Source: a virus
Lineage: Duplodnaviria; Caudoviricetes
DNA length: 64,000 nucleotides
Strand: one strand, 5' to 3'
Virus record (IMG/VR): IMGVR_UViG_2926558313_000004
Coordinates: 64,001-128,000 of that record
In this document: piece by piece, positions 1-64,000 of the stretch
How positions within the stretch are numbered: position 1 is the first letter of the stretch
Layout: each line of letters starts with the position of its first letter
Position numbers and translations under genes: made by a program
The notes under the pieces: generated by a model
Told to the model about the DNA's origin: nothing
Databases searched by the model: none
The model's input: only the letters and a program-made list of their open reading frames with translations

Positions 1-22
1 TTTTAATCTGCTGTTATATAGA

Positions 23-2173
23 TCACGCTGGTTGCATTTCCTTCTTTACTTGCAAGGCAACAAACTTTTTTGCGTCTTCTAATTTTTCAGTTGTTTTTGT
101 GGAATGGATTTCATATCCATTTTTAAATACTCTAAAGCATCCCCACAACTTACAAATCCAATAATTACCATGAATATACACACGCCTATCATCTTTAATT
201 CCCATGTATTCAATTTCTTTTCTCTTTGTTTGGAATTCAATATCAATTTCAGTATTTTTAATTTCTTGCTTTAACTTACTATCCTTCTCATTAATAATTC
301 TGTATTCAGTTTTATTAATTTTATTTTCGATCTCTTCTGTTAAATGGACTAAATCGCCCATTAACTTATGCTGTCTATCATCTGCTTTTCTATCTTTATG
401 TCTATTCCTTCCGGCTGCCCCAGTGACAAACCATGAAGGATTGTTTGCCTTGAAGCTTAGATATTTGACATAAGCATCATAATATTTCTTTTTAAAACGT
501 TGTAAGTCACGTTTTAAATAATAGATTGTTGCTTTATTACTTGTTGTAGAAATAACCTCTTTAACTTGATTAGTATAGCGTGAAAACGTTTCTTGAATTT
601 CTTTCGTATGGTCGCGCTTCTGTTTACGGAATACCCATGCACTGTCATGCTCTCTATCTTGTAGCTGTTGATCAATTGTATATGTTTCAATATCATCAAT
701 TTCAATGTCAGGAAAGTTTAGGCTTGTTCCGCTTTCGCTGTTATGCGCTTCTGGTTGAGTATTATTACAAAGCGTTTGCACAAACTCCAAACGTTCCTCA
801 CTTTGTTTTGCATACCATATCTTTCTAGCTCGTGACCATCTAAAACCATGCGCTTTTAGTTGTGCTCTGATTTCTTCGCTTGGCTTATCCGAAAATGAAA
901 CTTCAATGCCGTTTTTCTCTTCATTCAAATAGTATGTTGCAGCATTGGTCTGCTCTTTTACTTCTTCGCTGTTATTGGTGGTTTCTTCATCAATTAAAGG
1001 ATCAAAATTACCTTCTCTACTATTTTTATTATTTTTATATTGATTATTATCCGGTGTCGGTTCAAAACCTTCTTTGACAGCGATATAACGAGCGTAGTCA
1101 TAGCCTTGCGGATCAATTAACAATGTTTCGTTTGTTTCAGTGTTAATCACTTCTAATACTACTCTATATGATTCATTTGCCCAACGTGTCTGATCTTCTT
1201 CTGACAATTCCCACATATTTTCAATGTCTTCGTTGACTTCAAATGTGCTATTTGTCCCACCCTTGAATTCTGTATTTAATGTTTGCATGTCTAAATTTGA
1301 TAAAAATAAATCGAATGATTCTTTATCAACTGAAATAGATTCTTCTACAACATATCTGTCATATGTTGCTAATTCCTTGGATATAACTTCTTTCATGCTA
1401 CACGGTTTGGAAGCAAACCATGCAAACGCAATTCTTTTCCCTTCTTTTGTATATAATTCTTTTTGTCTCGGCTCATCTACGGTTTCTCTTGCTCGTTCCA
1501 TTTCAATATTGTAACGCTCTTTCATGCTTAACTGATCTTTGATTGATGTAGTATCAAAAAGTATCATAGCAGTTCTATCGCTTTGTCCATATTGTTGAAT
1601 GGAACGCAGTTCAACATCTTTTACTAGTCTAACATTACCGTATGTCTTAAAACCATTTAAGAGCATTTCTTTAAGCGCCAACCCTGTAACATAGGGAATG
1701 TTACTAGCAATAAAAATTCTGTTATCAATTAACTCCTTACGCTTAAAATCGCCATGACTTCCTATTGCAAAAATATCGGTATTATTAAACTCTGCTAGTT
1801 CTGCTTTGATTACTCTGTTATCGTTTAGTAATTCGCAGCCTGTGAGATAACTATAATATTCAATCCAATGCGAATGATATTCGTCATAGTAATAAAATTC
1901 AACTTTATAAAGGGATAATAAATCAATGTTTTTATATGTAGCAGATTGAAGGAAGGAATCTCTTTTTTGTTTTCGCTCAGCTTCTTTTGCATTAAAAGCC
2001 GCCTCATGTTCTTTTTGTAAAAACAGACTAACAGCTTCAATAATTTCAGTTTTATGTTTTCTTGCTCCCTTTCCTTTTACTGAACTGTCGCTACCTTCAA
2101 AATAAGAAATAACCGCTTGAATCCCTTCACCACTTACTAAATATTGTCCATACTCTTTTTTCACTGTTAGCAT
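23..2173 (-). CDS. Multidomain early phage protein (716 aa), polyvalent-protein-like modules
   Basis: Long ORF with RBS (AAAGGATG) and own promoter; segments LLIDPQGYDYARY and NEEKNGIEVSFSDKPSEEIRAQLKAHGFRWS resemble small domains recurrent in phage/plasmid polyvalent proteins. Confidence 0.7.
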   Translation of the reverse strand: MLTVKKEYGQYLVSGEGIQAVISYFEGSDSSVKGKGARKHKTEIIEAVSLFLQKEHEAAFNAKEAERKQKRDSFLQSATYKNIDLLSLYKVEFYYYDEYHSHWIEYYSYLTGCELLNDNRVIKAELAEFNNTDIFAIGSHGDFKRKELIDNRIFIASNIPYVTGLALKEMLLNGFKTYGNVRLVKDVELRSIQQYGQSDRTAMILFDTTSIKDQLSMKERYNIEMERARETVDEPRQKELYTKEGKRIAFAWFASKPCSMKEVISKELATYDRYVVEESISVDKESFDLFLSNLDMQTLNTEFKGGTNSTFEVNEDIENMWELSEEDQTRWANESYRVVLEVINTETNETLLIDPQGYDYARYIAVKEGFEPTPDNNQYKNNKNSREGNFDPLIDEETTNNSEEVKEQTNAATYYLNEEKNGIEVSFSDKPSEEIRAQLKAHGFRWSRARKIWYAKQSEERLEFVQTLCNNTQPEAHNSESGTSLNFPDIEIDDIETYTIDQQLQDREHDSAWVFRKQKRDHTKEIQETFSRYTNQVKEVISTTSNKATIYYLKRDLQRFKKKYYDAYVKYLSFKANNPSWFVTGAAGRNRHKDRKADDRQHKLMGDLVHLTEEIENKINKTEYRIINEKDSKLKQEIKNTEIDIEFQTKRKEIEYMGIKDDRRVYIHGNYWICKLWGCFRVFKNGYEIHSTKTTEKLEDAKKFVALQVKKEMQPA

Positions 2174-2213
2174 TGTTTATCATCCTTTCGAAAGCTGTTT
2201 ATTAACTATCTTT

Positions 2214-2262
2214 ATCTTATACTACATTTGATATAATGTCAATAATATAATTTAATTTGTTT
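2214..2262 (-). promoter_or_regulatory. sigmaA promoter with 20-bp operator-like spacer
   Basis: Minus strand TTGACA-17nt-TAAGAT; operator TTATACTACATTTGATATAA at 2217-2236. Confidence 0.8.
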
Positions 2263-2290
2263 TGTTTTTAAAATGTTGATTTTATGACAA

Positions 2291-2318
2291 GGAGAGTCAG
2301 CTATTCAGCTGATTCTCC
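2291..2318 (-). terminator. Intrinsic terminator-like hairpin
   Basis: GGAGAGTCAGCT-ATTC-AGCTGATTCTCC right after stop of 2318..2542. Confidence 0.6.
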
Positions 2319-2542
2319 TACCCTTCCATGTTACATACATTACCGTTTCCATCTTCCCACATTTCATTAATTGGACAACTTCCATTGTCCAAGTCTTTGA
2401 TAATTTGCTCCATATCTTCGATTGTCGCTGGTGTGATTAATCCCAAAAAGTTTTCTTTCTTGTCGTAAACTTCAAAAGCGTGTAGACTATGGTCAAATTC
2501 CACTTCATTTACAATTACTAATGCCGTTTCCCAGGTTTTCAT
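2318..2542 (-). CDS. Hypothetical early phage protein (74 aa)
   Basis: ORF with AGGAGG RBS and own promoter. Confidence 0.8.
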   Translation of the reverse strand: MKTWETALVIVNEVEFDHSLHAFEVYDKKENFLGLITPATIEDMEQIIKDLDNGSCPINEMWEDGNGNVCNMEG

Positions 2543-2579
2543 AATATAACCTCCTAATAGTTATTTATTAACTACCTTA

Positions 2580-2625
2580 ATTTTATATCAGAAGTGGTAT
2601 ATTGTCAATACAATAATTTAATTCA
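2580..2625 (-). promoter_or_regulatory. sigmaA promoter with operator-like spacer
   Basis: Minus strand TTGACA-17nt-TAAAAT; operator variant at 2583-2602. Confidence 0.8.
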
Positions 2626-2679
2626 ATTTATAAAAACAGTTGTTTTTTTAAATTAATATTAGGGTTTCACTCTCTAACG

Positions 2680-2865
2680 TTAGAGAGTGAAACCAAGAAA
2701 CAACTTTTCATACTTCCTTCTTTCGTATGTATCTTTGATTTCTTTGTTTACTCCGTTGATTGTTTCCCACATTCTGCTTTCTGTATCAATCCATAAAACA
2801 TAATCTTCGTTGTTTTTATAAGAACTAACTAATGTGATAACTACATTTAAATTATATACCGGCAT
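2680..2865 (-). CDS. Hypothetical early phage protein (61 aa)
   Basis: ORF with AGGAGG RBS; leader nearly identical to that of 2318..2542. Confidence 0.75.
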   Translation of the reverse strand: MPVYNLNVVITLVSSYKNNEDYVLWIDTESRMWETINGVNKEIKDTYERRKYEKLFLGFTL

Positions 2866-2902
2866 TTTGATTCCTCCTAATAGTTATTTATTAACTATCT
2901 TA

Positions 2903-2951
2903 AGTTTATATCAAATGTAGTATAATGTCAATATATTTATTTAATTTATTT
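2903..2951 (-). promoter_or_regulatory. sigmaA promoter with operator-like spacer
   Basis: Minus strand TTGACA-17nt-TAAACT; operator at 2906-2925; AAATAAATTAAA upstream. Confidence 0.8.
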
Positions 2952-3017
2952 TATTTGCTGTTTAAAAAGCGTATTTTATTAAGATGAAGAGAAGGAGAAA
3001 CCAGCTTATTAGGCTGG

Positions 3018-3203
3018 TTAATTATCTAAGTAAATTGTTAATCTTTCTTTTAAATATGCCTTGTTTAAATCTAACCGTCTTGATAATTTCTGAATTCCTT
3101 CATCATTGAAAGTAAATCCATAGCCGTTAACATTTACGTATTCCTGCCATAATTTTCGACCTTCATGCCATAATTTTCTTTGTTCCATTGTCATATGTAG
3201 CAA
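3018..3203 (-). CDS. Hypothetical early phage protein (61 aa)
   Basis: ORF with GGAGG RBS, followed by hairpin ACCAGC-n7-GCTGGT at 3000-3018. Confidence 0.75.
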   Translation of the reverse strand: MLHMTMEQRKLWHEGRKLWQEYVNVNGYGFTFNDEGIQKLSRRLDLNKAYLKERLTIYLDN

Positions 3204-3312
3204 CCTCCAAATATTTTTTATTTGTTTTCTTACTTATTATATTACATGTTCATCTAACGAAATTCAAGTATTAATTTAATTTATTTTGTTTTAAAATCAC
3301 TGTTTTATCTTA

Positions 3313-3477
3313 TTATTCTTGACAGAATTCTATATCATTTACATCTACAAAACACTCCCCTCCATCAAAGCGAACCAAAACTAAATCTTTTTCCCCTAAA
3401 TAGTTTACCTCTGTAATATAACCAATAATAGATGGATCACCTTTTCGTATTACTTTATCATGTAATTTAAATTTCAT
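3313..3477 (-). CDS. Hypothetical protein (54 aa, MKFKLHDKVIRKGDPSIIGYITEV...), not in ORF track
   Basis: Read by eye; GGAGTG RBS; beta-rich SH3-like pattern typical of small phage proteins. Confidence 0.7.
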   Translation of the reverse strand: MKFKLHDKVIRKGDPSIIGYITEVNYLGEKDLVLVRFDGGECFVDVNDIEFCQE

Positions 3478-3498
3478 TATTTATCACTCCATTTTTTA

Positions 3499-3705
3499 TT
3501 ATTTAAATAGTGAAATAATCCCAACATATTCTAAAATCTCAACTTCCAGTACATTGAAATTTTCTCCATTTGGATTACAGAATTTATCATTTACAACTCT
3601 TTCAAAATGTTTAATACTTCCATTTTTCATTTCTACCTTAAATCTAATCTTACGTCCTTCAAATTCATCTTGTCGGCTGATAAATTCATCTATACTCATT
3701 ATCAT
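3499..3705 (-). CDS. Hypothetical phage protein (68 aa)
   Basis: ORF with AGGAGTG RBS in early cluster. Confidence 0.75.
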   Translation of the reverse strand: MIMSIDEFISRQDEFEGRKIRFKVEMKNGSIKHFERVVNDKFCNPNGENFNVLEVEILEYVGIISLFK

Positions 3706-3743
3706 TGTAAATCACTCCTATTATTAATGATAAAACGATTGTT

Positions 3744-3935
3744 TTATATTAGTTGAAATTCATTATCTTTTAAGTACACTTTGCCATAATAATTTGCATC
3801 TAATTGAACTAAATAATATTCTTGATTATTATGTTTTTCTACTGCTTTGATTCGACCGTGACAACCTTCTAATAAATCACAAAATGAATTTTTTAATACT
3901 TTAATATTTTTATTTAACATAATTAACCACTCCAT
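3744..3935 (-). CDS. Hypothetical phage protein (start probably the internal MLNK)
   Basis: ORF; GGAGTGG RBS precedes MLNK. Confidence 0.7.
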   Translation of the reverse strand: MEWLIMLNKNIKVLKNSFCDLLEGCHGRIKAVEKHNNQEYYLVQLDANYYGKVYLKDNEFQLI

Positions 3936-3970
3936 ATTTTTAATTTTGTTTATTACATAAAACTAATGAT

Positions 3971-4183
3971 TTATTTAACTATTTCCACTTCGTAACCTCT
4001 ATTTTCTACATAATCAATTTTCTTATCAATAGTCCATTTACCTGAATAGTAATCTTCATAATCTTTTTTGTAATACTCTTCGAAATCTGGGTCTTGTTTA
4101 TCATCCAACAAATGAATTTCACATAAGCTATCTAAAGTGTGATCTGTCCATTTATTCAATTGCATATCAAAAATTCTTATCAT
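3971..4183 (-). CDS. Hypothetical phage protein (70 aa)
   Basis: ORF with GGAGG RBS. Confidence 0.75.
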   Translation of the reverse strand: MIRIFDMQLNKWTDHTLDSLCEIHLLDDKQDPDFEEYYKKDYEDYYSGKWTIDKKIDYVENRGYEVEIVK

Positions 4184-4233
4184 TTTACATTCCTCCGATT
4201 AATATTTTTAATTTCCTTACATTCAATAAAAAG

Positions 4234-4467
4234 TTATTCAGTTAATACAGCGAAAATGTTAAAATGCTGACTACTTTCATGCTTTATACTTACTAAAATT
4301 TTATCTTCTGCTTCCTGTAAGATTTCAACTATGCATTTTTCTTCGTGATCTGTGTCAAAGGCTGAAAAATACAGGTTTCCATTTTCAGTTTTTAGAAAGA
4401 TAACATTTTCAAAAGCGTATGAATTAAGGTAATTTATAATATCTTCGTTAGTGTAAGTATATGACAT
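4234..4467 (-). CDS. Hypothetical phage protein (77 aa)
   Basis: ORF with GGGAGA RBS. Confidence 0.75.
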   Translation of the reverse strand: MSYTYTNEDIINYLNSYAFENVIFLKTENGNLYFSAFDTDHEEKCIVEILQEAEDKILVSIKHESSQHFNIFAVLTE

Positions 4468-4484
4468 TTCTCACATCTCCCATT

Positions 4485-5153
4485 TCATAAGTTAAATTTT
4501 ATAATTAAATTATTTTTATTTAAACTATCTAAAATATCGCTTAAATACTGTTTATCAAAACTGCTATATTTTGACTGCTTTACAGTAAGCTGTTCGTTTT
4601 GTGTGAGTGTGCTATGTGTTAATGATTCATTTAGGTTGATCCATCCGTTCACGACAATTAGCTGATCAGATTCCATGATACGGTTGCTATAATATGTGCG
4701 TTTACGTTTAGGCTTATGGATGATTTTTAAAGTGTTTTCATATTGTGCATATGATTCAATAGCTGATGATTTTAAAGTGGTCTGAATAGCCACAGGGAAG
4801 CCGAAATCAGATAGTTTTATAATCGTTACCTTTTCCCCTTCGTGAGCGCTTAAAGCCTCTTGAACGGGTTGCAGCGGCGTTTCATTGATTACAGTATAGC
4901 CGTAACGTTTGCAAGCTGTCGCCAAGTGTAGAAGATTGGCGACTCCAATTGCTTCAATGAGTTTATTATTTAATTCAATTTTTTTGCTGGACATTTCGGA
5001 ATGGAAGAGCTTAATTGCTGCTTCTTGCTGATCGTTGCTAAGTTGTGGGAATGGAATACAGCCTAGAGTGAAAATTGATTCAGCGAAAAGATCAGATAGT
5101 AAATCAATTTGCTCGTATTGTGAAAGCTGGCTGAACGTTTGTGTTTTAATCAT
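4485..5153 (-). CDS. Hypothetical phage protein (222 aa)
   Basis: ORF with AAAGGAG RBS. Confidence 0.8.
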   Translation of the reverse strand: MIKTQTFSQLSQYEQIDLLSDLFAESIFTLGCIPFPQLSNDQQEAAIKLFHSEMSSKKIELNNKLIEAIGVANLLHLATACKRYGYTVINETPLQPVQEALSAHEGEKVTIIKLSDFGFPVAIQTTLKSSAIESYAQYENTLKIIHKPKRKRTYYSNRIMESDQLIVVNGWINLNESLTHSTLTQNEQLTVKQSKYSSFDKQYLSDILDSLNKNNLIIKFNL

Positions 5154-5363
5154 TTTTATTAGCTCCTTTTAATTTAATTGAATTTATTACGTGCTGAATT
5201 TTTTAAGTGCGATAACCTTACCTTCTTTGATTGATACGAAAGCGAAAGGTATCCTCTTTAATAACAAAAACCTAAATATTTTAATTGATTATTTTCTTTT
5301 AGTTTATCTAAGTAGGTAATTTTCATTTTTTATACCCCTCTCCATTAACTTATCTTACTTATA

Positions 5364-5422
5364 ATATTATATCGAAAGTAGTATAAAGTCAATAAAAAGA
5401 TTAAAAATAATTTAATTTATTT
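5364..5422 (-). promoter_or_regulatory. sigmaA promoter with operator-like spacer
   Basis: Minus strand TTGACT-17nt-TAATAT; operator variant at 5367-5386. Confidence 0.75.
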
Positions 5423-5448
5423 TATATATGTATAGCCGTTTCTTACGG

Positions 5449-5631
5449 CTATTTATTGCTTTTACTCACTGTCTTTGTGAAGTTGAAAAGTGTTAAAGCT
5501 GCTGCAATGATTATGAGAATGTCAACTATATAAACAAAGGCTGTTGTTGCGTCATAGGATAAGCGGAACAAAAGATATAGGGCAGCGAAGATAAGGAAGC
5601 CATAATCTAAATATTTACGCATAGTTTGCAT
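5449..5631 (-). CDS. Small two-helix membrane protein, YoyJ-like position
   Basis: Two hydrophobic stretches; directly downstream of YonT-like gene; hairpin TAGCCGT-n5-ACGGCTA after stop. Confidence 0.65.
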   Translation of the reverse strand: MQTMRKYLDYGFLIFAALYLLFRLSYDATTAFVYIVDILIIIAAALTLFNFTKTVSKSNK

Positions 5632-5659
5632 TTATTATTAGAATGTGATATATAATGAA

Positions 5660-5780
5660 GTGTAAAGGTTGGTAAGGATAAGGGAATCTTACTGACTTCC
5701 CCTACCCTTTTACTGCTAAGAGTTATCATTCATTCGTTTTCCTCTTGTTCGGCGTGTGCGACGCTTACGTTCAGGAATTA
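5660..5780 (+). ncRNA. Putative antisense antitoxin RNA (SR6-like); ends approximate
   Basis: Plus-strand TTGCAT (5626)...TATAAT (5651) promoter firing into the 3' end of the YonT-like gene; purine/pyrimidine stem at 5664-5711. Confidence 0.45.
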
Positions 5781-5937
5781 TGCGAATGGTGATGACTCTT
5801 TTTTGTGGTTTTGGCTTTTTGTATCGCTTAGTAAGTATGTGTAGTTTGTCTATGATGTTAAGTACCGATAGTAGCAAGCCTATCCACAATACTAGCTCAA
5901 CCTTTACAACTTCCGTCATATTCACATTCTTATTCAC
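5716..5937 (-). CDS. YonT-like type I toxin peptide
   Basis: N-terminal hydrophobic helix (LVLWIGLLLSVLNII) then very basic tail (ERKRRTRRTRGKR), the architecture of SPbeta YonT. Confidence 0.65.
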   Translation of the reverse strand: MNKNVNMTEVVKVELVLWIGLLLSVLNIIDKLHILTKRYKKPKPQKRVITIRIIPERKRRTRRTRGKRMNDNS

Positions 5938-6016
5938 CTCCTTTTATTTGATAAATTAATTATATCATATGCAGTATATATTTGTATATGTTTATTTTTA
6001 TTTTGTTTAATTATTT

Positions 6017-6646
6017 TTATGCGATGTCCCCTTTTATTTTTATAGCCAAATAACCTTTGTTGTTTATATATTGGCTTTTTGCTCCTTTATTAAAAGTGAA
6101 TATTAGATTGCCTTCGCTGTCTGTTTCTACATTGTGAGACATAGCACCGACTTTGATTATATAGTGATTGTCGGCAATTTTATGAGTATACATATCATTA
6201 TTAATTGATAAGTCAATTTTATTATATTTGTTTGTATTGGCTAACATTGTGACTGCTTTATTTTTTGCATATTCAAGTGTATCAGCTTCGGAAAGGTTTT
6301 CTCTTCCTGAAATACGAAAGCCAGCACGATATAAGGCTTTTACTTCTTTTTTATTGTGCGTTTTAATGTAGGTTTTTTTATTGGATATAGATGAAACGAT
6401 AGAATGCGTTAGTTCGTGAGTGGTTAAGTCTAAATAGTTTGCCCATGTAATAGAATACATTTTTAAATGTTCATTGTAAATGTAGGTTATGTCATGGGTA
6501 AATGCGCTGGGATTTTTAGAGTAGATTAATTTTATTAGTTCCTCTCGTTCCAGTTGTGTGTATCTTCTTAGATGGAGGCTTCTTGCTATTGATTGCAATT
6601 CGGTAAGCATTTTCGAGTTTAATTGGGATAAAGTATATTGTAACAA
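6017..6646 (-). CDS. Protein with N-terminal Rho_N-like helical nucleic-acid-binding domain
   Basis: LNSKMLTELQSIARSLHLRRYTQLEREELIKLI matches the Rho N-terminal pattern; TTG start with AGGAGG. Confidence 0.65.
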   Translation of the reverse strand: MLQYTLSQLNSKMLTELQSIARSLHLRRYTQLEREELIKLIYSKNPSAFTHDITYIYNEHLKMYSITWANYLDLTTHELTHSIVSSISNKKTYIKTHNKKEVKALYRAGFRISGRENLSEADTLEYAKNKAVTMLANTNKYNKIDLSINNDMYTHKIADNHYIIKVGAMSHNVETDSEGNLIFTFNKGAKSQYINNKGYLAIKIKGDIA

Positions 6647-6839
6647 TTTATTACCTCCTATTTATAATACGTTTATAATATTATATTCACTTTATATTAT
6701 ATAGTAAGATTAAAAGAAGGTAAAGAATTATTTTAATTTTAATTTTATTGAATTTATTTATGAAGTTTCTTGGACAACCTCCCAGCCTGCTAACTGGGAA
6801 CGCTCTGCGCTTAATGCGGTTTATAGTCGCACAGACGAC

Positions 6840-6992
6840 TTATTTATTACAATTGCAATCTTTAACGTGTGAAACAAGACTATAGGCTTCTTTGCATTTT
6901 TCGCATTCTTTGTAATAGCGGCTTAAATGTTCCATTTCATGTGATGATAAGCCTTGTTTAACCCATTCTGCGCGTAGTTTTTTCATACTCAT
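6840..6992 (-). CDS. Small Cys-rich protein (50 aa, MSMKKLRAEWVKQG...CEKC...CNCNK), not in ORF track
   Basis: Read by eye; AAGGAG RBS; CxxC and CxC motifs. Confidence 0.6.
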   Translation of the reverse strand: MSMKKLRAEWVKQGLSSHEMEHLSRYYKECEKCKEAYSLVSHVKDCNCNK

Positions 6993-7021
6993 ATCTGACA
7001 ACTCCTTATCATAAATTTTAT

Positions 7022-7249
7022 TTATTTTATTAATTCAATATTCATACTGACTAACAATTGTTCAATATCTGACATAATATCAGATGAAATATTGACAGTA
7101 GTATTATATTCAAACTCGTAATTTTCTACTGCTGAATTAACTAGTTCTTTTATTTCTTTGATGGTGTATGAAGGTTGATTTTCATTAAGTAAAGCTGTTT
7201 CGATTAAGTTTAGGGTAAATTCCTTAAATGTGATTGACATTGTATGCAA
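7022..7249 (-). CDS. Hypothetical phage protein (about 72-75 aa)
   Basis: ORF with AGAGG RBS and upstream promoter. Confidence 0.7.
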   Translation of the reverse strand: MHTMSITFKEFTLNLIETALLNENQPSYTIKEIKELVNSAVENYEFEYNTTVNISSDIMSDIEQLLVSMNIELIK

Positions 7250-7286
7250 CCTCTTTTCTAAAAATAGTATGTTGTTGTTACTTATA

Positions 7287-7334
7287 ATATTATACTATAA
7301 GTAGTATATTGTCAATATATAATTTAATTTATTT
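7287..7334 (-). promoter_or_regulatory. sigmaA promoter with operator-like spacer
   Basis: Minus strand TTGACA-17nt-TAATAT; operator variant at 7290-7309; AAATAAATTAAA upstream. Confidence 0.75.
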
Positions 7335-7349
7335 TGTTTATTTGAGAAA

Positions 7350-7411
7350 AAAATTTGAACACATTTCCCATAATAAGTAATAGTCTATATAAGAAGATAT
7401 GTTCAAATTTT
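7350..7411. repeat. 12-bp inverted repeat with long spacer
   Basis: AAAATTTGAACA ... TGTTCAAATTTT immediately downstream of 7416..8549. Confidence 0.6.
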
Positions 7412-7415
7412 TAAT

Positions 7416-8549
7416 TTAATTATATTTGTTAAAATCATTAGGTAGCTGTTTTGCTTTACTGTCAATAAGTATATTATTTAATTTTCTAGTATTATTTATA
7501 TAATCTTCCTTCATTCTCATTTTCATTTTATCGCTATTAGTATTGGCTTTTTTATGCCTTGATAAACTGTTTTCATTAATTCTATTCTTTATACCCTTAT
7601 TAACTGTTTGAAATGAATACTCTTTCTCCTTTGAATCTAATTTGAAGCTATTTAATTCTTTCCACTTATTGGTAATATATTTATTATTTGCAACTATTTC
7701 ATAAGACTTAAAGTAACGATAGATATTGAATTTATCAAATAAAATTGAATTAACCTCTCTGTAAAATTGATCTTGTATTCCTCTAATAAAAATATCTCTT
7801 TCACTATTGCAATTATATTTTAAGGCTACTTCCTTTTCAATTAGTTTGATATTCTCCCTTTCTTCTTCTGTTGCCTTTCTTATATATGTATTTGTTTTTA
7901 CGTTAGACCCTTTGAAGGTTTGCGTTTCTTCTCCATACTCATTAACGTTTATTAGTTGTTCAGCTTTTATCTGATTATATTCATTATATTTAGCTTCTGT
8001 ATCTATAAGGCATACTGTCGTTGTTTTAGTCCAATCAATTAAAAATTGTGATTCCAAACTATTTAAGGCAGATTCTATATTTCTTTTGAGTAAGTCGTCA
8101 GATGTTGAGTAGAAATCTTTTATTTCATCTAATGATATGTCGAGATGTTTGGATAGTCTTAATTGTTTATATTTAGCTTTTATATAATTTTGATTTATCA
8201 TCCTTAATTCTTGAAGAAGGTTATTTCTTGTGATAAATAAGTAACCATTATTACTATTGTGAATGATTTTGTCTAAGATTAACCTTTGAATAGTTGATAT
8301 ATATTTAGTTTTATTATTATTGGCTGGAAGCGGTATTTTATATATGTGAGTTATAATGAAAGAATGCCCTTTTTTAGTATATTTAAAATAGCGTTCTAAT
8401 TCTTTAAGTTGAGCCTTTTTTGAATTTCCTGCTTCAATTGGAATGGATAAGGCTTCACAAAGGTGCTTATAATTTTTAAATGTATCACCTTCTTTTATGT
8501 GTGATGTGGAAATGATGGGATTAGGTGGTTCAATTGGATTAGTTGACAT
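7416..8549 (-). CDS. Hypothetical basic phage protein (377 aa), possibly DNA-binding
   Basis: Long ORF with AAGGAGG RBS; no catalytic motif recognised. Confidence 0.8.
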   Translation of the reverse strand: MSTNPIEPPNPIISTSHIKEGDTFKNYKHLCEALSIPIEAGNSKKAQLKELERYFKYTKKGHSFIITHIYKIPLPANNNKTKYISTIQRLILDKIIHNSNNGYLFITRNNLLQELRMINQNYIKAKYKQLRLSKHLDISLDEIKDFYSTSDDLLKRNIESALNSLESQFLIDWTKTTTVCLIDTEAKYNEYNQIKAEQLINVNEYGEETQTFKGSNVKTNTYIRKATEEERENIKLIEKEVALKYNCNSERDIFIRGIQDQFYREVNSILFDKFNIYRYFKSYEIVANNKYITNKWKELNSFKLDSKEKEYSFQTVNKGIKNRINENSLSRHKKANTNSDKMKMRMKEDYINNTRKLNNILIDSKAKQLPNDFNKYN

Positions 8550-8738
8550 TTATATGAAATTCCTCCTTTTAGTTTTAGCTAGTGGAAAGATGTGGGTAGT
8601 TAGTTGATAAATAAAATTAAAATAAATAATATGGATCAATATACATTATACTATAATTTCGGATAATTGTAAATATGATTGACTTGTGAAAAATATAATA
8701 AATTAAATGAATTAGATGGGAAGTTATTAACATTAGTG

Positions 8739-8756
8739 TGTGGATAAAGTGGATAA
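8739..8756 (-). promoter_or_regulatory. Two tandem DnaA-box-like 9-mers
   Basis: TGTGGATAA (reverse complement TTATCCACA, perfect) followed by AGTGGATAA (one mismatch). Confidence 0.45.
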
Positions 8757-9565
8757 GTCGAAGGAAAGGTAAGTGTGTATATCGTATATATACAATATGA
8801 ACACTTAAAGAATTGCCGCCCTGTTATTCTGTTCGATATTATAAAACAATTGTTTCAGCGGTGGTCTATGTGGTATTGGCTGGCACGGTTTCATATTGGA
8901 TATAAGTGGAATACTAGACTAGGATATAATTGGAAATACAATAGATTAAAACTGAATATAATAATTGAATGCTTCAAAGTGGGATATAACACATATTATA
9001 TCCTTATTTTACGCTGTTTTTTGGCTATATTTTAACAAAGGAGGGGGCTAATAAACATCCAAAAAACTACCATAATTTCCATATTTTGCTAGAACACATC
9101 CACTCCTCCACTCACTCAATTTTTAAACTCGACTCCCCTCACACTCCCTACCTCACAATTTCACCTGAATCTACACTCGAACTCACATCGAAATTTCCCC
9201 TTCATCTCGCCATTTTTACTCACTCAATTTTCCTCATTTTCACTCAATTTTGTCTCTAATCACCCTACAACCCCTACTACATCAACTCTTTTCGATATTC
9301 TCACCTGTCTAATCACCTTATAACCCTTATCCCATCTATGTTTTCACCCCTTAATCCCCACTTTTTCGATCACACTTTTCTGCTCTCCCAATTATTCATT
9401 AAATTATATGTATCACCTTCAATTTATTCCTTCATAATCACTTAATTCACCACTTCCACTAAAATACTCTGACACTTTTCGATACAGCGAAAGGACATTG
9501 ATGTAATATTCTAAAAGTGTTAGCTAATCCTTTCGCTAATTTTTTAAATATGGTACTATAAATCT

Positions 9566-9716
9566 AGTTACAAAATGTAACATTCGGTTACTTTAGTTTA
9601 CTTACGCTTTCTAGCGTTCAGAAACACCTTCAGTTTTGATCGCATGTGCCACCATAACATCAAAACTGACCCGTAGCTTATTAGTTTAGTTAAAAACTGG
9701 TAAGCTACTTTTTTGT
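9566..9716 (+). ncRNA. Putative type I antitoxin sRNA; ends approximate
   Basis: TG-n-TACTAT extended -10 near 9551-9559, hairpin CAGTTTTGAT/ATCAAAACTG, terminator GTAGCTTA...TAAGCTAC-T7 overlapping the toxin stop codon. Confidence 0.55.
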
Positions 9717-9800
9717 CATTTTCAAAACAAGATTCAAGAGTCCAATCATAAACAAGCCTCCTGTAAACAATAATGTAAGCAATGACATTGTATCTCCCAT
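9705..9800 (-). CDS. Putative type I holin-like toxin peptide (31 aa, MGDTMSLLTLLFTGGLFMIGLLNLVLKMTKK), not in ORF track
   Basis: Single hydrophobic helix ending in KK; strong RBS AAAGGGGTGAGG; convergent sRNA. Confidence 0.7.
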   Translation of the reverse strand: MGDTMSLLTLLFTGGLFMIGLLNLVLKMTKK

Positions 9801-10332
9801 AGCCTCACCCCTTTCTCTTATTTTCATGGGTAAGCTTACCACATAATTCTACCCTTATTCAATATTTTGTACTCCCTTTTTTTTGAATCACACTATATAT
9901 AGTAATCTTTTTGATTCAGGCGTAAAAAGTCAACTATGAAAAGATGTAAAAAATGAAGTATTAACGAGTTTCCCATAGAATTTCATCTATTTACCCACTT
10001 ATTTGAATCGTTCTCTAATTTGTTAAATTAATCAGTACACTTCACACCTTACCATATAAAGGATTCACATATCTCTTAAAATCCTTGACTATATTTTTTC
10101 TTGGTGTATATTATTCTGTTTCTCTTTCACAATCAATTCTACCCAGAATTATATGTCTCAACTCCTTTATAATTTTACTCAAGACTCCTTCCGAATAGTT
10201 TTACCCTCACCACTCTTTAAATTTCTAAATCATGTTAATTTAACATAATCTACAGAAAGAGGGGGGTTATTTTACACCAAAATAAAAATGGATAGTATAA
10301 TCACTACCCATTCCATAAATTATTCTCTACAT

Positions 10333-12105
10333 TTACCTACTATACTCCATAATAAAGCGATTATTTTCACCAATCTGACTTAGATATAAGCAATCCTTAG
10401 CTCTTGTTACTGCCACATAAAATAATCTCGCCTCTTCGACTAAATCACTTTTGCTATGTGGAAACTTGCTATCCTCTACTCCAATAACAAATGTATGTTT
10501 GAATTCCAATCCCTTGCTGCTATGTACTGACATCATTTTCACACATTTTTCTTTTACCTTTTTCTTCTCTTCGCTCATATATACATAATCAATGAACGAC
10601 TCAAGAGTGTTGCTCTTAATAAACGATTTCAAGGTATTCAATGAATCAATTCTCTCCTTGACTTCCTCTTCACTTGGATACTTATCTTGAATAAAGGCAA
10701 TAAATTGAAATGACTTAATAATATTATCAATTAATTTTTCCAATGGAACATTCTTTGATTTTTGCAAGATTAGCTTATTCATGATTTCACCAAACTCTCT
10801 TGCGCTTCTATTTTGGAAGTCTTTTGGAAAACGGAAATTAATAAATGACTCATATAAAGATTGATTATTTGCTCCGGCATTTACTTTAATGCTATTGAGT
10901 AATTGATTACTCATGTATTTTAATGGCTTAGTCTTAATCTTATAAATTGTCTCAAAAGCATTATCATCATGTGGATCTTGAATTAATCTAAGATATGACA
11001 TAATCCCAACGATCTCTTTACGTTTAAAGAAGCTGCTCTTATTTGAGATATCATAAGGAATATCCCTTCTTTTTAACTCTCCTTCTACATATCCAGAATG
11101 AGAATTTACTCTATACAAGATTCCAATCTCTTGAGGCTCCACACCATCTCTTAATAATTGTTCTACTTTATCACAAACATCAAAGGCTTCTTCTTCTCTG
11201 CTCCCATAAGTCAAAATGGAAATTTGTCCTTCATCACTTCTAAATGCCTCTGCATCTTTATAGTGTTTATAATCCTTACAATACTCTCGGATAAACTGAT
11301 TCGCTCTTTCAACAATTGCTTGAGAGGATCGATAATTTGTGAACAAGTTTATTGTCTTAGCATTTTGCCAATCTTTCTCAAAATTCATGCAGTATTCGGG
11401 GTTTCCCCCACGAAATTTATAGATCGCTTGATTTGGATCAAATACACAATAAATGTTGCCTGACTTACATAATTCCTTCAAGAGAAGGTTTTGTACTAAA
11501 TTAGAGTCCTGATGTTCATCGACTAATACAAAGTCATATGTATATTTACCACTTAATTTTTTGAGTAAGTCATAGCACATAATTAAGTAATCATCGAAAT
11601 CATATTTATTGTGCTTCTTTTTGTATTCCTCATAATTTTTATAGAAAGACCGTAATTTATCTTCTGGGTAATCACTCTCCTTAAATACAAATTCATCTTT
11701 CTCACTTCTCATGTAGCATTTTTGATAAGAAATGTAGCTTGCAATATCTTCATAGTTACATTCAGAATCAATAGCTCTATGACAATTCTCAATTTCATAT
11801 GGCTTAATTAGGTTGGAGCTTAGATTATATCCTTCATTAGAAAGAATCTTCCCACAAATGGAATGGAATGTACCAACATTAACGTCTCTAAACCCCATTT
11901 TATTTAATTTTGCTTTTAATTCATCTGCAGTATTACGTGTAAAGCTAATTGATAAGATTTCTTTCTGATCAACCTTATGATTATCAATCAGATTTTTAAT
12001 CCTATTTATCAATACTGTAGTTTTCCCTGATCCTGCCCCAGCTACAATTCCATATGCGCCTTCGTAAACATTGATTGCTTCAATTTGCTGTTCATTAAAA
12101 TTCAA
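10333..12105 (-). CDS. UvrD/PcrA-family SF1A helicase
   Basis: AGAGSGKT (I), SFTRNTA (Ia), VDEHQD (II), NYRS (IV), HSSKGLEF (V), YVAVTRAK (VI). Confidence 0.95.
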   Translation of the reverse strand: MNFNEQQIEAINVYEGAYGIVAGAGSGKTTVLINRIKNLIDNHKVDQKEILSISFTRNTADELKAKLNKMGFRDVNVGTFHSICGKILSNEGYNLSSNLIKPYEIENCHRAIDSECNYEDIASYISYQKCYMRSEKDEFVFKESDYPEDKLRSFYKNYEEYKKKHNKYDFDDYLIMCYDLLKKLSGKYTYDFVLVDEHQDSNLVQNLLLKELCKSGNIYCVFDPNQAIYKFRGGNPEYCMNFEKDWQNAKTINLFTNYRSSQAIVERANQFIREYCKDYKHYKDAEAFRSDEGQISILTYGSREEEAFDVCDKVEQLLRDGVEPQEIGILYRVNSHSGYVEGELKRRDIPYDISNKSSFFKRKEIVGIMSYLRLIQDPHDDNAFETIYKIKTKPLKYMSNQLLNSIKVNAGANNQSLYESFINFRFPKDFQNRSAREFGEIMNKLILQKSKNVPLEKLIDNIIKSFQFIAFIQDKYPSEEEVKERIDSLNTLKSFIKSNTLESFIDYVYMSEEKKKVKEKCVKMMSVHSSKGLEFKHTFVIGVEDSKFPHSKSDLVEEARLFYVAVTRAKDCLYLSQIGENNRFIMEYSR

Positions 12106-12154
12106 ATTATTATCTCCTTTATTTAATTTAATTTATTTTTAAGCTGTTGTTTTT

Positions 12155-12376
12155 TGAAATTGGTCAAGCGTTAGCGCGACCAATTTAGAATGTATATATC
12201 TCTTGTATCTATTACTTGTATATATTATCTGTATCTATATATATTAAAACCTCTTTTTAGATCGCAATTTATACCGTATTAATTGATACGCAACCTAGTA
12301 ACTTTTGATTTTCATCTGGTACTATTTGATTCGTATCTGGTACTTTTTGAACACTATCTGGTATAAATTGCGATAC
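12155..12376. repeat. Iteron-like array and inverted repeats; candidate replication origin
   Basis: ATCTGGTA at 12314, 12335, 12356 (21-bp period, degenerate copy 12293); 15-bp IR 12261-12275/12360-12374; TA-rich tract 12190-12245; hairpin AAATTGGTC/GACCAATTT. Confidence 0.7.
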
Positions 12377-12406
12377 GCTGATTTATAAGGCTTCTTGAGC
12401 CATATT

Positions 12407-13075
12407 TTATGTGTCTGAATCCCCTATTAATTTGGTTATATTCTCCAACTTAACATAAGTATGATTTGCATACTGAACATAATCAATCATGTTTCCATCT
12501 TTCTCCCATCCCGCATGTTCCAACTTATGTTTTTTTATTCTAATCAACTTATTCTTTTTAAGTATTTCGTTGTATTTCATGATTGTATTTTTAGAAATCC
12601 CAGTTTCTTGTGAAATAGTTGATATGGAAGCATAGCAGCGATCTTTATATAATTCTAATCGGTTTATTCTTGATTCATAATAATAAATCAACCTAACTCC
12701 TACACTTCCAATTTGATCGACTATTCTTTTGTCTAAAAGTCTTATATCAACTTGGGTAAAATAATTCTTACTATGTAGAGTTGTCATTTCTTTATTGATA
12801 TGAACTTGCAAAGCCTTTTTCTTTGGAAAAGACTTTATTTCATTTAGAATTAACTTATTTTCATACATATTATTGAAAATTAGTTTTAAACTGCGATTAT
12901 CTGAGACAGATAAATAGTTCTTTAAGGCGGTATGATTCACTTCTAACAATTCGGATTTACACCTTCCGTAAAGTTCACATAATTTAGCGAACAGCAGGAA
13001 GGCGCTAGATTTCAGAGCAGGATTCCTTACCACTTCTTCTGTAAGGAGCTGCAGTTTAAACACCTTATCTGACAC
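12407..13075 (-). CDS. Winged-HTH protein, putative replication initiator
   Basis: CYASISTISQETGISKNTIMKYNEILKKNKLI is typical of HTH_36-like phage initiators; between two helicases and next to iterons. Confidence 0.65.
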   Translation of the reverse strand: MSDKVFKLQLLTEEVVRNPALKSSAFLLFAKLCELYGRCKSELLEVNHTALKNYLSVSDNRSLKLIFNNMYENKLILNEIKSFPKKKALQVHINKEMTTLHSKNYFTQVDIRLLDKRIVDQIGSVGVRLIYYYESRINRLELYKDRCYASISTISQETGISKNTIMKYNEILKKNKLIRIKKHKLEHAGWEKDGNMIDYVQYANHTYVKLENITKLIGDSDT

Positions 13076-13117
13076 CAGCCCCCTCCTTTCTTTTTATTAA
13101 TTTTAATTTATTTTATT

Positions 13118-15316
13118 TTATTTATTTTGAAACATTTCACCTAAAAATGTCCTGCGCTCATGACTTACGTCAGTATTTATGGCATAGCGTAAAGCACTTA
13201 ATTCACAAATCATCATACACCATTTGCTTGCACGAGTAGGACCAGTATAAACAAATTGTCTACTTAGAAGTTTATACGAAGAATAATCAAATACAAATAG
13301 AACATTTTTTATAGTTGATCCTTGTGATCTATGTACGCTAATAGCATAAGCCAATTCAATTTGGTCTAGTTCCTCCTCAGTATACTTAATTACCCTATCA
13401 ATCCCTTCAAATTGAATGTATACTTCATGCTTTTTATTTCCTTTGATATATGTCTCTTGTATATCAATAATTTTACCAATTGTACCATTGAATACACTTA
13501 TCTCGCCATCTTCTCCAGCTTCGTAATTGTTTCCACATTGAATTATTTTATCATTAATATAATAAGTATACTCACCTTTCTTCACACCTTTTTGGCTAGT
13601 ATCGTTAAAGATTCCCTGTAATGTTTTATTTAATTGAGTGACTGAAATATCCCCACCTTTTTTTCTGCCGGTAATAACTTGAAAATCATCAATACTCTTC
13701 CCTTTTAGTTTTTTGGCAATATCAATAACAAGAGGAAGTATTCCTCCTTTATTTTTCAATCCATACACATAAAAGTCCTCTAATTCACCAAAAACATGCT
13801 TGCCAAATTCATCACTCTGGAGAATTTGATTGCCTTCTCGTATCTCATTTGCTTTTGATAGAATGCCAGATTTTTTGGCTTGCCTTTGAACTTGAGTTAA
13901 TTCTATACGAGGGATTTTACCACTATCTATTAGATCTCTAAATACTGCTCCAGCTCCAATGGAAGCAAGCTGCCCAATATCGCCTAAAATAAATAATTTA
14001 TAGCCTTCTTTAATTGCTTTAACTAGGCTATTAAAAAGATAAATATTTACCATTCCACTCTCATCTAAGGCGGTAATGTGGTATGGTAATTTATTCTCTT
14101 CATTGTATTTAAACTTAACTCCATCAGTTCCAAGCGTACGGTGTAGTGTCATTCCATTTAATCCGTTTTTCACCAAGATATTTGACGCTTTCCCGCTTAA
14201 TGCACATGCAACATGATTGTATTGATTATGAATTTTTATAATCCCTTTTAAAACGGTACTCTTTCCCGTTCCTGCTTTACCATCAATTATTAGCACATTG
14301 TATTTTAATGACAGTTTAATAGCTTCCATTTGCTCTTCAGAAAAAGAAAAACCTTGTTCGCTTTCTATTTCTTTAATTTTATTATTGATTTCTTCTATAT
14401 TTAGTTTGCTTTCAACTTTAAGAATTCTCTCTAATCTCAACTTAATTTCTTTTTCAGTATCAAATGTATATCTATTAGCTACCCTATTTTCATCTTGATA
14501 AAAATACCTCTTATCTAATGCTTGAATATGTACTTCTATAATAGAACGCTCAATCTCTAGCAATTCCTTCATCTTTTCAACTAGATCAAACTTTGTCATC
14601 CATGTATGACCTTCTTGCTCCTCACTCTTCAATATAAAGATGATGGCAGCTTGAATCCGATTGGGATTATCCTTAGCATCTCCTCTATTCATGGCATACC
14701 CATCTACTTTTTTAAAACCGAACATCTTAACTTCACACAAGGAATAAATATTATCTTTTACTTTTTGCACTACCAGCTCCGGACTGCCAAAATGATCCAC
14801 TAGCTTTTTCATTGCCTTAAAATTAATATTTAGGTCTTTTAGTTCCGTAATGGCATCTTGCATATCTAAATTTGCTAATAAATAACTCCTGATTTTTTTA
14901 TACCTTTTTTCACCAATGCCATGTATGTCTGTATAATCAAATGTATCCTCTTTCATCATGTCTAATATTTTTTCATTTGGGTATTTTTGGATAATCGCAT
15001 TAGCTTGAGATTCTGGCAATAAAGCTCTTATATATTCTTGCTGAGAACTTGCTGTCGTGGGTTTTTCCTGTTTTACAGAAACAAATCCATACCCTTTTCC
15101 GTATTTAGGATGAAATGTTGATTCAATCTCAAGATCGTACTCTTTACCTTCAATTAATTCAAAAGTATTCCCACTGACTACAAAAGTATTGAATTTATCA
15201 GTAATAATGTCATTTCTTTTCTCAATGGGTGTGAATCCATAAACACCCCATGAACTCTCTTCATTATAAAACCTTTTATGATCAACCACCGCTTTTATTT
15301 TGATCACTTCTTCCAA
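13118..15316 (-). CDS. RecD2-like SF1B helicase
   Basis: HhH motifs (IHGIGEK, MFGFKKVD), GKAGTGKS, LDESGM, GDIGQL, YAISVHRSQGS, YTGPTRA. Confidence 0.95.
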   Translation of the reverse strand: MEEVIKIKAVVDHKRFYNEESSWGVYGFTPIEKRNDIITDKFNTFVVSGNTFELIEGKEYDLEIESTFHPKYGKGYGFVSVKQEKPTTASSQQEYIRALLPESQANAIIQKYPNEKILDMMKEDTFDYTDIHGIGEKRYKKIRSYLLANLDMQDAITELKDLNINFKAMKKLVDHFGSPELVVQKVKDNIYSLCEVKMFGFKKVDGYAMNRGDAKDNPNRIQAAIIFILKSEEQEGHTWMTKFDLVEKMKELLEIERSIIEVHIQALDKRYFYQDENRVANRYTFDTEKEIKLRLERILKVESKLNIEEINNKIKEIESEQGFSFSEEQMEAIKLSLKYNVLIIDGKAGTGKSTVLKGIIKIHNQYNHVACALSGKASNILVKNGLNGMTLHRTLGTDGVKFKYNEENKLPYHITALDESGMVNIYLFNSLVKAIKEGYKLFILGDIGQLASIGAGAVFRDLIDSGKIPRIELTQVQRQAKKSGILSKANEIREGNQILQSDEFGKHVFGELEDFYVYGLKNKGGILPLVIDIAKKLKGKSIDDFQVITGRKKGGDISVTQLNKTLQGIFNDTSQKGVKKGEYTYYINDKIIQCGNNYEAGEDGEISVFNGTIGKIIDIQETYIKGNKKHEVYIQFEGIDRVIKYTEEELDQIELAYAISVHRSQGSTIKNVLFVFDYSSYKLLSRQFVYTGPTRASKWCMMICELSALRYAINTDVSHERRTFLGEMFQNK

Positions 15317-15455
15317 ACTATAATCAACTCCTTTATATATTTTAATTTATTTTATTTATCCTTATCACTATCCTCCTTTTACTTCGAATCATATCACTTA
15401 ATCTACCAATAGTCAATAAATTATAATTATTTTTTATTTGTATTGGAGGAGCAAA

Positions 15456-17669
15456 TTAACTCCTCCATTTGTTTAACTCTTCTTTGCTTGCTATTAATTC
15501 ATATCCCCTATTCCCTTCATGCTTTATCAGCCATCTATCTTCAATTAACTGATGCATTAATTCCTTTATTACTTCTGGTCTTGTTCTCATCTCTTCTCTT
15601 AATTTTCTCGCTCTTACTTCCCCTGTGCTAGCGATAATGCGTTTAATTTTATCCAATGGACTTTCTTCTACTACTTTCGGATTTAAATACCGATTCGATT
15701 TTACATATGAGATAATTTTTTTATATGTTTTTTCTTCCTCATTAGCATTTAAAGAAATTACCGCACTTTGAAATTGCTCAAATGGTTTGATTTGACCTTT
15801 TAACTTCATGACTCCATGCCCACTACCCAATAATTCAAATGGAACACCTGTTCCAAAAACTGTTCTGTATCCAGAAGAGGTTGATAATCTGAAACTAATC
15901 TTAGATGGAATATTGTCTTTAATTATGGTATCAACAATATTTTTATTTGGCTGCTGAGTAGCTATTATTAAATGGATTCCAGAAGCCCTTGCTTTTTGAC
16001 TTATTTTTTGAATACTGTCAACTATTTGGGGATTAGCCATCTTTAAATCTGCGAATTCATCAATTATGATTACGATATATGGAAGAGGATCATGGGGATT
16101 TTTTTGATTATAACTCTTGATGTCTTTAGCACCTCTCTTTTTAAATAATTCATATCTTTTTTCCATTTCTTGAATAACCTCATTCTCCATCTTTAACGAT
16201 GCCTCTTTTGGATCTGTAATTACTGAATTAACGTGAGGAAATTCTTTAAACTGTACTAGTTCTACTTGTTTTGGGTCAATAAGATAAAGATTAAGGCGAC
16301 TAGGTGGAACAAAAAGGAGCATTGTTAAAATAGCTTGATTTAAAAAATTGGATTTTCCTCCTCCTGTCTCACCAGCTATAAGAAGATGGGTTAAAGAAGT
16401 CAAACAACGAAATATCGGTTTACCAAATGAATCGAGTCCGACAAAGAAAGGAATTTCCAACTCTATGAGAGAATTTTGTGTCTTTTTATCAGATAATACT
16501 TCACTGAGATAAATCGCATTCTTGTTTTGTTTGGCAATTAAAAACCCAATGGTGTCAGGTTTATCACCTTGTTCAATTGACAGTGAAGATACTCCAAGTG
16601 ACACCTGAACATCTTCCTTTTTTGCAATAATTTTTGAATAAACTAAGTCTTTTGGTATGAAGTACTGACACCTAATAAAACTAAGACCATCCATTTCATG
16701 ATCTAATTTCATATCTTTTTCACTTTTAATTACACCTATTCTTTTTAATGTTTTTGGTATTTGTAGAGAAATATCTCTATATTCATTATTTATACTTTTA
16801 TTATTGTTCATTGGCAATAGATCAAATATATTGTTTGCGGCATTAACACCCTCCTTTTCTTTGTGCCTCCCTTCTTCAATTATATCTTTTGTGAGTTCTA
16901 TTGTATTGTCGTAAGCCAAGAACGAATTTATCTCATTTCTGCTCAAATATTGTTTTTCATAAAATATTGATGAACCACTTTTAATTTCTTCTATGAAAAA
17001 ACAGTTCATTCCTGACAGTTTTTTGCACGAATATTTTATTAAGTCTTTAATTAATTTTATTTGGCTATTGTTGTTGCTATCGATACCTATCATACATTCA
17101 AAACTATATTGATCATCAATTATTTTCTGCTCAATTTCTTTTATAGGACTTCTAATCTTAGATTTTGCTTTAAGGTTTAATATGTTCCAAATTGACCGAT
17201 AAAAACCACTTTCTATCGCCAACTCATTTCCGGTGATAAAGTGCTCATATTTTTCTATCTCAGTATCTCTCCATGCCCCACTCCTTTTTTTAATCATTAA
17301 TTTAATTATTATTTTATCATTGGGATCAAAAACATGGAGATTACTAAGCAAAGGAGAAATGAGTGAAAGACCATCTTCTACACCTATCGGAAAGAGCGAG
17401 TCTTCTTTCAATTTCAATCGAATCCAGTTGGCAGCATTAATATTAACTCCGTTTACAACTTCACTCAATCCTCTGTTTTTCCAGAAATAAGGAGCATGAA
17501 GGTAAGACTTGCTTTCGTGTTTATTAATTTCCCATATAACTGACACATGTGCCATTTCTAAGTAGTGATTATCAAATAGCTTTTCATGATCTTTAATCAT
17601 GAAATAACCATATGAATATTTTTCTTCGTCGTTCACATTTATAAAATTTGACAATATTTTATTTAGCAC
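15456..17669 (-). CDS. FtsK/SpoIIIE-family ATPase with long unrelated N-terminus
   Basis: HLLIAGETGGGKS, LIDPKQVEL, IIIDEFADL, QKARASGIHLIIATQQP; C-terminal wHTH-like tail. Confidence 0.93.
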   Translation of the reverse strand: MLNKILSNFINVNDEEKYSYGYFMIKDHEKLFDNHYLEMAHVSVIWEINKHESKSYLHAPYFWKNRGLSEVVNGVNINAANWIRLKLKEDSLFPIGVEDGLSLISPLLSNLHVFDPNDKIIIKLMIKKRSGAWRDTEIEKYEHFITGNELAIESGFYRSIWNILNLKAKSKIRSPIKEIEQKIIDDQYSFECMIGIDSNNNSQIKLIKDLIKYSCKKLSGMNCFFIEEIKSGSSIFYEKQYLSRNEINSFLAYDNTIELTKDIIEEGRHKEKEGVNAANNIFDLLPMNNNKSINNEYRDISLQIPKTLKRIGVIKSEKDMKLDHEMDGLSFIRCQYFIPKDLVYSKIIAKKEDVQVSLGVSSLSIEQGDKPDTIGFLIAKQNKNAIYLSEVLSDKKTQNSLIELEIPFFVGLDSFGKPIFRCLTSLTHLLIAGETGGGKSNFLNQAILTMLLFVPPSRLNLYLIDPKQVELVQFKEFPHVNSVITDPKEASLKMENEVIQEMEKRYELFKKRGAKDIKSYNQKNPHDPLPYIVIIIDEFADLKMANPQIVDSIQKISQKARASGIHLIIATQQPNKNIVDTIIKDNIPSKISFRLSTSSGYRTVFGTGVPFELLGSGHGVMKLKGQIKPFEQFQSAVISLNANEEEKTYKKIISYVKSNRYLNPKVVEESPLDKIKRIIASTGEVRARKLREEMRTRPEVIKELMHQLIEDRWLIKHEGNRGYELIASKEELNKWRS

Positions 17670-17682
17670 AATGTCCTCTCCT

Positions 17683-18765
17683 TTACCTAAGAAGTTTTTT
17701 ACCAGCTAGCTTTACCCAACCAGCGGGTGTAGATAAATTAAGAGACTTTAATGTAAACATAGCTCTATATCCTTTTAACATCTCATTTATCCCTTTTTCT
17801 GAAGTAGAAGCCAAGTTCTTGATGAATCTTGGAGGATGGCTCATACGCCAGAAACCACCTGCTACGATAATTATGCGAAAAATAGCTTCCCATCCACTGG
17901 AAGTCCCCCTAGTAAGAAAAATAAATAATCCTATAAAAGTTATAAATAGAGCATAAGTGAGTTGAACAATACAAATATCTTTAATGTTCTCATACCACAT
18001 AAAAAAGTATTTTTTTGTATCGGTAAATATCCAAGATGACAGTGCAAGAGGCGTAAGGGCGCTTAAAACAAACAAGTCAAAATATCTTCGACCGTTTTGT
18101 AAAGCAACAGGTATTAAAGTTCCAATCAATAAAACGTCAAAACCAATGAAAGCTAATGTATCTAGTCCTGACAGAGTTGAAGCTGGCAAATCAGAAGAAG
18201 TAGACATGCCACTATAACCTAATTTAGTGATTAACCTAGATAGTTGACTGACATAATAAAAGACTTTTTCAAGAATAAATGGAGAAAATCCCATTCCTAC
18301 GATTACAATCGCAAATCGTTTTACGATATCTGAAAAATTATCTGCTTTCTGCTGTCGATTAAACATAAGCTTTACCGAATTTAAGATAAATCCTATTGTC
18401 ACCAATCCTATTGATACTCCCGAAAAAATCATTATGTTTTCCCTAAAATAATCATTAGTAAAGATAAATGGAGGTATTTGTAGTACGATGCTTGAAATAG
18501 CTTCGTAACACCAGCCAAGCAAATCAATACTAGCTACAGCAATTTTTGAATTTAAATCAGCAATCCAATCAAAAAACTGATTCAATTTGCTTCCAATTTC
18601 ATCCCATAGATCTAATTGATCTTTTATACGCTCTCCGATCATTAGCCCCTTCTCTAATCCCTCATCATTTTTGCTCAAATCCCAAATTATTTGAGCTGGT
18701 GACTTGTATTTAGTGTGAGCAAAAGCTTTTTCACAATTAAGTAGTATAAATGACATGGAAAACAC
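17683..18765 (-). CDS. Polytopic membrane protein, TrbL/VirB6 (TcpH)-like
   Basis: Six or more hydrophobic segments; RRYFDLFVLSALTPLALSSWIF...FFMWY resembles the conserved VirB6/TrbL core. Confidence 0.6.
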   Translation of the reverse strand: MFSMSFILLNCEKAFAHTKYKSPAQIIWDLSKNDEGLEKGLMIGERIKDQLDLWDEIGSKLNQFFDWIADLNSKIAVASIDLLGWCYEAISSIVLQIPPFIFTNDYFRENIMIFSGVSIGLVTIGFILNSVKLMFNRQQKADNFSDIVKRFAIVIVGMGFSPFILEKVFYYVSQLSRLITKLGYSGMSTSSDLPASTLSGLDTLAFIGFDVLLIGTLIPVALQNGRRYFDLFVLSALTPLALSSWIFTDTKKYFFMWYENIKDICIVQLTYALFITFIGLFIFLTRGTSSGWEAIFRIIIVAGGFWRMSHPPRFIKNLASTSEKGINEMLKGYRAMFTLKSLNLSTPAGWVKLAGKKLLR

Positions 18766-18797
18766 AGAAACAGGGATGATTATTTTTTTATATTTAT

Positions 18798-19367
18798 TTA
18801 TAAGGGAAGTTGAAAGTTCGGCAATCCTCCCAACAATAATTTTGCCACAGTTAGTAAAATGATGATTACGGTGGGCGTTATTAGTATTTGTGTCATCCCT
18901 TTGATTGAATTTGATGCTGATTCCATTGCTTTTTTGTGATATTTCTCGTTTGGATGATAGTAATAAAGTCGAGTTATAAGAAGAACCAAAGCCCCGATCC
19001 CTATTCCAATTATTACTGAATAGTCTATTAGCATTTTGACTACTTCCATTAATTCTGTCGAGGTGGGTAGACCTGTTATTTCTGCCACTGATTTCTCTTC
19101 TGCACTGGCTTTGATTGGTTTTGTAATTGCTGTGGTTGATAGGAGCAGTGGAATGGTGTTTTCCAATATTTTTTGTTTGCTGTTTGGTAGCTTTTTCACC
19201 TCCTTTCTTAGTTGATCCACTAAAAAACTTAGTTGATTTGAGTTTCTGTCACTAATTGTTATAACCTTATTTGGCTTCTTGTACTTGACGTAGCTCTTCA
19301 AGGACTTCGCTTGCATGTTCACCTGTATAGACATTTCTCTTTCCTCCTCTACTTCTTTTAAAATCAA
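18798..19367 (-). CDS. Membrane protein with pilin-like (VirB2/TrbC-like) C-terminal hairpin
   Basis: AxA site (IKASA) followed by two hydrophobic helices separated by a basic loop; probable start MSIQV after GAGGAAAGAG. Confidence 0.5.
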   Translation of the reverse strand: MILKEVEEEREMSIQVNMQAKSLKSYVKYKKPNKVITISDRNSNQLSFLVDQLRKEVKKLPNSKQKILENTIPLLLSTTAITKPIKASAEEKSVAEITGLPTSTELMEVVKMLIDYSVIIGIGIGALVLLITRLYYYHPNEKYHKKAMESASNSIKGMTQILITPTVIIILLTVAKLLLGGLPNFQLPL

Positions 19368-19509
19368 GTGATTTACTTTCTTTCTTACTTAGTTTGAAAT
19401 CATGATGTTTTTGCAAGCCTGAAATCAAACCAATACTCGTGCTCACAACTAATCCTGCCTTAATTGCTAACCACCCGATACCTAATATTGTTGTAGTCAA
19501 TTTTTTCAC
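19267..19509 (-). CDS. Small protein with N-terminal hydrophobic helix (80 aa)
   Basis: MKKLTTTILGIGWLAIKAGLVV; overlaps next gene. Confidence 0.55.
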   Translation of the reverse strand: MKKLTTTILGIGWLAIKAGLVVSTSIGLISGLQKHHDFKLSKKESKSLDFKRSRGGKRNVYTGEHASEVLEELRQVQEAK

Positions 19510-19580
19510 CTCATTTTTGTTTGCTTACTAAAGTGTATTCATGAGAAAATTTGTACTATTACAAATTAAATCGAAAAAAT

Positions 19581-29344: not shown

Positions 29345-29929
29345 ATGATTGAAATTAAGACGAATAATGAAAATAACATTCACGATATAATTGAAAAAGA
29401 TTTATTTAATGAGCGTATCATTAACATTAATGATGATGTATCTAGCTATATTCTCGATGATTATATTCCATTAATTCAACGGATTAACTTAGAAGACGAT
29501 AATAATGGAATTAACCCTGAGGATAGAAAACCAATCAAAATTTATGTGAATTCCTATGGCGGATCAGTTTACGATGGGTGGTCGTTAATTTCTCATATTG
29601 TTTCAAGTAAAACACCAGTTTGGACATATTGCTATGGTTACTGTATGAGTATGGGTTTATCTATTTTTGCTGCTGGTCATCGTCGATTCATGAGTAAATA
29701 TGCTACGCTCATGTATCACGAGTTAAGTTCGAGACTTGAAGGTAGCCGTGAAGAAATTAAGCGACAATCAGAAGAGTTTGATAGATTACAAAAAGTATAT
29801 GATGAGTTTTTAATTGAACGCAGTAAGCTGGATCAAGACACACTTATCAAGCATCAAAAGAACGTTAATGATTGGTACATTGATCATGACACTGCAATTG
29901 AATTAGAAATTGCTACTGATTCTATTTAA
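29345..29929 (+). CDS. ClpP-like serine protease
   Basis: IYVNSYGGSV, CMSMG (Ser), MYHE (His). Confidence 0.88.
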   Translation: MIEIKTNNENNIHDIIEKDLFNERIININDDVSSYILDDYIPLIQRINLEDDNNGINPEDRKPIKIYVNSYGGSVYDGWSLISHIVSSKTPVWTYCYGYCMSMGLSIFAAGHRRFMSKYATLMYHELSSRLEGSREEIKRQSEEFDRLQKVYDEFLIERSKLDQDTLIKHQKNVNDWYIDHDTAIELEIATDSI

Positions 29930-29954
29930 AAATAAATTAAAAGAAATATTTTAA

Positions 29955-29982
29955 AGAGTCTGTTCTACTGAACAGGCTTTTT
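29955..29982 (+). terminator. Intrinsic terminator
   Basis: AGAGTCTGTTC-TACT-GAACAGGCTTTTT. Confidence 0.65.
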
Positions 29983-30018
29983 GTAAATGATTCTTTTGAG
30001 GTAAAGAAGGTGAAATAA

Positions 30019-30804
30019 TTGAGCAGAAGACCTAAAGAGACAAAGGAATTAAAAATGTGTCTGAAATGTCTGGACAATAAGCGGAAAATAGAGGATTTTT
30101 ATTTGAGTTACAGTGAGTGGCACGGAGATGCAAGAACTCCAATTTGCAAAAAATGTCTTAAAGAGAAGTTGAATGAAAATGATCCATCATCCGTTAGGAA
30201 TGTTTTAAGAGCAATTGATAAGCCTTATAGACCGCTTGAGTGGGAGAAGGCTTGCAAAGGGAAAACAGATACATTGGGTACTTATTTAAAAAATTTAGGT
30301 TTGAATTATAAAGAAGAAACTTATGACGATAGTATATTTGATAATGAAAACAATTATGAAAGTGAAAATAGATTAGAAGAGAGAAAGATTTACAGTAAAA
30401 AATGGCTTGGTTACTATTACCCATCTGAAATTGAATATTTGGAAGAGTATCTTAATGGATTAGATCGAGATTTTAAAGTTGTTACTTTAAGTCATAAAGA
30501 TTACGCAAAGAAAATTGCTAAAGCAAGCTTACACATGGATAAATGTTTTCAAGAGATGCAAGAAGGCGTTACTAATGCAGATAAGAAGTATAAGGAAGCT
30601 AAAGATATATTTGATACATTATCTAAATCAGCAAAATTTTCGGAAAGTCAAAGAGGTATAAATGAAGTTGGTTTAGGATCTTTTTCTCAAATTGTTGATA
30701 TGGTTGAAAGTAACACTTATGTTTATGAACATAAAAATGATTTAGATAAAGATAGTTACGATAAACTTATAGATGATTTTAAGCACATCTATAAGTCATT
30801 GTAG
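30019..30804 (+). CDS. Zinc-finger protein, probable terminase small subunit (YonG position)
   Basis: CLKC...CKKC; immediately upstream of terminase large subunit. Confidence 0.6.
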   Translation: MSRRPKETKELKMCLKCLDNKRKIEDFYLSYSEWHGDARTPICKKCLKEKLNENDPSSVRNVLRAIDKPYRPLEWEKACKGKTDTLGTYLKNLGLNYKEETYDDSIFDNENNYESENRLEERKIYSKKWLGYYYPSEIEYLEEYLNGLDRDFKVVTLSHKDYAKKIAKASLHMDKCFQEMQEGVTNADKKYKEAKDIFDTLSKSAKFSESQRGINEVGLGSFSQIVDMVESNTYVYEHKNDLDKDSYDKLIDDFKHIYKSL

Positions 30805-30812
30805 GTGTCATT

Positions 30813-33749
30813 ATGAGTTCATACAATAATTTCAGTCAAAAAAGTAGACAAAAAAAAGATTTTACTTATGCAAATTTTGATCATCCTGATAGTCATGATC
30901 CAATAAAAAAAGAACAAATTAATATTGAGTCTTGGAGGAAGTTCATTTCTTATTATAGACATCATATTGATGAGTTTGCGATTGATATTTTAGGTATCAA
31001 CCTTTATCCTTTTCAAAGGTTAATATTAAGGTCTATGGCACGGTATAAAGAATCCATGTTTATTGCAAGCCGAGGGCTGGGTAGATTATGTAAGTATTAT
31101 AATTATCATAGTCTCACAATTTAAATAAAGGAGATGAGGTTTAATGAGTAGGTATACCTACAATAAAAACTTCTTTGAAAAAATTGATTGTGAGAAAAAA
31201 GCTTATTGGCTAGGCTTCCTGTACGCAGATGGATGTATTAATAGATATTATCGAAATGAAAAACTAAATGCGATGTCTTTAGAAATAGGATTAAGTGATA
31301 AAGATAGAGATCATTTACAGAAATTCTTAAGTGATATAGAATCAAATGTACCTATAAAAAGCAAAGTTGTAAAACTTAACGGAGAAAAATATAATTCTAG
31401 TAAAGTTGTAGTTTGCAACACTAAAATGTGCAGAGACTTAATTAAACTGGGATGCACTCCTCAAAAAAGTTTAACTTTAACATTTCCGAATGAAAATATC
31501 CTTCCTAAACAATACATTAGAGATTTCATTAGAGGGTATTTTGATGGAGATGGCTGTATATTTTTTGGAGAATATGATAGTTTGAAATCTTTAAAAATTA
31601 TAATTGTTGGTACTTTTAATATGGTAAAAGCTATAGAATATCACTTTAAAGAAAATCAAATAAACATTAATCCTATGATCAAACAAAAAGGCAAGGCATA
31701 TCAAATGGTTATCTCTGGATTCGATAATATTAATGAAATACATACATATTTTTATGAAAACTCAACTGTTTATTTAAATAGAAAACATGAGAAATTTACC
31801 GAGTCATTAAATTATATAAATCAAAATAGGAAAAGTACATCTGGTAAAACAGGTGTATATTTCGACAAAAGAAGTAATCGTTGGGTTGCTTCTTTTTGTT
31901 TTGACGGTAAAAGAAAACAATTAGGGAGTTTCATAAATAAAGAAGATGCAATTAAAGCTAGAAAAGAAGCCGAATCATTATAAATTTGATAACTATATTA
32001 TTTATTTGCCCACTTAAGTAGTAATACTTAGGGAAAATAATGCGGAATTAAGCGTGGAGTCCTCCAGTAATTAGGGTAACACGAACCGAAGGCTAGATGT
32101 AAAAGTTTAGTCAGGGGCAGAGCATAGGAGATGAAACTGTATTTATAGAATATAATTCTCCCAAGAGTCCGCATCATCCCACTAAACTTAGGTTTAAGGA
32201 TGAAAATGTATGCCGACCTTGCACGATGGAAAAGTGTAAGAAGTAGAGGATAAAAAGCCTTTACGATAACAATGTGAAATCATATTTAAGTGCAGTCTTT
32301 TTTATTTGTCAAGCAATTTTATATAAAGGTATTAAACTTGGGATTGCTTCTGGAAAGGGGCAGCAAGCGAGAAATGTAATCATACAGAAAATTAAAGGTG
32401 AATTACATTCGAACCCCAATGTAGCTAGAGAGATATCTGATATAAAAACAGGTGCGAATGACTGTGTTGTTCATTTTAAAAATGGTTCTGAAATAAGAGC
32501 TATTGTACTTGGTCATGATGGAGAGTCTGCTAGATCATGGAGATTCCATCAGTTGTTGGCTGATGAAGCTAGGCTGATAAAAGATTCTATCATGGAAGAA
32601 ATATTAGTTCCAATGACAAAAACAAAAAGACAGACAATGATTGATTTATCAATGAAATTTGATAAAGATGAGCTTCCTGTTGAGAAAGGTAAATTAATTT
32701 ATATTAGTTCAGCTTACCTAAAAAATTGCGACCTGTATGATCGTTTTATGAATCATTACACTAAAATGTCTGAAGGAAATAATGATTATTTCGTTTGCAC
32801 TCTTCCTTACACTGTTGGGGTTAATGCCGGAATTTATTATGAAGATGACATAATGAAAGAAAAAAATAAACCTTCGATGACTTCTGATAAATTTGCTTAT
32901 GAGTATGAAGCTGTTTTTGTTGGAAATTCAAATGAAAGCTTTTACCCATATGACTTAACTGAGGAATGCAGAGTCTTAGAAAAAAGTGAAGTTAAACAAC
33001 CAAAAAAATCTACAGTTCAATATGTAATTTCACATGATGTCGCCTTATCAAATGCAAAAGATAGCGACAATGCCTGTACCACTGTAATTAAAATAAAAGA
33101 AAAGCCAAGTGGTGCATACAGCAAGGAAGTAGTTTATATCAAAGTACATAAAGGAATGTCGTTACCAAATCAAGCAAAATATCTTAGGGAAATGCTGTTA
33201 AGATTCCCTAACACAATTAAGTTAGTTCTAGATGTTCGTGGTAATGGCGAAGCCCTCCCTTCTCTTTTGGACGAAACTTGGGAATATACAAATGAAAAAG
33301 GCGAAGTGATCGAATGTCCACCTCTTGCCCCCGATGATGATGAAGAACGAATGAGTCTACAAAATGCTGTTCCAATTATTAGGCGTATCGCTGCCACAAA
33401 TCAACTTAACAATACTATGCATACATATATGAAGAAAAGTTTCGAAGACGGAAGTCTAAAGTTATTAGCTAATTCGGCAGTAGTTGATTCTGAGTTTAAA
33501 TCTGAAGCAATGACAGAAGAACAGTATGCCTCTTTTGTAAATACTGATATTCTTATTAATGAGTTAGGCAATACAAAACAAGAGTCTTCTGAACACGGGA
33601 ATATTCTTTATGGTCGCATTAGTAAATCAACCAAGCGTGACCGTGTTACAAGTTTAGGTTATGGTTTAGTTTATATTAATGAATTAGAGCAAGAAAATAA
33701 AATGAGTAAAAATAACGACGAGTATGATTTTTCGTTTTTCTACAATTAA
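30813..33749 (+). CDS. yonF: Terminase large subunit, spliced: join(30813..31082,32277..33749), 580 aa
   Basis: Splicing restores Walker A ASRGLG|KSY; LYPFQ adenine motif, LLADEA Walker B, YISSA motif III, SHDVA and KRDRVTS nuclease motifs. Confidence 0.93.
31083..32276 (+). ncRNA. Group I intron (1194 nt) with endonuclease ORF in L1
   Basis: Exon ends in U, intron ends in G; P1 GGGU|AGAU pairs with AUUUGCCC after the ORF; P3 AUGCGGA/UCCGCAU; P7 GCAUA/UAUGC. Confidence 0.92.
31144..31983 (+). CDS. Intron-encoded LAGLIDADG homing endonuclease with C-terminal AP2-like domain
   Basis: AYWLGFLYADG and FIRGYFDGDG; C-term SGKTGVYFDKRSNRWVA...LGSF...DAIKARKEAE. Confidence 0.9.
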   Translation: MSRYTYNKNFFEKIDCEKKAYWLGFLYADGCINRYYRNEKLNAMSLEIGLSDKDRDHLQKFLSDIESNVPIKSKVVKLNGEKYNSSKVVVCNTKMCRDLIKLGCTPQKSLTLTFPNENILPKQYIRDFIRGYFDGDGCIFFGEYDSLKSLKIIIVGTFNMVKAIEYHFKENQININPMIKQKGKAYQMVISGFDNINEIHTYFYENSTVYLNRKHEKFTESLNYINQNRKSTSGKTGVYFDKRSNRWVASFCFDGKRKQLGSFINKEDAIKARKEAESL

Positions 33750-33777
33750 AATAAATTAAATTTAACGGAGGTGAAAT

Positions 33778-35295
33778 ATGGACGAAAATAAAACTTTTGA
33801 ATTTAACTCAAATCTTACCTCTGCCTTTTCCTATGTCACATCTTACAATGTTTTAAATATAGATACTTTAAAAAGATTACTTAAGGATCATATTTCTAAT
33901 AATAAACAAATTAGAGATGCGTCAAATATTTTGTATAATGCAAATGGTATATACACTAACGTAATTGATTATATGACTGCTCTGCCAACTTTGGATCGTG
34001 TTGTTCATGGGAATAATAAAGTTCATGAGAACTATAAAAGAAATAAAGATAAATTTCTTTTATCTTTAAAAAAAATGAAAGATAAAATTATAGCAAGAGA
34101 TATTATATTTAAATCTGCTCTTGAGGGAACTTGTTTTTATTATTTTGAAGTGAATCTCTCCCCTTCCCTACCTCGACATTTCAGTGATTATGACATTGAT
34201 CAAATAACTGAAATAAACTCCAATGACTTCAATTGTAGTGTTATCCCCCTGCCTACCGACTATTGTAGAATTGTAGGAAGAAAAAATTCATCATATGTAA
34301 TAGCGTTTGATTGTTCTTACTTTGATCAATTTACTGGAAATGGTCGTTCTTTAAAGTTAAAAAAATTCCCAAAAGAAATTAGACAAGCATACAGAGCTTA
34401 TAAAAAGGATTTTAATAAGAAATGGGCAGTTCTAGATAATAATAAGACAATTACCAATAAAATAAGGTCAAAAATTGATGAACCTTGGGGAAGACCAATA
34501 GGATTAGCAGCTTTTACAGATATGTTATATGATGAATACTTTACAGAAACAAAAAGAACTATATTAGATGATATAAATAGCACTATAATTTATCAAACTT
34601 TCCCTGAAGGCGACAAAAAAGGGACTTCTTCCCTTTCTCAAAAACAACAGAAAGAGCAGCACGAGAACATTAGGAACGCCCTTTTTTCAAAAGGTGTTCG
34701 TAAAGGCATTAACTTCTTTTCGATTGCTTCTGGAACAAAATTAGATAAATTAACTACTGATGTAGATTTCCTTGAAATTAAAGGTGAGGAAGAACTGATA
34801 ACGAGAATATCTTCAAATTTAGGATTTTCTGGCTCCTTATTAAATGGTCAAGGAGGAGATTATTCCAGTAATCAAGCCAACGTTGAGATGGTAAGTGCAG
34901 AGATATTTAATTGGATTCATCAAATTCAAGATGAATTTAATAAAGTTATAAATGCAAACATAATTAAAGATAAAAGTAACTATTTAGAAGTTTACTATCT
35001 TCCTATTACACATGCAAATAGAGATAAGCAATTTGATTACGCTAAAGATCTTTATTTATCTGCAGGTGGTAGCTTACAATATTTCATTGCTTCTGCTGGA
35101 GTCAACCCAGATGCGTATATCAGTCTAATGGAAGAAGAGAAAAAAGAAAACTATGCGGAAAGATTCCCTCCTCATCAAACTAGCCACACTTTAAGTAATA
35201 AAGACAGAGGGAGAAGTGAAGAGACTAATCCATTAAATGAAAGTACGATAAAATCTAAAACTAATGGATCTAATAATAATCCACGGATTAATTAA
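33778..35295 (+). CDS. yonE: Portal protein (YonE-like)
   Basis: 505 aa directly after terminase; EPWGRPIG motif; SPbeta synteny. Confidence 0.8.
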   Translation: MDENKTFEFNSNLTSAFSYVTSYNVLNIDTLKRLLKDHISNNKQIRDASNILYNANGIYTNVIDYMTALPTLDRVVHGNNKVHENYKRNKDKFLLSLKKMKDKIIARDIIFKSALEGTCFYYFEVNLSPSLPRHFSDYDIDQITEINSNDFNCSVIPLPTDYCRIVGRKNSSYVIAFDCSYFDQFTGNGRSLKLKKFPKEIRQAYRAYKKDFNKKWAVLDNNKTITNKIRSKIDEPWGRPIGLAAFTDMLYDEYFTETKRTILDDINSTIIYQTFPEGDKKGTSSLSQKQQKEQHENIRNALFSKGVRKGINFFSIASGTKLDKLTTDVDFLEIKGEEELITRISSNLGFSGSLLNGQGGDYSSNQANVEMVSAEIFNWIHQIQDEFNKVINANIIKDKSNYLEVYYLPITHANRDKQFDYAKDLYLSAGGSLQYFIASAGVNPDAYISLMEEEKKENYAERFPPHQTSHTLSNKDRGRSEETNPLNESTIKSKTNGSNNNPRIN

Positions 35296-35311
35296 AGGAG
35301 GTGATGAATTA

Positions 35312-36520
35312 TTGAAAGGAAGAATTTTGGAGCTAAACCAATCCAAGAAATTCGCAGGTAGAACCTATGTAAAATGGGTTGTTTTAGAAATACATAATGA
35401 TCCAACTAAATATAATAAAAATGGCATTTCATGGAAAGAAGAATATATCGAAAAAAACCTTGAATCAGCTTTTTCTATGCCTCTAGCTGTTGAGTTTTTG
35501 GACTACTATAAAAAAGATGAACCTTTTGGTCATGGAATGTCAGAAATCAAAGATGGTACTCCCCTATTTGAAGATTCAGTGGCAGTAGGAACAACGACAA
35601 ATGCCTATATAGACACTGTTGAAATTAACGCAGAACAAAAAAGAGTTATGGTCGCTGAAGGTTATTTATATGATCAACGCTATCCTAAATTTGTTCAGTG
35701 GTTAAAATCTAAAATGTTTGATGGGGAAATGCCCGAAACAAGTGTTGAAATATGTAAAAAAGAAGAAAATGAAAACATTATTTATGAAAGTGGATGGAAG
35801 GAAGAAGGAAGAATTCCAATGGATTTTGACTTTAGTGGAGTTGCGATACTTGGAATCGAACCTTCAGATGATACCGCTATACTACTTGAATTAAATAATA
35901 AAATTAATAAGGAGGATATTAAAAATATGCCTGAAAATCAAAACACTCAACTAGTTTCCGAGTTGAATGAAAAATTAGAAACAAAAGTTAATGAGATTTC
36001 TGAGCTTAAATCACAGTTAAAGGATTTAACTTCATCAAAAGACAGTGAAATTAATGAAATTAATCAGAAACTAGAAAAAGCTACTTCTGAATTCAATGAA
36101 AAGATCCAAGAAAAAACCACTGAATTGAATTCTACAATTGAAGAACTGAAAGAAGTTAATTCTAAGTTAGAAGAAAAAGAAAAGACAATTGAGGTTATGG
36201 AGAAAGAAGTCAGTGAACTTCGTTCTTTTAAAGAAGAATCAACTAAAAAAGAACTTCAATCTGAATTAAATTCAAAATTATCTACTTATACTGATTCTGA
36301 AAAAGAAATTGCTAAAGAGTTAATTGATAAATGTGAAAAAGAACCTACTAATGAATTAATCACTCAAATTGTTAATGAAATTAATTCTAATATTGCCAAG
36401 AAGATTATTGAGCAGAGATCAAAGTCTACTACTCATGAAACAAATAGTGTTGATGATATCTATTCAGATGTAATCGAAGTAAATAATAATGAAACACCAG
36501 ATATTGAAGATTTATATTAA
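35312..36520 (+). CDS. yonD: Prohead protease/scaffold protein (YonD-like)
   Basis: TTG start after AAAGGAGGTG; globular N-terminus (GHG, TSVEI) plus ELN/EIN-repeat coiled coil. Confidence 0.75.
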   Translation: MKGRILELNQSKKFAGRTYVKWVVLEIHNDPTKYNKNGISWKEEYIEKNLESAFSMPLAVEFLDYYKKDEPFGHGMSEIKDGTPLFEDSVAVGTTTNAYIDTVEINAEQKRVMVAEGYLYDQRYPKFVQWLKSKMFDGEMPETSVEICKKEENENIIYESGWKEEGRIPMDFDFSGVAILGIEPSDDTAILLELNNKINKEDIKNMPENQNTQLVSELNEKLETKVNEISELKSQLKDLTSSKDSEINEINQKLEKATSEFNEKIQEKTTELNSTIEELKEVNSKLEEKEKTIEVMEKEVSELRSFKEESTKKELQSELNSKLSTYTDSEKEIAKELIDKCEKEPTNELITQIVNEINSNIAKKIIEQRSKSTTHETNSVDDIYSDVIEVNNNETPDIEDLY

Positions 36521-36561
36521 AAAATAAGTGAAAAATATTTACAAATTTGAGGAGGATTTAA

Positions 36562-37062
36562 ATGTTTAAATTTAATTCTATTGGTGCGATTGAGAAACAC
36601 GTTCGCAATAACCCTAGAAACATTGCTACATCTACTTTGCAAAATGGAATGAGTGTAATTATGAATGATCAAGCAGGAACCGCTTCTGTCCCAGCAACAG
36701 CTACTGAAGCGCAAGGACTGACTTGGATTGTGGGTAATATTATCGACAAACCAGAGGTTCGTAATAATAAAGAGTTTACTATTGAAAATGGAGAACATGT
36801 TCGTGGATTCCTTGCTGAAGACGCTAAAGAACTACAAGTTGAAGTTGATTATCGTGTAGTTGCCACTGATTTAGACACAGTTAGTATTGGTGATCATTTA
36901 GTAGTAGCTAACGCTGCCGATCATGGTGAAGATGCAGGAAAGTGGATTAAGCCAGATGGAACAGTAATTGCAGACTCCAGCTCATATAATACATATCTTG
37001 AAGTTTTAAAAAAGACCACTTATGGAGATAAAGGTCTACTTTGCAAAGTAGTAAAAAATTAA
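36562..37062 (+). CDS. Head decoration/capsid-associated protein (YonC position)
   Basis: Position between scaffold and capsid; GAGGAGG RBS. Confidence 0.65.
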   Translation: MFKFNSIGAIEKHVRNNPRNIATSTLQNGMSVIMNDQAGTASVPATATEAQGLTWIVGNIIDKPEVRNNKEFTIENGEHVRGFLAEDAKELQVEVDYRVVATDLDTVSIGDHLVVANAADHGEDAGKWIKPDGTVIADSSSYNTYLEVLKKTTYGDKGLLCKVVKN

Positions 37063-37101
37063 AATAAATAATATTAAAAATTGGAAGGGGATTTATTAAT
37101 A

Positions 37102-38205
37102 ATGGAACTAACTTTTGAAATTAATAATAAACGTTTAGATTCACAATTCACTCAGCCTAAATTCAATGCAAAATCTCAAATTGTTGAGATTTTTTCTGCT
37201 ATTACAGAAGGCAAAGATTATTCTCAATATGGGAAAAAGGTTGATACAGTAGTTAATCATGTGAAAGAGTTGGCAAACAAAGCTCATGCAGGAGATTTTA
37301 CTGCAAAAGCTGAATTGAATTCAATCGTTCGATACACGATTGAGCCACATTTAGAAAAGCAAATTCAACTTTTTAGCTTTATGGGTAGATTCAGAGATAT
37401 TCCTTATAACGAACAACCAATGGTTCAAACTTATAAGCACGAATCTCTAAATGCTGATTTCCAAGCTAGCTCCGGTGATGTTGGTTTCAGTACAACTAGT
37501 TGGGAAGAGTATCCAATTAACACTAAAACTATTTCAGCAGGTTTTGCTGTAGATTATCGTGAAGTTGCAAGTGGTAACTTGGATAAAATTGCTGAAGGAA
37601 AACAACAAGTACAAACAGTAATGATGAATAAAGCAATGAATTATGTAGTTTATCAACTATATACTGGAATTAAAAATGCCACTGGAATCAAGTATTTTAG
37701 TGAGAATGCTGGTATCACAAAATCTGCTTTAGATGACGCTCTAAAGAAAATAAGACGTTTTGGTCGTCCTTCTATTGCAGGTGATTACTCAGTCGTTTCA
37801 CAATTAAGTGATTTCGCTGGTCATCAGTCAACTTCTCCTTCAATTACTGGACTATCTGAAGCAGTAATGGAAGAAATTCGCCTCACTGGAATGCTACAAA
37901 CATACAACGGCTCCCCTGTTCTTGAACTGCCTAATCAATATCAAACCACACAATTAAACAGTGCAGGAGATAATTTTAAAACTTATCTTCCTGAAGGTTT
38001 ACTATTCTTAATTCCTCAAGGAAATCCAGTTTCCCCACTTCAAGTATTTAGACGTGGTGGATTAACTTCAATGACTGGTACAAGTGTAGAAACTGGCACA
38101 GAAGTAACTCGCTACGATATGGAAATTGGGGCTGAAGTTGTACGTGGTCGTGAATATGAAATCGGCTTGATCTCTGATGAGAATTTTGCAGCACCATCAT
38201 ATTAA
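37102..38205 (+). CDS. yonB: Major capsid protein (YonB-like)
   Basis: Size and position; highly expressed codon usage; followed by strong hairpin. Confidence 0.78.
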   Translation: MELTFEINNKRLDSQFTQPKFNAKSQIVEIFSAITEGKDYSQYGKKVDTVVNHVKELANKAHAGDFTAKAELNSIVRYTIEPHLEKQIQLFSFMGRFRDIPYNEQPMVQTYKHESLNADFQASSGDVGFSTTSWEEYPINTKTISAGFAVDYREVASGNLDKIAEGKQQVQTVMMNKAMNYVVYQLYTGIKNATGIKYFSENAGITKSALDDALKKIRRFGRPSIAGDYSVVSQLSDFAGHQSTSPSITGLSEAVMEEIRLTGMLQTYNGSPVLELPNQYQTTQLNSAGDNFKTYLPEGLLFLIPQGNPVSPLQVFRRGGLTSMTGTSVETGTEVTRYDMEIGAEVVRGREYEIGLISDENFAAPSY

Positions 38206-38220
38206 AAATAAAATAAATAA

Positions 38221-38247
38221 TTAGGAGGGATTAATAATCCCTCCTAA
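38221..38247 (+). terminator. Hairpin after capsid gene
   Basis: TTAGGAGGGATT-AAT-AATCCCTCCTAA. Confidence 0.7.
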
Positions 38248-38275
38248 ACTTTAGAGTAAAAGGAGAGTGTTTATT

Positions 38276-38764
38276 ATGTCAAACTTAAATATGAACGATA
38301 AAGTTTATGTTAAAAACCTGTGTGCATGGGACATCTATTTTAGACGAATCGAACGAGCTGGAGATATTAAAATTCCAAGTAAAGGACGAATTCCAATTGA
38401 AAGATCGGAGATTCAATCTCAGATTTATGATGGTAATGTCTTTTTTGTTGGAGTAGATGGACAAGGATCAAAAGCAAAAGTGTACATAGAAGATAAAGAT
38501 ACTCGTGTATTAGTTGGATTTGAAGAGGAAAATAGCACAAAAAAGCAGGAAGTTTTAGATGAGAAGGAAATGAGTCGTATTCTAGAATTGAAAACAGATA
38601 AATCTTTTAAGGATAATTTGAATAAGCATGTGACACTTCAAAATGAAAAATTTGCAATTATGGAACATGCGAGAAAAAGTAAGTTTAAAGATTACGAAAA
38701 AATTAGAATCTTAGAAGAACACACTGGTTATAAATTCGAAGAACCAAAAATCAAAACTAAATAA
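38276..38764 (+). CDS. Virion morphogenesis protein (YonA position)
   Basis: ORF in head-tail cluster; AAAGGAGAG RBS. Confidence 0.7.
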   Translation: MSNLNMNDKVYVKNLCAWDIYFRRIERAGDIKIPSKGRIPIERSEIQSQIYDGNVFFVGVDGQGSKAKVYIEDKDTRVLVGFEEENSTKKQEVLDEKEMSRILELKTDKSFKDNLNKHVTLQNEKFAIMEHARKSKFKDYEKIRILEEHTGYKFEEPKIKTK

Positions 38765-38779
38765 CAGAGGGGTGATAAG

Positions 38780-39172
38780 ATGGCAACCCCTAAAGTTGAA
38801 ATATTGAATGTTTTCCATACTAAATTCCAATCAATCACCCCTCTCCCACACGGACTAGAAGATCAATTTCTTCTTAACGCAATAGGTGATTTTGAATTAG
38901 ACTTATATAAAATTCAATATAATAAAAACCTCGAAGAATTTGAAGAAAATCTGTCTCAACCTGAAATAAATCTACTGGGTTTACTCATGTACAGGTCTTA
39001 TTTAGGAAGAGAAAGAGATCGAATATTAAAGCTTAATAATATAGTGGGGAAAGATATTAAATTGACTTCAATGTCAGATAGTAAAAGAACAATGAGTGAT
39101 GCAATGGATAAATTGAATGATGACATAAAAATAGCTATTAATAAACTAAAAGATAATTCTTTTTATGATTAG
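38780..39172 (+). CDS. Putative head-tail adaptor
   Basis: Small helical protein at head-completion position. Confidence 0.6.
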   Translation: MATPKVEILNVFHTKFQSITPLPHGLEDQFLLNAIGDFELDLYKIQYNKNLEEFEENLSQPEINLLGLLMYRSYLGRERDRILKLNNIVGKDIKLTSMSDSKRTMSDAMDKLNDDIKIAINKLKDNSFYD

Positions 39173-39177
39173 GGGGA

Positions 39178-39846
39178 TTGAAAATGTCAAATGATTGGTA
39201 TTTGATGTCTAACCCCACCCCATTGAGCGGATTTGAAAAAAGTGAGTTTGAAAGCTACTATTCCGTCTTTAATGAAATTTTAGAGCAATCGCCTGAAGCT
39301 TATTTAGTAAATGTAGATGGAATGTTAAAACATGTAATTATTCAATCAAGGAACAAAGATGATGAATTTAATTTATTATCTAATACTGGTGACGTGAAAA
39401 TGGGCGATCTAATTTTGTATAAAGACCAGTATTATCTTGCAGTTAGTTACCCATTCAGTAATAAAATATATGAAAAAACACTTATTAAATATTGCAATAA
39501 TATTCTAAAGGTCAAAGTAGACGAAATTCGAGAGATCACTGGTAAAACATCATTGGGCGAGCCTATTTATAATACAACACCCATCTATTACGAACAACCT
39601 TGTCATTTTTCTAATGAAAATGGTACTACTTATAATACTACATTTTACGAGCAAATTAACGTTCCTTTGGGACGCATATCAATTTTAACTCCATACAGAA
39701 CGAATGCAAATTTAATTACTGAAGGTATGGAATTTCAGATGTATGATTCCCAATATAAAATTTCAAATGTAGATAAAACTCGTGTAAAAAATAACCAAGG
39801 TTTTCTTGAATTGTTTGTGGAAAGAATTCAACTAAGTAACAAATAA
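39178..39846 (+). CDS. Putative head-closure/neck protein
   Basis: Beta-rich 222 aa protein in head-tail cluster. Confidence 0.6.
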   Translation: MKMSNDWYLMSNPTPLSGFEKSEFESYYSVFNEILEQSPEAYLVNVDGMLKHVIIQSRNKDDEFNLLSNTGDVKMGDLILYKDQYYLAVSYPFSNKIYEKTLIKYCNNILKVKVDEIREITGKTSLGEPIYNTTPIYYEQPCHFSNENGTTYNTTFYEQINVPLGRISILTPYRTNANLITEGMEFQMYDSQYKISNVDKTRVKNNQGFLELFVERIQLSNK

Positions 39847-39872
39847 AATTTAATTAAAATGGGGATTTTATT

Positions 39873-40220
39873 ATGGATAAAAAGGAGAGATATTATTTAA
39901 ATATCAAACAAACAAAAGCTTACTTTGAAAATCGTAAGAATAAATTGTTTAACTGCTTGTGCATGTATGAAGAAAATAATGACACCGCCTTTAAAAATAT
40001 TCATAGTCTCTCGTTAGAGTTAGAAGGTAAAGGTGAACGCCTCCCCTTTCTTAAAGATATGATCGAATTTGACATCATTCTTGATACATTAGAATTTCTC
40101 TATAATGAATTTCTTACTATGGATAATAATCAAGAAGTTGTGAGGCGTGAAATATTCAAGTGCATGAGCTTATTGGACAAAATGATCATTAAGCTTCCTG
40201 ACTATATGGAGTGTGGTTAG
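39873..40220 (+). CDS. Hypothetical morphogenesis-cluster protein (115 aa)
   Basis: ORF with GGGGA RBS. Confidence 0.7.
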   Translation: MDKKERYYLNIKQTKAYFENRKNKLFNCLCMYEENNDTAFKNIHSLSLELEGKGERLPFLKDMIEFDIILDTLEFLYNEFLTMDNNQEVVRREIFKCMSLLDKMIIKLPDYMECG

Positions 40221-40718
40221 ATGGAGCAAGAATATATAATGAGGGAGTTATTTTCTGAGTTTGCTCAGGATGAAACAATCCTCCGGTTACTTTTCTACCC
40301 CTCCAAAACTAGAGATGATGATGTACGTGTTATAGATGAAAATCGTCCTCCTATATTGCAGATGGAAGAGGATAGAAAATGGGGTATTATTTATGATGTC
40401 ATAAAGGCTAGTAAAATAGTTAGCGATTTAGATGCCAGTCAAAAGTGCCGCCTCCTATACTATATGGGACGTAGACCACCTAAAAGAAATAATTACATGT
40501 TTTCAGATCAGCAAGTAGTCATTGATTTGCTTGTTCACGCTAAAATTGACAATGTAGATTTTAGACTTTCAAAATTAGTTGATTACACAAGTAACAATTT
40601 ATTTCAGAAACCAATGAAATTTGGAAATTTAAATTTTGCTGGCGGCTATGAAATTGGAGCACCTAAAGACTACATAGGATATCAACTGAGATTTGAAGTT
40701 ATTTCCTCGAATGGTTAG
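40221..40718 (+). CDS. Putative tail completion/terminator protein
   Basis: 165 aa, position upstream of tail tube. Confidence 0.6.
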   Translation: MEQEYIMRELFSEFAQDETILRLLFYPSKTRDDDVRVIDENRPPILQMEEDRKWGIIYDVIKASKIVSDLDASQKCRLLYYMGRRPPKRNNYMFSDQQVVIDLLVHAKIDNVDFRLSKLVDYTSNNLFQKPMKFGNLNFAGGYEIGAPKDYIGYQLRFEVISSNG

Positions 40719-40726
40719 GTGGTATC

Positions 40727-41479
40727 ATGAAAAGCTTAACTGATGTGTGGGCAAAGCCTCATGAGTATAAAGGGATAAAAATATATCCCGTAAAAATTGG
40801 TGACTATGATAAGTTATTAAACTCGATTAACTGTCTATTACTTGATAAATATAAACTCCAAGAAAAAGATGTCAAATTCATAAAGATGTCCTACCTTCAA
40901 TATCTAATAGAGTTGGCTGTAACTAACACAGTTAATTTTCTTCCTCAATTAAAAGAACTATTGCTTCTTACTCTCAAAGACGAGATTACTCTATTCCAAA
41001 ATGAAAATGAACGAATTCAAATTGCTTTAAGTAACAATCAAGTAATTACTGAAAAGGATTTTCAAGCGATAAAAGAAATCATCCTTGCACAAAACTGTAT
41101 TTATAATGATACAGAACTTCGAGATCCAGAGTTAGAGAAAAAAATGCAAGAAGCTCGTGAATTTATGGAGAAGAAGAAAGGGAAAATAGCTGATTTAGAA
41201 CAGCAAATTGTAGCGTATCATTGCGCTTTTCAAATGCCTTATGACTACATACAAGAACTTACTATTTATCAGTTTAGAAAAGGCATCGAAAGAATGGATC
41301 ATTTGATGACTGCTAAAGCCATAAAGCAAGCACAATTTTCAGGATTTGCTAGTTTTAAAGATCCAGATAAGTTACCTACTTGGCTCTCACACATAGAAGA
41401 AGAGACAAATCCTAATAAAGACATCCTAATGTCTGAAAGTGAATTCAATAAGTTTTCAGCCGAAAAAGGCTTGAAATAA
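40727..41479 (+). CDS. Tail morphogenesis protein (YomV position)
   Basis: ELTIYQF motif as in tail chaperone-like proteins; position. Confidence 0.6.
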   Translation: MKSLTDVWAKPHEYKGIKIYPVKIGDYDKLLNSINCLLLDKYKLQEKDVKFIKMSYLQYLIELAVTNTVNFLPQLKELLLLTLKDEITLFQNENERIQIALSNNQVITEKDFQAIKEIILAQNCIYNDTELRDPELEKKMQEAREFMEKKKGKIADLEQQIVAYHCAFQMPYDYIQELTIYQFRKGIERMDHLMTAKAIKQAQFSGFASFKDPDKLPTWLSHIEEETNPNKDILMSESEFNKFSAEKGLK

Positions 41480-41510
41480 AATAAATTAAATATAATATGG
41501 AGGTTTTCCA

Positions 41511-42512
41511 ATGTCTAAGGATAAACAATTTTTAGTGTCTGTGGCAGATGTCTATATGTTTGACACTACTACAGATCAGCTTGTCATGAAAGGTAAAACT
41601 TTAATTAGTACTGCCCTTGCTCAAGAAATCCAGAATACAGAAATCTTCGGTGGTAAGGGAAGTCAGCTTCAATATGACTTTAATTATCAAAAGATGATTA
41701 CTGCAACTATTGAGGATAGTCAAGTTCTTGAAGACTACATTGCTTTAAACAACAATGCTCAAATTGCAAATGAACTTCGTGAATACTACATTGAAGAGAC
41801 TGTGGTTTTGGACGGTAGTGGTTCTGCAACTTTACAAGAAACACCGATCGGGAATGTTTATGTTGAGGCAGCTAATGGTACTACTTTAACAATTATTCCT
41901 AATGGTAAAGATATCACCGTTTCAGGATCAGAAGGCTCAGAAGTTAAATTAGTTTACCGTTATGAAACAATTATGGATCACATTACTATTGATGCTTCTA
42001 AATTCCCGAAAGCATATAAATTAGTAATGAATTCAGACTTTTATACGAAAGATGGTAAGTCTGCTGAAATGCAAATTACTATTCCACAGTTCAAACTTAA
42101 CGGCTCATTCAGTTTAGAAATGACACATGACGGAGTGAGTACATCTACACTTGAAGGAAAAGCTTTAGCTGATGGTAACAATAATTATGCCCACATTGAC
42201 ATTAAACGTTTGAATAATGAATCACCAACACTCGCTGCTTTGGCTGCCTCCCCTTCTGAAGTTCAACTTTCCATTGGTGCTGGAGGAGATTCTGAGCAGT
42301 TAACTGTATATGGTATTAGAGGTGGATTGTACTCGAATATTATTGTTCCTGCTTCTGAATTGACTTTTAGTTCTGATAACACTTCTGTTGCCTCAGTTAC
42401 TTCTTCTGGTTTGGTTGGAATTGCAAGTGAAGCTACTGAAGGTGACAAAACAACCATTCGTGTTACTGATGGAACTGTAACTGACGTTGTTGATGTAGAA
42501 ATTATTGAATAA
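41511..42512 (+). CDS. Major tail tube protein with C-terminal Ig-like (Big_2) domain
   Basis: TFSSDNTSVASVTSSGLV Big_2 signature; strong terminator follows at 42535-42567. Confidence 0.82.
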   Translation: MSKDKQFLVSVADVYMFDTTTDQLVMKGKTLISTALAQEIQNTEIFGGKGSQLQYDFNYQKMITATIEDSQVLEDYIALNNNAQIANELREYYIEETVVLDGSGSATLQETPIGNVYVEAANGTTLTIIPNGKDITVSGSEGSEVKLVYRYETIMDHITIDASKFPKAYKLVMNSDFYTKDGKSAEMQITIPQFKLNGSFSLEMTHDGVSTSTLEGKALADGNNNYAHIDIKRLNNESPTLAALAASPSEVQLSIGAGGDSEQLTVYGIRGGLYSNIIVPASELTFSSDNTSVASVTSSGLVGIASEATEGDKTTIRVTDGTVTDVVDVEIIE

Positions 42513-42597
42513 ATAAAGTGAATAATATACATAAACTTGAGTGGCTTCGTTCGAGGTCGCTCAAGTAAATTTAAAAGGATTAAAAGGAGTGATTTGA

Positions 42598-43197
42598 TTG
42601 GGAAAGCAATCTAAAAAGATTCAAAAGACTGTTTCAAAAAAAGAGCCTCTTCTCTCTTCTGTACTTAAAGAAGAAGTACAGATGTATGATGAATTTATAG
42701 ACATCCCTTTTGTTCCCATTGGTCACGAAAAAGAGATTGTAATTAGAATGTACCCTCTTTTCAAGCCTGAAAAGGTGCGTGATTGTGTTGCTGACTATTT
42801 TAGCTTTATTGCACAATGCAAAAAGGAGCAGATTGTTATTCAGGAAGTCGAAGTAGACGATATACTAGGGTATTTTATCATCAAGCATTTTACTAATGCT
42901 AAGCTTACGAAGGGTAAGAAAGCAAAAACAGTATATGATGAGTTTAAAATTCTCATTAATTCACATTTTTACAAAGAATTGATTAGTTATTTCCCAGAAG
43001 AATCAATCAAATCTGTACATAATCGCCGTTTTGAATTGATTGAGACTGTAGGAAAAATGGAAAAGCAATTCAATCAAATAAATGAGGAACTGGCAAAACT
43101 TCCCCTAGAGAACAGAGAAGCTATTGAAAAGGCATTTGGAAAAATTGGGATAGATCAAAGTGCAGATGAGGTTGTAAATAATAAACCTATTCAATAA
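42598..43197 (+). CDS. Putative tail assembly chaperone
   Basis: Directly downstream of tail tube; TTG start, AAAGGAG RBS. Confidence 0.6.
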   Translation: MGKQSKKIQKTVSKKEPLLSSVLKEEVQMYDEFIDIPFVPIGHEKEIVIRMYPLFKPEKVRDCVADYFSFIAQCKKEQIVIQEVEVDDILGYFIIKHFTNAKLTKGKKAKTVYDEFKILINSHFYKELISYFPEESIKSVHNRRFELIETVGKMEKQFNQINEELAKLPLENREAIEKAFGKIGIDQSADEVVNNKPIQ

Positions 43198-43310
43198 GGT
43201 CAATAATTGGATATTGCTGCAGTATGTAAAGTTTCACATTTTTCTTATGTTCCTACTCCCTATTCAAAAGAAAAATAAAAACTAATTAAAAGAACGCTTT
43301 TATCGGATGT

Positions 43311-43742
43311 GTGAAGATGGCAAAGAAAAATGTTACAAATTTAAATGAGTTATTCGCTTATTTAAATAATCAGTTAAAGAACACTGTTCAAAATCGTGAT
43401 GGTGAAGTTATTAAAGAAACAATTGATACAGCTAAAAACAGAGTTGATGAAGATGTATATGCCGTTTATGATCCTCGAATTTATCAACGTACTGGTCAAT
43501 TGCGTGAAGAATGGGAAGTCATTAACACTGCAAATGGCGTAGCTATTTTTAATAGTCGTCGAGATGGAAATACTTATGTTGCTGAAGTTGTTGAGACTGG
43601 TCAAGGCTATTCATACAGTTTCCCCTATGATGGTGTCCCTCGCCCATTTACGGCTAATACAAGAGAAGAGCTAATAAAGTCAGGAAAATTAAATGAAGCT
43701 CTAAAAAAAGATTTAAGAAAGCTTAGGTTTAAAGTTATCTAA
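43311..43742 (+). CDS. HK97 gp10-like neck/tail protein
   Basis: YQRTGQLR, YVAEVVETG, PRPF motifs. Confidence 0.7.
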   Translation: MKMAKKNVTNLNELFAYLNNQLKNTVQNRDGEVIKETIDTAKNRVDEDVYAVYDPRIYQRTGQLREEWEVINTANGVAIFNSRRDGNTYVAEVVETGQGYSYSFPYDGVPRPFTANTREELIKSGKLNEALKKDLRKLRFKVI

Positions 43743-43838
43743 TACGATAATTGAAATTATTAAAATTATGCATAGTTTTGATTGATGTTGAGTGGGAATT
43801 GCGTTTATAACGTGGTTCCTACTTTTTTGTTAAGGTAG

Positions 43839-44864
43839 GTGAATTTATTGGGAAAGATCAAACGAATAAAATATTTTACTCCTGAAAAGAAATCCCTCAT
43901 TTCAGAAGAAAATAGGAAGTTATATGAGAAATATTTAAAAAGCTCGATTATCAAAAATAAAGATGTGAAAGAAACTACCTATAAGGTTTATCAAAATTAC
44001 ATGGATCACTTTCTAGTTTATTTAGCTGAAGAATGGGATAATATCGGCTTATATAGCGAAGAATTCATGGAAGAAGCAGTAGATATTATGGAAGGATTTA
44101 TTGGTTTTTGCCAAGAAACTCTATTTAATAATAAGAAAGTAATAAACACTAAACTTAGTACTGTTTCAAGTTTTTATTTATGGAGTCTTAAAAGAGGATT
44201 GATTGATAGACACCCATTTGATAAGAAGCTTGAAAGAATGAAGGGTGCAAACGACGAAAAAATCAGAGATTCATATTATCTAACAGAAGAGCAAGTTCTA
44301 CAAATCCAAGATGGCTTATTGAATGATAAACGATATGATTTTCAGGATAGGCTTATTTGGAATATAGCTCTAGACTCCGCTAATCGGGTTGGCGCTCTAT
44401 CTCGCTTAACTATCTCTTCCTTAGATCTAGAGAATATGGTATTTGAAAATATAAGAGAAAAACGAGGCAAAATCGTAGAAGTTGCATTTGAAGAGGAAAC
44501 TAAGCTATTAATTGAAGAATGGCTTGAAATGAGAAAAGAGATGGATAATTTAGAAATTGATTCATTCTTTTTAACTAAATATAAGGGCAATTATAAACCA
44601 ATGGATTATGGAACTATTCAAAATCGAGTTAAAAAGATAGGTACTATTATTGGAATTGAAGATTTTTATGTTCATACTATTCGCAAAACAAAGTTGAACT
44701 TGCTATATGAACAGACTGGGAATATCGACATGGTTGCTGAATGGGCAAACCATGAATCTATTGAAACTAGTAAGAAACATTACATAAAACCAAAATCTAA
44801 GGCTCAGCTTAGACGTGAGATGAGAGAATTAATTAAGAAAAATAGAGATGAAAAGAAGAAATAA
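43839..44864 (+). CDS. Tyrosine recombinase/integrase (YomM position)
   Basis: ANRVGAL (R), EKRGK (K), HTIRK (HxxR), ANH, KHY (Y); hairpin terminator at 44884-44903. Confidence 0.9.
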   Translation: MNLLGKIKRIKYFTPEKKSLISEENRKLYEKYLKSSIIKNKDVKETTYKVYQNYMDHFLVYLAEEWDNIGLYSEEFMEEAVDIMEGFIGFCQETLFNNKKVINTKLSTVSSFYLWSLKRGLIDRHPFDKKLERMKGANDEKIRDSYYLTEEQVLQIQDGLLNDKRYDFQDRLIWNIALDSANRVGALSRLTISSLDLENMVFENIREKRGKIVEVAFEEETKLLIEEWLEMRKEMDNLEIDSFFLTKYKGNYKPMDYGTIQNRVKKIGTIIGIEDFYVHTIRKTKLNLLYEQTGNIDMVAEWANHESIETSKKHYIKPKSKAQLRREMRELIKKNRDEKKK

Positions 44865-45274
44865 ATTTTATTTAGATCTACTCCCCCTCTTCTGAGAGGG
44901 GTTTACATGTGAGTAAAAATAGTTCTTGACAAATGACATTATTACAATTGTGTAATTTAAATAAAAATGGTATAATTTCCTTAAAAATAAGAGTTTAGTA
45001 ATAGTTAAGAGGAGGAGATAGTGACTTCAAGCATCTGTAAAATACCAGTTTATTTTTAAACCCAAGAAAAATGAAGAATTTATGAGGATTAGAAAAATAA
45101 TAATTAAAAAGGCATCTGAATGTTAACAATCAATATTAAGAAACCTTTTAAGTTGATTAATAAAAATTAAATCCTGATGATATTTGTTATTTAATTTATC
45201 CACATAATAAAAACTAGTAACAATTGCTAGTTAAAACATTTTTATTTTTTCATCTAAATTGAGGAGCGATGAAA

Positions 45275-45442
45275 ATGACAAAAAAACTTGAAAAACTTAA
45301 AGAGGTAAAACCACTTCGTTCTCTTGAATTTAAACCTGAATTCGAACACTTGAAAGAATTCCCAATTATTACAGGTAAGCAAAACAGAGAAAAAAGACTC
45401 AAGCGAGCAAAAAAGAATGCATTATTAATTCAGAGAGGTTAA
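45275..45442 (+). CDS. Small basic protein (55 aa) upstream of GNAT, not in ORF track
   Basis: GAGGAG RBS; MTKKLEKLKEVKPLRSLEF...NREKRLKRAKKNALLIQRG. Confidence 0.65.
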   Translation: MTKKLEKLKEVKPLRSLEFKPEFEHLKEFPIITGKQNREKRLKRAKKNALLIQRG

Positions 45443-45453
45443 ATAGTTCCAAG

Positions 45454-45981
45454 ATGAGTAAAGTCAATGTTGAAGATATAACAGTTAAAAGATATAGGTA
45501 CGGAGACAGTCTACCTGCTCTAAATACCGGAAGAGAGCAGGTAGACCATATTTATAAACATTACATATCAATATTAGAACAGCAACAAAGAGCAATTTCT
45601 AATATGTTTTATTTAAATTCTGAATGTGTGGGATTTTGTATTTTATTAACAGATAGAATATCCAAATCAGCAACCAAAGTTTTTCTTGGAGGCTCTTATC
45701 CAACTTTCTTCCCTGCTATACAATTATATTGTATAGGTGTAAAAAAAGAATATCAATCTTCGGGAATTGGCTCGTCTATCATGGATTGGATTTTGTATAC
45801 TGTGAATGAAATGAGAAATAATGTAGGGATTAGTTTTTTAGTTCTTGAATCCTACAATGATGAAAAATTATTGGAATTTTATCGTTCGAATGAGTTTGTT
45901 AAGTGGAAATATGTCATTGATCCACCTGAAGATTTGATACCACTTGTGTATGACTTTCGCGGTTTAGAAGGTGACATATAG
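45454..45981 (+). CDS. GNAT acetyltransferase, TacT/AtaT toxin-like
   Basis: FPAIQLYCIGVKKEYQSSGIG (QxxGxG), LVLES, FYRSNEF. Confidence 0.8.
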   Translation: MSKVNVEDITVKRYRYGDSLPALNTGREQVDHIYKHYISILEQQQRAISNMFYLNSECVGFCILLTDRISKSATKVFLGGSYPTFFPAIQLYCIGVKKEYQSSGIGSSIMDWILYTVNEMRNNVGISFLVLESYNDEKLLEFYRSNEFVKWKYVIDPPEDLIPLVYDFRGLEGDI

Positions 45982-46022
45982 AGGGAATGATATTCATAGG
46001 TATCAATAAGGAGATGATGCTT

Positions 46023-46142
46023 ATGAAAATTAGAAAGTCTCTTCACCTCATAGAAACGGAAAAGAAAAACAAGAAAATTAGACAGAATAGATTAGACAAG
46101 GCTTTAAAAAATGCCAAAAAAATTACCAAAGAAAAAAATTAA
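46023..46142 (+). CDS. Small basic protein (39 aa) downstream of GNAT, not in ORF track
   Basis: AAGGAGATG RBS; MKIRKSLHLIETEKKNKKIRQNRLDKALKNAKKITKEKN. Confidence 0.6.
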   Translation: MKIRKSLHLIETEKKNKKIRQNRLDKALKNAKKITKEKN

Positions 46143-46180
46143 TGTGTTGAATGTTTTTACTCCCCTCCCCCACTCCATTT

Positions 46181-46233
46181 CCATAATAAAAAGACATGAA
46201 CAGTAAAAATTAATTCATGTCTTTTTATTATGG
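46181..46233. terminator. 20-bp perfect inverted repeat, probable bidirectional terminator
   Basis: CCATAATAAAAAGACATGAA-13nt-TTCATGTCTTTTTATTATGG between convergent genes. Confidence 0.7.
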
Positions 46234-46243
46234 GAAAAATGCG

Positions 46244-46486
46244 TTATTCGGTAATTAATTTCTCATTCGCTTCATCTACTTCAAAAATATAGAATAAATC
46301 TTCTATCTTTACATCTAATGCACTAGCAATAGTCACAAGATGCACATCTTTATGTTGTTTATTTTTATCAAATCGAGAAATTGTTCCTTGTCCTATTCCT
46401 GTAATTTTTGATAAATCTACTTGTGTCATTCCTCTTTCCTTAAGTAGTTCATTAAGTTTTGGAGTCACTATATATCGCATATTCAA
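46244..46486 (-). CDS. XRE/Cro-family HTH regulator
   Basis: LKERGMTQVDLSKITGIGQGTISRF...IASALDVKIEDLF. Confidence 0.9.
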   Translation of the reverse strand: MNMRYIVTPKLNELLKERGMTQVDLSKITGIGQGTISRFDKNKQHKDVHLVTIASALDVKIEDLFYIFEVDEANEKLITE

Positions 46487-46620
46487 CCTCCTATACTCCT
46501 TTATTATGACTAATTTGTTTTAAAAAATCAACAAGGAAAAAACTTAAATTCATATTGACTATTCGTTATCGAATATTATATAATAATGGCAAGAAAGTCA
46601 TATTGAAGGAGCTGTTCAAA

Positions 46621-46842
46621 ATGAAAAGCTGTGTATTTGGGACGATTAGTTATGATGTGTCATTGGAGCTTGAATGCGATAAGGATAAGGCTTTGATGGA
46701 GGCTTATAGGAGGATAAGTGACTTGAATTTTGGAGACAAACTAGTATTATATGACATAAGTGGCAGGAAAATTGGTGCAATGGATATACATAGTGGAGAT
46801 GTCGAGTGGAAATTGGCGATTGCGGATAATGAGGTTTTGTAG
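46621..46842 (+). CDS. Hypothetical protein (start MKSCV)
   Basis: AAGGAG RBS; TTGACT-17nt-TATAAT promoter at 46555-46583. Confidence 0.7.
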   Translation: MKSCVFGTISYDVSLELECDKDKALMEAYRRISDLNFGDKLVLYDISGRKIGAMDIHSGDVEWKLAIADNEVL

Positions 46843-46847
46843 ATAAA

Positions 46848-47249
46848 ATGAAGATGAGGAGTTGTGAAGAGGTGAAAAAGAATCAAACAAAGATTAAATT
46901 TTACCGTAACGGTACTTCTACTGAGATTGAGTTAGATAAGGATGAGAAAGTAGAAGGATTCGTAATTACAGAAGCTCACTTAGACCTGAATAACAGGATT
47001 AGCAATACTGAATTTGATATTCTGGGAGTGGAAGCTACAGAAGCAAATAGTTTTCAAGACGCTGTTGATATTTATAATGATAAATTTAATGAGTATGAAA
47101 AGAAATCTTTTGATTGGAAAGGTTATTCTGCTGGATGTTTGAAGTTTTATTGGAGTAATGAAGAAACAGATGTTCTCACCTATCTAAAATTAAACTATAA
47201 TGGAGAAGAAGTCATGGATTTTGATTTTGAAGAGCTTGGTTTTTTATAA
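46848..47249 (+). CDS. Hypothetical acidic protein
   Basis: ORF, co-transcribed with previous gene. Confidence 0.7.
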   Translation: MKMRSCEEVKKNQTKIKFYRNGTSTEIELDKDEKVEGFVITEAHLDLNNRISNTEFDILGVEATEANSFQDAVDIYNDKFNEYEKKSFDWKGYSAGCLKFYWSNEETDVLTYLKLNYNGEEVMDFDFEELGFL

Positions 47250-47353
47250 TTTCATTAATTGTTTGCCCCATTCCACCCTTTTACATATAATGTAGGTAAT
47301 ACATACCAATAATAAGGTATTAGCTTACTAACTATAGAAAGGGTGGTTTTATT

Positions 47354-47728
47354 TTGATTAAAAGGCTGATTTTATTTAGTGGAATTATTTTATTAATATT
47401 AGGTGGGTGTGGTACGAAGGCGTCTACAAGTCATGAGATCAGAGATGTATTTATTCACCATGCCAATTTGACTATGAAAGAAATAGAGGAATGTTACTCT
47501 TCATTTGACAAATGTGAATATGAAAATGTACTTTCGGAAATGAAGTCATATGTAGATTTTTCATCCACAGTTCTTGAAATGAGTCCCGACGAAGAAAAAT
47601 TATTTAATGATGTTTGGAATGCACAGCAAACCCTTTCAGATATTTACTTAAAGAGGCAGATAGATAAACTTGATGATCTAGACGAACAGATAGGAATAGT
47701 AAGAGATATTATAGGTATTATTGAATAA
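47354..47728 (+). CDS. Lipoprotein, possible superinfection-exclusion factor
   Basis: Signal peptide with lipobox LGGC; own TATAAT upstream. Confidence 0.75.
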   Translation: MIKRLILFSGIILLILGGCGTKASTSHEIRDVFIHHANLTMKEIEECYSSFDKCEYENVLSEMKSYVDFSSTVLEMSPDEEKLFNDVWNAQQTLSDIYLKRQIDKLDDLDEQIGIVRDIIGIIE

Positions 47729-47787
47729 GGTTGTATAGAATGTTAGCTATATTAATTCAGAGATGAGTAGACTAGAAAAATTTGTTT

Positions 47788-47813
47788 AACGACTAGAAAA
47801 TTTTCTAGTCGTT
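47788..47813. repeat. Perfect 26-bp palindrome
   Basis: AACGACTAGAAAATTTTCTAGTCGTT overlapping the stop of 47805..48029; extra GACTAGAAAA copy at 47770. Confidence 0.8.
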
Positions 47814-48029
47814 TTTATTTTGTTTTATATTTTTCATCGCTTCCACTATCTCAGAATATTCATCATTTAAATATCTCTCAACAGCACGATCTAAAAGTCT
47901 CGTTTTTGGCATCCCTGTCTCTCGATGTACTTGATCTAGATATTCAAACAAATCATTTCGCAATGTGCTACTTAAAGGTCTCCTATGCTTAAGGTCTCTA
48001 ATTCCCAATATATGACTCCCTTTCAACAA
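47805..48029 (-). CDS. Ribbon-helix-helix DNA-binding protein
   Basis: RDLKHRRPLSSTL...L...ETGMPKTRLLDRAVE, RHH pattern. Confidence 0.8.
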   Translation of the reverse strand: MLKGSHILGIRDLKHRRPLSSTLRNDLFEYLDQVHRETGMPKTRLLDRAVERYLNDEYSEIVEAMKNIKQNKND

Positions 48030-48196
48030 CTTAATTCTATAACGTTCTATAACTTTCTTTATATTACTTTAACATCAAAAAGCCATACTTTCAATAAAAT
48101 AACCAATAAAAACAAAATAATCTTGAACGTTAATTAACGTTGTGGTATATTGTACTCAAGCAAGAAAAACATTCCAATATACTAGGAGTTGATCAA

Positions 48197-48403
48197 ATGT
48201 CGTACACATTGTATGTGAGTGCAGAACAAGTAATTTCTCTTGATATTGATTGTGAAAGCGAAGAATCGGCACTGGAGAAAGCTAACGAAATTCTCTCCGC
48301 TATCAAAAATCATATTGAGAAGAAATTAACAGACGAAGGTGCATATGTACATAGCAGCGAGATGGTTGTTGAGTTGGTAACAGTGAAGGATGAAGTTCTG
48401 TAA
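48197..48403 (+). CDS. Hypothetical protein (start MSYTL)
   Basis: AGGAG RBS; TTGAAC...TATATT promoter at 48123-48151. Confidence 0.7.
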   Translation: MSYTLYVSAEQVISLDIDCESEESALEKANEILSAIKNHIEKKLTDEGAYVHSSEMVVELVTVKDEVL

Positions 48404-48435
48404 GCTAGGTTCTAAAATAATGAGATTAAAAGGAG

Positions 48436-49323
48436 ATGTTAGAAATGGGTGCTAAAGTGAATGAGTTGCAATTAATTGAGGGTGGAAAAGATGTCAGAGA
48501 TAAGTTCATTGGCAAAGTTGAGATTTTAGAGCGTATGAAAGAATTAAGCTTATTACCAGATGGAGAAAATGCAAACACTGAAATGGTTGCAGAGTTTTAC
48601 GGGGTTTCAAAATCAACAATAGAAAGTGTCGTAGAAGACAATCGAAACGAAGTAATTGAAGATGGATACAATGTCTTAAAAGGCGCTGAGCTAAAGATTT
48701 TTAAAGGTAACACCCTACAAGGGTGCAACCTTAACAATAAGCTAAAATATGCCAGACAGATCGCCCTCTTCCCCCGTAGAGCAATCCTTCGTGTCGGTAT
48801 GTTGCTTCGTGATTCAGAAGTAGCTAAGCAAGTGAGAACATACTTGCTAAATGTAGAAGAGATTGCCTCCCCTACTCAAAAAGAAACGGCTAGAAAGCCA
48901 GCATGGACAACCGAAGAAGACCTAATTGTTTTGAACTCTGTCTTAATGAGCGTTAATAACGATGGGACGTTAACCGAGGGTTTAAAAGAAGCAAGTCAAA
49001 AATTGAACAGAAAATTCTCTACTGTAAATAGTCGTTGGCAATATAGTATAAGACATGTTGCTGACAAAGAAGTATTAGATAAGATCAAGAGCAACGTGGA
49101 TAGACACATGAAGAAAGATAGATCTGATGAAAATGAAGCAAATGAACTTCGCTTAGAAATTGGCTATCAGATAGACTCAGTATATCGTGAGAATTGTGAA
49201 CTAAAGAAAGAAAATGAAATACTAAAGTCTGATAATGAGAAATTAAAAAGAATGTACAAGAAGCTAAAATCAGAACACACAACCGTTATAGCTTATCCGA
49301 ACGGAAAAACCCATCGCCTTTAG
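48436..49323 (+). CDS. Antirepressor-like regulator with RsfA-like domain; native C-terminus displaced by IS (continues 50801..50858)
   Basis: N-term VAEFYGV...FPRRAILRVGMLLRDSEVAKQVRTYLL; AWTTEEDL...KLNR...RWQYSIR RsfA-type repeat; coiled coil. Confidence 0.75.
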   Translation: MLEMGAKVNELQLIEGGKDVRDKFIGKVEILERMKELSLLPDGENANTEMVAEFYGVSKSTIESVVEDNRNEVIEDGYNVLKGAELKIFKGNTLQGCNLNNKLKYARQIALFPRRAILRVGMLLRDSEVAKQVRTYLLNVEEIASPTQKETARKPAWTTEEDLIVLNSVLMSVNNDGTLTEGLKEASQKLNRKFSTVNSRWQYSIRHVADKEVLDKIKSNVDRHMKKDRSDENEANELRLEIGYQIDSVYRENCELKKENEILKSDNEKLKRMYKKLKSEHTTVIAYPNGKTHRL

Positions 49324-50800
49324 GCATGGGATGATAGTGAGGTCGGTCAGGGATGGCTTTTGCCATCTTAATTGACCGAAAAATCACTACACAAATTGTT
49401 TTTCATGCAAAAAATTGTTATATAATAGACATATAGCAAAAAAGGAAGTGACGAACAATGGTCATGTATTTAACTCAAAGCAATCAAATCAGAGGTCTTT
49501 CTAAGGAGCAATTTAAACAACTGAAAGAAATGTGTCACTATGCAAAAAACCTTTACAATGTAGGCTTGTATAATGTGCGACAACATTACTTTACAGAAAA
49601 AAGCTTTTTAAGCTATGAATCCAACTATCACGTTTCAAAAACCAATGAAAATTATGGCATGCTTCAAGCGGGTGTTTCACAGCAAATTTTAAAAGTAGTA
49701 GATCGCTCTTTTAAAAGCTTTTTTAATCTAATTAAGAAAGCGAAAAAAGATGAATACCGCTTTCAAGATGTGAAATTACCGAGATATTTAAAGAAAGATG
49801 GTCTGTTTCCACTCATTTTTTCTACAAATGCAATTAGTATTAAAGATGGTTTTTTCCGTGTAGCTGTTTCAAATGCGTACAAAAAGTTGAATCCAAATTT
49901 CCAACAAATCCTGATACCTTTCCCTTCAAGACTAGAGGGTAAAAAGATAAAAGAAGTACGAATCGTCCCAAGAAACAACGGACAATTCTTTTCTATTCAA
50001 TACGTCTATGAGCAACCGTATGAAGTGACAGAGCTAGATCGTAGCAAAGCACTAGCTATTGACATCGGATTAGACAATCTGGCTTCTTGCGTTGATACAG
50101 ATGGGGCATCCTTTTTAATGGATGGAAAGAAAATCAAATCAATTAACCGTCTATACAACAAAGAGAAAGCACGTTTACAATCCATTGCCATGAAACAGGG
50201 TATGAAATACACGAAGCAGATTGACGCTATAACATTGAAGCGCAATCGTCAAATCAGTGATTCCATAAAAAAAAGCGCCAGACACATCATTAACTATTGC
50301 ATAGAAAACAAAATCGGCAATCTAGTTGTGGGCTACAATAAAGATTTTAAGAGAAATATCAATATTGGCAAAAAGAATAATCAGCAGTTTGTACAAATTC
50401 CATTTGGAAATTTGAGAGAGCAACTTTTTAATCTTTGTGAGCGATATGGCATTGAATACAAAGAGCAAGAAGAAGCCTATACAAGCAAAGCGTCTTTTTT
50501 TGACAATGACCTCATTCCGAATTGGAATCCAGAAGAAAAAGAAAAGCACATTTTTAGCGGAAAACGTATAAAACGTGGTCTTTACCGCACGAAAACCGGA
50601 TATGAGCTAAATGCTGATATTAATGGAGCTTTAAATATTTTACGCAAAAGTAACTTGGTGGATTGTGAAATCCTACAAGCTAGAGGGCGTTTGGCTCGCC
50701 CATTAAGAATAAGAGTCATTTGACCAAACTTCTTTTAAAGAATCCCACTCGTTTCACCGCAAGGTGTAGAGCTTGCCCCTTTAGGGGTGGGAGAAGTCAA
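49290..50800 (+). mobile_element. IS200/IS605-family TnpB-only element (IS1341-like)
   Basis: Inserted 3' of TTAT (49286-49289), ends in TCAA, subterminal hairpins CCCATCGCCTTTAGGCATGGG and GCCCCTTTAGGGGT, no target duplication; excision restores the host reading frame. Confidence 0.9.
49458..50723 (+). CDS. tnpB: TnpB RNA-guided nuclease
   Basis: AKNLYN, RuvC-I LAIDIGLDN, QEEAYTSK, RuvC-III NADINGALNI. Confidence 0.95.
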   Translation: MVMYLTQSNQIRGLSKEQFKQLKEMCHYAKNLYNVGLYNVRQHYFTEKSFLSYESNYHVSKTNENYGMLQAGVSQQILKVVDRSFKSFFNLIKKAKKDEYRFQDVKLPRYLKKDGLFPLIFSTNAISIKDGFFRVAVSNAYKKLNPNFQQILIPFPSRLEGKKIKEVRIVPRNNGQFFSIQYVYEQPYEVTELDRSKALAIDIGLDNLASCVDTDGASFLMDGKKIKSINRLYNKEKARLQSIAMKQGMKYTKQIDAITLKRNRQISDSIKKSARHIINYCIENKIGNLVVGYNKDFKRNINIGKKNNQQFVQIPFGNLREQLFNLCERYGIEYKEQEEAYTSKASFFDNDLIPNWNPEEKEKHIFSGKRIKRGLYRTKTGYELNADINGALNILRKSNLVDCEILQARGRLARPLRIRVI

Positions 50801-50930
50801 GAATGTTGTTGGTGCTGCTATGAAGGCTCATACTCGTGAAGTATTGAGGATGAAATAGAGCGTATAATATACTAGTAAAAACCTCCCATTTTGTCGTATA
50901 ATGGTAGAATGACGGATGGGAGGTGAAGAA

Positions 50931-51689
50931 ATGAATATATTAAGTATCTTACATACTTTTGAGAACTTAACTAATAAAGAAAAAGAGCGACTTTTAAAAG
51001 AATTTAAGGTGAAGTCGTTTGTTGAACTCCACTTGAAAATTAATGAATCATTGAAAAAAACTCTAAATGTAATTGAAAATCAAGATTTAATTAATGCATC
51101 AAAATTCGTTAGGTGGAATGATGATTGGAATGAATATGGAATTTACGGAAGTAAAAGAGAAGTCTTGAAAGAAGTAGCTTCCAAAACCTATAGTAGAGGT
51201 AGAATTTTATTCATTGACTTCGGTCATCACAACATAGGTAGAGAGTTTTCGCATAATCATGCAGGAGTCGTACTAAAAGACTTTGGTTCAGTTATAGAAG
51301 TATTGCCTATAACATCGGACAAAGGTAAGAAATTTTCCAGCGATATTGAAAAAGCGATTATTCGAGTAAAGAAAGCCGATTATAATCAGTTTGATAATAA
51401 TTCAATTTTGTTAACACATCAAATTCAATCAATCTCTAAGAATAGAATTATCAAAGACTTACACAAAACAATAGCTAAGACAGAATTAATGGTTCAGATT
51501 GAAGAAAGACTATCCTTCACTTATGCTCCTTACTATTCCAAAAAACAAAATGATGAAATAAACTCATTATCAGAAAAAGTTTTGCAATTAGAAGAAGAAA
51601 TTCGTATTATGAGTGAATTAACTAAGGGAATAACTGAAGTAACTACTAGTGAAAAGTTAATCGCTTCTCATAAAGAAATAGTTGACTAA
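50931..51689 (+). CDS. PemK/MazF-fold endoribonuclease-like protein with N- and C-terminal extensions
   Basis: RGRILFIDFG...NIGREF...HAGVVL...VLPITS, QIQSISKNRI; GGGAGGTG RBS; TATAAT upstream. Confidence 0.8.
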   Translation: MNILSILHTFENLTNKEKERLLKEFKVKSFVELHLKINESLKKTLNVIENQDLINASKFVRWNDDWNEYGIYGSKREVLKEVASKTYSRGRILFIDFGHHNIGREFSHNHAGVVLKDFGSVIEVLPITSDKGKKFSSDIEKAIIRVKKADYNQFDNNSILLTHQIQSISKNRIIKDLHKTIAKTELMVQIEERLSFTYAPYYSKKQNDEINSLSEKVLQLEEEIRIMSELTKGITEVTTSEKLIASHKEIVD

Positions 51690-51710
51690 ACACAACAAAA
51701 CGTGTATGAT
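51682..51710 (+). promoter_or_regulatory. sigmaA promoter for downstream sRNA
   Basis: TTGACT-17nt-TATGAT overlapping the stop of the PemK-like gene. Confidence 0.75.
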
Positions 51711-51716
51711 GTAAGT

Positions 51717-51832
51717 ATCAAAAGTTATATTAACCCTTTCCGTAAGGAATGAGGCTGTGCAATTAACCTATTAACCCTTGCAATATTGCAAGAGGCTTAA
51801 GACCTCCCTCCATTGTGAGCGAGGTCTTTTTC
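51717..51832 (+). ncRNA. Putative small RNA with two structured 29-nt repeats
   Basis: Repeats at 51728-51756 and 51769-51797; terminator AAGACCTC...GAGGTCTTTTT; no plus-strand ORF. Confidence 0.65.
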
Positions 51833-51932
51833 GTGGTTTCGATATTTGTTTATACATATGCCCCATGTCTCCCCTACTCTACTGGAGTCAGGGGATTTTT
51901 GTGTTTTAATTGCTTTGAAAGGAGTTGATGAA

Positions 51933-54900
51933 ATGAATGAAGATTTGAAGTTGCTGATTACAGCAGGGATTAATACTGGTACATCTGTAAGGGAAATCAA
52001 TAATTCAATTAAACAACTGCAGAAAGTTGTTAATCAAAAGAAATTAAATTTAAATATTAAAGTTAATCAAGATACTTTAAAGCAAATTGAAATGTTTAAT
52101 ACACGGATGAAGGCGCTGGGAGATCAAGCTTTAAATACACGGAAAGTTATAGAAGAAGTCACCTCCCCCACTGGCGCAAAAGTAACAAGAACTCACTGGG
52201 AAGGTGTAGGTGGGGCATTTTCTGAGATCGAATCAAAAGCCAAGCAGACTCAGAAATCAATGGCTCAAACATCGGAAGTAGCAAAAGAGACTAAAAAAGA
52301 ATTTGATTCAATAGCAACATCTACTCAAAAAAATGAGAAATCAGCTCAAAAATTTAACTCTGAAATTCAAAAAACAGAGAATTTAGTAAAGCGTACATCA
52401 CGTTTGAATTCTGAAGGTAAAAAGGTTTGGGATGAGACATATCAAAGCGCTTCAAAGGCACGGCAGGAAGTTGTTAAATATAATGAACATGGTGAACAAA
52501 CCAATAAAGTTTACACTGAAAATTATAATAATTTAAGAAAACTTTCTCAGGAACGAGCTAAGTTGAGACGTGAATTGGTTGCAATGCAATCAGATGGTCG
52601 TATTTCTCAATCTCAGTTTAATGATTTATCTAGTAGATTAAATACAAGCACTAGCCAAGTTGCTTTGAATAAATATAAAGAACAGATGAAGTCATTAACT
52701 ACAGTTACAAGCCAAGCAACAGCTAATCAAGCTAAATTAAATCAAGAGCAAGGTAAATTTAGAATTAATTTAAATCAATTACATAATCAAGGAAAAATTA
52801 CTGAAGATCAATTAAGACAATTCAGTAATGCGGTTAATACTACAAAGTCAGTCGGACAAGTTAAAAGGCTATCGCAAGAAATAGATAAGCTAAGAGTGAA
52901 GGCTTCCAGTGTGTCTTCTACTCCACTAACTCAATTTGATCTAGATTTAGCAAGAAGGCAATTTGATAATAAAGCAAGTGAGGCAATTAGACAATACCCA
53001 TCTATTGATAAACGGGCAATAGCTGACCTGCAAAATCAGTTTAAATCACTAGAAGTAGGAACAGATAACGTAAGAAATAAAATAAGAGATTATAACATGT
53101 CTCTAACGGAAACTGTCAGTCAGACTAAACGTGTGACTGCTAATACTAATACAATGGCTGGGGCATTCCAGAATGCAATGGTGGAATATCGCCGTCTAGC
53201 TTAGTAATAGGCTAGATTATGACAGGGGAAAATCGGTGAAGGCTAAGTCGTAAGATATGCTAATACCGAGGTAAATATTAAATGTAAAAGTTTAATATCA
53301 CCGTAACGCATAGGTCTTGAACCTGTGTTTTTATCCACAGAATATAATAGACCCACGAGTCTCCTGTACCCTATCGATTATTCGAGGGTAAAAATGTATG
53401 CTATCTCATCATGAATCAACATGATTCAAAGGAGGAAACTCCGAGGGAGTAAAGATAAAAAGCTTTACTGTGAAAAATGGAAGTTCCCTATCTGGATGGC
53501 AGCCAGTACCGCTTTCTTTGGTACGATCAGAAGTTTCCAAAATATGTTAACACAAATTATCGAGATCGACAGTCAAATGACCTCATTAATGAGGGTATCC
53601 AATGGAGAAATCGATAGAAATCATATTCTTCAGCAAAGTGTTGATTTGGCAACGCGATTGGGTAATACAATAAGCCAAATTAACGCTGGGCTTGAAACGT
53701 TCGCCAGACAAGGCTTTAGAGATGATGGGCTAATTGCCATGACGGAAGCATCTACCTTATTTTCCAATATTTCGGAAATGGATGTTGACCAAGCGGCAAG
53801 TGGTCTAACTGCTATAGCTATGGGCATGAAGGAAATTAGCGATACAGATATCATGGTTGCGGTTGATGCCATAAATGAAGTCGATAATAATTTTGCGATT
53901 TGAAGAAGTCGCCTATATTGGTAACAATATAGTGATAACTCAGTGAACCCTATTGCTCAGGGGTGTACATTATTGTGCTAACGGTGGAAGTCTAAGTTAT
54001 TTTAATACTTAATAAAATAATATGATAATACCGTGCCAAGCTTGAAAGGTAACTTTCTTGAAGGTGTAACGACTAATTCTTAGGAGGGAAAGATGAGCTG
54101 CCCTTCGAAGCGCTGAGAATCCTTTTTAAAGGATTATGATATAGTCTAACCCCTATTAAATATGTCGAAAGACAGGGTATTATATGTTCTTCTCAAAATA
54201 TTGTTCAATCTATCCAAAAGTCAGTAGGTGCTGCAGAGACATTTGGTGTTTCACTGCATGAGCTAATTGGTTATACCACTGCTATTGGAGAAACTACGAG
54301 GGAATCTGGAAATATCATCGGTGAAAAGTTGCTGATGTAAAATTCTCACTTATTGACTTGGACGCCCTAACGTTTAGACGAGGGTAACAGGGGCGAAGTT
54401 TAAATACACGCTGAACGACTGAGTGTGAGAACGCTATTAAGCATAGCGAAGCGACAGTCTGAACTTCTATGGAGACATAGAGAGTAAGGTTGAAGCGCCT
54501 TACCGCCAAATATAGTATTTGGTCAGTAACCTTTAAACTAGGTGAAAGTAACAGCTTGAACAGTCTTAAAACAATATTTTCCAGAATCACCACAATGGAT
54601 GGTTCAATTGATGCATTAAACTCAGTTGGTATAGCTGTACATAATATGGAGGGCGATGTTCGTCCAGTAGCAAATATATTAGATGAATTAGGCAGTAAAT
54701 GGAGTTCCTTGAACTCTCAACAACAGCAATCTATTGCGCTTCAAATTGCCGGCAGATATCAGCTCTCGCGCTTCTTGGTTTTGATGAATAACCATTCTAG
54801 AGCCATCGAAGCTACTAACACAGCCATGAATTCCGCAGGATCTGGAATGAGGGAGAATGAACAATACTTACAATCATTAGAAGCCCGCATAAACAGATTT

Positions 54901-57900
54901 AAAAATTCGTGGACTGAAATGGCTATTACTGTCGGAGACGCTTTTCTGTCTGATGGTATTGTAGCATTTTCAGAAACTATGGCTACAATTTTATCTTCTA
55001 GTTCAGATATCATTAGTGTAATTGGTTTTCTGCCTCCAGCTCTTGGTGCGGCAACAGTGGCAACTGTAGCACTTAATTCTTCAATGAGAACCAATATAAC
55101 GACCGCCGCAGCTCAAGCGGGAACGCTAACTACACTTAGAGGTATAATTTCAGGTGTAGGTGCAAGTGCAACAGCAACTGGTGCAGCTTTAGCAACTATG
55201 GGACGTTTCATGATTGGAGCCTTACCGCCTGTTGCTCTGATAATGCTTGGTAGCTTTGCATTAGAAAAGCTCTTCTCAGCTTACATGAAGAATAGAGAAG
55301 AAGTAAGGCAGCTAGAGCAAGAAATGAATAAGTCCACCGAGGCAATTAGAAGTCAAGGTGACACAGTTGATGAACTTGCAAATAGGTTCCAAGAACTTGA
55401 AAAATTAAAGCAAACAACTGGTTTAACAAATGAACAGGAAGAGGAATTTGTAAGTCTACAGAATCAATTAGCAGAAATACTACCTACTGTAGCTAGTGGA
55501 TTAGATGAAAAAGGGAACAAGCTGATTGAAAGCTCTGATTTACTACAACAGGAAATTGACCTATTAAAAGAAAAAATTGAACTGGAGAAAGAGCAGAATA
55601 GACTGAATTTAGATTCAAACATTAATAGTCTGCAATTAGATATCGATAAAGAAATTAATAATATTGATAAATTGAAAAAGCATGTAATTTTTTACGAAGA
55701 AGAAATTTCTAGATTGCAAAATGACAATACTGCCTCTGCTTTCGACATTGAATGGAATCAACTGCAATTATTTGCTACAAAACAAAAAATCATTGAAGCA
55801 GAGCAGAAAATTCTAAATCTTAATAAGCAAATAGGTCAAACAGTTGCCGATACTGTTGAAGATGCTTCTAACTTAAGTAATCTGGATTTTGACTGGATAT
55901 CTGAGATCAAAAAGAATGGATTCGATGGCATTGATTTAAATAATGATGAATTAATTAAATTCACTAAAACCCTCTCCTCTATTCGCAAATCTTTCGGTGA
56001 AGCATTTTCAACCGATCAACTAAAAACTTTTTCTCAAGAGCAGTTGCAAATCCTCTCCCACATGTCAGTTAATCTTCAAAATGGGACAAAAGATTTTAGT
56101 GATTGGACAGATGCTTTAAAAAATGCAGGGTTCTCATCTGATGATGCAGAATCAGCTATTAGTGCGTTAAATAGAGCTGTTGAGGAAACTGCTCATGTAC
56201 AAGAAATGGTTGATCTTGGTGTATTTCGTGATTTAGAAGGAACAATTCCTGTAAAAACTACGAAAGAATACAATGAAGTTATAGAAGAAGGTATTCCTCT
56301 TTATATTGAAGTCGATGGGGTTATGCAGGAATTAACTGACACTTTAGACTCCCAATCCGAATCCATCGATCTCACTGAAAAATCCTTCGAAGAACTCACT
56401 CAATACATAGCCGAAAAAACTAACCCTACCCTATCCGATTACATGGCACTGGCATCAGCCACATCAGATGAACTCGACATCCTCTCCTCTGCTCACAAGG
56501 AATTAATCACCGACGGTAAGCTTTCTCAATCAAGTCTAGATAAGCTAATCGAAGCTTACCCAGACTTCATCAAAGTAACTGGCTTATCGACAGATAAGAT
56601 GCTTGAATTTATAACAGCTTCTAAGCAGCAACGTATGCAAGCAATTCGTGATCAAAAAGAAATGACTAGAGCAACCATCGAAGAAACTGAGAAGCGAATT
56701 GCAGAGATGCAAAAAGAAATCGACGCAATGGGAGCGCGGACTCTAGCTCAAATCAGAAGTTATAACGCTCAAATTACTAGTCTAAGAAATGCATTGTCTA
56801 ACACGACTGACCGAAGCGAACAAGAAAGACTCTCTAATGAAATCACTCGCATTAGTGGAGTCATTTACGATTTAAATACTGCCTTCCAAGAGCAGCACAC
56901 TATTCTAAGTGACTTAAAAAAAGAAAATGAGGAAGCAACTAATTCATACACTTACCTCGACTATGCAGTAAATGATTTAGCTGAATCTTATCATAAGAAT
57001 ACTGAAGCAAACGACAAAAATAATAAATCTCAAAAAGACTCAATTTATTTAGCTAATAAGCGAGAAGAAGCAATCAAGGCTCTTAATCGTGAACTAACCA
57101 GACAGCAAAACGCTCAAAATAACTTACTAAAGGGATCTCAAAGATGGTTAAAAGCTAAGCAGGAAGAAATCAACCTCACTCAAAAACTAAGAGAAGAATT
57201 AGCTAATCAGAGGGCGGAATTAGAAAAACTACAAAATGCAGGAATCGTTCAACAATCAGGAGTAGTAAATTCTTCTTCGATGAATGGTGGATCGTCTTCA
57301 TCGTCTTATAGCGGTCAATACGCTACTTATATTAATAAAGCCGCTGCACAATACGGAATTGATCCAAATCTAATTGCGGCTGTCATTCAAACAGAATCTA
57401 ATTTCAATTCAAATGCCCGTTCCTCTGCCGGAGCACAGGGATTAATGCAATTAATGCCTGCTACCGCTAGAGAACTTGGAGTTACCAACATAAATGATCC
57501 TGAACAAAACATTATGGCAGGAACTAAATACCTCGCACAGCAACTTGAAAGATTTAGCGGAGATATCGAAAAAGCATTAGCTGCTTACAATGCGGGTCCC
57601 GGCAATGTTCAGAAATGGGTTAATAATGGTCAATGGGGTAATATACCGTTTAAGGAAACTCGAAATTACATTCCAAAAGTCTTAAATGAATACGGTAAAT
57701 TTAATAATAATTCATCCTCTACAAGCGGAGTCTCTAATGATGTAGCCTCATATTATCTTAATAATTTCCGTCAAACTTCTCAGTTTGGTATGCGTAATGG
57801 ACGTATGCACAATGGAATTGATCTCGCCCCAATGGAAAGAGGTAAACAAGGCGATCCAATTAAGGCTCTTATGGGTGGAGTTGTCAAATCAGTTGGTTAT

Positions 57901-60717
57901 CAAAAAGATGGAGCTGGCTATTATATTACGTTAGAGCATATGGATGGTTCAGTAACTAAATATTTCCACCTTATGGAAATGCCTAGTTTAAAAGTTGGTC
58001 AACAAGTACAAGGTGGTCAGCAAATAGGTAAATTAGGAAACACTGGACGCTCTTCAGGTGCTCATCTTCATCTTGAATATTTGCAAAATGGTAAAGCCGT
58101 CAACCCTTTACCCGTTCTTCAGCAAATAGCACAAGGCGGAGGCGATTTTGCCCAATATCAACAAGGTCTTGCTAATCAAGCCCAAACAATTGAAGATTTA
58201 AAAGTTCAAGAACATCAGCTATATTTGCAGCAGCAAAAAATTCAAGAAGATTATTTAAATGGTTTAATTGAAAATCACAATCGTTCAATAGAAAGATTAG
58301 AGCGTTCAATTCAAGAACAGCAGAACATTATCGACCAAAATCCAGAAGGCTCAGCAGCCCGCAACCAAGCATTAAATCAAATTAACTACCTTCAAAGCTT
58401 AATTGATAAGGAATTAAATGAAATCCAGTATAAGGCTGGACAATACTCAAACAGAACAGATATTTCTGAACAAGGTAGATATGATTTTGCCGTACTTCGT
58501 GATGAAACTCGACTACGCAGACAAGGTATAACCATAGAGCAAGCTGAACGTAATGCCACACGCACTGAAGAAAAAGTTACTCAGCTACAAGGATTAATTG
58601 AACAGCAAAACCGATCCCTTCAACACGTTGAAAATGAATTAAACAAATTAGATCCCTACTCTCCTGAATATCGTGAAATGTTAGATGATCGACTTAAACA
58701 CGAAAATGAAGCTCTTCGTCTTATGAATCGAATTAAAGAAGAATATACTAAAGCGATTGAATCAGGAAAATTAACTGAAGCTTCAATTAATCAATTTAAA
58801 CAAGCGTTGTCGGATACGAACTTAGAAATCGAAGAACAATCTCGTTTAATCAAAGAAATAGATGAACTTTTTGCAGAGAGTGTCATTGGTGAATATAATC
58901 GAGAATTAGATAAACTCTCTTACCAATATGACTTATCAACAAAGACAATGGCTTTATACAAAGAAGGCTCAAAAGATTACATGCTTGAACTGAGCAAGCA
59001 AGCGAGTATAACAACGGAGCAAATCAATAAAGAAAAAGAATTACAACAAACCCTTCTTGAACTTTTAAGAACTAAAGATTTATCTATACAGAAGCAAGAA
59101 GAATATAATGAAATGATAAGAACTTCAGTTATTAGACAAAAAGAATTTCAACTCACTCTTCTAAACACAAGAGAATATATTCAAAATCAAATTGCAGATC
59201 AATTAACTAAACAGCAAACTCAATATTTAGATACTTTGAAAAATAAGTATGATGAACTAAATAAAACTCTAGAATCATTAATTAAACCAGAGGATATATT
59301 TAATGCTAATGAATTTAAGCACAGCATCAATGAGATTATTTACGAACTAGAGCGAATTGATGGTCAATTTAAGAAAAACGCCATGTTTGTAGAATCTGCA
59401 TCTGGAGTATATAAAAATCTCGATCAAACGAGAAAATCAATTCTTGATATGGCAAACGCCATTGAAAAAATGGCTAATTCCACATCTAATAATCAGTCTG
59501 AATTAGAGAAAATGATTCGCTCGCAATCTCAATATGCCAATCAAATTAAAGATGAAATTGAACTTATCGATCAGAGAATTCGTCAAAGAGAGCTTGAACA
59601 GAAGAAAATTGAAGATTCTCTTCAAAATCAAATAGATCTCAGACAAAAAGAAATAGAGCAATTAGATGAACAATATCAAAAAGAAGATAGACTCAAACGA
59701 TTACGTGATCTAGAAGAAGAAATGGATAAAGTGTATAACGATAGACGTTTTGAGTATATTGACGCAGAAGGAAATGTCATCCTTACCTATGACAGAGGTC
59801 GCTACAATGAATTAGTCAAACAACGTGACGAGATGCTTGAGCAATACGAGCGTGAAGATATTAAAAAAGCCCGTCAAGATGAAATTAATGAACTCCAAGA
59901 AAAGCTAAACAAAACGAGAGAAATTCACAGGGCAGAAATAAATGACATCAATCTTCAACGCAATGCTTTAAACACTTTATACAATGCTTTAGTTGCAAAC
60001 ACTAGAGATAAAATGGCTCAGCTTAAATCATTACAAGACCAACATCTCGAAGACACAAGAAAGAATTGGGATGACATTATTGAATCCGTCAGAGAAGGAA
60101 CAATGACCTATTCTGAATTAATGAATAGCTGGTATGGATCTGCATTAGAAGAGATGAAGGACTTTGGGTTGGAAGTGGCTGAAGAAGTCAATAAAATAAA
60201 GGATTTATACAATCAATTATTTGAAGTTCAAGTTCCGGAGCCTCCAAAACAAAAGAGTGGTAGTAGCGGAAGTAGCAGTTCTAAAACTGGAAGTACCATC
60301 GGAAGAGTTATAGGTGGTTTTGTAGGAGGAGGAGCAGGTGGCGCTGTTGGTGGAGCAATCGGCGGCGCTATTGGCTCAATCAGAGATAAAATCACTAAAA
60401 AACATGATGGCGGCATTGTCGAGGGTGGAAAGCCAAATAAAGTCACACAATTGATGAATACCCTCATGAATGCTAATGCAGATGAGCAAGCAATTTTAGC
60501 ATTGAAAAATGAATTATTCTCTCCTGAAGAAAATCTTACCAAATACGCTCTTCCTAACATGAGAAATCTAATGAGTAAGGTTACACCTAATTTAAGTTTA
60601 CAACCACAAACAACTGAAACTCATTACCATATTCATAAAGACATCTTAGTAAAAGCGGATAATCCATACGATATGCTTCAAGGTATTCGTACTTTTGTAA
60701 ATACAAATAAAGGTTAA
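51933..60717 (+). CDS. yomI: Tape measure protein with SLT and M23 domains, spliced: join(51933..53182,53480..53899,54187..54322,54559..60717), 2654 aa
   Basis: Splicing yields NAMV|KFPIWM, DNNFAI|SSQ, TRESGNIIG|NSLKTIFSRI; SLT motifs QTESNF, GLMQLMP, AAYNAG; M23 HNGID and HLH. Confidence 0.92.
53183..53479 (+). ncRNA. Group I intron 1 of tape measure gene (297 nt, no ORF)
   Basis: P1 AUGGU|G..CGCCGU with U.G at splice site, terminal G, P7 AACGCAUA/UAUGC, P10 GGAAU/GUUCC. Confidence 0.9.
53900..54186 (+). ncRNA. Group I intron 2 of tape measure gene (287 nt, no ORF)
   Basis: P1 GCGAU|UU..AAGUCGC, R AACGACUA, S GAUAUAGUC, P3 CUCAGU/GCUGAG, terminal G. Confidence 0.92.
54323..54558 (+). ncRNA. 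Group I intron 3 of tape measure gene (236 nt, no ORF)
   Basis: P1 CAUCGGU|GA..UUGCUGAUG, R AACGACUG, S GACAGUC, P3 UUCUCAC/GUGAGAA, terminal G. Confidence 0.9.
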
Positions 60718-60721
60718 GTTC

Positions 60722-60744
60722 AGGGGTGGTTAACACCCCTTTTC
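60722..60744 (+). terminator. Intrinsic terminator after tape measure gene
   Basis: AGGGGTG-GTTAA-CACCCCTTTT. Confidence 0.7.
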
Positions 60745-60766
60745 TCTTTTTGAAAGAGGTGAAAGA

Positions 60767-61819
60767 ATGAATATTAATAAACCTTTTAATATTAACTTAA
60801 AAGGTGGAAATTTTGATTTTAACGAATCTCGACGGATTACTTGGCAAGTGTCAGGAGCAATTCAAACAAGTTTTGCCATTAACATCTATAGAAATGATAC
60901 AGACAATTTAGTATGGTCACTCCCCCAAACAAATAGTTACAATCAGAACTATACTTTAGCTGCCGGATCAATAGCGAACGGTTATGAATATAAAATCCAA
61001 ATTCAAGTGTGGGCTGAAAATGGTTCTACTGCTTCATCATATGCGGAAGTATTCAGAGCATCCACAAAGCCAACGGTTAATATTACTACAACTGGTATTA
61101 TCAATAATGCATCTGCTCTTTTCGAAGCTGAATATTCTCAAATTGAAGGAGTGTCAATGCGCTCCTATCAGGCTTTTCTCTATAATTCAGCAGAGGTATT
61201 GATTAACTCCTCCCCTATCTTAACCGGACTACCTTTGCAACACTTGTTCACTGGTTTACAAAGTGATAGTACATATTATATTGAATTTCAGGCAACCAGC
61301 AATTACGGATTAATTGGCGCAAGTGGGAAAATACAGTTTAATGTTTTATATGGTCAACCGACCATTAACATATTACCTGTAGCAGAGAATATACCCGAAT
61401 TAGCTGCTGTTCGCTTAAGTTGGAATGTTCTACAGATTATAGCTAAGCCCATATGCGAAGATGAAGAAATGATATTTCTGGATGATCCTAATGATATAAA
61501 TAATAAAATGTTAGATTTGCGTGATAGCTGTGGAATTTATTTTGATGAGGGATTTCGATTAGACAAAAATGGAACAGTTAGCTTATGGCTAGAGAAGCCT
61601 ACACATAAGCAAAATTTATTAATTTTACGTGGGCAAACTGGAGAATTCAGATTGCAATATAATGATATTTATGAGTGCTTTTTCCTATATAAAATCAAGT
61701 TTTTATCTGGACTTCGCACCTTCTGGGCAAGTAATAAAGTAGAAAGAAATAAGCGATATTACGTTGAGTTTAGACAAATAAATAATGATGTTGATTTTAA
61801 GGCATTAGCCTTAGATTGA
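60767..61819 (+). CDS. Tail tip/baseplate protein with FN3-like beta repeats
   Basis: GYEYKIQIQVW and GLQSDSTYYIEFQA FN3-like patterns; follows tape measure gene. Confidence 0.65.
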   Translation: MNINKPFNINLKGGNFDFNESRRITWQVSGAIQTSFAINIYRNDTDNLVWSLPQTNSYNQNYTLAAGSIANGYEYKIQIQVWAENGSTASSYAEVFRASTKPTVNITTTGIINNASALFEAEYSQIEGVSMRSYQAFLYNSAEVLINSSPILTGLPLQHLFTGLQSDSTYYIEFQATSNYGLIGASGKIQFNVLYGQPTINILPVAENIPELAAVRLSWNVLQIIAKPICEDEEMIFLDDPNDINNKMLDLRDSCGIYFDEGFRLDKNGTVSLWLEKPTHKQNLLILRGQTGEFRLQYNDIYECFFLYKIKFLSGLRTFWASNKVERNKRYYVEFRQINNDVDFKALALD

Positions 61820-61832
61820 AAGGAGATGAAAA

Positions 61833-63809
61833 ATGGTTCCTTATAATTTTAGAGGTAACTATAATTCCTCTTATGACTATGAAAGATATGATGTAGTTTT
61901 ATATAGACCAGACGAAGATTCTTCACGGAGAATCTTTTTTTGTTTGAATCAGAACAGCTCAAGTGATCCTCAAACTCCAAATATCAATGCAGATACAGAC
62001 TATTGGGCAATACTCAACGATGGCTCTCAATTCCCTAATAGTGTAGATACATTTAATTTACAGTCAACAATAACGAATAGTGATAAACCAAAAGTTCAGA
62101 GGTATTTTGAATTATCTGCTATGACAAGTAGGACTCCTGAACTAGATGATGAACTAGATCAGTTAACAGGAGAAATTAGAAATAAGCTACTTTTACCACA
62201 GGATATCAATAAAATTCAAGAAGCTGTTCAAAACTTGCAGATGTTTTTATTGAGTGAAATTGTGGGTTATTTGAAGGAAAAACAAGATGAATGGAATGCA
62301 ACACTTAATGAATTTAGGGATCGTGGAGCTTATGTAAATTCTACTCAATATTACAAATGGAATACTGTTCAATATATGGATCAAACATATATGGCTAAAC
62401 AAGATACACTTGGAAATTTACCAACAAACTCTACTTATTGGCAATTGATTGCTAAAAAGGGGTTACAAGGTGATTCGGGTGAAAAAGGCGATGATGGTAT
62501 TGATTTGGTATTTAAAGGGGCTTATGACCCTTCCTATATTTATGAAACTAATCATGCCGTTGAGTATTTGGGTTCTGTTTATAAATGTACCTCACAATCA
62601 ATTGGCAATGTTCCTACAGATGAGAACTTTTGGGAATTATTCGTATCTAAAGGAGCAAGTCATCGTCTAATTGTGCGTACTAATTCGGTCACTCTTGATC
62701 AGACGGAATCAGTCGTCTACATACAAATTCCTGAATTTAACGCTTCAACAGATACTTTACTTGTTTCTCAAAATACAACCGTATTAACCAGAGGCGTACA
62801 TTACACTCTAAATGGCAACGTATATATTCAAAAAACAAATGGTACATGGGATGAAGGTACAAGATTTACATTTTGGGTATTTAAAAATGCTTATGAAACA
62901 GTTATCTACTCCGATGGAACTTTAATTGAACATGGCTCGATTGGTAATGAACAGTTGAATAGCGATATAAAAATTGGTTCATTACAAGAATTAGAAACCG
63001 AATATAAAGATGACATAGTCGGCGCAATTAATGAAGTAAAAGTAAATCTAGATGAAACTAATGATAATGTCTCTAGTTTGAACCAAGATTTAGAAGATCA
63101 TATTAATACATTTGCTTCAACTACTCAGCGAGGTCATGTTTTACTAAGTGACTCGACTACTAGTGATTCATCTGAAACAGGTGCAACATCTAAAGCAGTA
63201 AAATCCGCTATGGATCGTGCCGATGCAGCTTTTACGTCAGCCAGTAATGGGAAAAATCAAATTGCTACCGCCATTACTGGAAAAGGTGTACCAGCGAGTG
63301 GTAGCGATACATTTACTCAACTAGCAAATAAAATTGAACAAATAGCCACAGAATATGCCAAGAGTAGAGTCCTATTAGATAATGTAAATCAACTTCCTAT
63401 AGTTAATGAATACTGGGAAATGGGACTATATCACAGAGTAGGCTCGATATCAATGAGTGATACAAGTTTTTCCATAGCTATTCACAATGATTACGTTCCA
63501 GTTAGTACTGTTGTTAGTAAAGAAAGAATAGATTTAAATGGAATAAATTCAATCTTTATCTACATGAATACAGATAGCACTATAATGGGTAGAGCTGGAA
63601 TGATTTCTATTTCGGATAACAAGTCTACTGGAGTAAATGACTTTATCAGGCAATGGAGCGTTGAAGAATATACTGGAAGTATGCAACTTATGATATTGGA
63701 TGTTTCAGATATAAATGGTAGTCATTATATTAAATTCGGCTATGAAGATCCACCTAGCAGTAGTGGATCTTATTGGAGAATGCGTATTAATGGAGTTTAT
63801 CTAGTTTGA
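61833..63809 (+). CDS. Tail fibre/receptor-binding protein
   Basis: Repeated G.Y...Y...V.Y...P....YW carbohydrate-binding-like modules, collagen-like GLQGDSGEKGDDG, fibre repeat ASTTQRGHVLLSD...ATSKAVK. Confidence 0.82.
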   Translation: MVPYNFRGNYNSSYDYERYDVVLYRPDEDSSRRIFFCLNQNSSSDPQTPNINADTDYWAILNDGSQFPNSVDTFNLQSTITNSDKPKVQRYFELSAMTSRTPELDDELDQLTGEIRNKLLLPQDINKIQEAVQNLQMFLLSEIVGYLKEKQDEWNATLNEFRDRGAYVNSTQYYKWNTVQYMDQTYMAKQDTLGNLPTNSTYWQLIAKKGLQGDSGEKGDDGIDLVFKGAYDPSYIYETNHAVEYLGSVYKCTSQSIGNVPTDENFWELFVSKGASHRLIVRTNSVTLDQTESVVYIQIPEFNASTDTLLVSQNTTVLTRGVHYTLNGNVYIQKTNGTWDEGTRFTFWVFKNAYETVIYSDGTLIEHGSIGNEQLNSDIKIGSLQELETEYKDDIVGAINEVKVNLDETNDNVSSLNQDLEDHINTFASTTQRGHVLLSDSTTSDSSETGATSKAVKSAMDRADAAFTSASNGKNQIATAITGKGVPASGSDTFTQLANKIEQIATEYAKSRVLLDNVNQLPIVNEYWEMGLYHRVGSISMSDTSFSIAIHNDYVPVSTVVSKERIDLNGINSIFIYMNTDSTIMGRAGMISISDNKSTGVNDFIRQWSVEEYTGSMQLMILDVSDINGSHYIKFGYEDPPSSSGSYWRMRINGVYLV

Positions 63810-63858
63810 ATTAAAAAAATTCAATAAATCTAAAGATGTTAATAAGGAGGTGATTCAT

Positions 63859-64000
63859 ATTCCAGTATTAGGTTTTTCTGCATACGGATATAACACAGAA
63901 TATGAATCCCCTACTTCACCAGTAAGGGATTTTTATTATGGAGAAATGAACCATGCTATTTTTGATGAGATTCACATTAGAGAGCGTGTAGATGTACCAT
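63859..64000 (+). CDS. Tail protein, 5' part (truncated by window end; apparent ATT start)
   Basis: AAGGAGGTG RBS then open frame IPVLGFSAYGY...AIFDEIHI. Confidence 0.55.
   Translation, partial: MPVLGFSAYGYNTEYESPTSPVRDFYYGEMNHAIFDEIHIRERVDVP

Follow-up and report, generated by a model that had tools for sequence, protein, structure and literature searches.

The toxins of type III toxin–antitoxin systems belong to the wider Kid/MazF-like class of RNase folds. In these systems (ToxIN, CptIN and TenpIN), the toxin is neutralised by the direct binding of a repeat-containing non-coding RNA that is made in excess, and the modules reside on mobile elements and are linked to abortive infection. The toxin is an endoribonuclease that cuts the RNA precursor into its repeat units and assembles with them into a closed complex. 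The RNA is encoded upstream of the toxin, shares its promoter, is followed by an attenuating terminator and forms a head-to-tail array of pseudoknots. In type II systems (MazEF, PemIK, Kid-Kis), a MazE/PemI-type antitoxin gene is present in the operon. A third precedent is AbiF(Cd)/RCd22 from the Clostridioides difficile prophage phi027. According to the accessible part of its description (PMC12373285), this toxin is neutralised by direct RNA–protein contact in cis and in trans, and RCd22 is an RNA of 100-130 nt that is made from a sigma-A promoter, carries a conserved hairpin motif twice and ends in a Rho-independent terminator; it lies upstream, and the toxin is produced by read-through.

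Here, we analysed a PemK-like gene and the small RNA predicted downstream of it in a 64,000-nt stretch of phage DNA, the whole of which is referred to as the window. The closest precedents of this module are ToxIN and AbiF/RCd22. With type III it shares a protein of the Kid/MazF-like fold class. Neutralisation through direct binding of a repeat-containing RNA is proposed for it likewise, and residence on mobile elements with a link to abortive infection, as well as RNA made in excess, may be counted as further likenesses. However, as the initial annotation had held, this is not a canonical type III locus: the RNA is downstream with its own promoter at the stop codon, it contains two spaced hairpins instead of tandem pseudoknots, and the protein is a Pfam PemK_toxin member with extra N- and C-terminal domains, not a ToxN, CptN or TenpN. 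The likeness to AbiF/RCd22 lies in the prophage protein, in the RNA size, sigma-A promoter, two hairpin copies and terminator and, as proposed here, in neutralisation through RNA–protein contact, whereas AbiF(Cd) is an Abi_2/AbiD/F protein and not of the MazF fold, RCd22 is not downstream of its toxin gene, and its motif (Rfam RF03085) is unrelated in sequence to the window RNA. Like the window protein, the type II toxins have the MazF/PemK core fold, a conserved Glu in the loop and a Thr/Ser in the P-x-T-S strand, but the window protein has no antitoxin gene beside it, is twice the length of MazF, with added helical domains, and, like its whole family, carries an invariant His110 where MazF has its catalytic Arg. 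Within the open PMC and bioRxiv literature, we came across no publication in which an RNA downstream of a PemK-like phage gene is connected with the protein.

The PemK-like protein and its gene

The gene, its upstream region and the domains of its product are as follows.

50844-50873, + strand: weak promoter-like site, TTGAGG-18-TATACT (9/12), putatively serving the PemK-like gene
50881-50924, + strand: 5′ leader hairpin, the 3′ arm of which carries the GGGAGG Shine-Dalgarno sequence (folding)
50931-51689, + strand: PemK-like gene encoding a 252-aa product (open reading frame list and Pfam)
Residues 3-69 of the product: N-terminal four-helix domain (AF2 model)
Residues about 89-194: MazF/PemK barrel (Pfam and AF2 model)
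Residues 200-251: long C-terminal helix (AF2 model)

As judged from profiles and the predicted structure, the 252-aa protein contains a real MazF/PemK-fold domain. PemK_toxin (PF02452) was the sole Pfam family matched (residues 89-194, E 5.9e-8, 33.3 bits with a cut-off of 23.1); no ToxN, CptN or TenpN family was hit. The top Foldseek matches of the AF2 model (pLDDT 94.6) were S. aureus MazF (4mzp) and B. subtilis YdcE (1ne8) with target TM values of 0.80-0.82, and a PDB profile search returned 4mdx (E 2.4e-7). By these two methods, the core fold came nearest to the MazF proteins of B. subtilis, S. aureus and B. anthracis. PADLOC yielded no known defence family below E 0.01, NCBIfam nothing informative, and the N-terminal domain no informative look-alike beyond its own family. 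The profile of PHROG 1412 matched both the window protein (E 1.8e-14) and its relative L003 (E 7.1e-30); the database label of this PHROG, 'antitoxin mazE-like', is unsupported, since the fold of the window protein is MazF-like.

Residues E105, H110, P126 and T/S128-S/T129 were invariant across all 42 aligned family proteins. In the profile alignment, MazF residues stand opposite the Glu of the loop and the P-x-T-S Thr/Ser, whereas H110 falls on the Arg of the GSEQGGVRP loop of B. subtilis MazF, so that a His stands in place of the catalytic Arg. We take this catalytic Arg of the beta1-beta2 loop to be Arg25 in B. subtilis MazF. The family protein is probably an endoribonuclease; given the invariant His at the catalytic position, it might also bind RNA without cutting it.

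The module precedes a tape-measure gene in the window. Upstream of it lies a TnpB gene (49458-50723), and just one 39-aa, TTG-started frame is found between the two. The TnpB element is single-copy in the 4.5-Mb genome. Among the window reading frames and by Pfam, no MazE/PemI-type antitoxin gene adjoins the PemK-like gene, in agreement with the initial annotation, which had described it as an orphan. The TTGAGG-18-TATACT site lies about 7 nt ahead of the point where the conserved leader starts. The leader hairpin, which pairs the Shine-Dalgarno sequence (50918-50923), has a minimum free energy of -21.1 kcal/mol (z = -4.80), and none of 200 shuffles folded as well. A comparable leader (CCTCY...TGTCGAA...GGAGGTGA) was observed upstream of the L035 and L020 homologues.

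The downstream RNA and its hairpin units

Read from its sequence, the element following the stop codon is laid out like a small RNA gene with transcription of its own, and has these parts.

51682-51710, + strand: sigma-A type promoter of the small RNA, TTGACT-17-TATGAT, 10/12 (promoter scan)
51717-51832, + strand: predicted small RNA of about 115-119 nt (5′ end placed by the -10 box, 3′ end by the terminator)
51728-51756, + strand: hairpin unit 1, 29 nt, TATTAACCC / inner stem / GAGGCT (sequence, fold and covariance model R1)
51761-51768, + strand: AATTAACC, repeating part of the unit's 5′ flank (sequence)
51769-51797, + strand: hairpin unit 2, 29 nt, same flanks with another inner stem that still pairs (sequence, fold and R1)
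51800-51831, + strand: intrinsic terminator AGACCTC...GAGGTCT and T-run, with a 7-bp outer GC-rich stem (by eye and folds)

The TAA stop codon (51687-51689) lies within the promoter (TTGACT at 51682-51687 and TATGAT at 51705-51710). By themselves, sites resembling promoters are no rarity here, 8 having been counted where shuffles gave 5.8 +/- 2.4. The predicted RNA folds at -32 kcal/mol (z = -3.39), which 2 of 200 dinucleotide shuffles equalled or bettered. The terminator at 51800-51831 was read by eye and from folds, and the terminator scan gave only an overlapping alternative at 51820-51841. The two units have an identical 5′ part (TATTAACCCTT) and 3′ part (GAGGCT), the conserved flank being UAUUAACCC, with an A bulged out ahead of GG, while their inner stems differ yet pair. 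Both form hairpins and are separated by a spacer of 12 nt; other loci hold 1-3 units. The partial copy AATTAACC is not kept in the L035 or L004 spacers. With small corrections of coordinates, the sequence thus bears out what had been read there before: a promoter at the stop codon, an RNA of ∼115 nt with a terminator, and two units of equal length having conserved flanks, different but pairing inner stems and a partial copy between them.

Model R1 scored unit 1 at 42.1 bits (E 1.3e-9) and unit 2 at 43.5 bits (E 5e-10). In the whole 4.5-Mb genome, the unit covariance model found exactly two sites, namely these units, and it recovered an L004 unit that was omitted from training (E 0.038).

We observed that the stems of the units covary. 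Among five units of the window group, 92.5% of the cells were paired and 4 of 8 pairs had changed on both sides; none of 500 shuffles reached the covariation score, and slid controls were 37-45% paired. The streptococcal units had 36/36 cells paired, with all four Watson-Crick types at three of four positions, and the staphylococcal units had 20/20 paired, with 3 of 5 pairs changed on both sides; as these two sets were chosen for being hairpins, their high pairing is partly by construction. Within a locus, the loops and flanks stay constant while the stems covary, which indicates sequence-specific recognition of a folded strand.

No Rfam family matched the window RNA at E <= 1. The Rfam pemK RNA motif (RF02913) has the name alone in common with it, taken from neighbouring pemK genes; it is a different RNA of 61 positions, and at E <= 1 its model matched neither the window nor any of 36 related loci. 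It occurred in 7 of 151 sampled genomes, and none of its 8 loci had a family reading frame within 1.5 kb. The genes around RF02913 resemble those of Tn916-type elements. In the accessible main text of PMC5737381, pemK is unmentioned.

Conservation of the protein–RNA pairing

The initial annotation had named the absence of the repeats from homologues as one possible refutation of its proposal, and this refutation fails. Read by eye, 29 of 43 distinct homologous loci have at least two hairpins and then a terminator immediately past the stop codon, as a rule with a near-consensus promoter ahead of them; kin are not independent, the RNAs of L026 and L148 being almost identical. Two further loci had one hairpin unit only, again by eye. 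By the same inspection, 12 of the 43 loci had no hairpin pair, and hence the protein can exist without the RNA. Seven of these (L013-L019) are chromosomal high-GC relatives in which the stop codon is directly adjoined by a convergent gene, although the proteins retain the conserved site residues; four (L009, L044, L046 and L053) have a terminator hairpin only, and the remaining one, L008, adjoins tmRNA.

A promoter of at least 10/12 within -20..+120 of the stop codon was found at 16 of 32 loci, as against 101 of 2982 control reading frames (3.4%) from the same genome. At 8 of 10 further phage loci, a promoter of at least 9/12 lay within -11..+9 of the stop. Promoter, two hairpins and terminator occupy the same place in relatives down to <30% identity. 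The RNA sequence itself varies with the protein subfamily, and RNAs of different subfamilies are unalignable, so that RNA homology across the family is a matter of position and architecture only.

The RNA accompanies the protein whatever the neighbour genes; in Staphylococcus and Streptococcus phages, for instance, the module sits between repressor and integrase. The hosts of phages with the pairing are Bacillus-like, staphylococcal and streptococcal, and prophages of S. aureus, Streptococcus pyogenes and S. pneumoniae are included. Upstream of the gene, no protein antitoxin gene was consistently found across the homologous loci, and most relatives have none; a small HTH or RHH gene is present at only four of them (L003, L023, L041 and L004), where its product may serve as a regulator or as a protein antitoxin.

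By tblastn, 111 phage records contained the protein, and one S. aureus variant alone gave 104 IMG/VR matches. Searches for the phiMR25-type RNA gave 33 phage records, all but one at >=99% identity, and the protein at >=99% was present in 32 records; in records listed for both, such as SA13, SA12, phage 85 and phiMR25, the RNA starts ∼12 nt past the stop codon. In the phage records examined, the protein goes under the names 'hypothetical protein', 'antitoxin mazE-like' or 'PemK/MazF family toxin', and most of these records leave the RNA unannotated (28 of 33 RNA matches have no feature beneath). Close relatives of the window protein are rare: two besides itself were found among 778 candidates in a word-indexed search, genome contigs gave Vulcanibacillus only, metagenome contigs gave none, and the phage database had no match to the window DNA or protein. 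A Bradyrhizobium match (L001) in the genome contigs was spurious.

One RNA of this kind had already been detected. The Rfam family sau-63 (RF02394) matched the RNA at the L155 locus with 128 bits, above the gathering score of 100. This RNA is located 38 nt after a 234-aa family member; the match begins 7 nt past a TTGAAT-17-TATAAT promoter that overlaps the stop codon and is followed through hairpins to a terminator. The RNA of phage YMC/09/04/R1988 (L147) scored 51.7 bits with RF02394, under the gathering score, and the window RNA had no match to it at E <= 1. Sau-63 is thus a member of the window RNA class by position and architecture, not by sequence. In the accessible part of PMC3053349 (Table 1), it is an RNA of about 100 nt validated by Northern blot in S. 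aureus N315 and is given merely as an sRNA between two hypothetical proteins. We found no published statement on its function or its link to a PemK-like gene in the open PMC and bioRxiv literature.

Interpretation and proposed mechanism

The recurrence of the pairing in many phages suggests that the RNA is probably a built-in inhibitor of the protein. The reading that we favour, by a cautious judgement, is that of a two-part protein–RNA module of temperate phages in which the RNA would act as an antitoxin by direct binding, in a type III-like manner. The fold, the locus anatomy, the conserved pairing, the covarying stems and the expression of one homologue of the RNA were observed, while binding, inhibition, toxicity, stoichiometry and trigger, outlined below, are inferred. 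The interpretation given in the initial annotation is thus supported in part, the toxicity of the protein, its neutralisation by the RNA and abortion of phage infection by the module being the predicted side of it.

The pairing would be conserved equally if protein and RNA formed a non-toxic ribonucleoprotein or regulatory pair, the protein binding or processing RNA with specificity for sequence and structure, the RNA being its substrate, cofactor or sponge and the pair perhaps controlling lysogeny genes or host RNAs; we regard this as rather unlikely. The Arg-to-His change at the MazF catalytic position would suit such a pair, but the invariant His, together with Thr/Ser and Arg/Lys, could still make an active site. 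Similarly, the position of the Staphylococcus and Streptococcus phage module inside the lysogeny region points to a regulatory role, whereas neither in the window nor in large phage contigs does its location bear any relation to lysogeny control. The persistence of the chromosomal relatives (L013-L019) without the RNA, and the extra N- and C-terminal domains, are also consistent with it. On the other hand, the family is patchy: out of 401 genomes of the order, 5 had it at E <= 1e-12, and among 401 of the class there were 39 at E <= 1e-8. Such a mobile distribution is typical of selfish or defence modules; a translation-blocking leader combined with a strong separate promoter for the RNA fits an excess of RNA over a harmful protein.

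It is improbable that the hairpins are cis elements having no protein partner, that is, 3′-UTR stabilisers, terminators, or operators or recombination sites acting at the DNA level. They do lie directly 3′ of the gene with a terminator at the end, and several loci (L009, L044, L046 and L053) have the terminator hairpin and nothing else; however, near-consensus promoters intervene between stop codon and hairpins, both units of any one locus share loop and flank while their stems covary, and Sau-63 is a separate ∼100-nt RNA with its 5′ end at the predicted start.

A type I-like antisense mechanism, in which the small RNA pairs with the leader or ribosome-binding site of the toxin mRNA and blocks translation, might be read from the structured leader that hides the Shine-Dalgarno sequence and from an ACCUCCC in the terminator arm of the window RNA complementary to the GGGAGGU of the toxin, but is very improbable and was rejected on predicted duplex energies, as duplexes between RNA and toxin 5′ region were no better than shuffled ones (median z = -0.17 over 22 loci; window z = +1.64), the C-rich stretch is not conserved at other loci and the RNA is encoded in the sense orientation, downstream.

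Under the favoured toxin–antitoxin reading, the MazF/PemK-fold protein would bind RNA, probably as an endoribonuclease, and its long C-terminal helix may drive oligomerisation. The RNA would come from two sources: read-through of the toxin transcript, as there is no terminator between the toxin gene and the RNA, and the strong, presumably constitutive promoter overlapping the stop codon. Its two hairpins would be equivalent, the protein reading the conserved base, bulge and flanking nucleotides, and plausibly one hairpin would serve each subunit of a MazF-type dimer. Bound RNA would keep the RNA-binding or active site filled, and in this way act as an antitoxin by direct binding, like the RNAs of type III systems and AbiF/RCd22. 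The leader hairpin hiding the ribosome-binding site would hold toxin synthesis low. A drop in transcription of the module, for example when a superinfecting phage shuts off the host or when the element is lost, would let the RNA decay and so release the RNase.

Whether the window and its relatives represent a widespread, undescribed class of toxin–RNA antitoxin modules in Firmicute temperate phages, phage satellites and genomic islands, with a MazF-type dimer inactivated by a two-hairpin RNA, we judge to be evenly balanced. Should the RNA be the antidote, the MazF/PemK fold, known from textbooks as a type II toxin, would also occur in a form neutralised by RNA and having a gene architecture of its own; an RNA antidote would have taken over a classical type II toxin fold. 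What counts as a type III-like system would then extend past ToxN, CptN, TenpN and AbiF, this module would be a fourth architecture among RNA antitoxins acting by binding, and the orphan sRNA Sau-63 would be given a function. The module would also offer a compact, testable model of how a MazF-type protein reads hairpin RNA, and the two-hairpin rule would provide a simple route to further such RNAs. The module itself is common in prophages of important Gram-positive bacteria.

The locus and its prophage setting

The window stretch is part of a prophage. The PemK-like gene is surrounded by genes for terminase, portal, virion and tape-measure proteins, and lies inside a block of accessory genes (43.8–51.9 kb) that separates the head genes from the tape-measure gene.

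Features of the locus and its surroundings (window positions)
from 32274: terminase gene
from 33778: portal gene
43839-44864: tyrosine integrase, amid the structural genes, first gene of the accessory block
in the accessory block: acetyltransferase gene
48436-49323: ORF6N-like protein, accessory block
49458-50723: solo TnpB (Pfam OrfB_IS605, E 1.4e-22, with a Cas12f1-like TNB domain)
50881-50924: predicted 5' leader structure hiding the Shine-Dalgarno sequence (z = -4.80; 0/200 shuffles as stable)
50931-51689: PemK-like ORF, 252 aa
51682-51710: predicted small RNA promoter, TTGACT-17-TATGAT, overlapping the TAA stop of the PemK-like ORF
51728-51756: hairpin unit 1, 29 nt
51761-51768: partial copy, AATTAACC
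51769-51797: hairpin unit 2, 29 nt
51800-51831: terminator
from 51933: tape-measure gene, very long
53173-53427: weak Group I intron match (RF00028), E 0.0076, below gathering score
53890-54165: weak Group I intron match (RF00028), E 3.2e-7, below gathering score
54263-54482: weak Group I intron match (RF00028), E 0.0012, below gathering score

TnpB, inserted immediately before the PemK-like gene, has no second copy in the genome; no tnpA partner was seen and no Rfam match to an omega-RNA was found in 48000-54000. The tape-measure gene (51933-60717) is split into three pieces with gaps at 53205-53420 and 53904-54489. The pieces match consecutive positions of the PHROG 4211 profile (196-547, 588-726 and 772-2584) and the gaps are the site of the RF00028 matches; two or three group I introns probably interrupt this gene.

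We observed that the Pfam PemK_toxin model matches residues 89-194 of the protein above its curated cut-off (E 5.9e-8). From an alignment of 39 family sequences, AlphaFold2 predicts with confidence (mean pLDDT 94.6) an N-terminal domain of four helices (3-69), then the beta-barrel core (91-180) and finally a single C-terminal helix of ~50 residues (200-251). The protein is about twice as long as the classical toxin. The first Foldseek matches in the PDB are MazF proteins (S. aureus 4mzp, B. subtilis YdcE 1ne8, B. anthracis MoxT 4hke and B. subtilis MazF with RNA 4mdx; target-normalised TM 0.77-0.82), and the core is therefore a true MazF/PemK domain. The protein also matches PHROG 1412 (E 1.8e-14), whose label for phage proteins, 'antitoxin mazE-like', finds no support in the MazF-like fold. 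PADLOC and NCBIfam searches with the protein returned nothing useful.

In the family alignment, the N-terminal domain closes with the conserved motif LWNDxWNxYG; RGxxxxIDFGxxNIGxExSxxHxGxV, VxPxTS and HQIRxVSKNRI are conserved as well. E105, H110, P126 and T/S128-S/T129 are invariant in all 42 family proteins aligned from the loci. When the protein is aligned by profile with B. subtilis MazF, His110 replaces the Arg of the GSEQGGVRP loop and Thr128 aligns with the Thr of AAITAQ; we take these two MazF residues to be the catalytic Arg25 and Thr48. In many members of the family alignment A2 the long helix is followed by a short (E/Q)(V/A)A(A/S)T(E/S)-like tail motif (residues ~230-240 of the window protein), which might mark the protein for degradation, mediate an interaction or act as a plug within the molecule.

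The promoter, two units, partial copy and terminator described by the initial annotation are borne out by the sequence, with coordinates slightly corrected. The two units have identical flanks, and their inner stems differ yet still pair. The predicted fold consists of two hairpins and the terminator (-32 kcal/mol, z = -3.39), and in each hairpin a bulged A separates the inner stem from the two C-G pairs on which it stacks. Rfam gave no match to either the downstream RNA or the 5' leader of the window; a comparable leader precedes the gene in two relatives. With R1, a covariance model for units of the window type, the two window units were the only matches in the whole 4.5-Mb genome, and a viral-contig unit with a 30-nt insertion (L004), outside the R1 training set, was still recovered at E 0.038. 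A palindromic R1 match (E 0.005) also occurs on both strands of another locus (L040, 3343-3376), ~1.2 kb upstream of the family gene.

Pairing of the RNA with the protein family

The family is patchily distributed. Close relatives are very rare (two, ~50% identity); in an exhaustive phmmer search 115 cluster representatives had E <= 1e-3, 47 of them E <= 1e-10, and most are 190-300 aa long and share the three-part layout. It is present in 2 of 61 genomes of close relatives, in 5 of 401 in an order-level survey (E <= 1e-12) and in 39 of 401 in a class-level survey (E <= 1e-8).

We read 250-300 nt 3' of the stop codon in every distinct fetchable locus and classified the hairpins by eye. Left out before the count were L001 (spurious match), L012 (pseudogene, three stops), L005, L006 and L039 (duplicates), L042, L045 and L047-L050 (near-identical copies), L024, L025 and L027-L034 (short matches confined to the PemK core) and L062-L143 (identical staphylococcal or streptococcal copies). 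Homologues lacking the repeats would have refuted the initial annotation; in 29 of 43 loci at least two hairpins stand before an intrinsic terminator, in most cases with a near-consensus sigma-A promoter overlapping or shortly after the stop codon. Two loci (L020, L051) have a single unit and 12 have none or are unclear, namely L008, L009, L044, L046, L053 and the high-GC chromosomal L013-L019. In these last seven, a syntenic subfamily from one bacterial family without downstream RNA, a convergent gene abuts the stop; E105, H110, P126 and TS128-129 are retained.

A promoter of at least 10/12 lies within -20..+120 of the stop in 16/32 loci, as against 101/2982 (3.4%) control ORFs of at least 200 aa from the window's genome; one of at least 9/12 lies within -11..+9 in 8/10 further annotated phage loci. 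Short repeats, tandem or spaced, were also seen between stop and RNA promoter, as ACTTAAAGYT-like 9-10-mers in the first 100 nt (L041, L042) and AAATGG-containing repeats in the first 95 nt (L004); they might be protein-binding sites.

The RNA tracks the protein regardless of neighbouring genes. The pair precedes the tape-measure gene in the window and neighbours repressor and integrase genes in Staphylococcus and Streptococcus phages and satellites; a tmRNA gene is the neighbour in L008 (hairpins none or unclear), and 107-166-kb phage contigs are a further setting of the pair. With the S. aureus phage phiMR25 protein, tblastn found 111 phage records (63 Staphylococcus, 48 Streptococcus) and IMG/VR gave 104 matches, the best 80 of the 104 all being identical. 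The phiMR25-type RNA occurs in 33 phage-database records (32 at >=99% identity) and the >=99% protein in 32; in records common to both tables the RNA starts ~12 nt after the stop. In S. arlettae phage BM31, the protein is 57% and the RNA 78% identical. Conservation of the protein-RNA pairing is thus well supported. In streptococcal phages, Spy779816 (RF02589), an S. pyogenes sRNA family, matches the opposite strand immediately past the two-hairpin RNA and ahead of the integrase gene (L036 2298-2384 (-), L152 1246-1334 (-), also L150, L151, L153 and L154; up to 110.6 bits).

Conserved hairpins and an expressed homologue

The RNA sequence is alike within a protein subfamily and different between subfamilies. 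The window, Vulcanibacillus L035 and L004 have in common (A)CCC / inner stem / G-A-GGCU, of which only (G)CCC-UUU-GAGGC is left, without the inner stem, in L007. A second group (L003, L023, L043, L022, L041, L010, L011, L040) has UGCCC / inner stem / UG(C/U)GG(C/U)C, L041 again lacking the inner stem. Streptococcal phage units have 4-bp stems, 5-nt loops and an invariant closing G-C followed by A, and staphylococcal phiMR25-type units have 5-bp stems and a UGAAAUAUUU loop. This group-by-group comparison shows that the helix base, bulge or loop and flanks are kept, the stem sequence being free provided pairing holds.

In the window group (5 units), 92.5% of cells are paired and 4/8 pairs are changed on both sides; 0/500 shuffles reach the covariation score and slid controls are 37-45% paired. 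The streptococcal units have 36/36 cells paired, 17 cells changed, 3/4 pairs changed on both sides and all four Watson-Crick types at 3/4 positions, and the staphylococcal units have 20/20 cells paired and 3/5 pairs changed on both sides, this pairing being partly by construction because both sets were chosen as hairpins. Construction does not account for the common geometry, the conservation of loop and flanks, the occurrence of two units or their fixed position between promoter and terminator.

The S. aureus sRNA model sau-63 (RF02394) matches the L155 locus at 128 bits. The match, which extends to the terminator, begins 38 nt past the stop codon of a family member of 234 aa (E 7.6e-18 against the family profile). 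A TTGAAT-17-TATAAT promoter overlaps that stop and precedes the match by 7 nt. The RNA of phage YMC/09/04/R1988 scores 51.7 bits, below the cut-off. Streptococcal phage homologues of the protein are annotated with the best match 'hypothetical protein [Pathogenicity island SaPIn2]'. A review table places Sau-63 (~100 nt) between two hypothetical proteins in island SaPIn2 of S. aureus N315 and records its validation by Northern blot (PMC3053349). Therefore, at least one member of the RNA class is a real, separate transcript. The literature covered on Sau-63, apart from its original description, states no function and no link to a PemK-like gene.

Possible mode of action and relation to known systems

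The best reading, by analogy with type III systems, is that protein and RNA are toxin and antidote and that the RNA would act by binding the protein; that the RNA is an antidote at all we consider about evenly balanced. MazF proteins dimerise, and in such a pair the MazF-type core would do so too, each hairpin filling one RNA-binding groove. The promoter at the gene end, with read-through from the toxin transcript, would maintain an excess of RNA, the leader hairpin would hold toxin translation low, and the RNase would be freed once transcription is lost.

A serious rival is that protein and RNA form a non-toxic ribonucleoprotein, because His occupies the catalytic Arg position, the seven chromosomal relatives without RNA retain the conserved site, and a small HTH or RHH gene lies upstream in four loci. 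Antisense action of the RNA on the toxin 5' region is not supported, the duplex energies being no better than those of shuffles (22 loci, median z = -0.17).

The locus is not a type II MazEF system because a protein antitoxin gene is absent. Nor is it a canonical type III system, from which it differs in gene order, in promoter arrangement and in toxin family; as to the repeats, the two 29-nt units share identical flanks but form hairpins and stand 12 nt apart. The Rfam pemK motif (RF02913) is a different RNA, without a family gene nearby.

Among systems already worked out, AbiF/RCd22 of a C. difficile prophage comes closest to the RNA-protein pair: PMC12373285 describes an RNA of 100-130 nt that has a sigma-A promoter, a hairpin motif in two copies and a terminator, and that neutralises the toxin through direct contact. 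In working, the PemK-like protein and its RNA would most resemble type III and AbiF/RCd22; in structure, the protein is a MazF.

Follow-up and report, generated by a model that had tools for sequence, protein, structure and literature searches.

How can a prophage gene whose reading frame is broken at three places still give rise to a single protein? The question is raised by a tape measure gene in a stretch of DNA of 64 kb, analysed here as a whole and referred to below as the window. The prophage is large, of the SPbeta/GVE3 type, and resides in a Bacillales genome of 4.5 Mb. Our analysis leads, with a probability of about 0.9, to the reading that the gene is interrupted by three small group I introns that lack nuclease genes, belong to three unrelated lineages and are predicted to be spliced. 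The coordinates of these elements, together with those of a second interrupted gene of the same prophage, are listed in Table 1.

Table 1. Exons and inserts of the tape measure and large terminase genes (positions in the window).
Feature	Position	Strand	Description
Exon 1, tape measure gene	51933-53182	+	1250 nt; ends with the second base of codon V417
Group I intron 1	53183-53479	+	297 nt; nuclease ORF absent
Exon 2	53480-53899	+	420 nt, equivalent of 140 codons
Group I intron 2	53900-54186	+	287 nt; nuclease ORF absent
Exon 3, hidden micro-exon	54187-54322	+	136 nt: one base completing I557, then 45 codons, S558-G602
Group I intron 3	54323-54558	+	236 nt; nuclease ORF absent
Exon 4	54559-60717	+	6159 nt with the stop; encodes SLT transglycosylase and M23 peptidase domains
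Large terminase gene exons	30813-31082 and 32277-33749	+	flank the 1194-nt insert
Terminase insert, putative fourth group I intron	31083-32276	+	1194 nt, with endonuclease ORF
Endonuclease ORF in the terminase insert	31144-31983	+	279 aa; phrog_4645 endonuclease, E 5e-52; Pfam LAGLIDADG_3

In the unspliced sequence, the frame that begins with the ATG at 51933 is open as far as 53204. Joining the four exons by script yields 7965 nt, or 2654 codons with one stop, at the end. The joined protein was compared with its counterparts in Bacillus phages vB_BcoS-136 (E 1e-93) and FADO (E 1e-91) and in Mammaliicoccus phage phi36, whose tape measure proteins are uninterrupted and conserve its core. The alignments are gapless at all three junctions, and exon residues are conserved right up to every one of them. 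The peptides predicted across the junctions, NAMVKFPIWM, NNFAISSQNIV and ESGNIIGNSLK, have as counterparts AMVKFPVWM in phi36, NNYAISTQQL in BcoS-136 and ESGSIIGNSLKTIY in FADO. Exon 3, over which the ORF list has no + strand frame of 40 aa or more, was recovered independently in tblastn searches with the uninterrupted proteins: residues 784-829 of BcoS-136 align to 54185-54322 and residues 752-800 of FADO to 54185-54331.

No nuclease ORF was found in the three inserts. The sole ORF of at least 40 aa that wholly spans any of them is a 92-aa frame on the reverse strand (54315-54593), over intron 3; considered as a possible nuclease, it gave a best Pfam E value of 0.056 and matched no family, and it was taken as a chance occurrence. 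An intein, a frameshift, a group II intron and an IS element were likewise rejected as the cause of the breaks, since the inserts are non-coding, show group I features and can be removed exactly. A search for sequencing runs listed no RNA run containing the region. Two short contigs from one DNA run are identical to 53713-54085 and contain no joints; they are uninformative on splicing or alleles.

Homology and gene order both fit the identification as a tape measure gene. Exon 1 gives a weak match to Pfam TMP_3 (E 4e-7), and exon 4 matches SLT (E 1e-34) and Peptidase_M23 (E 6e-24). When the exons were scanned separately, PhageMin_Tail (PF10145; cut-off 33.2 bits) aligned to exon 2 over positions 2-90 (31.8 bits) and to exon 4 over positions 136-201 (21.2 bits), each match falling under the cut-off when taken alone; we infer that the 45 positions absent between them (91-135) are the 45 residues of exon 3. 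In a tblastn search with exon 2, each of the 119 matching phage records spans 80% or more of the query, and most of the matches listed are annotated as tape measure. The position of the gene agrees with that expected of a tape measure gene, which lies after the tail module and before the tail fibre genes: a tail fibre family protein is encoded downstream (61833-63809). Just upstream are a gene for a TnpB-type transposase and toxin-antitoxin-like genes, which raises the possibility of other insertions in the prophage.

Assignment of the inserts to group I was examined with the Rfam covariance model Intron_gpI (RF00028; curated gathering score, 50 bits). Introns 1, 2 and 3 score 21.7, 36.3 and 24.4 bits, respectively, all below the cut-off, with E values of 0.018, 7e-7 and 0.0028 in a 3.7-kb search and of 0.3, 1.3e-5 and 0.048 over the whole window. 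At the curated thresholds, Rfam reports zero introns in the 64 kb, and a genome-wide search at E ≤ 0.01 returns intron 2 alone. At E ≤ 1, the window contains three Intron_gpI matches, which are exactly these inserts, and each is aligned to the entire model (positions 1-253). The base preceding each insert is T and the last base of each (53479, 54186 and 54558) is G; local minimum-free-energy folds place the splice-site U.G pairs of P1 at U53182.G53191, U53899.G53908 and U54322.G54331. Helices P3-P9 could be located in every intron from the model alignment. RNAalifold comparisons, made on small samples of three or four sequences per lineage, identified compensatory changes in 29 of 60 predicted pairs of the intron 1 lineage, P3 included (three sequences), in 29 of 68 pairs of the intron 2 lineage, P7 included (four sequences), and in 22 of 62 pairs of the intron 3 lineage, again with P3 (three sequences).

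Altogether, frame restoration, Rfam matches, P1 pairs, homologous introns (see below) and compensatory changes bear out the original prediction of three group I introns, whose exon and intron coordinates are all correct. The T and G bases and the local folds agree with the U-at-5' and G-at-3' rule and the P1 U.G pairs that had been claimed for all six splice sites; the single 2654-aa frame, the hidden 136-nt exon and the lack of nuclease ORFs were also as described. The proposed check against group I models gave three full-length matches confined to the inserts, all under 50 bits.

Upon transcription of the late operon, each intron would fold, take up free guanosine and remove itself through two transesterifications. 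Translation of the ligated mRNA would then produce the full-length tape measure protein, estimated from its length at about 290 kDa, with its transglycosylase and M23 peptidase domains. In-frame stops are found at nt 20-22 of intron 1 (first base of the intron taken as 1), nt 2-4 of intron 2 (TGA) and nt 16-18 of intron 3 (TAA); stops located 2-22 nt into the introns would bar ribosomes from the ribozyme core.

Other genes of the family are interrupted too. A genome collection was scanned with a five-sequence alignment as query. Of 27 related tape measure genes, a small sample, 13 are interrupted by one to four introns each; ten insertion sites were placed by hand, and the shortest exons in the sample measure 54-59 nt. 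The gene with four introns (G013) has a joined frame of 2658 codons, its unspliced reading stopping at codon 437. Some introns in genes of the same family exceed the cut-off of Rfam, with 80.8 bits in G006, 64.5 and 62.2 in G013, 98.2, 88.8 and 61.8 in the Oceanobacillus locus L031, and 81.3 in L032. An Rfam scan covering eight related loci (67 kb: L015, L016, L018, L019, L020, L030, L031 and L032, with L033 outside it) reported, at E ≤ 0.1, introns in L031 and L032 alone. The relatives of introns 2 and 3 in L015 and L019 went unreported in this 67-kb search. Despite the silence of Rfam, breaks in tblastn alignments and BLAST similarity put introns in L015, L016, L018, L019, L020 and L030.

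Each of the three introns has its own relatives. Over 106 nt, intron 1 shares 79% identity with the tape measure intron of Staphylococcus phage 6ec, inside which lies an HNH ORF, and over 150 nt it shares 70% with phiCD211. In Paenibacillus loci L019 and L033, the site of intron 3 holds introns that are 73-75% identical to it. That site, 602|603, is also occupied in L016 by an intron that contains a LAGLIDADG_2 ORF (E 3e-27) and is 79% identical to intron 3 at both ends. Nuclease-bearing introns are present at 602|603 in L016, L018 and L020 and at 577|578 in L030, L019 and L033. Intron 2 is 74% identical to the intron of Metabacillus arenae locus L015 and 69% identical to that of Geobacillus virus E3. 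Members of its lineage (69-75% identity) are found at four places: D546|A547 in L015, D552|N553 in E3, within I557 here and within I590 in G013. All four 5' exons end in GAT, and three of the four introns have a GUCGC or GUCG guide, as judged from pairings read by eye. The idea that the E3 intron occupies the site of intron 2 was rejected, its position lying 14 nt upstream.

Nuclease-less group I introns of prophage tape measure genes are a known kind (PMC2504315). In the available text of that paper, Tourasse and Kolsto (2008) describe such introns, of subgroups IA1/IA2, at three tape measure sites in prophages of the Bacillus cereus group; they are named TMP-IVS1, IVS2, IVS3a and IVS3b, with up to two in the same gene (IVS1 and IVS3a in E33L). 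The two sets are alike, as far as that text goes, in comprising small introns that have no complete homing nuclease and sit in prophage tape measure genes among relatives of Bacillus, in using several sites per gene family with more than one intron per gene, in having early stops (within the first 27 nt there), and in that one site can hold different introns while related ones turn up at separate sites. They differ in that a single gene has three introns here and two at most there (PMC2504315, available text). The tape measure family differs as well: tblastn of the protein core against the pBWB404 gene region gave nothing at E ≤ 10, intron similarity to that region amounts to matches of 13-16 nt at most, and pBWB404 is missing among the 15 records listed in a plasmid tblastn search. 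The rarity implied by the original prediction does not hold: tape measure genes of prophages have been known since 2008 to carry group I introns (PMC2504315, available text), and GenBank already annotates one in phiCD211.

The closest phage homologue is that of Geobacillus virus E3; identity amounts to 47% over exon 2 and to 58% over the part that follows. Its gene has one intron, scoring 48.7 bits on Rfam, versus three here. It was deposited as two CDS, gp42 and gp43 (KP144388), with the intron unannotated, an instance of the mishandling by standard annotation that had been foreseen for such genes. In tblastn, residues 1-327 of gp42 align to 51933-53024 and residues 37-1067 of gp43 to 54559-57738. 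The relatives of intron 1 in phiCD211 (Clostridium) and 6ec (Staphylococcus) also lie within split tape measure genes; these phages differ in having distant tape measure proteins and other insertion sites and, in 6ec, an ORF inside the intron. The RefSeq record of phiCD211 annotates a misc_RNA 'Intron_gpI' in the gene, where there appear to be two adjacent introns around a 33-nt exon, one annotated and the second read by eye. A literature search of main texts turned up no account of introns in the tape measure gene of Geobacillus virus E3 or phiCD211.

Three group I introns and exon skipping in one late gene, orf142 of Staphylococcus phage Twort, are said to have been reported by Landthaler and Shub in 1999. 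The present gene is similar in being a late structural gene of a Bacillota phage with three introns of the self-splicing type. The Twort gene encodes the tail tube protein, according to the accessible part of PMC11878797, rather than the tape measure, and its splicing is reported to have been shown by experiment whereas that considered here is predicted from sequence. The same source, in that part, describes Bacillus phages of the Bastillevirinae in which one gene may hold two or three group I introns, as well as introns in terminase genes and exon skipping, and states that the Rfam model misses phage introns. The Bastillevirinae introns sit in DNA polymerase, ribonucleotide reductase and terminase-type genes, and 'tape measure' occurs 0 times in the part of the text available (PMC11878797).

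The terminase gene of the present prophage is also interrupted. Its insert falls inside the Walker A motif (GLG|KS); phrog_15503 matches the upstream ORF over positions 17-98 and the downstream ORF over positions 98-244, and the joined product, 580 aa long, is 58.8% identical to CST168 of phage c-st with no gap at the junction. Rfam gives zero intron matches on this insert. It is read as a putative fourth group I intron of the prophage from its T/G ends, a weak similarity of its 3' part to intron 1, and P1, P2, P3, P7 and P8 identified by eye.

Sub-threshold Rfam scores, as in introns 1 (21.7 bits) and 3 (24.4 bits), could be taken to mean that the inserts are intron relics unable to splice, either all three or these two weak ones, and that the gene is a pseudogene in a decaying prophage. 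P7 of intron 1, which deviates from the model consensus in an alignment read by eye, and the transposase gene in the vicinity would suit this explanation. We consider it very improbable, however: the four exons preserve an uninterrupted frame of 2654 codons with residues conserved up to the junctions, compensatory changes are found in the helices of each lineage, and each intron keeps its splice-site U.G pair and its terminal G. Moreover, according to the text available from PMC11878797, the group I model of Rfam falls short of covering phage introns.

How introns without a nuclease came to occupy these sites is a separate matter. The original prediction held that their spread needs a trans-acting enzyme; this stands as one option and fails as a necessity, given the LAGLIDADG and HNH ORFs in the L016 and 6ec relatives. 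Because of these ORFs, it is at least as likely, and in our reading most likely, that the introns descend from endonuclease-bearing ones whose nuclease gene has been lost. At present they would move with the prophage and via recombination between co-resident phages. Spread through a homing endonuclease supplied in trans, by a free-standing gene or by a related intron of a co-infecting phage, is a possibility that we hold to be somewhat unlikely. There is a precedent in T4, whose free-standing nuclease MobE homes a defunct intron in trans (PMC2790892, available text), and the nuclease-bearing introns at 602|603 and 577|578 of related loci are in line with it; a co-resident allele that lacks introns could be converted by such an enzyme, with neighbouring introns dragged along. 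Yet the upstream neighbours of the gene encode a PemK-like protein and the TnpB-type transposase, with no free-standing homing nuclease beside it; the window yielded a single homing-type nuclease, which lies inside the terminase intron 20 kb off and presumably targets the terminase gene; and an intron-less allele of this particular tape measure gene was not found. A further proposal, which we regard as doubtful, is that an intron finds its site by its internal guide sequence, whether through reverse splicing or because a fitting P1 is selected for; the lineage of intron 2 would then have moved among nearby (C)GAU targets. The GAT ending of every 5' exon at its four sites and the guide shared by three of four introns point this way, as do kindred introns that occupy two separate sites in tape measure genes (PMC2504315, in the text available), while the case is built on four sequences only and the short target is common; furthermore, related introns at different sites in that text changed P1 instead of keeping it (PMC2504315).

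We envisage, as a tentative and rather unlikely overall scheme, that three or more group I intron lineages use the conserved core of SPbeta/GVE3-type tape measure genes (approximately residues 415-710) as a landing pad in prophages of Bacillales and Clostridia, that the GAT sites are a guide-directed footprint and that exon 2 can be skipped. If so, the four GAT sites would be a footprint resembling reverse splicing rather than endonuclease homing. The introns on either side of exon 2 are both inserted after the second base of a codon, so skipping of this exon would keep the frame; it could yield a second, shorter tape measure protein.

What is new here is the occurrence of three introns within a single tape measure gene of the SPbeta/GVE3 type, the interruption of 13 of 27 related genes, the existence of same-site relatives with homing endonucleases, and a putative endonuclease-bearing terminase intron in the same prophage. 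Established views are unchanged by the three-intron gene. In practice, unless the introns are recognised, such a gene would be annotated as a pseudogene or as three or four fragments, with loss of the 45-residue exon; the E3 record is an example. As the curated Rfam cut-off misses all three introns, the gene family makes a useful test set for better models of phage introns. These data suggest that the conserved core of a very long tape measure gene has been invaded repeatedly. With nuclease-bearing and nuclease-less forms at the same sites, the family offers a natural series for the cycle of homing endonuclease gain and loss, and one that informs how introns lacking a nuclease reach new sites.

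In the ORF list the tape measure gene appears as three separate pieces of 452, 160 and 2075 aa, whose translated frames are parts of a single tape measure protein. Pfam, run on each piece separately, gave a weak match to TMP_3 in the first, positions 2-90 of the PhageMin_Tail profile in the second and positions 136-201 of the same profile in the third, which also matches SLT transglycosylase (E 1e-34) and M23 peptidase (E 6e-24). For exon mapping, tblastn was used to compare the window with three tape measure proteins whose genes are uninterrupted, those of Bacillus phages vB_BcoS-136 and FADO and Mammaliicoccus phage phi36. Successive stretches of each protein matched 53481-53900, 54185-54322/54331 and the part from 54514/54559 on, and these three lie in different frames. 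When 51933-53182, 53480-53899, 54187-54322 and 54559-60717 are joined by script, the product is 7965 nt, that is 2654 codons and one terminal stop, and the resulting protein aligns with its three homologues without a gap at any junction. The original prediction of one 2654-aa frame is thus borne out, and the hidden 136-nt exon (54187-54322) and the junction peptides that it had put forward prove exact to the base. This exon encodes 45 residues, which would correspond to the 45 PhageMin_Tail positions absent between the two Pfam matches. Exon 2 measures 420 nt and is flanked by introns in the same codon phase; its skipping would leave the frame intact, while skipping of exon 3 would not.

Coordinates of the features discussed (window positions unless a locus is named; a slash marks a site between two residues of the window's protein)
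Feature	Position	Strand	Remarks
452-aa ORF	ends 53204	+	ORF list
160-aa ORF	53421-53903	+	ORF list
2075-aa ORF	from 54490	+	ORF list
Intron 1	53183-53479	+	297 nt
Intron 2	53900-54186	+	287 nt
Intron 3	54323-54558	+	236 nt
Terminase insert	31083-32276	+	1194 nt; preceded by T, last base G
Endonuclease ORF, 279 aa	31144-31983	+	phrog_4645, E 5e-52; Pfam LAGLIDADG_3, 27.8 bits
TnpB-type transposase (OrfB_IS605 + Cas12f-like TNB)	49458-50723	+	between tail module and tape measure gene
PemK/MazF-like protein	50916-51689	+	between tail module and tape measure gene
Tail fibre family protein	61833-63809		
Tyrosine integrase	43839-44864	+	inside tail gene module
Tubulin/FtsZ-like protein	21000-22109	-	
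FtsK/SpoIIIE protein	15456-17669	-	
Second M23 peptidase	20284-20796	-	
Pistol ribozyme	6773-6840	-	58.2 bits, cut-off 34.5
Skipping-rope RNA	26333-26445	+	60.5 bits, cut-off 36.7
G013 intron, 261 nt	L011 9184-9444	-	D552/N553, 62.2 bits
G013 intron, 305 nt	L011 8825-9129	-	570/571, 64.5 bits
G013 intron, 304 nt	L011 8462-8765	-	within I590, 35.9 bits
G013 intron, 315 nt	L011 7789-8103	-	709/710, 43.1 bits
L031 intron	2465-2681		one of three; Rfam scores of the set 98.2, 88.8 and 61.8 bits
L031 intron	2763-2950		one of three, scores as above
L031 intron	3709-3964		one of three, scores as above

Rfam reported no intron in the window at its curated thresholds. In E-value mode, the Intron_gpI model matched the 64-kb window three times only, at the three inserts and each time over model positions 1-253, with scores of 36.3 (intron 2), 24.4 (intron 3) and 21.7 bits (intron 1) against a cut-off of 50; intron 2 alone passed E 0.01 in a genome-wide search. 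Such low scores are consistent with the incompleteness of the Rfam group I model for phage introns, as stated in a passage of a 2025 paper (PMC11878797). T is the last base of every 5' exon and G that of every insert, and local folds pair the splice-site U with G in a P1 hairpin of 6-9 bp in all three introns, in keeping with the U-at-5'/G-at-3' rule and P1 U.G pairs originally claimed. In-frame stops lie early in the inserts, at nt 20-22 (intron 1), 2-4 (intron 2) and 16-18 (intron 3), a pattern that Tourasse and Kolsto give for Bacillus introns in a passage of their 2008 paper (PMC2504315). The introns are mutually dissimilar (best matches 14-23 nt at E 0.006-0.1), indicating three lineages. 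Within these lineages, in samples as small as three or four sequences each, helix-keeping changes on both sides affect 29 of 68 predicted pairs for intron 2 (four sequences, P7 included), 22 of 62 for intron 3 (three sequences, P3 included) and 29 of 60 for intron 1 (three sequences). The presence of three introns in this gene is confirmed as an observation and their group I identity is well supported in silico; we infer that they are spliced and hence that a functional tape measure protein is made.

Related genes are interrupted as well. Among 48 further genomes from the host's family, three (G006, G009 and G013) encode an exon 2 homologue. The G006 gene has two introns, within M423 (Rfam 80.8 bits) and at G577/V578 (22.5 bits), and the G009 gene is uninterrupted in the stretch compared. 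In G013 (locus L011, G013:C1:1619000-1632000, minus strand) four introns leave internal exons of 54 and 59 nt; the joined frame has 2658 codons, and the unspliced sequence runs into a stop at codon 437. Geobacillus virus E3 (L001, KP144388) was deposited with two tape measure CDS and no annotated intron. Rfam finds one there (L001 6004-6307, 48.7 bits), which shares 69% identity with intron 2 and is located at D552/N553, 14 nt upstream of the site of intron 2. A scan of the genome collection gave 21 loci, with which the joined core was compared by tblastn. The core is broken in 10 (L013, which is the G006 gene, L015, L016, L018, L019, L020, L030, L031, L032 and L033) and forms one continuous match in another 10 (L017 and L021-L029); L014, a 2.3-kb contig, is too short for a call. 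Closer reading places at least three introns each in L019 (Paenibacillus) and L031 (Oceanobacillus sp. FSL H7-0719, NZ_CP150301.1) and four in L033 (Paenibacillus); an Rfam scan of eight of the loci, L031 and L032 among them, reported none in L015, L016, L018, L019, L020 or L030. Of 27 genes whose core region was available, 13 are interrupted; this tally takes in the window, the four phage genes, the genes of G006, G009 and G013, and those loci that had not been included yet, a non-random sample picked by similarity to the window's gene. Ten insertion sites were placed by sequence reading (within V417, within M423, 546/547, 552/553, within I557, 570/571, 577/578, within I590, 602/603 and 709/710); additional ones near 433, 489 and 662-668 are marked by alignment ends only.

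Some relatives carry nuclease genes. At 602/603, the site of intron 3, L016, L018 and L020 have inserts of 0.9-1.4 kb. That of L016 encodes a LAGLIDADG_2 protein (E 3e-27) and shows 79% identity to intron 3 at both its ends; those of L018 and L020 share the last 35-40 nt of intron 3, and their ORFs give weak Vsr/DUF559-type matches. ORFs with Vsr/DUF559-type matches also occur in the 577/578 inserts of L030, L019 and L033. Relatives of intron 1 sit in phage tape measure genes: in Staphylococcus phage 6ec the intron contains an HNH ORF, and in Clostridium phage phiCD211 RefSeq already annotates an Intron_gpI. In the phiCD211 gene (L034, NC_029048, about 2481-2755), an apparent second, unannotated intron lies beside the annotated one, around a 33-nt exon. 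Since introns 1 and 3 have nuclease-bearing relatives, the ORF-less state in the window would most simply reflect loss of nuclease genes. The original prediction held that the spread of these introns needs a trans-acting enzyme. Homing in trans has a precedent in T4, described in a passage of PMC2790892; however, no free-standing homing nuclease was found among the neighbours of the tape measure gene. Members of the intron 2 lineage sit at four different sites, and in every case the 5' exon ends in GAT; from these four sequences, a choice of site by the guide sequence is hinted at, as a lead only.

The gene for the large terminase, of the SPbeta YonF type (30813-33749, plus strand), is split within its Walker A motif. 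Positions 17-98 of phrog_15503 match the ORF at 30813-31124, and positions 98-244 the start of that at 32274-33749. Once joined, 30813-31082 and 32277-33749 encode 580 residues, 58.8% identical to CST168 of phage c-st, with a gapless GLG/KS junction. Rfam returned no match on the insert. Weak similarity links its 3' part to intron 1 and to the second G006 intron, and our manual reading suggests a P1 with the ORF in its loop, followed by P2, P3, P7 and P8 as in intron 1. We regard the insert as a probable fourth group I intron of the same prophage.

The window belongs to contig 5 of a bacterial genome of 4.5 Mb in 66 contigs, which makes the element a prophage or plasmid-prophage. Its gene neighbours include a portal, a head protease-like protein and virion proteins. 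PemK-like genes also closely precede the tape measure gene in Geobacillus virus E3, and a tyrosine integrase directly precedes it in vB_BcoS-136, phi36 and FADO. A Skipping-rope RNA precedes a PIN-PhoH gene (26542-27840) by about 100 nt. The tubulin-like gene is reminiscent of plasmid-prophages such as c-st, and the element may therefore be non-integrated.

Introns in prophage tape measure genes have been reported before, so the kind is already known and the window's gene adds another case. According to passages of Tourasse and Kolsto, group I introns occupy three sites in prophage tape measure genes of five isolates of B. cereus, one of B. weihenstephanensis and eleven of B. anthracis, with at most two per gene, of classes IA1 and IA2 and lacking a complete nuclease gene; the tape measure gene of Lactobacillus phage JCL1032 has one too (PMC2504315). 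The pBWB404 gene from that paper has no detectable similarity to the window's protein or introns; the two cases are parallel, not homologous. For Bastillevirinae, a passage of PMC11878797 describes polymerase-type and terminase genes with two or three introns each; the term 'tape measure' is absent from that text. Our literature search, in which most matches were judged by their listing, brought up no paper that deals with introns in tape measure genes of the SPbeta/GVE3 type. Tourasse and Kolsto raised, in a passage of their paper, the question of how immobile introns reach different phages (PMC2504315). The wider pattern is one of frequent, multi-site invasion of this tape measure gene family by nuclease-bearing and nuclease-less introns, which merits a proper survey.
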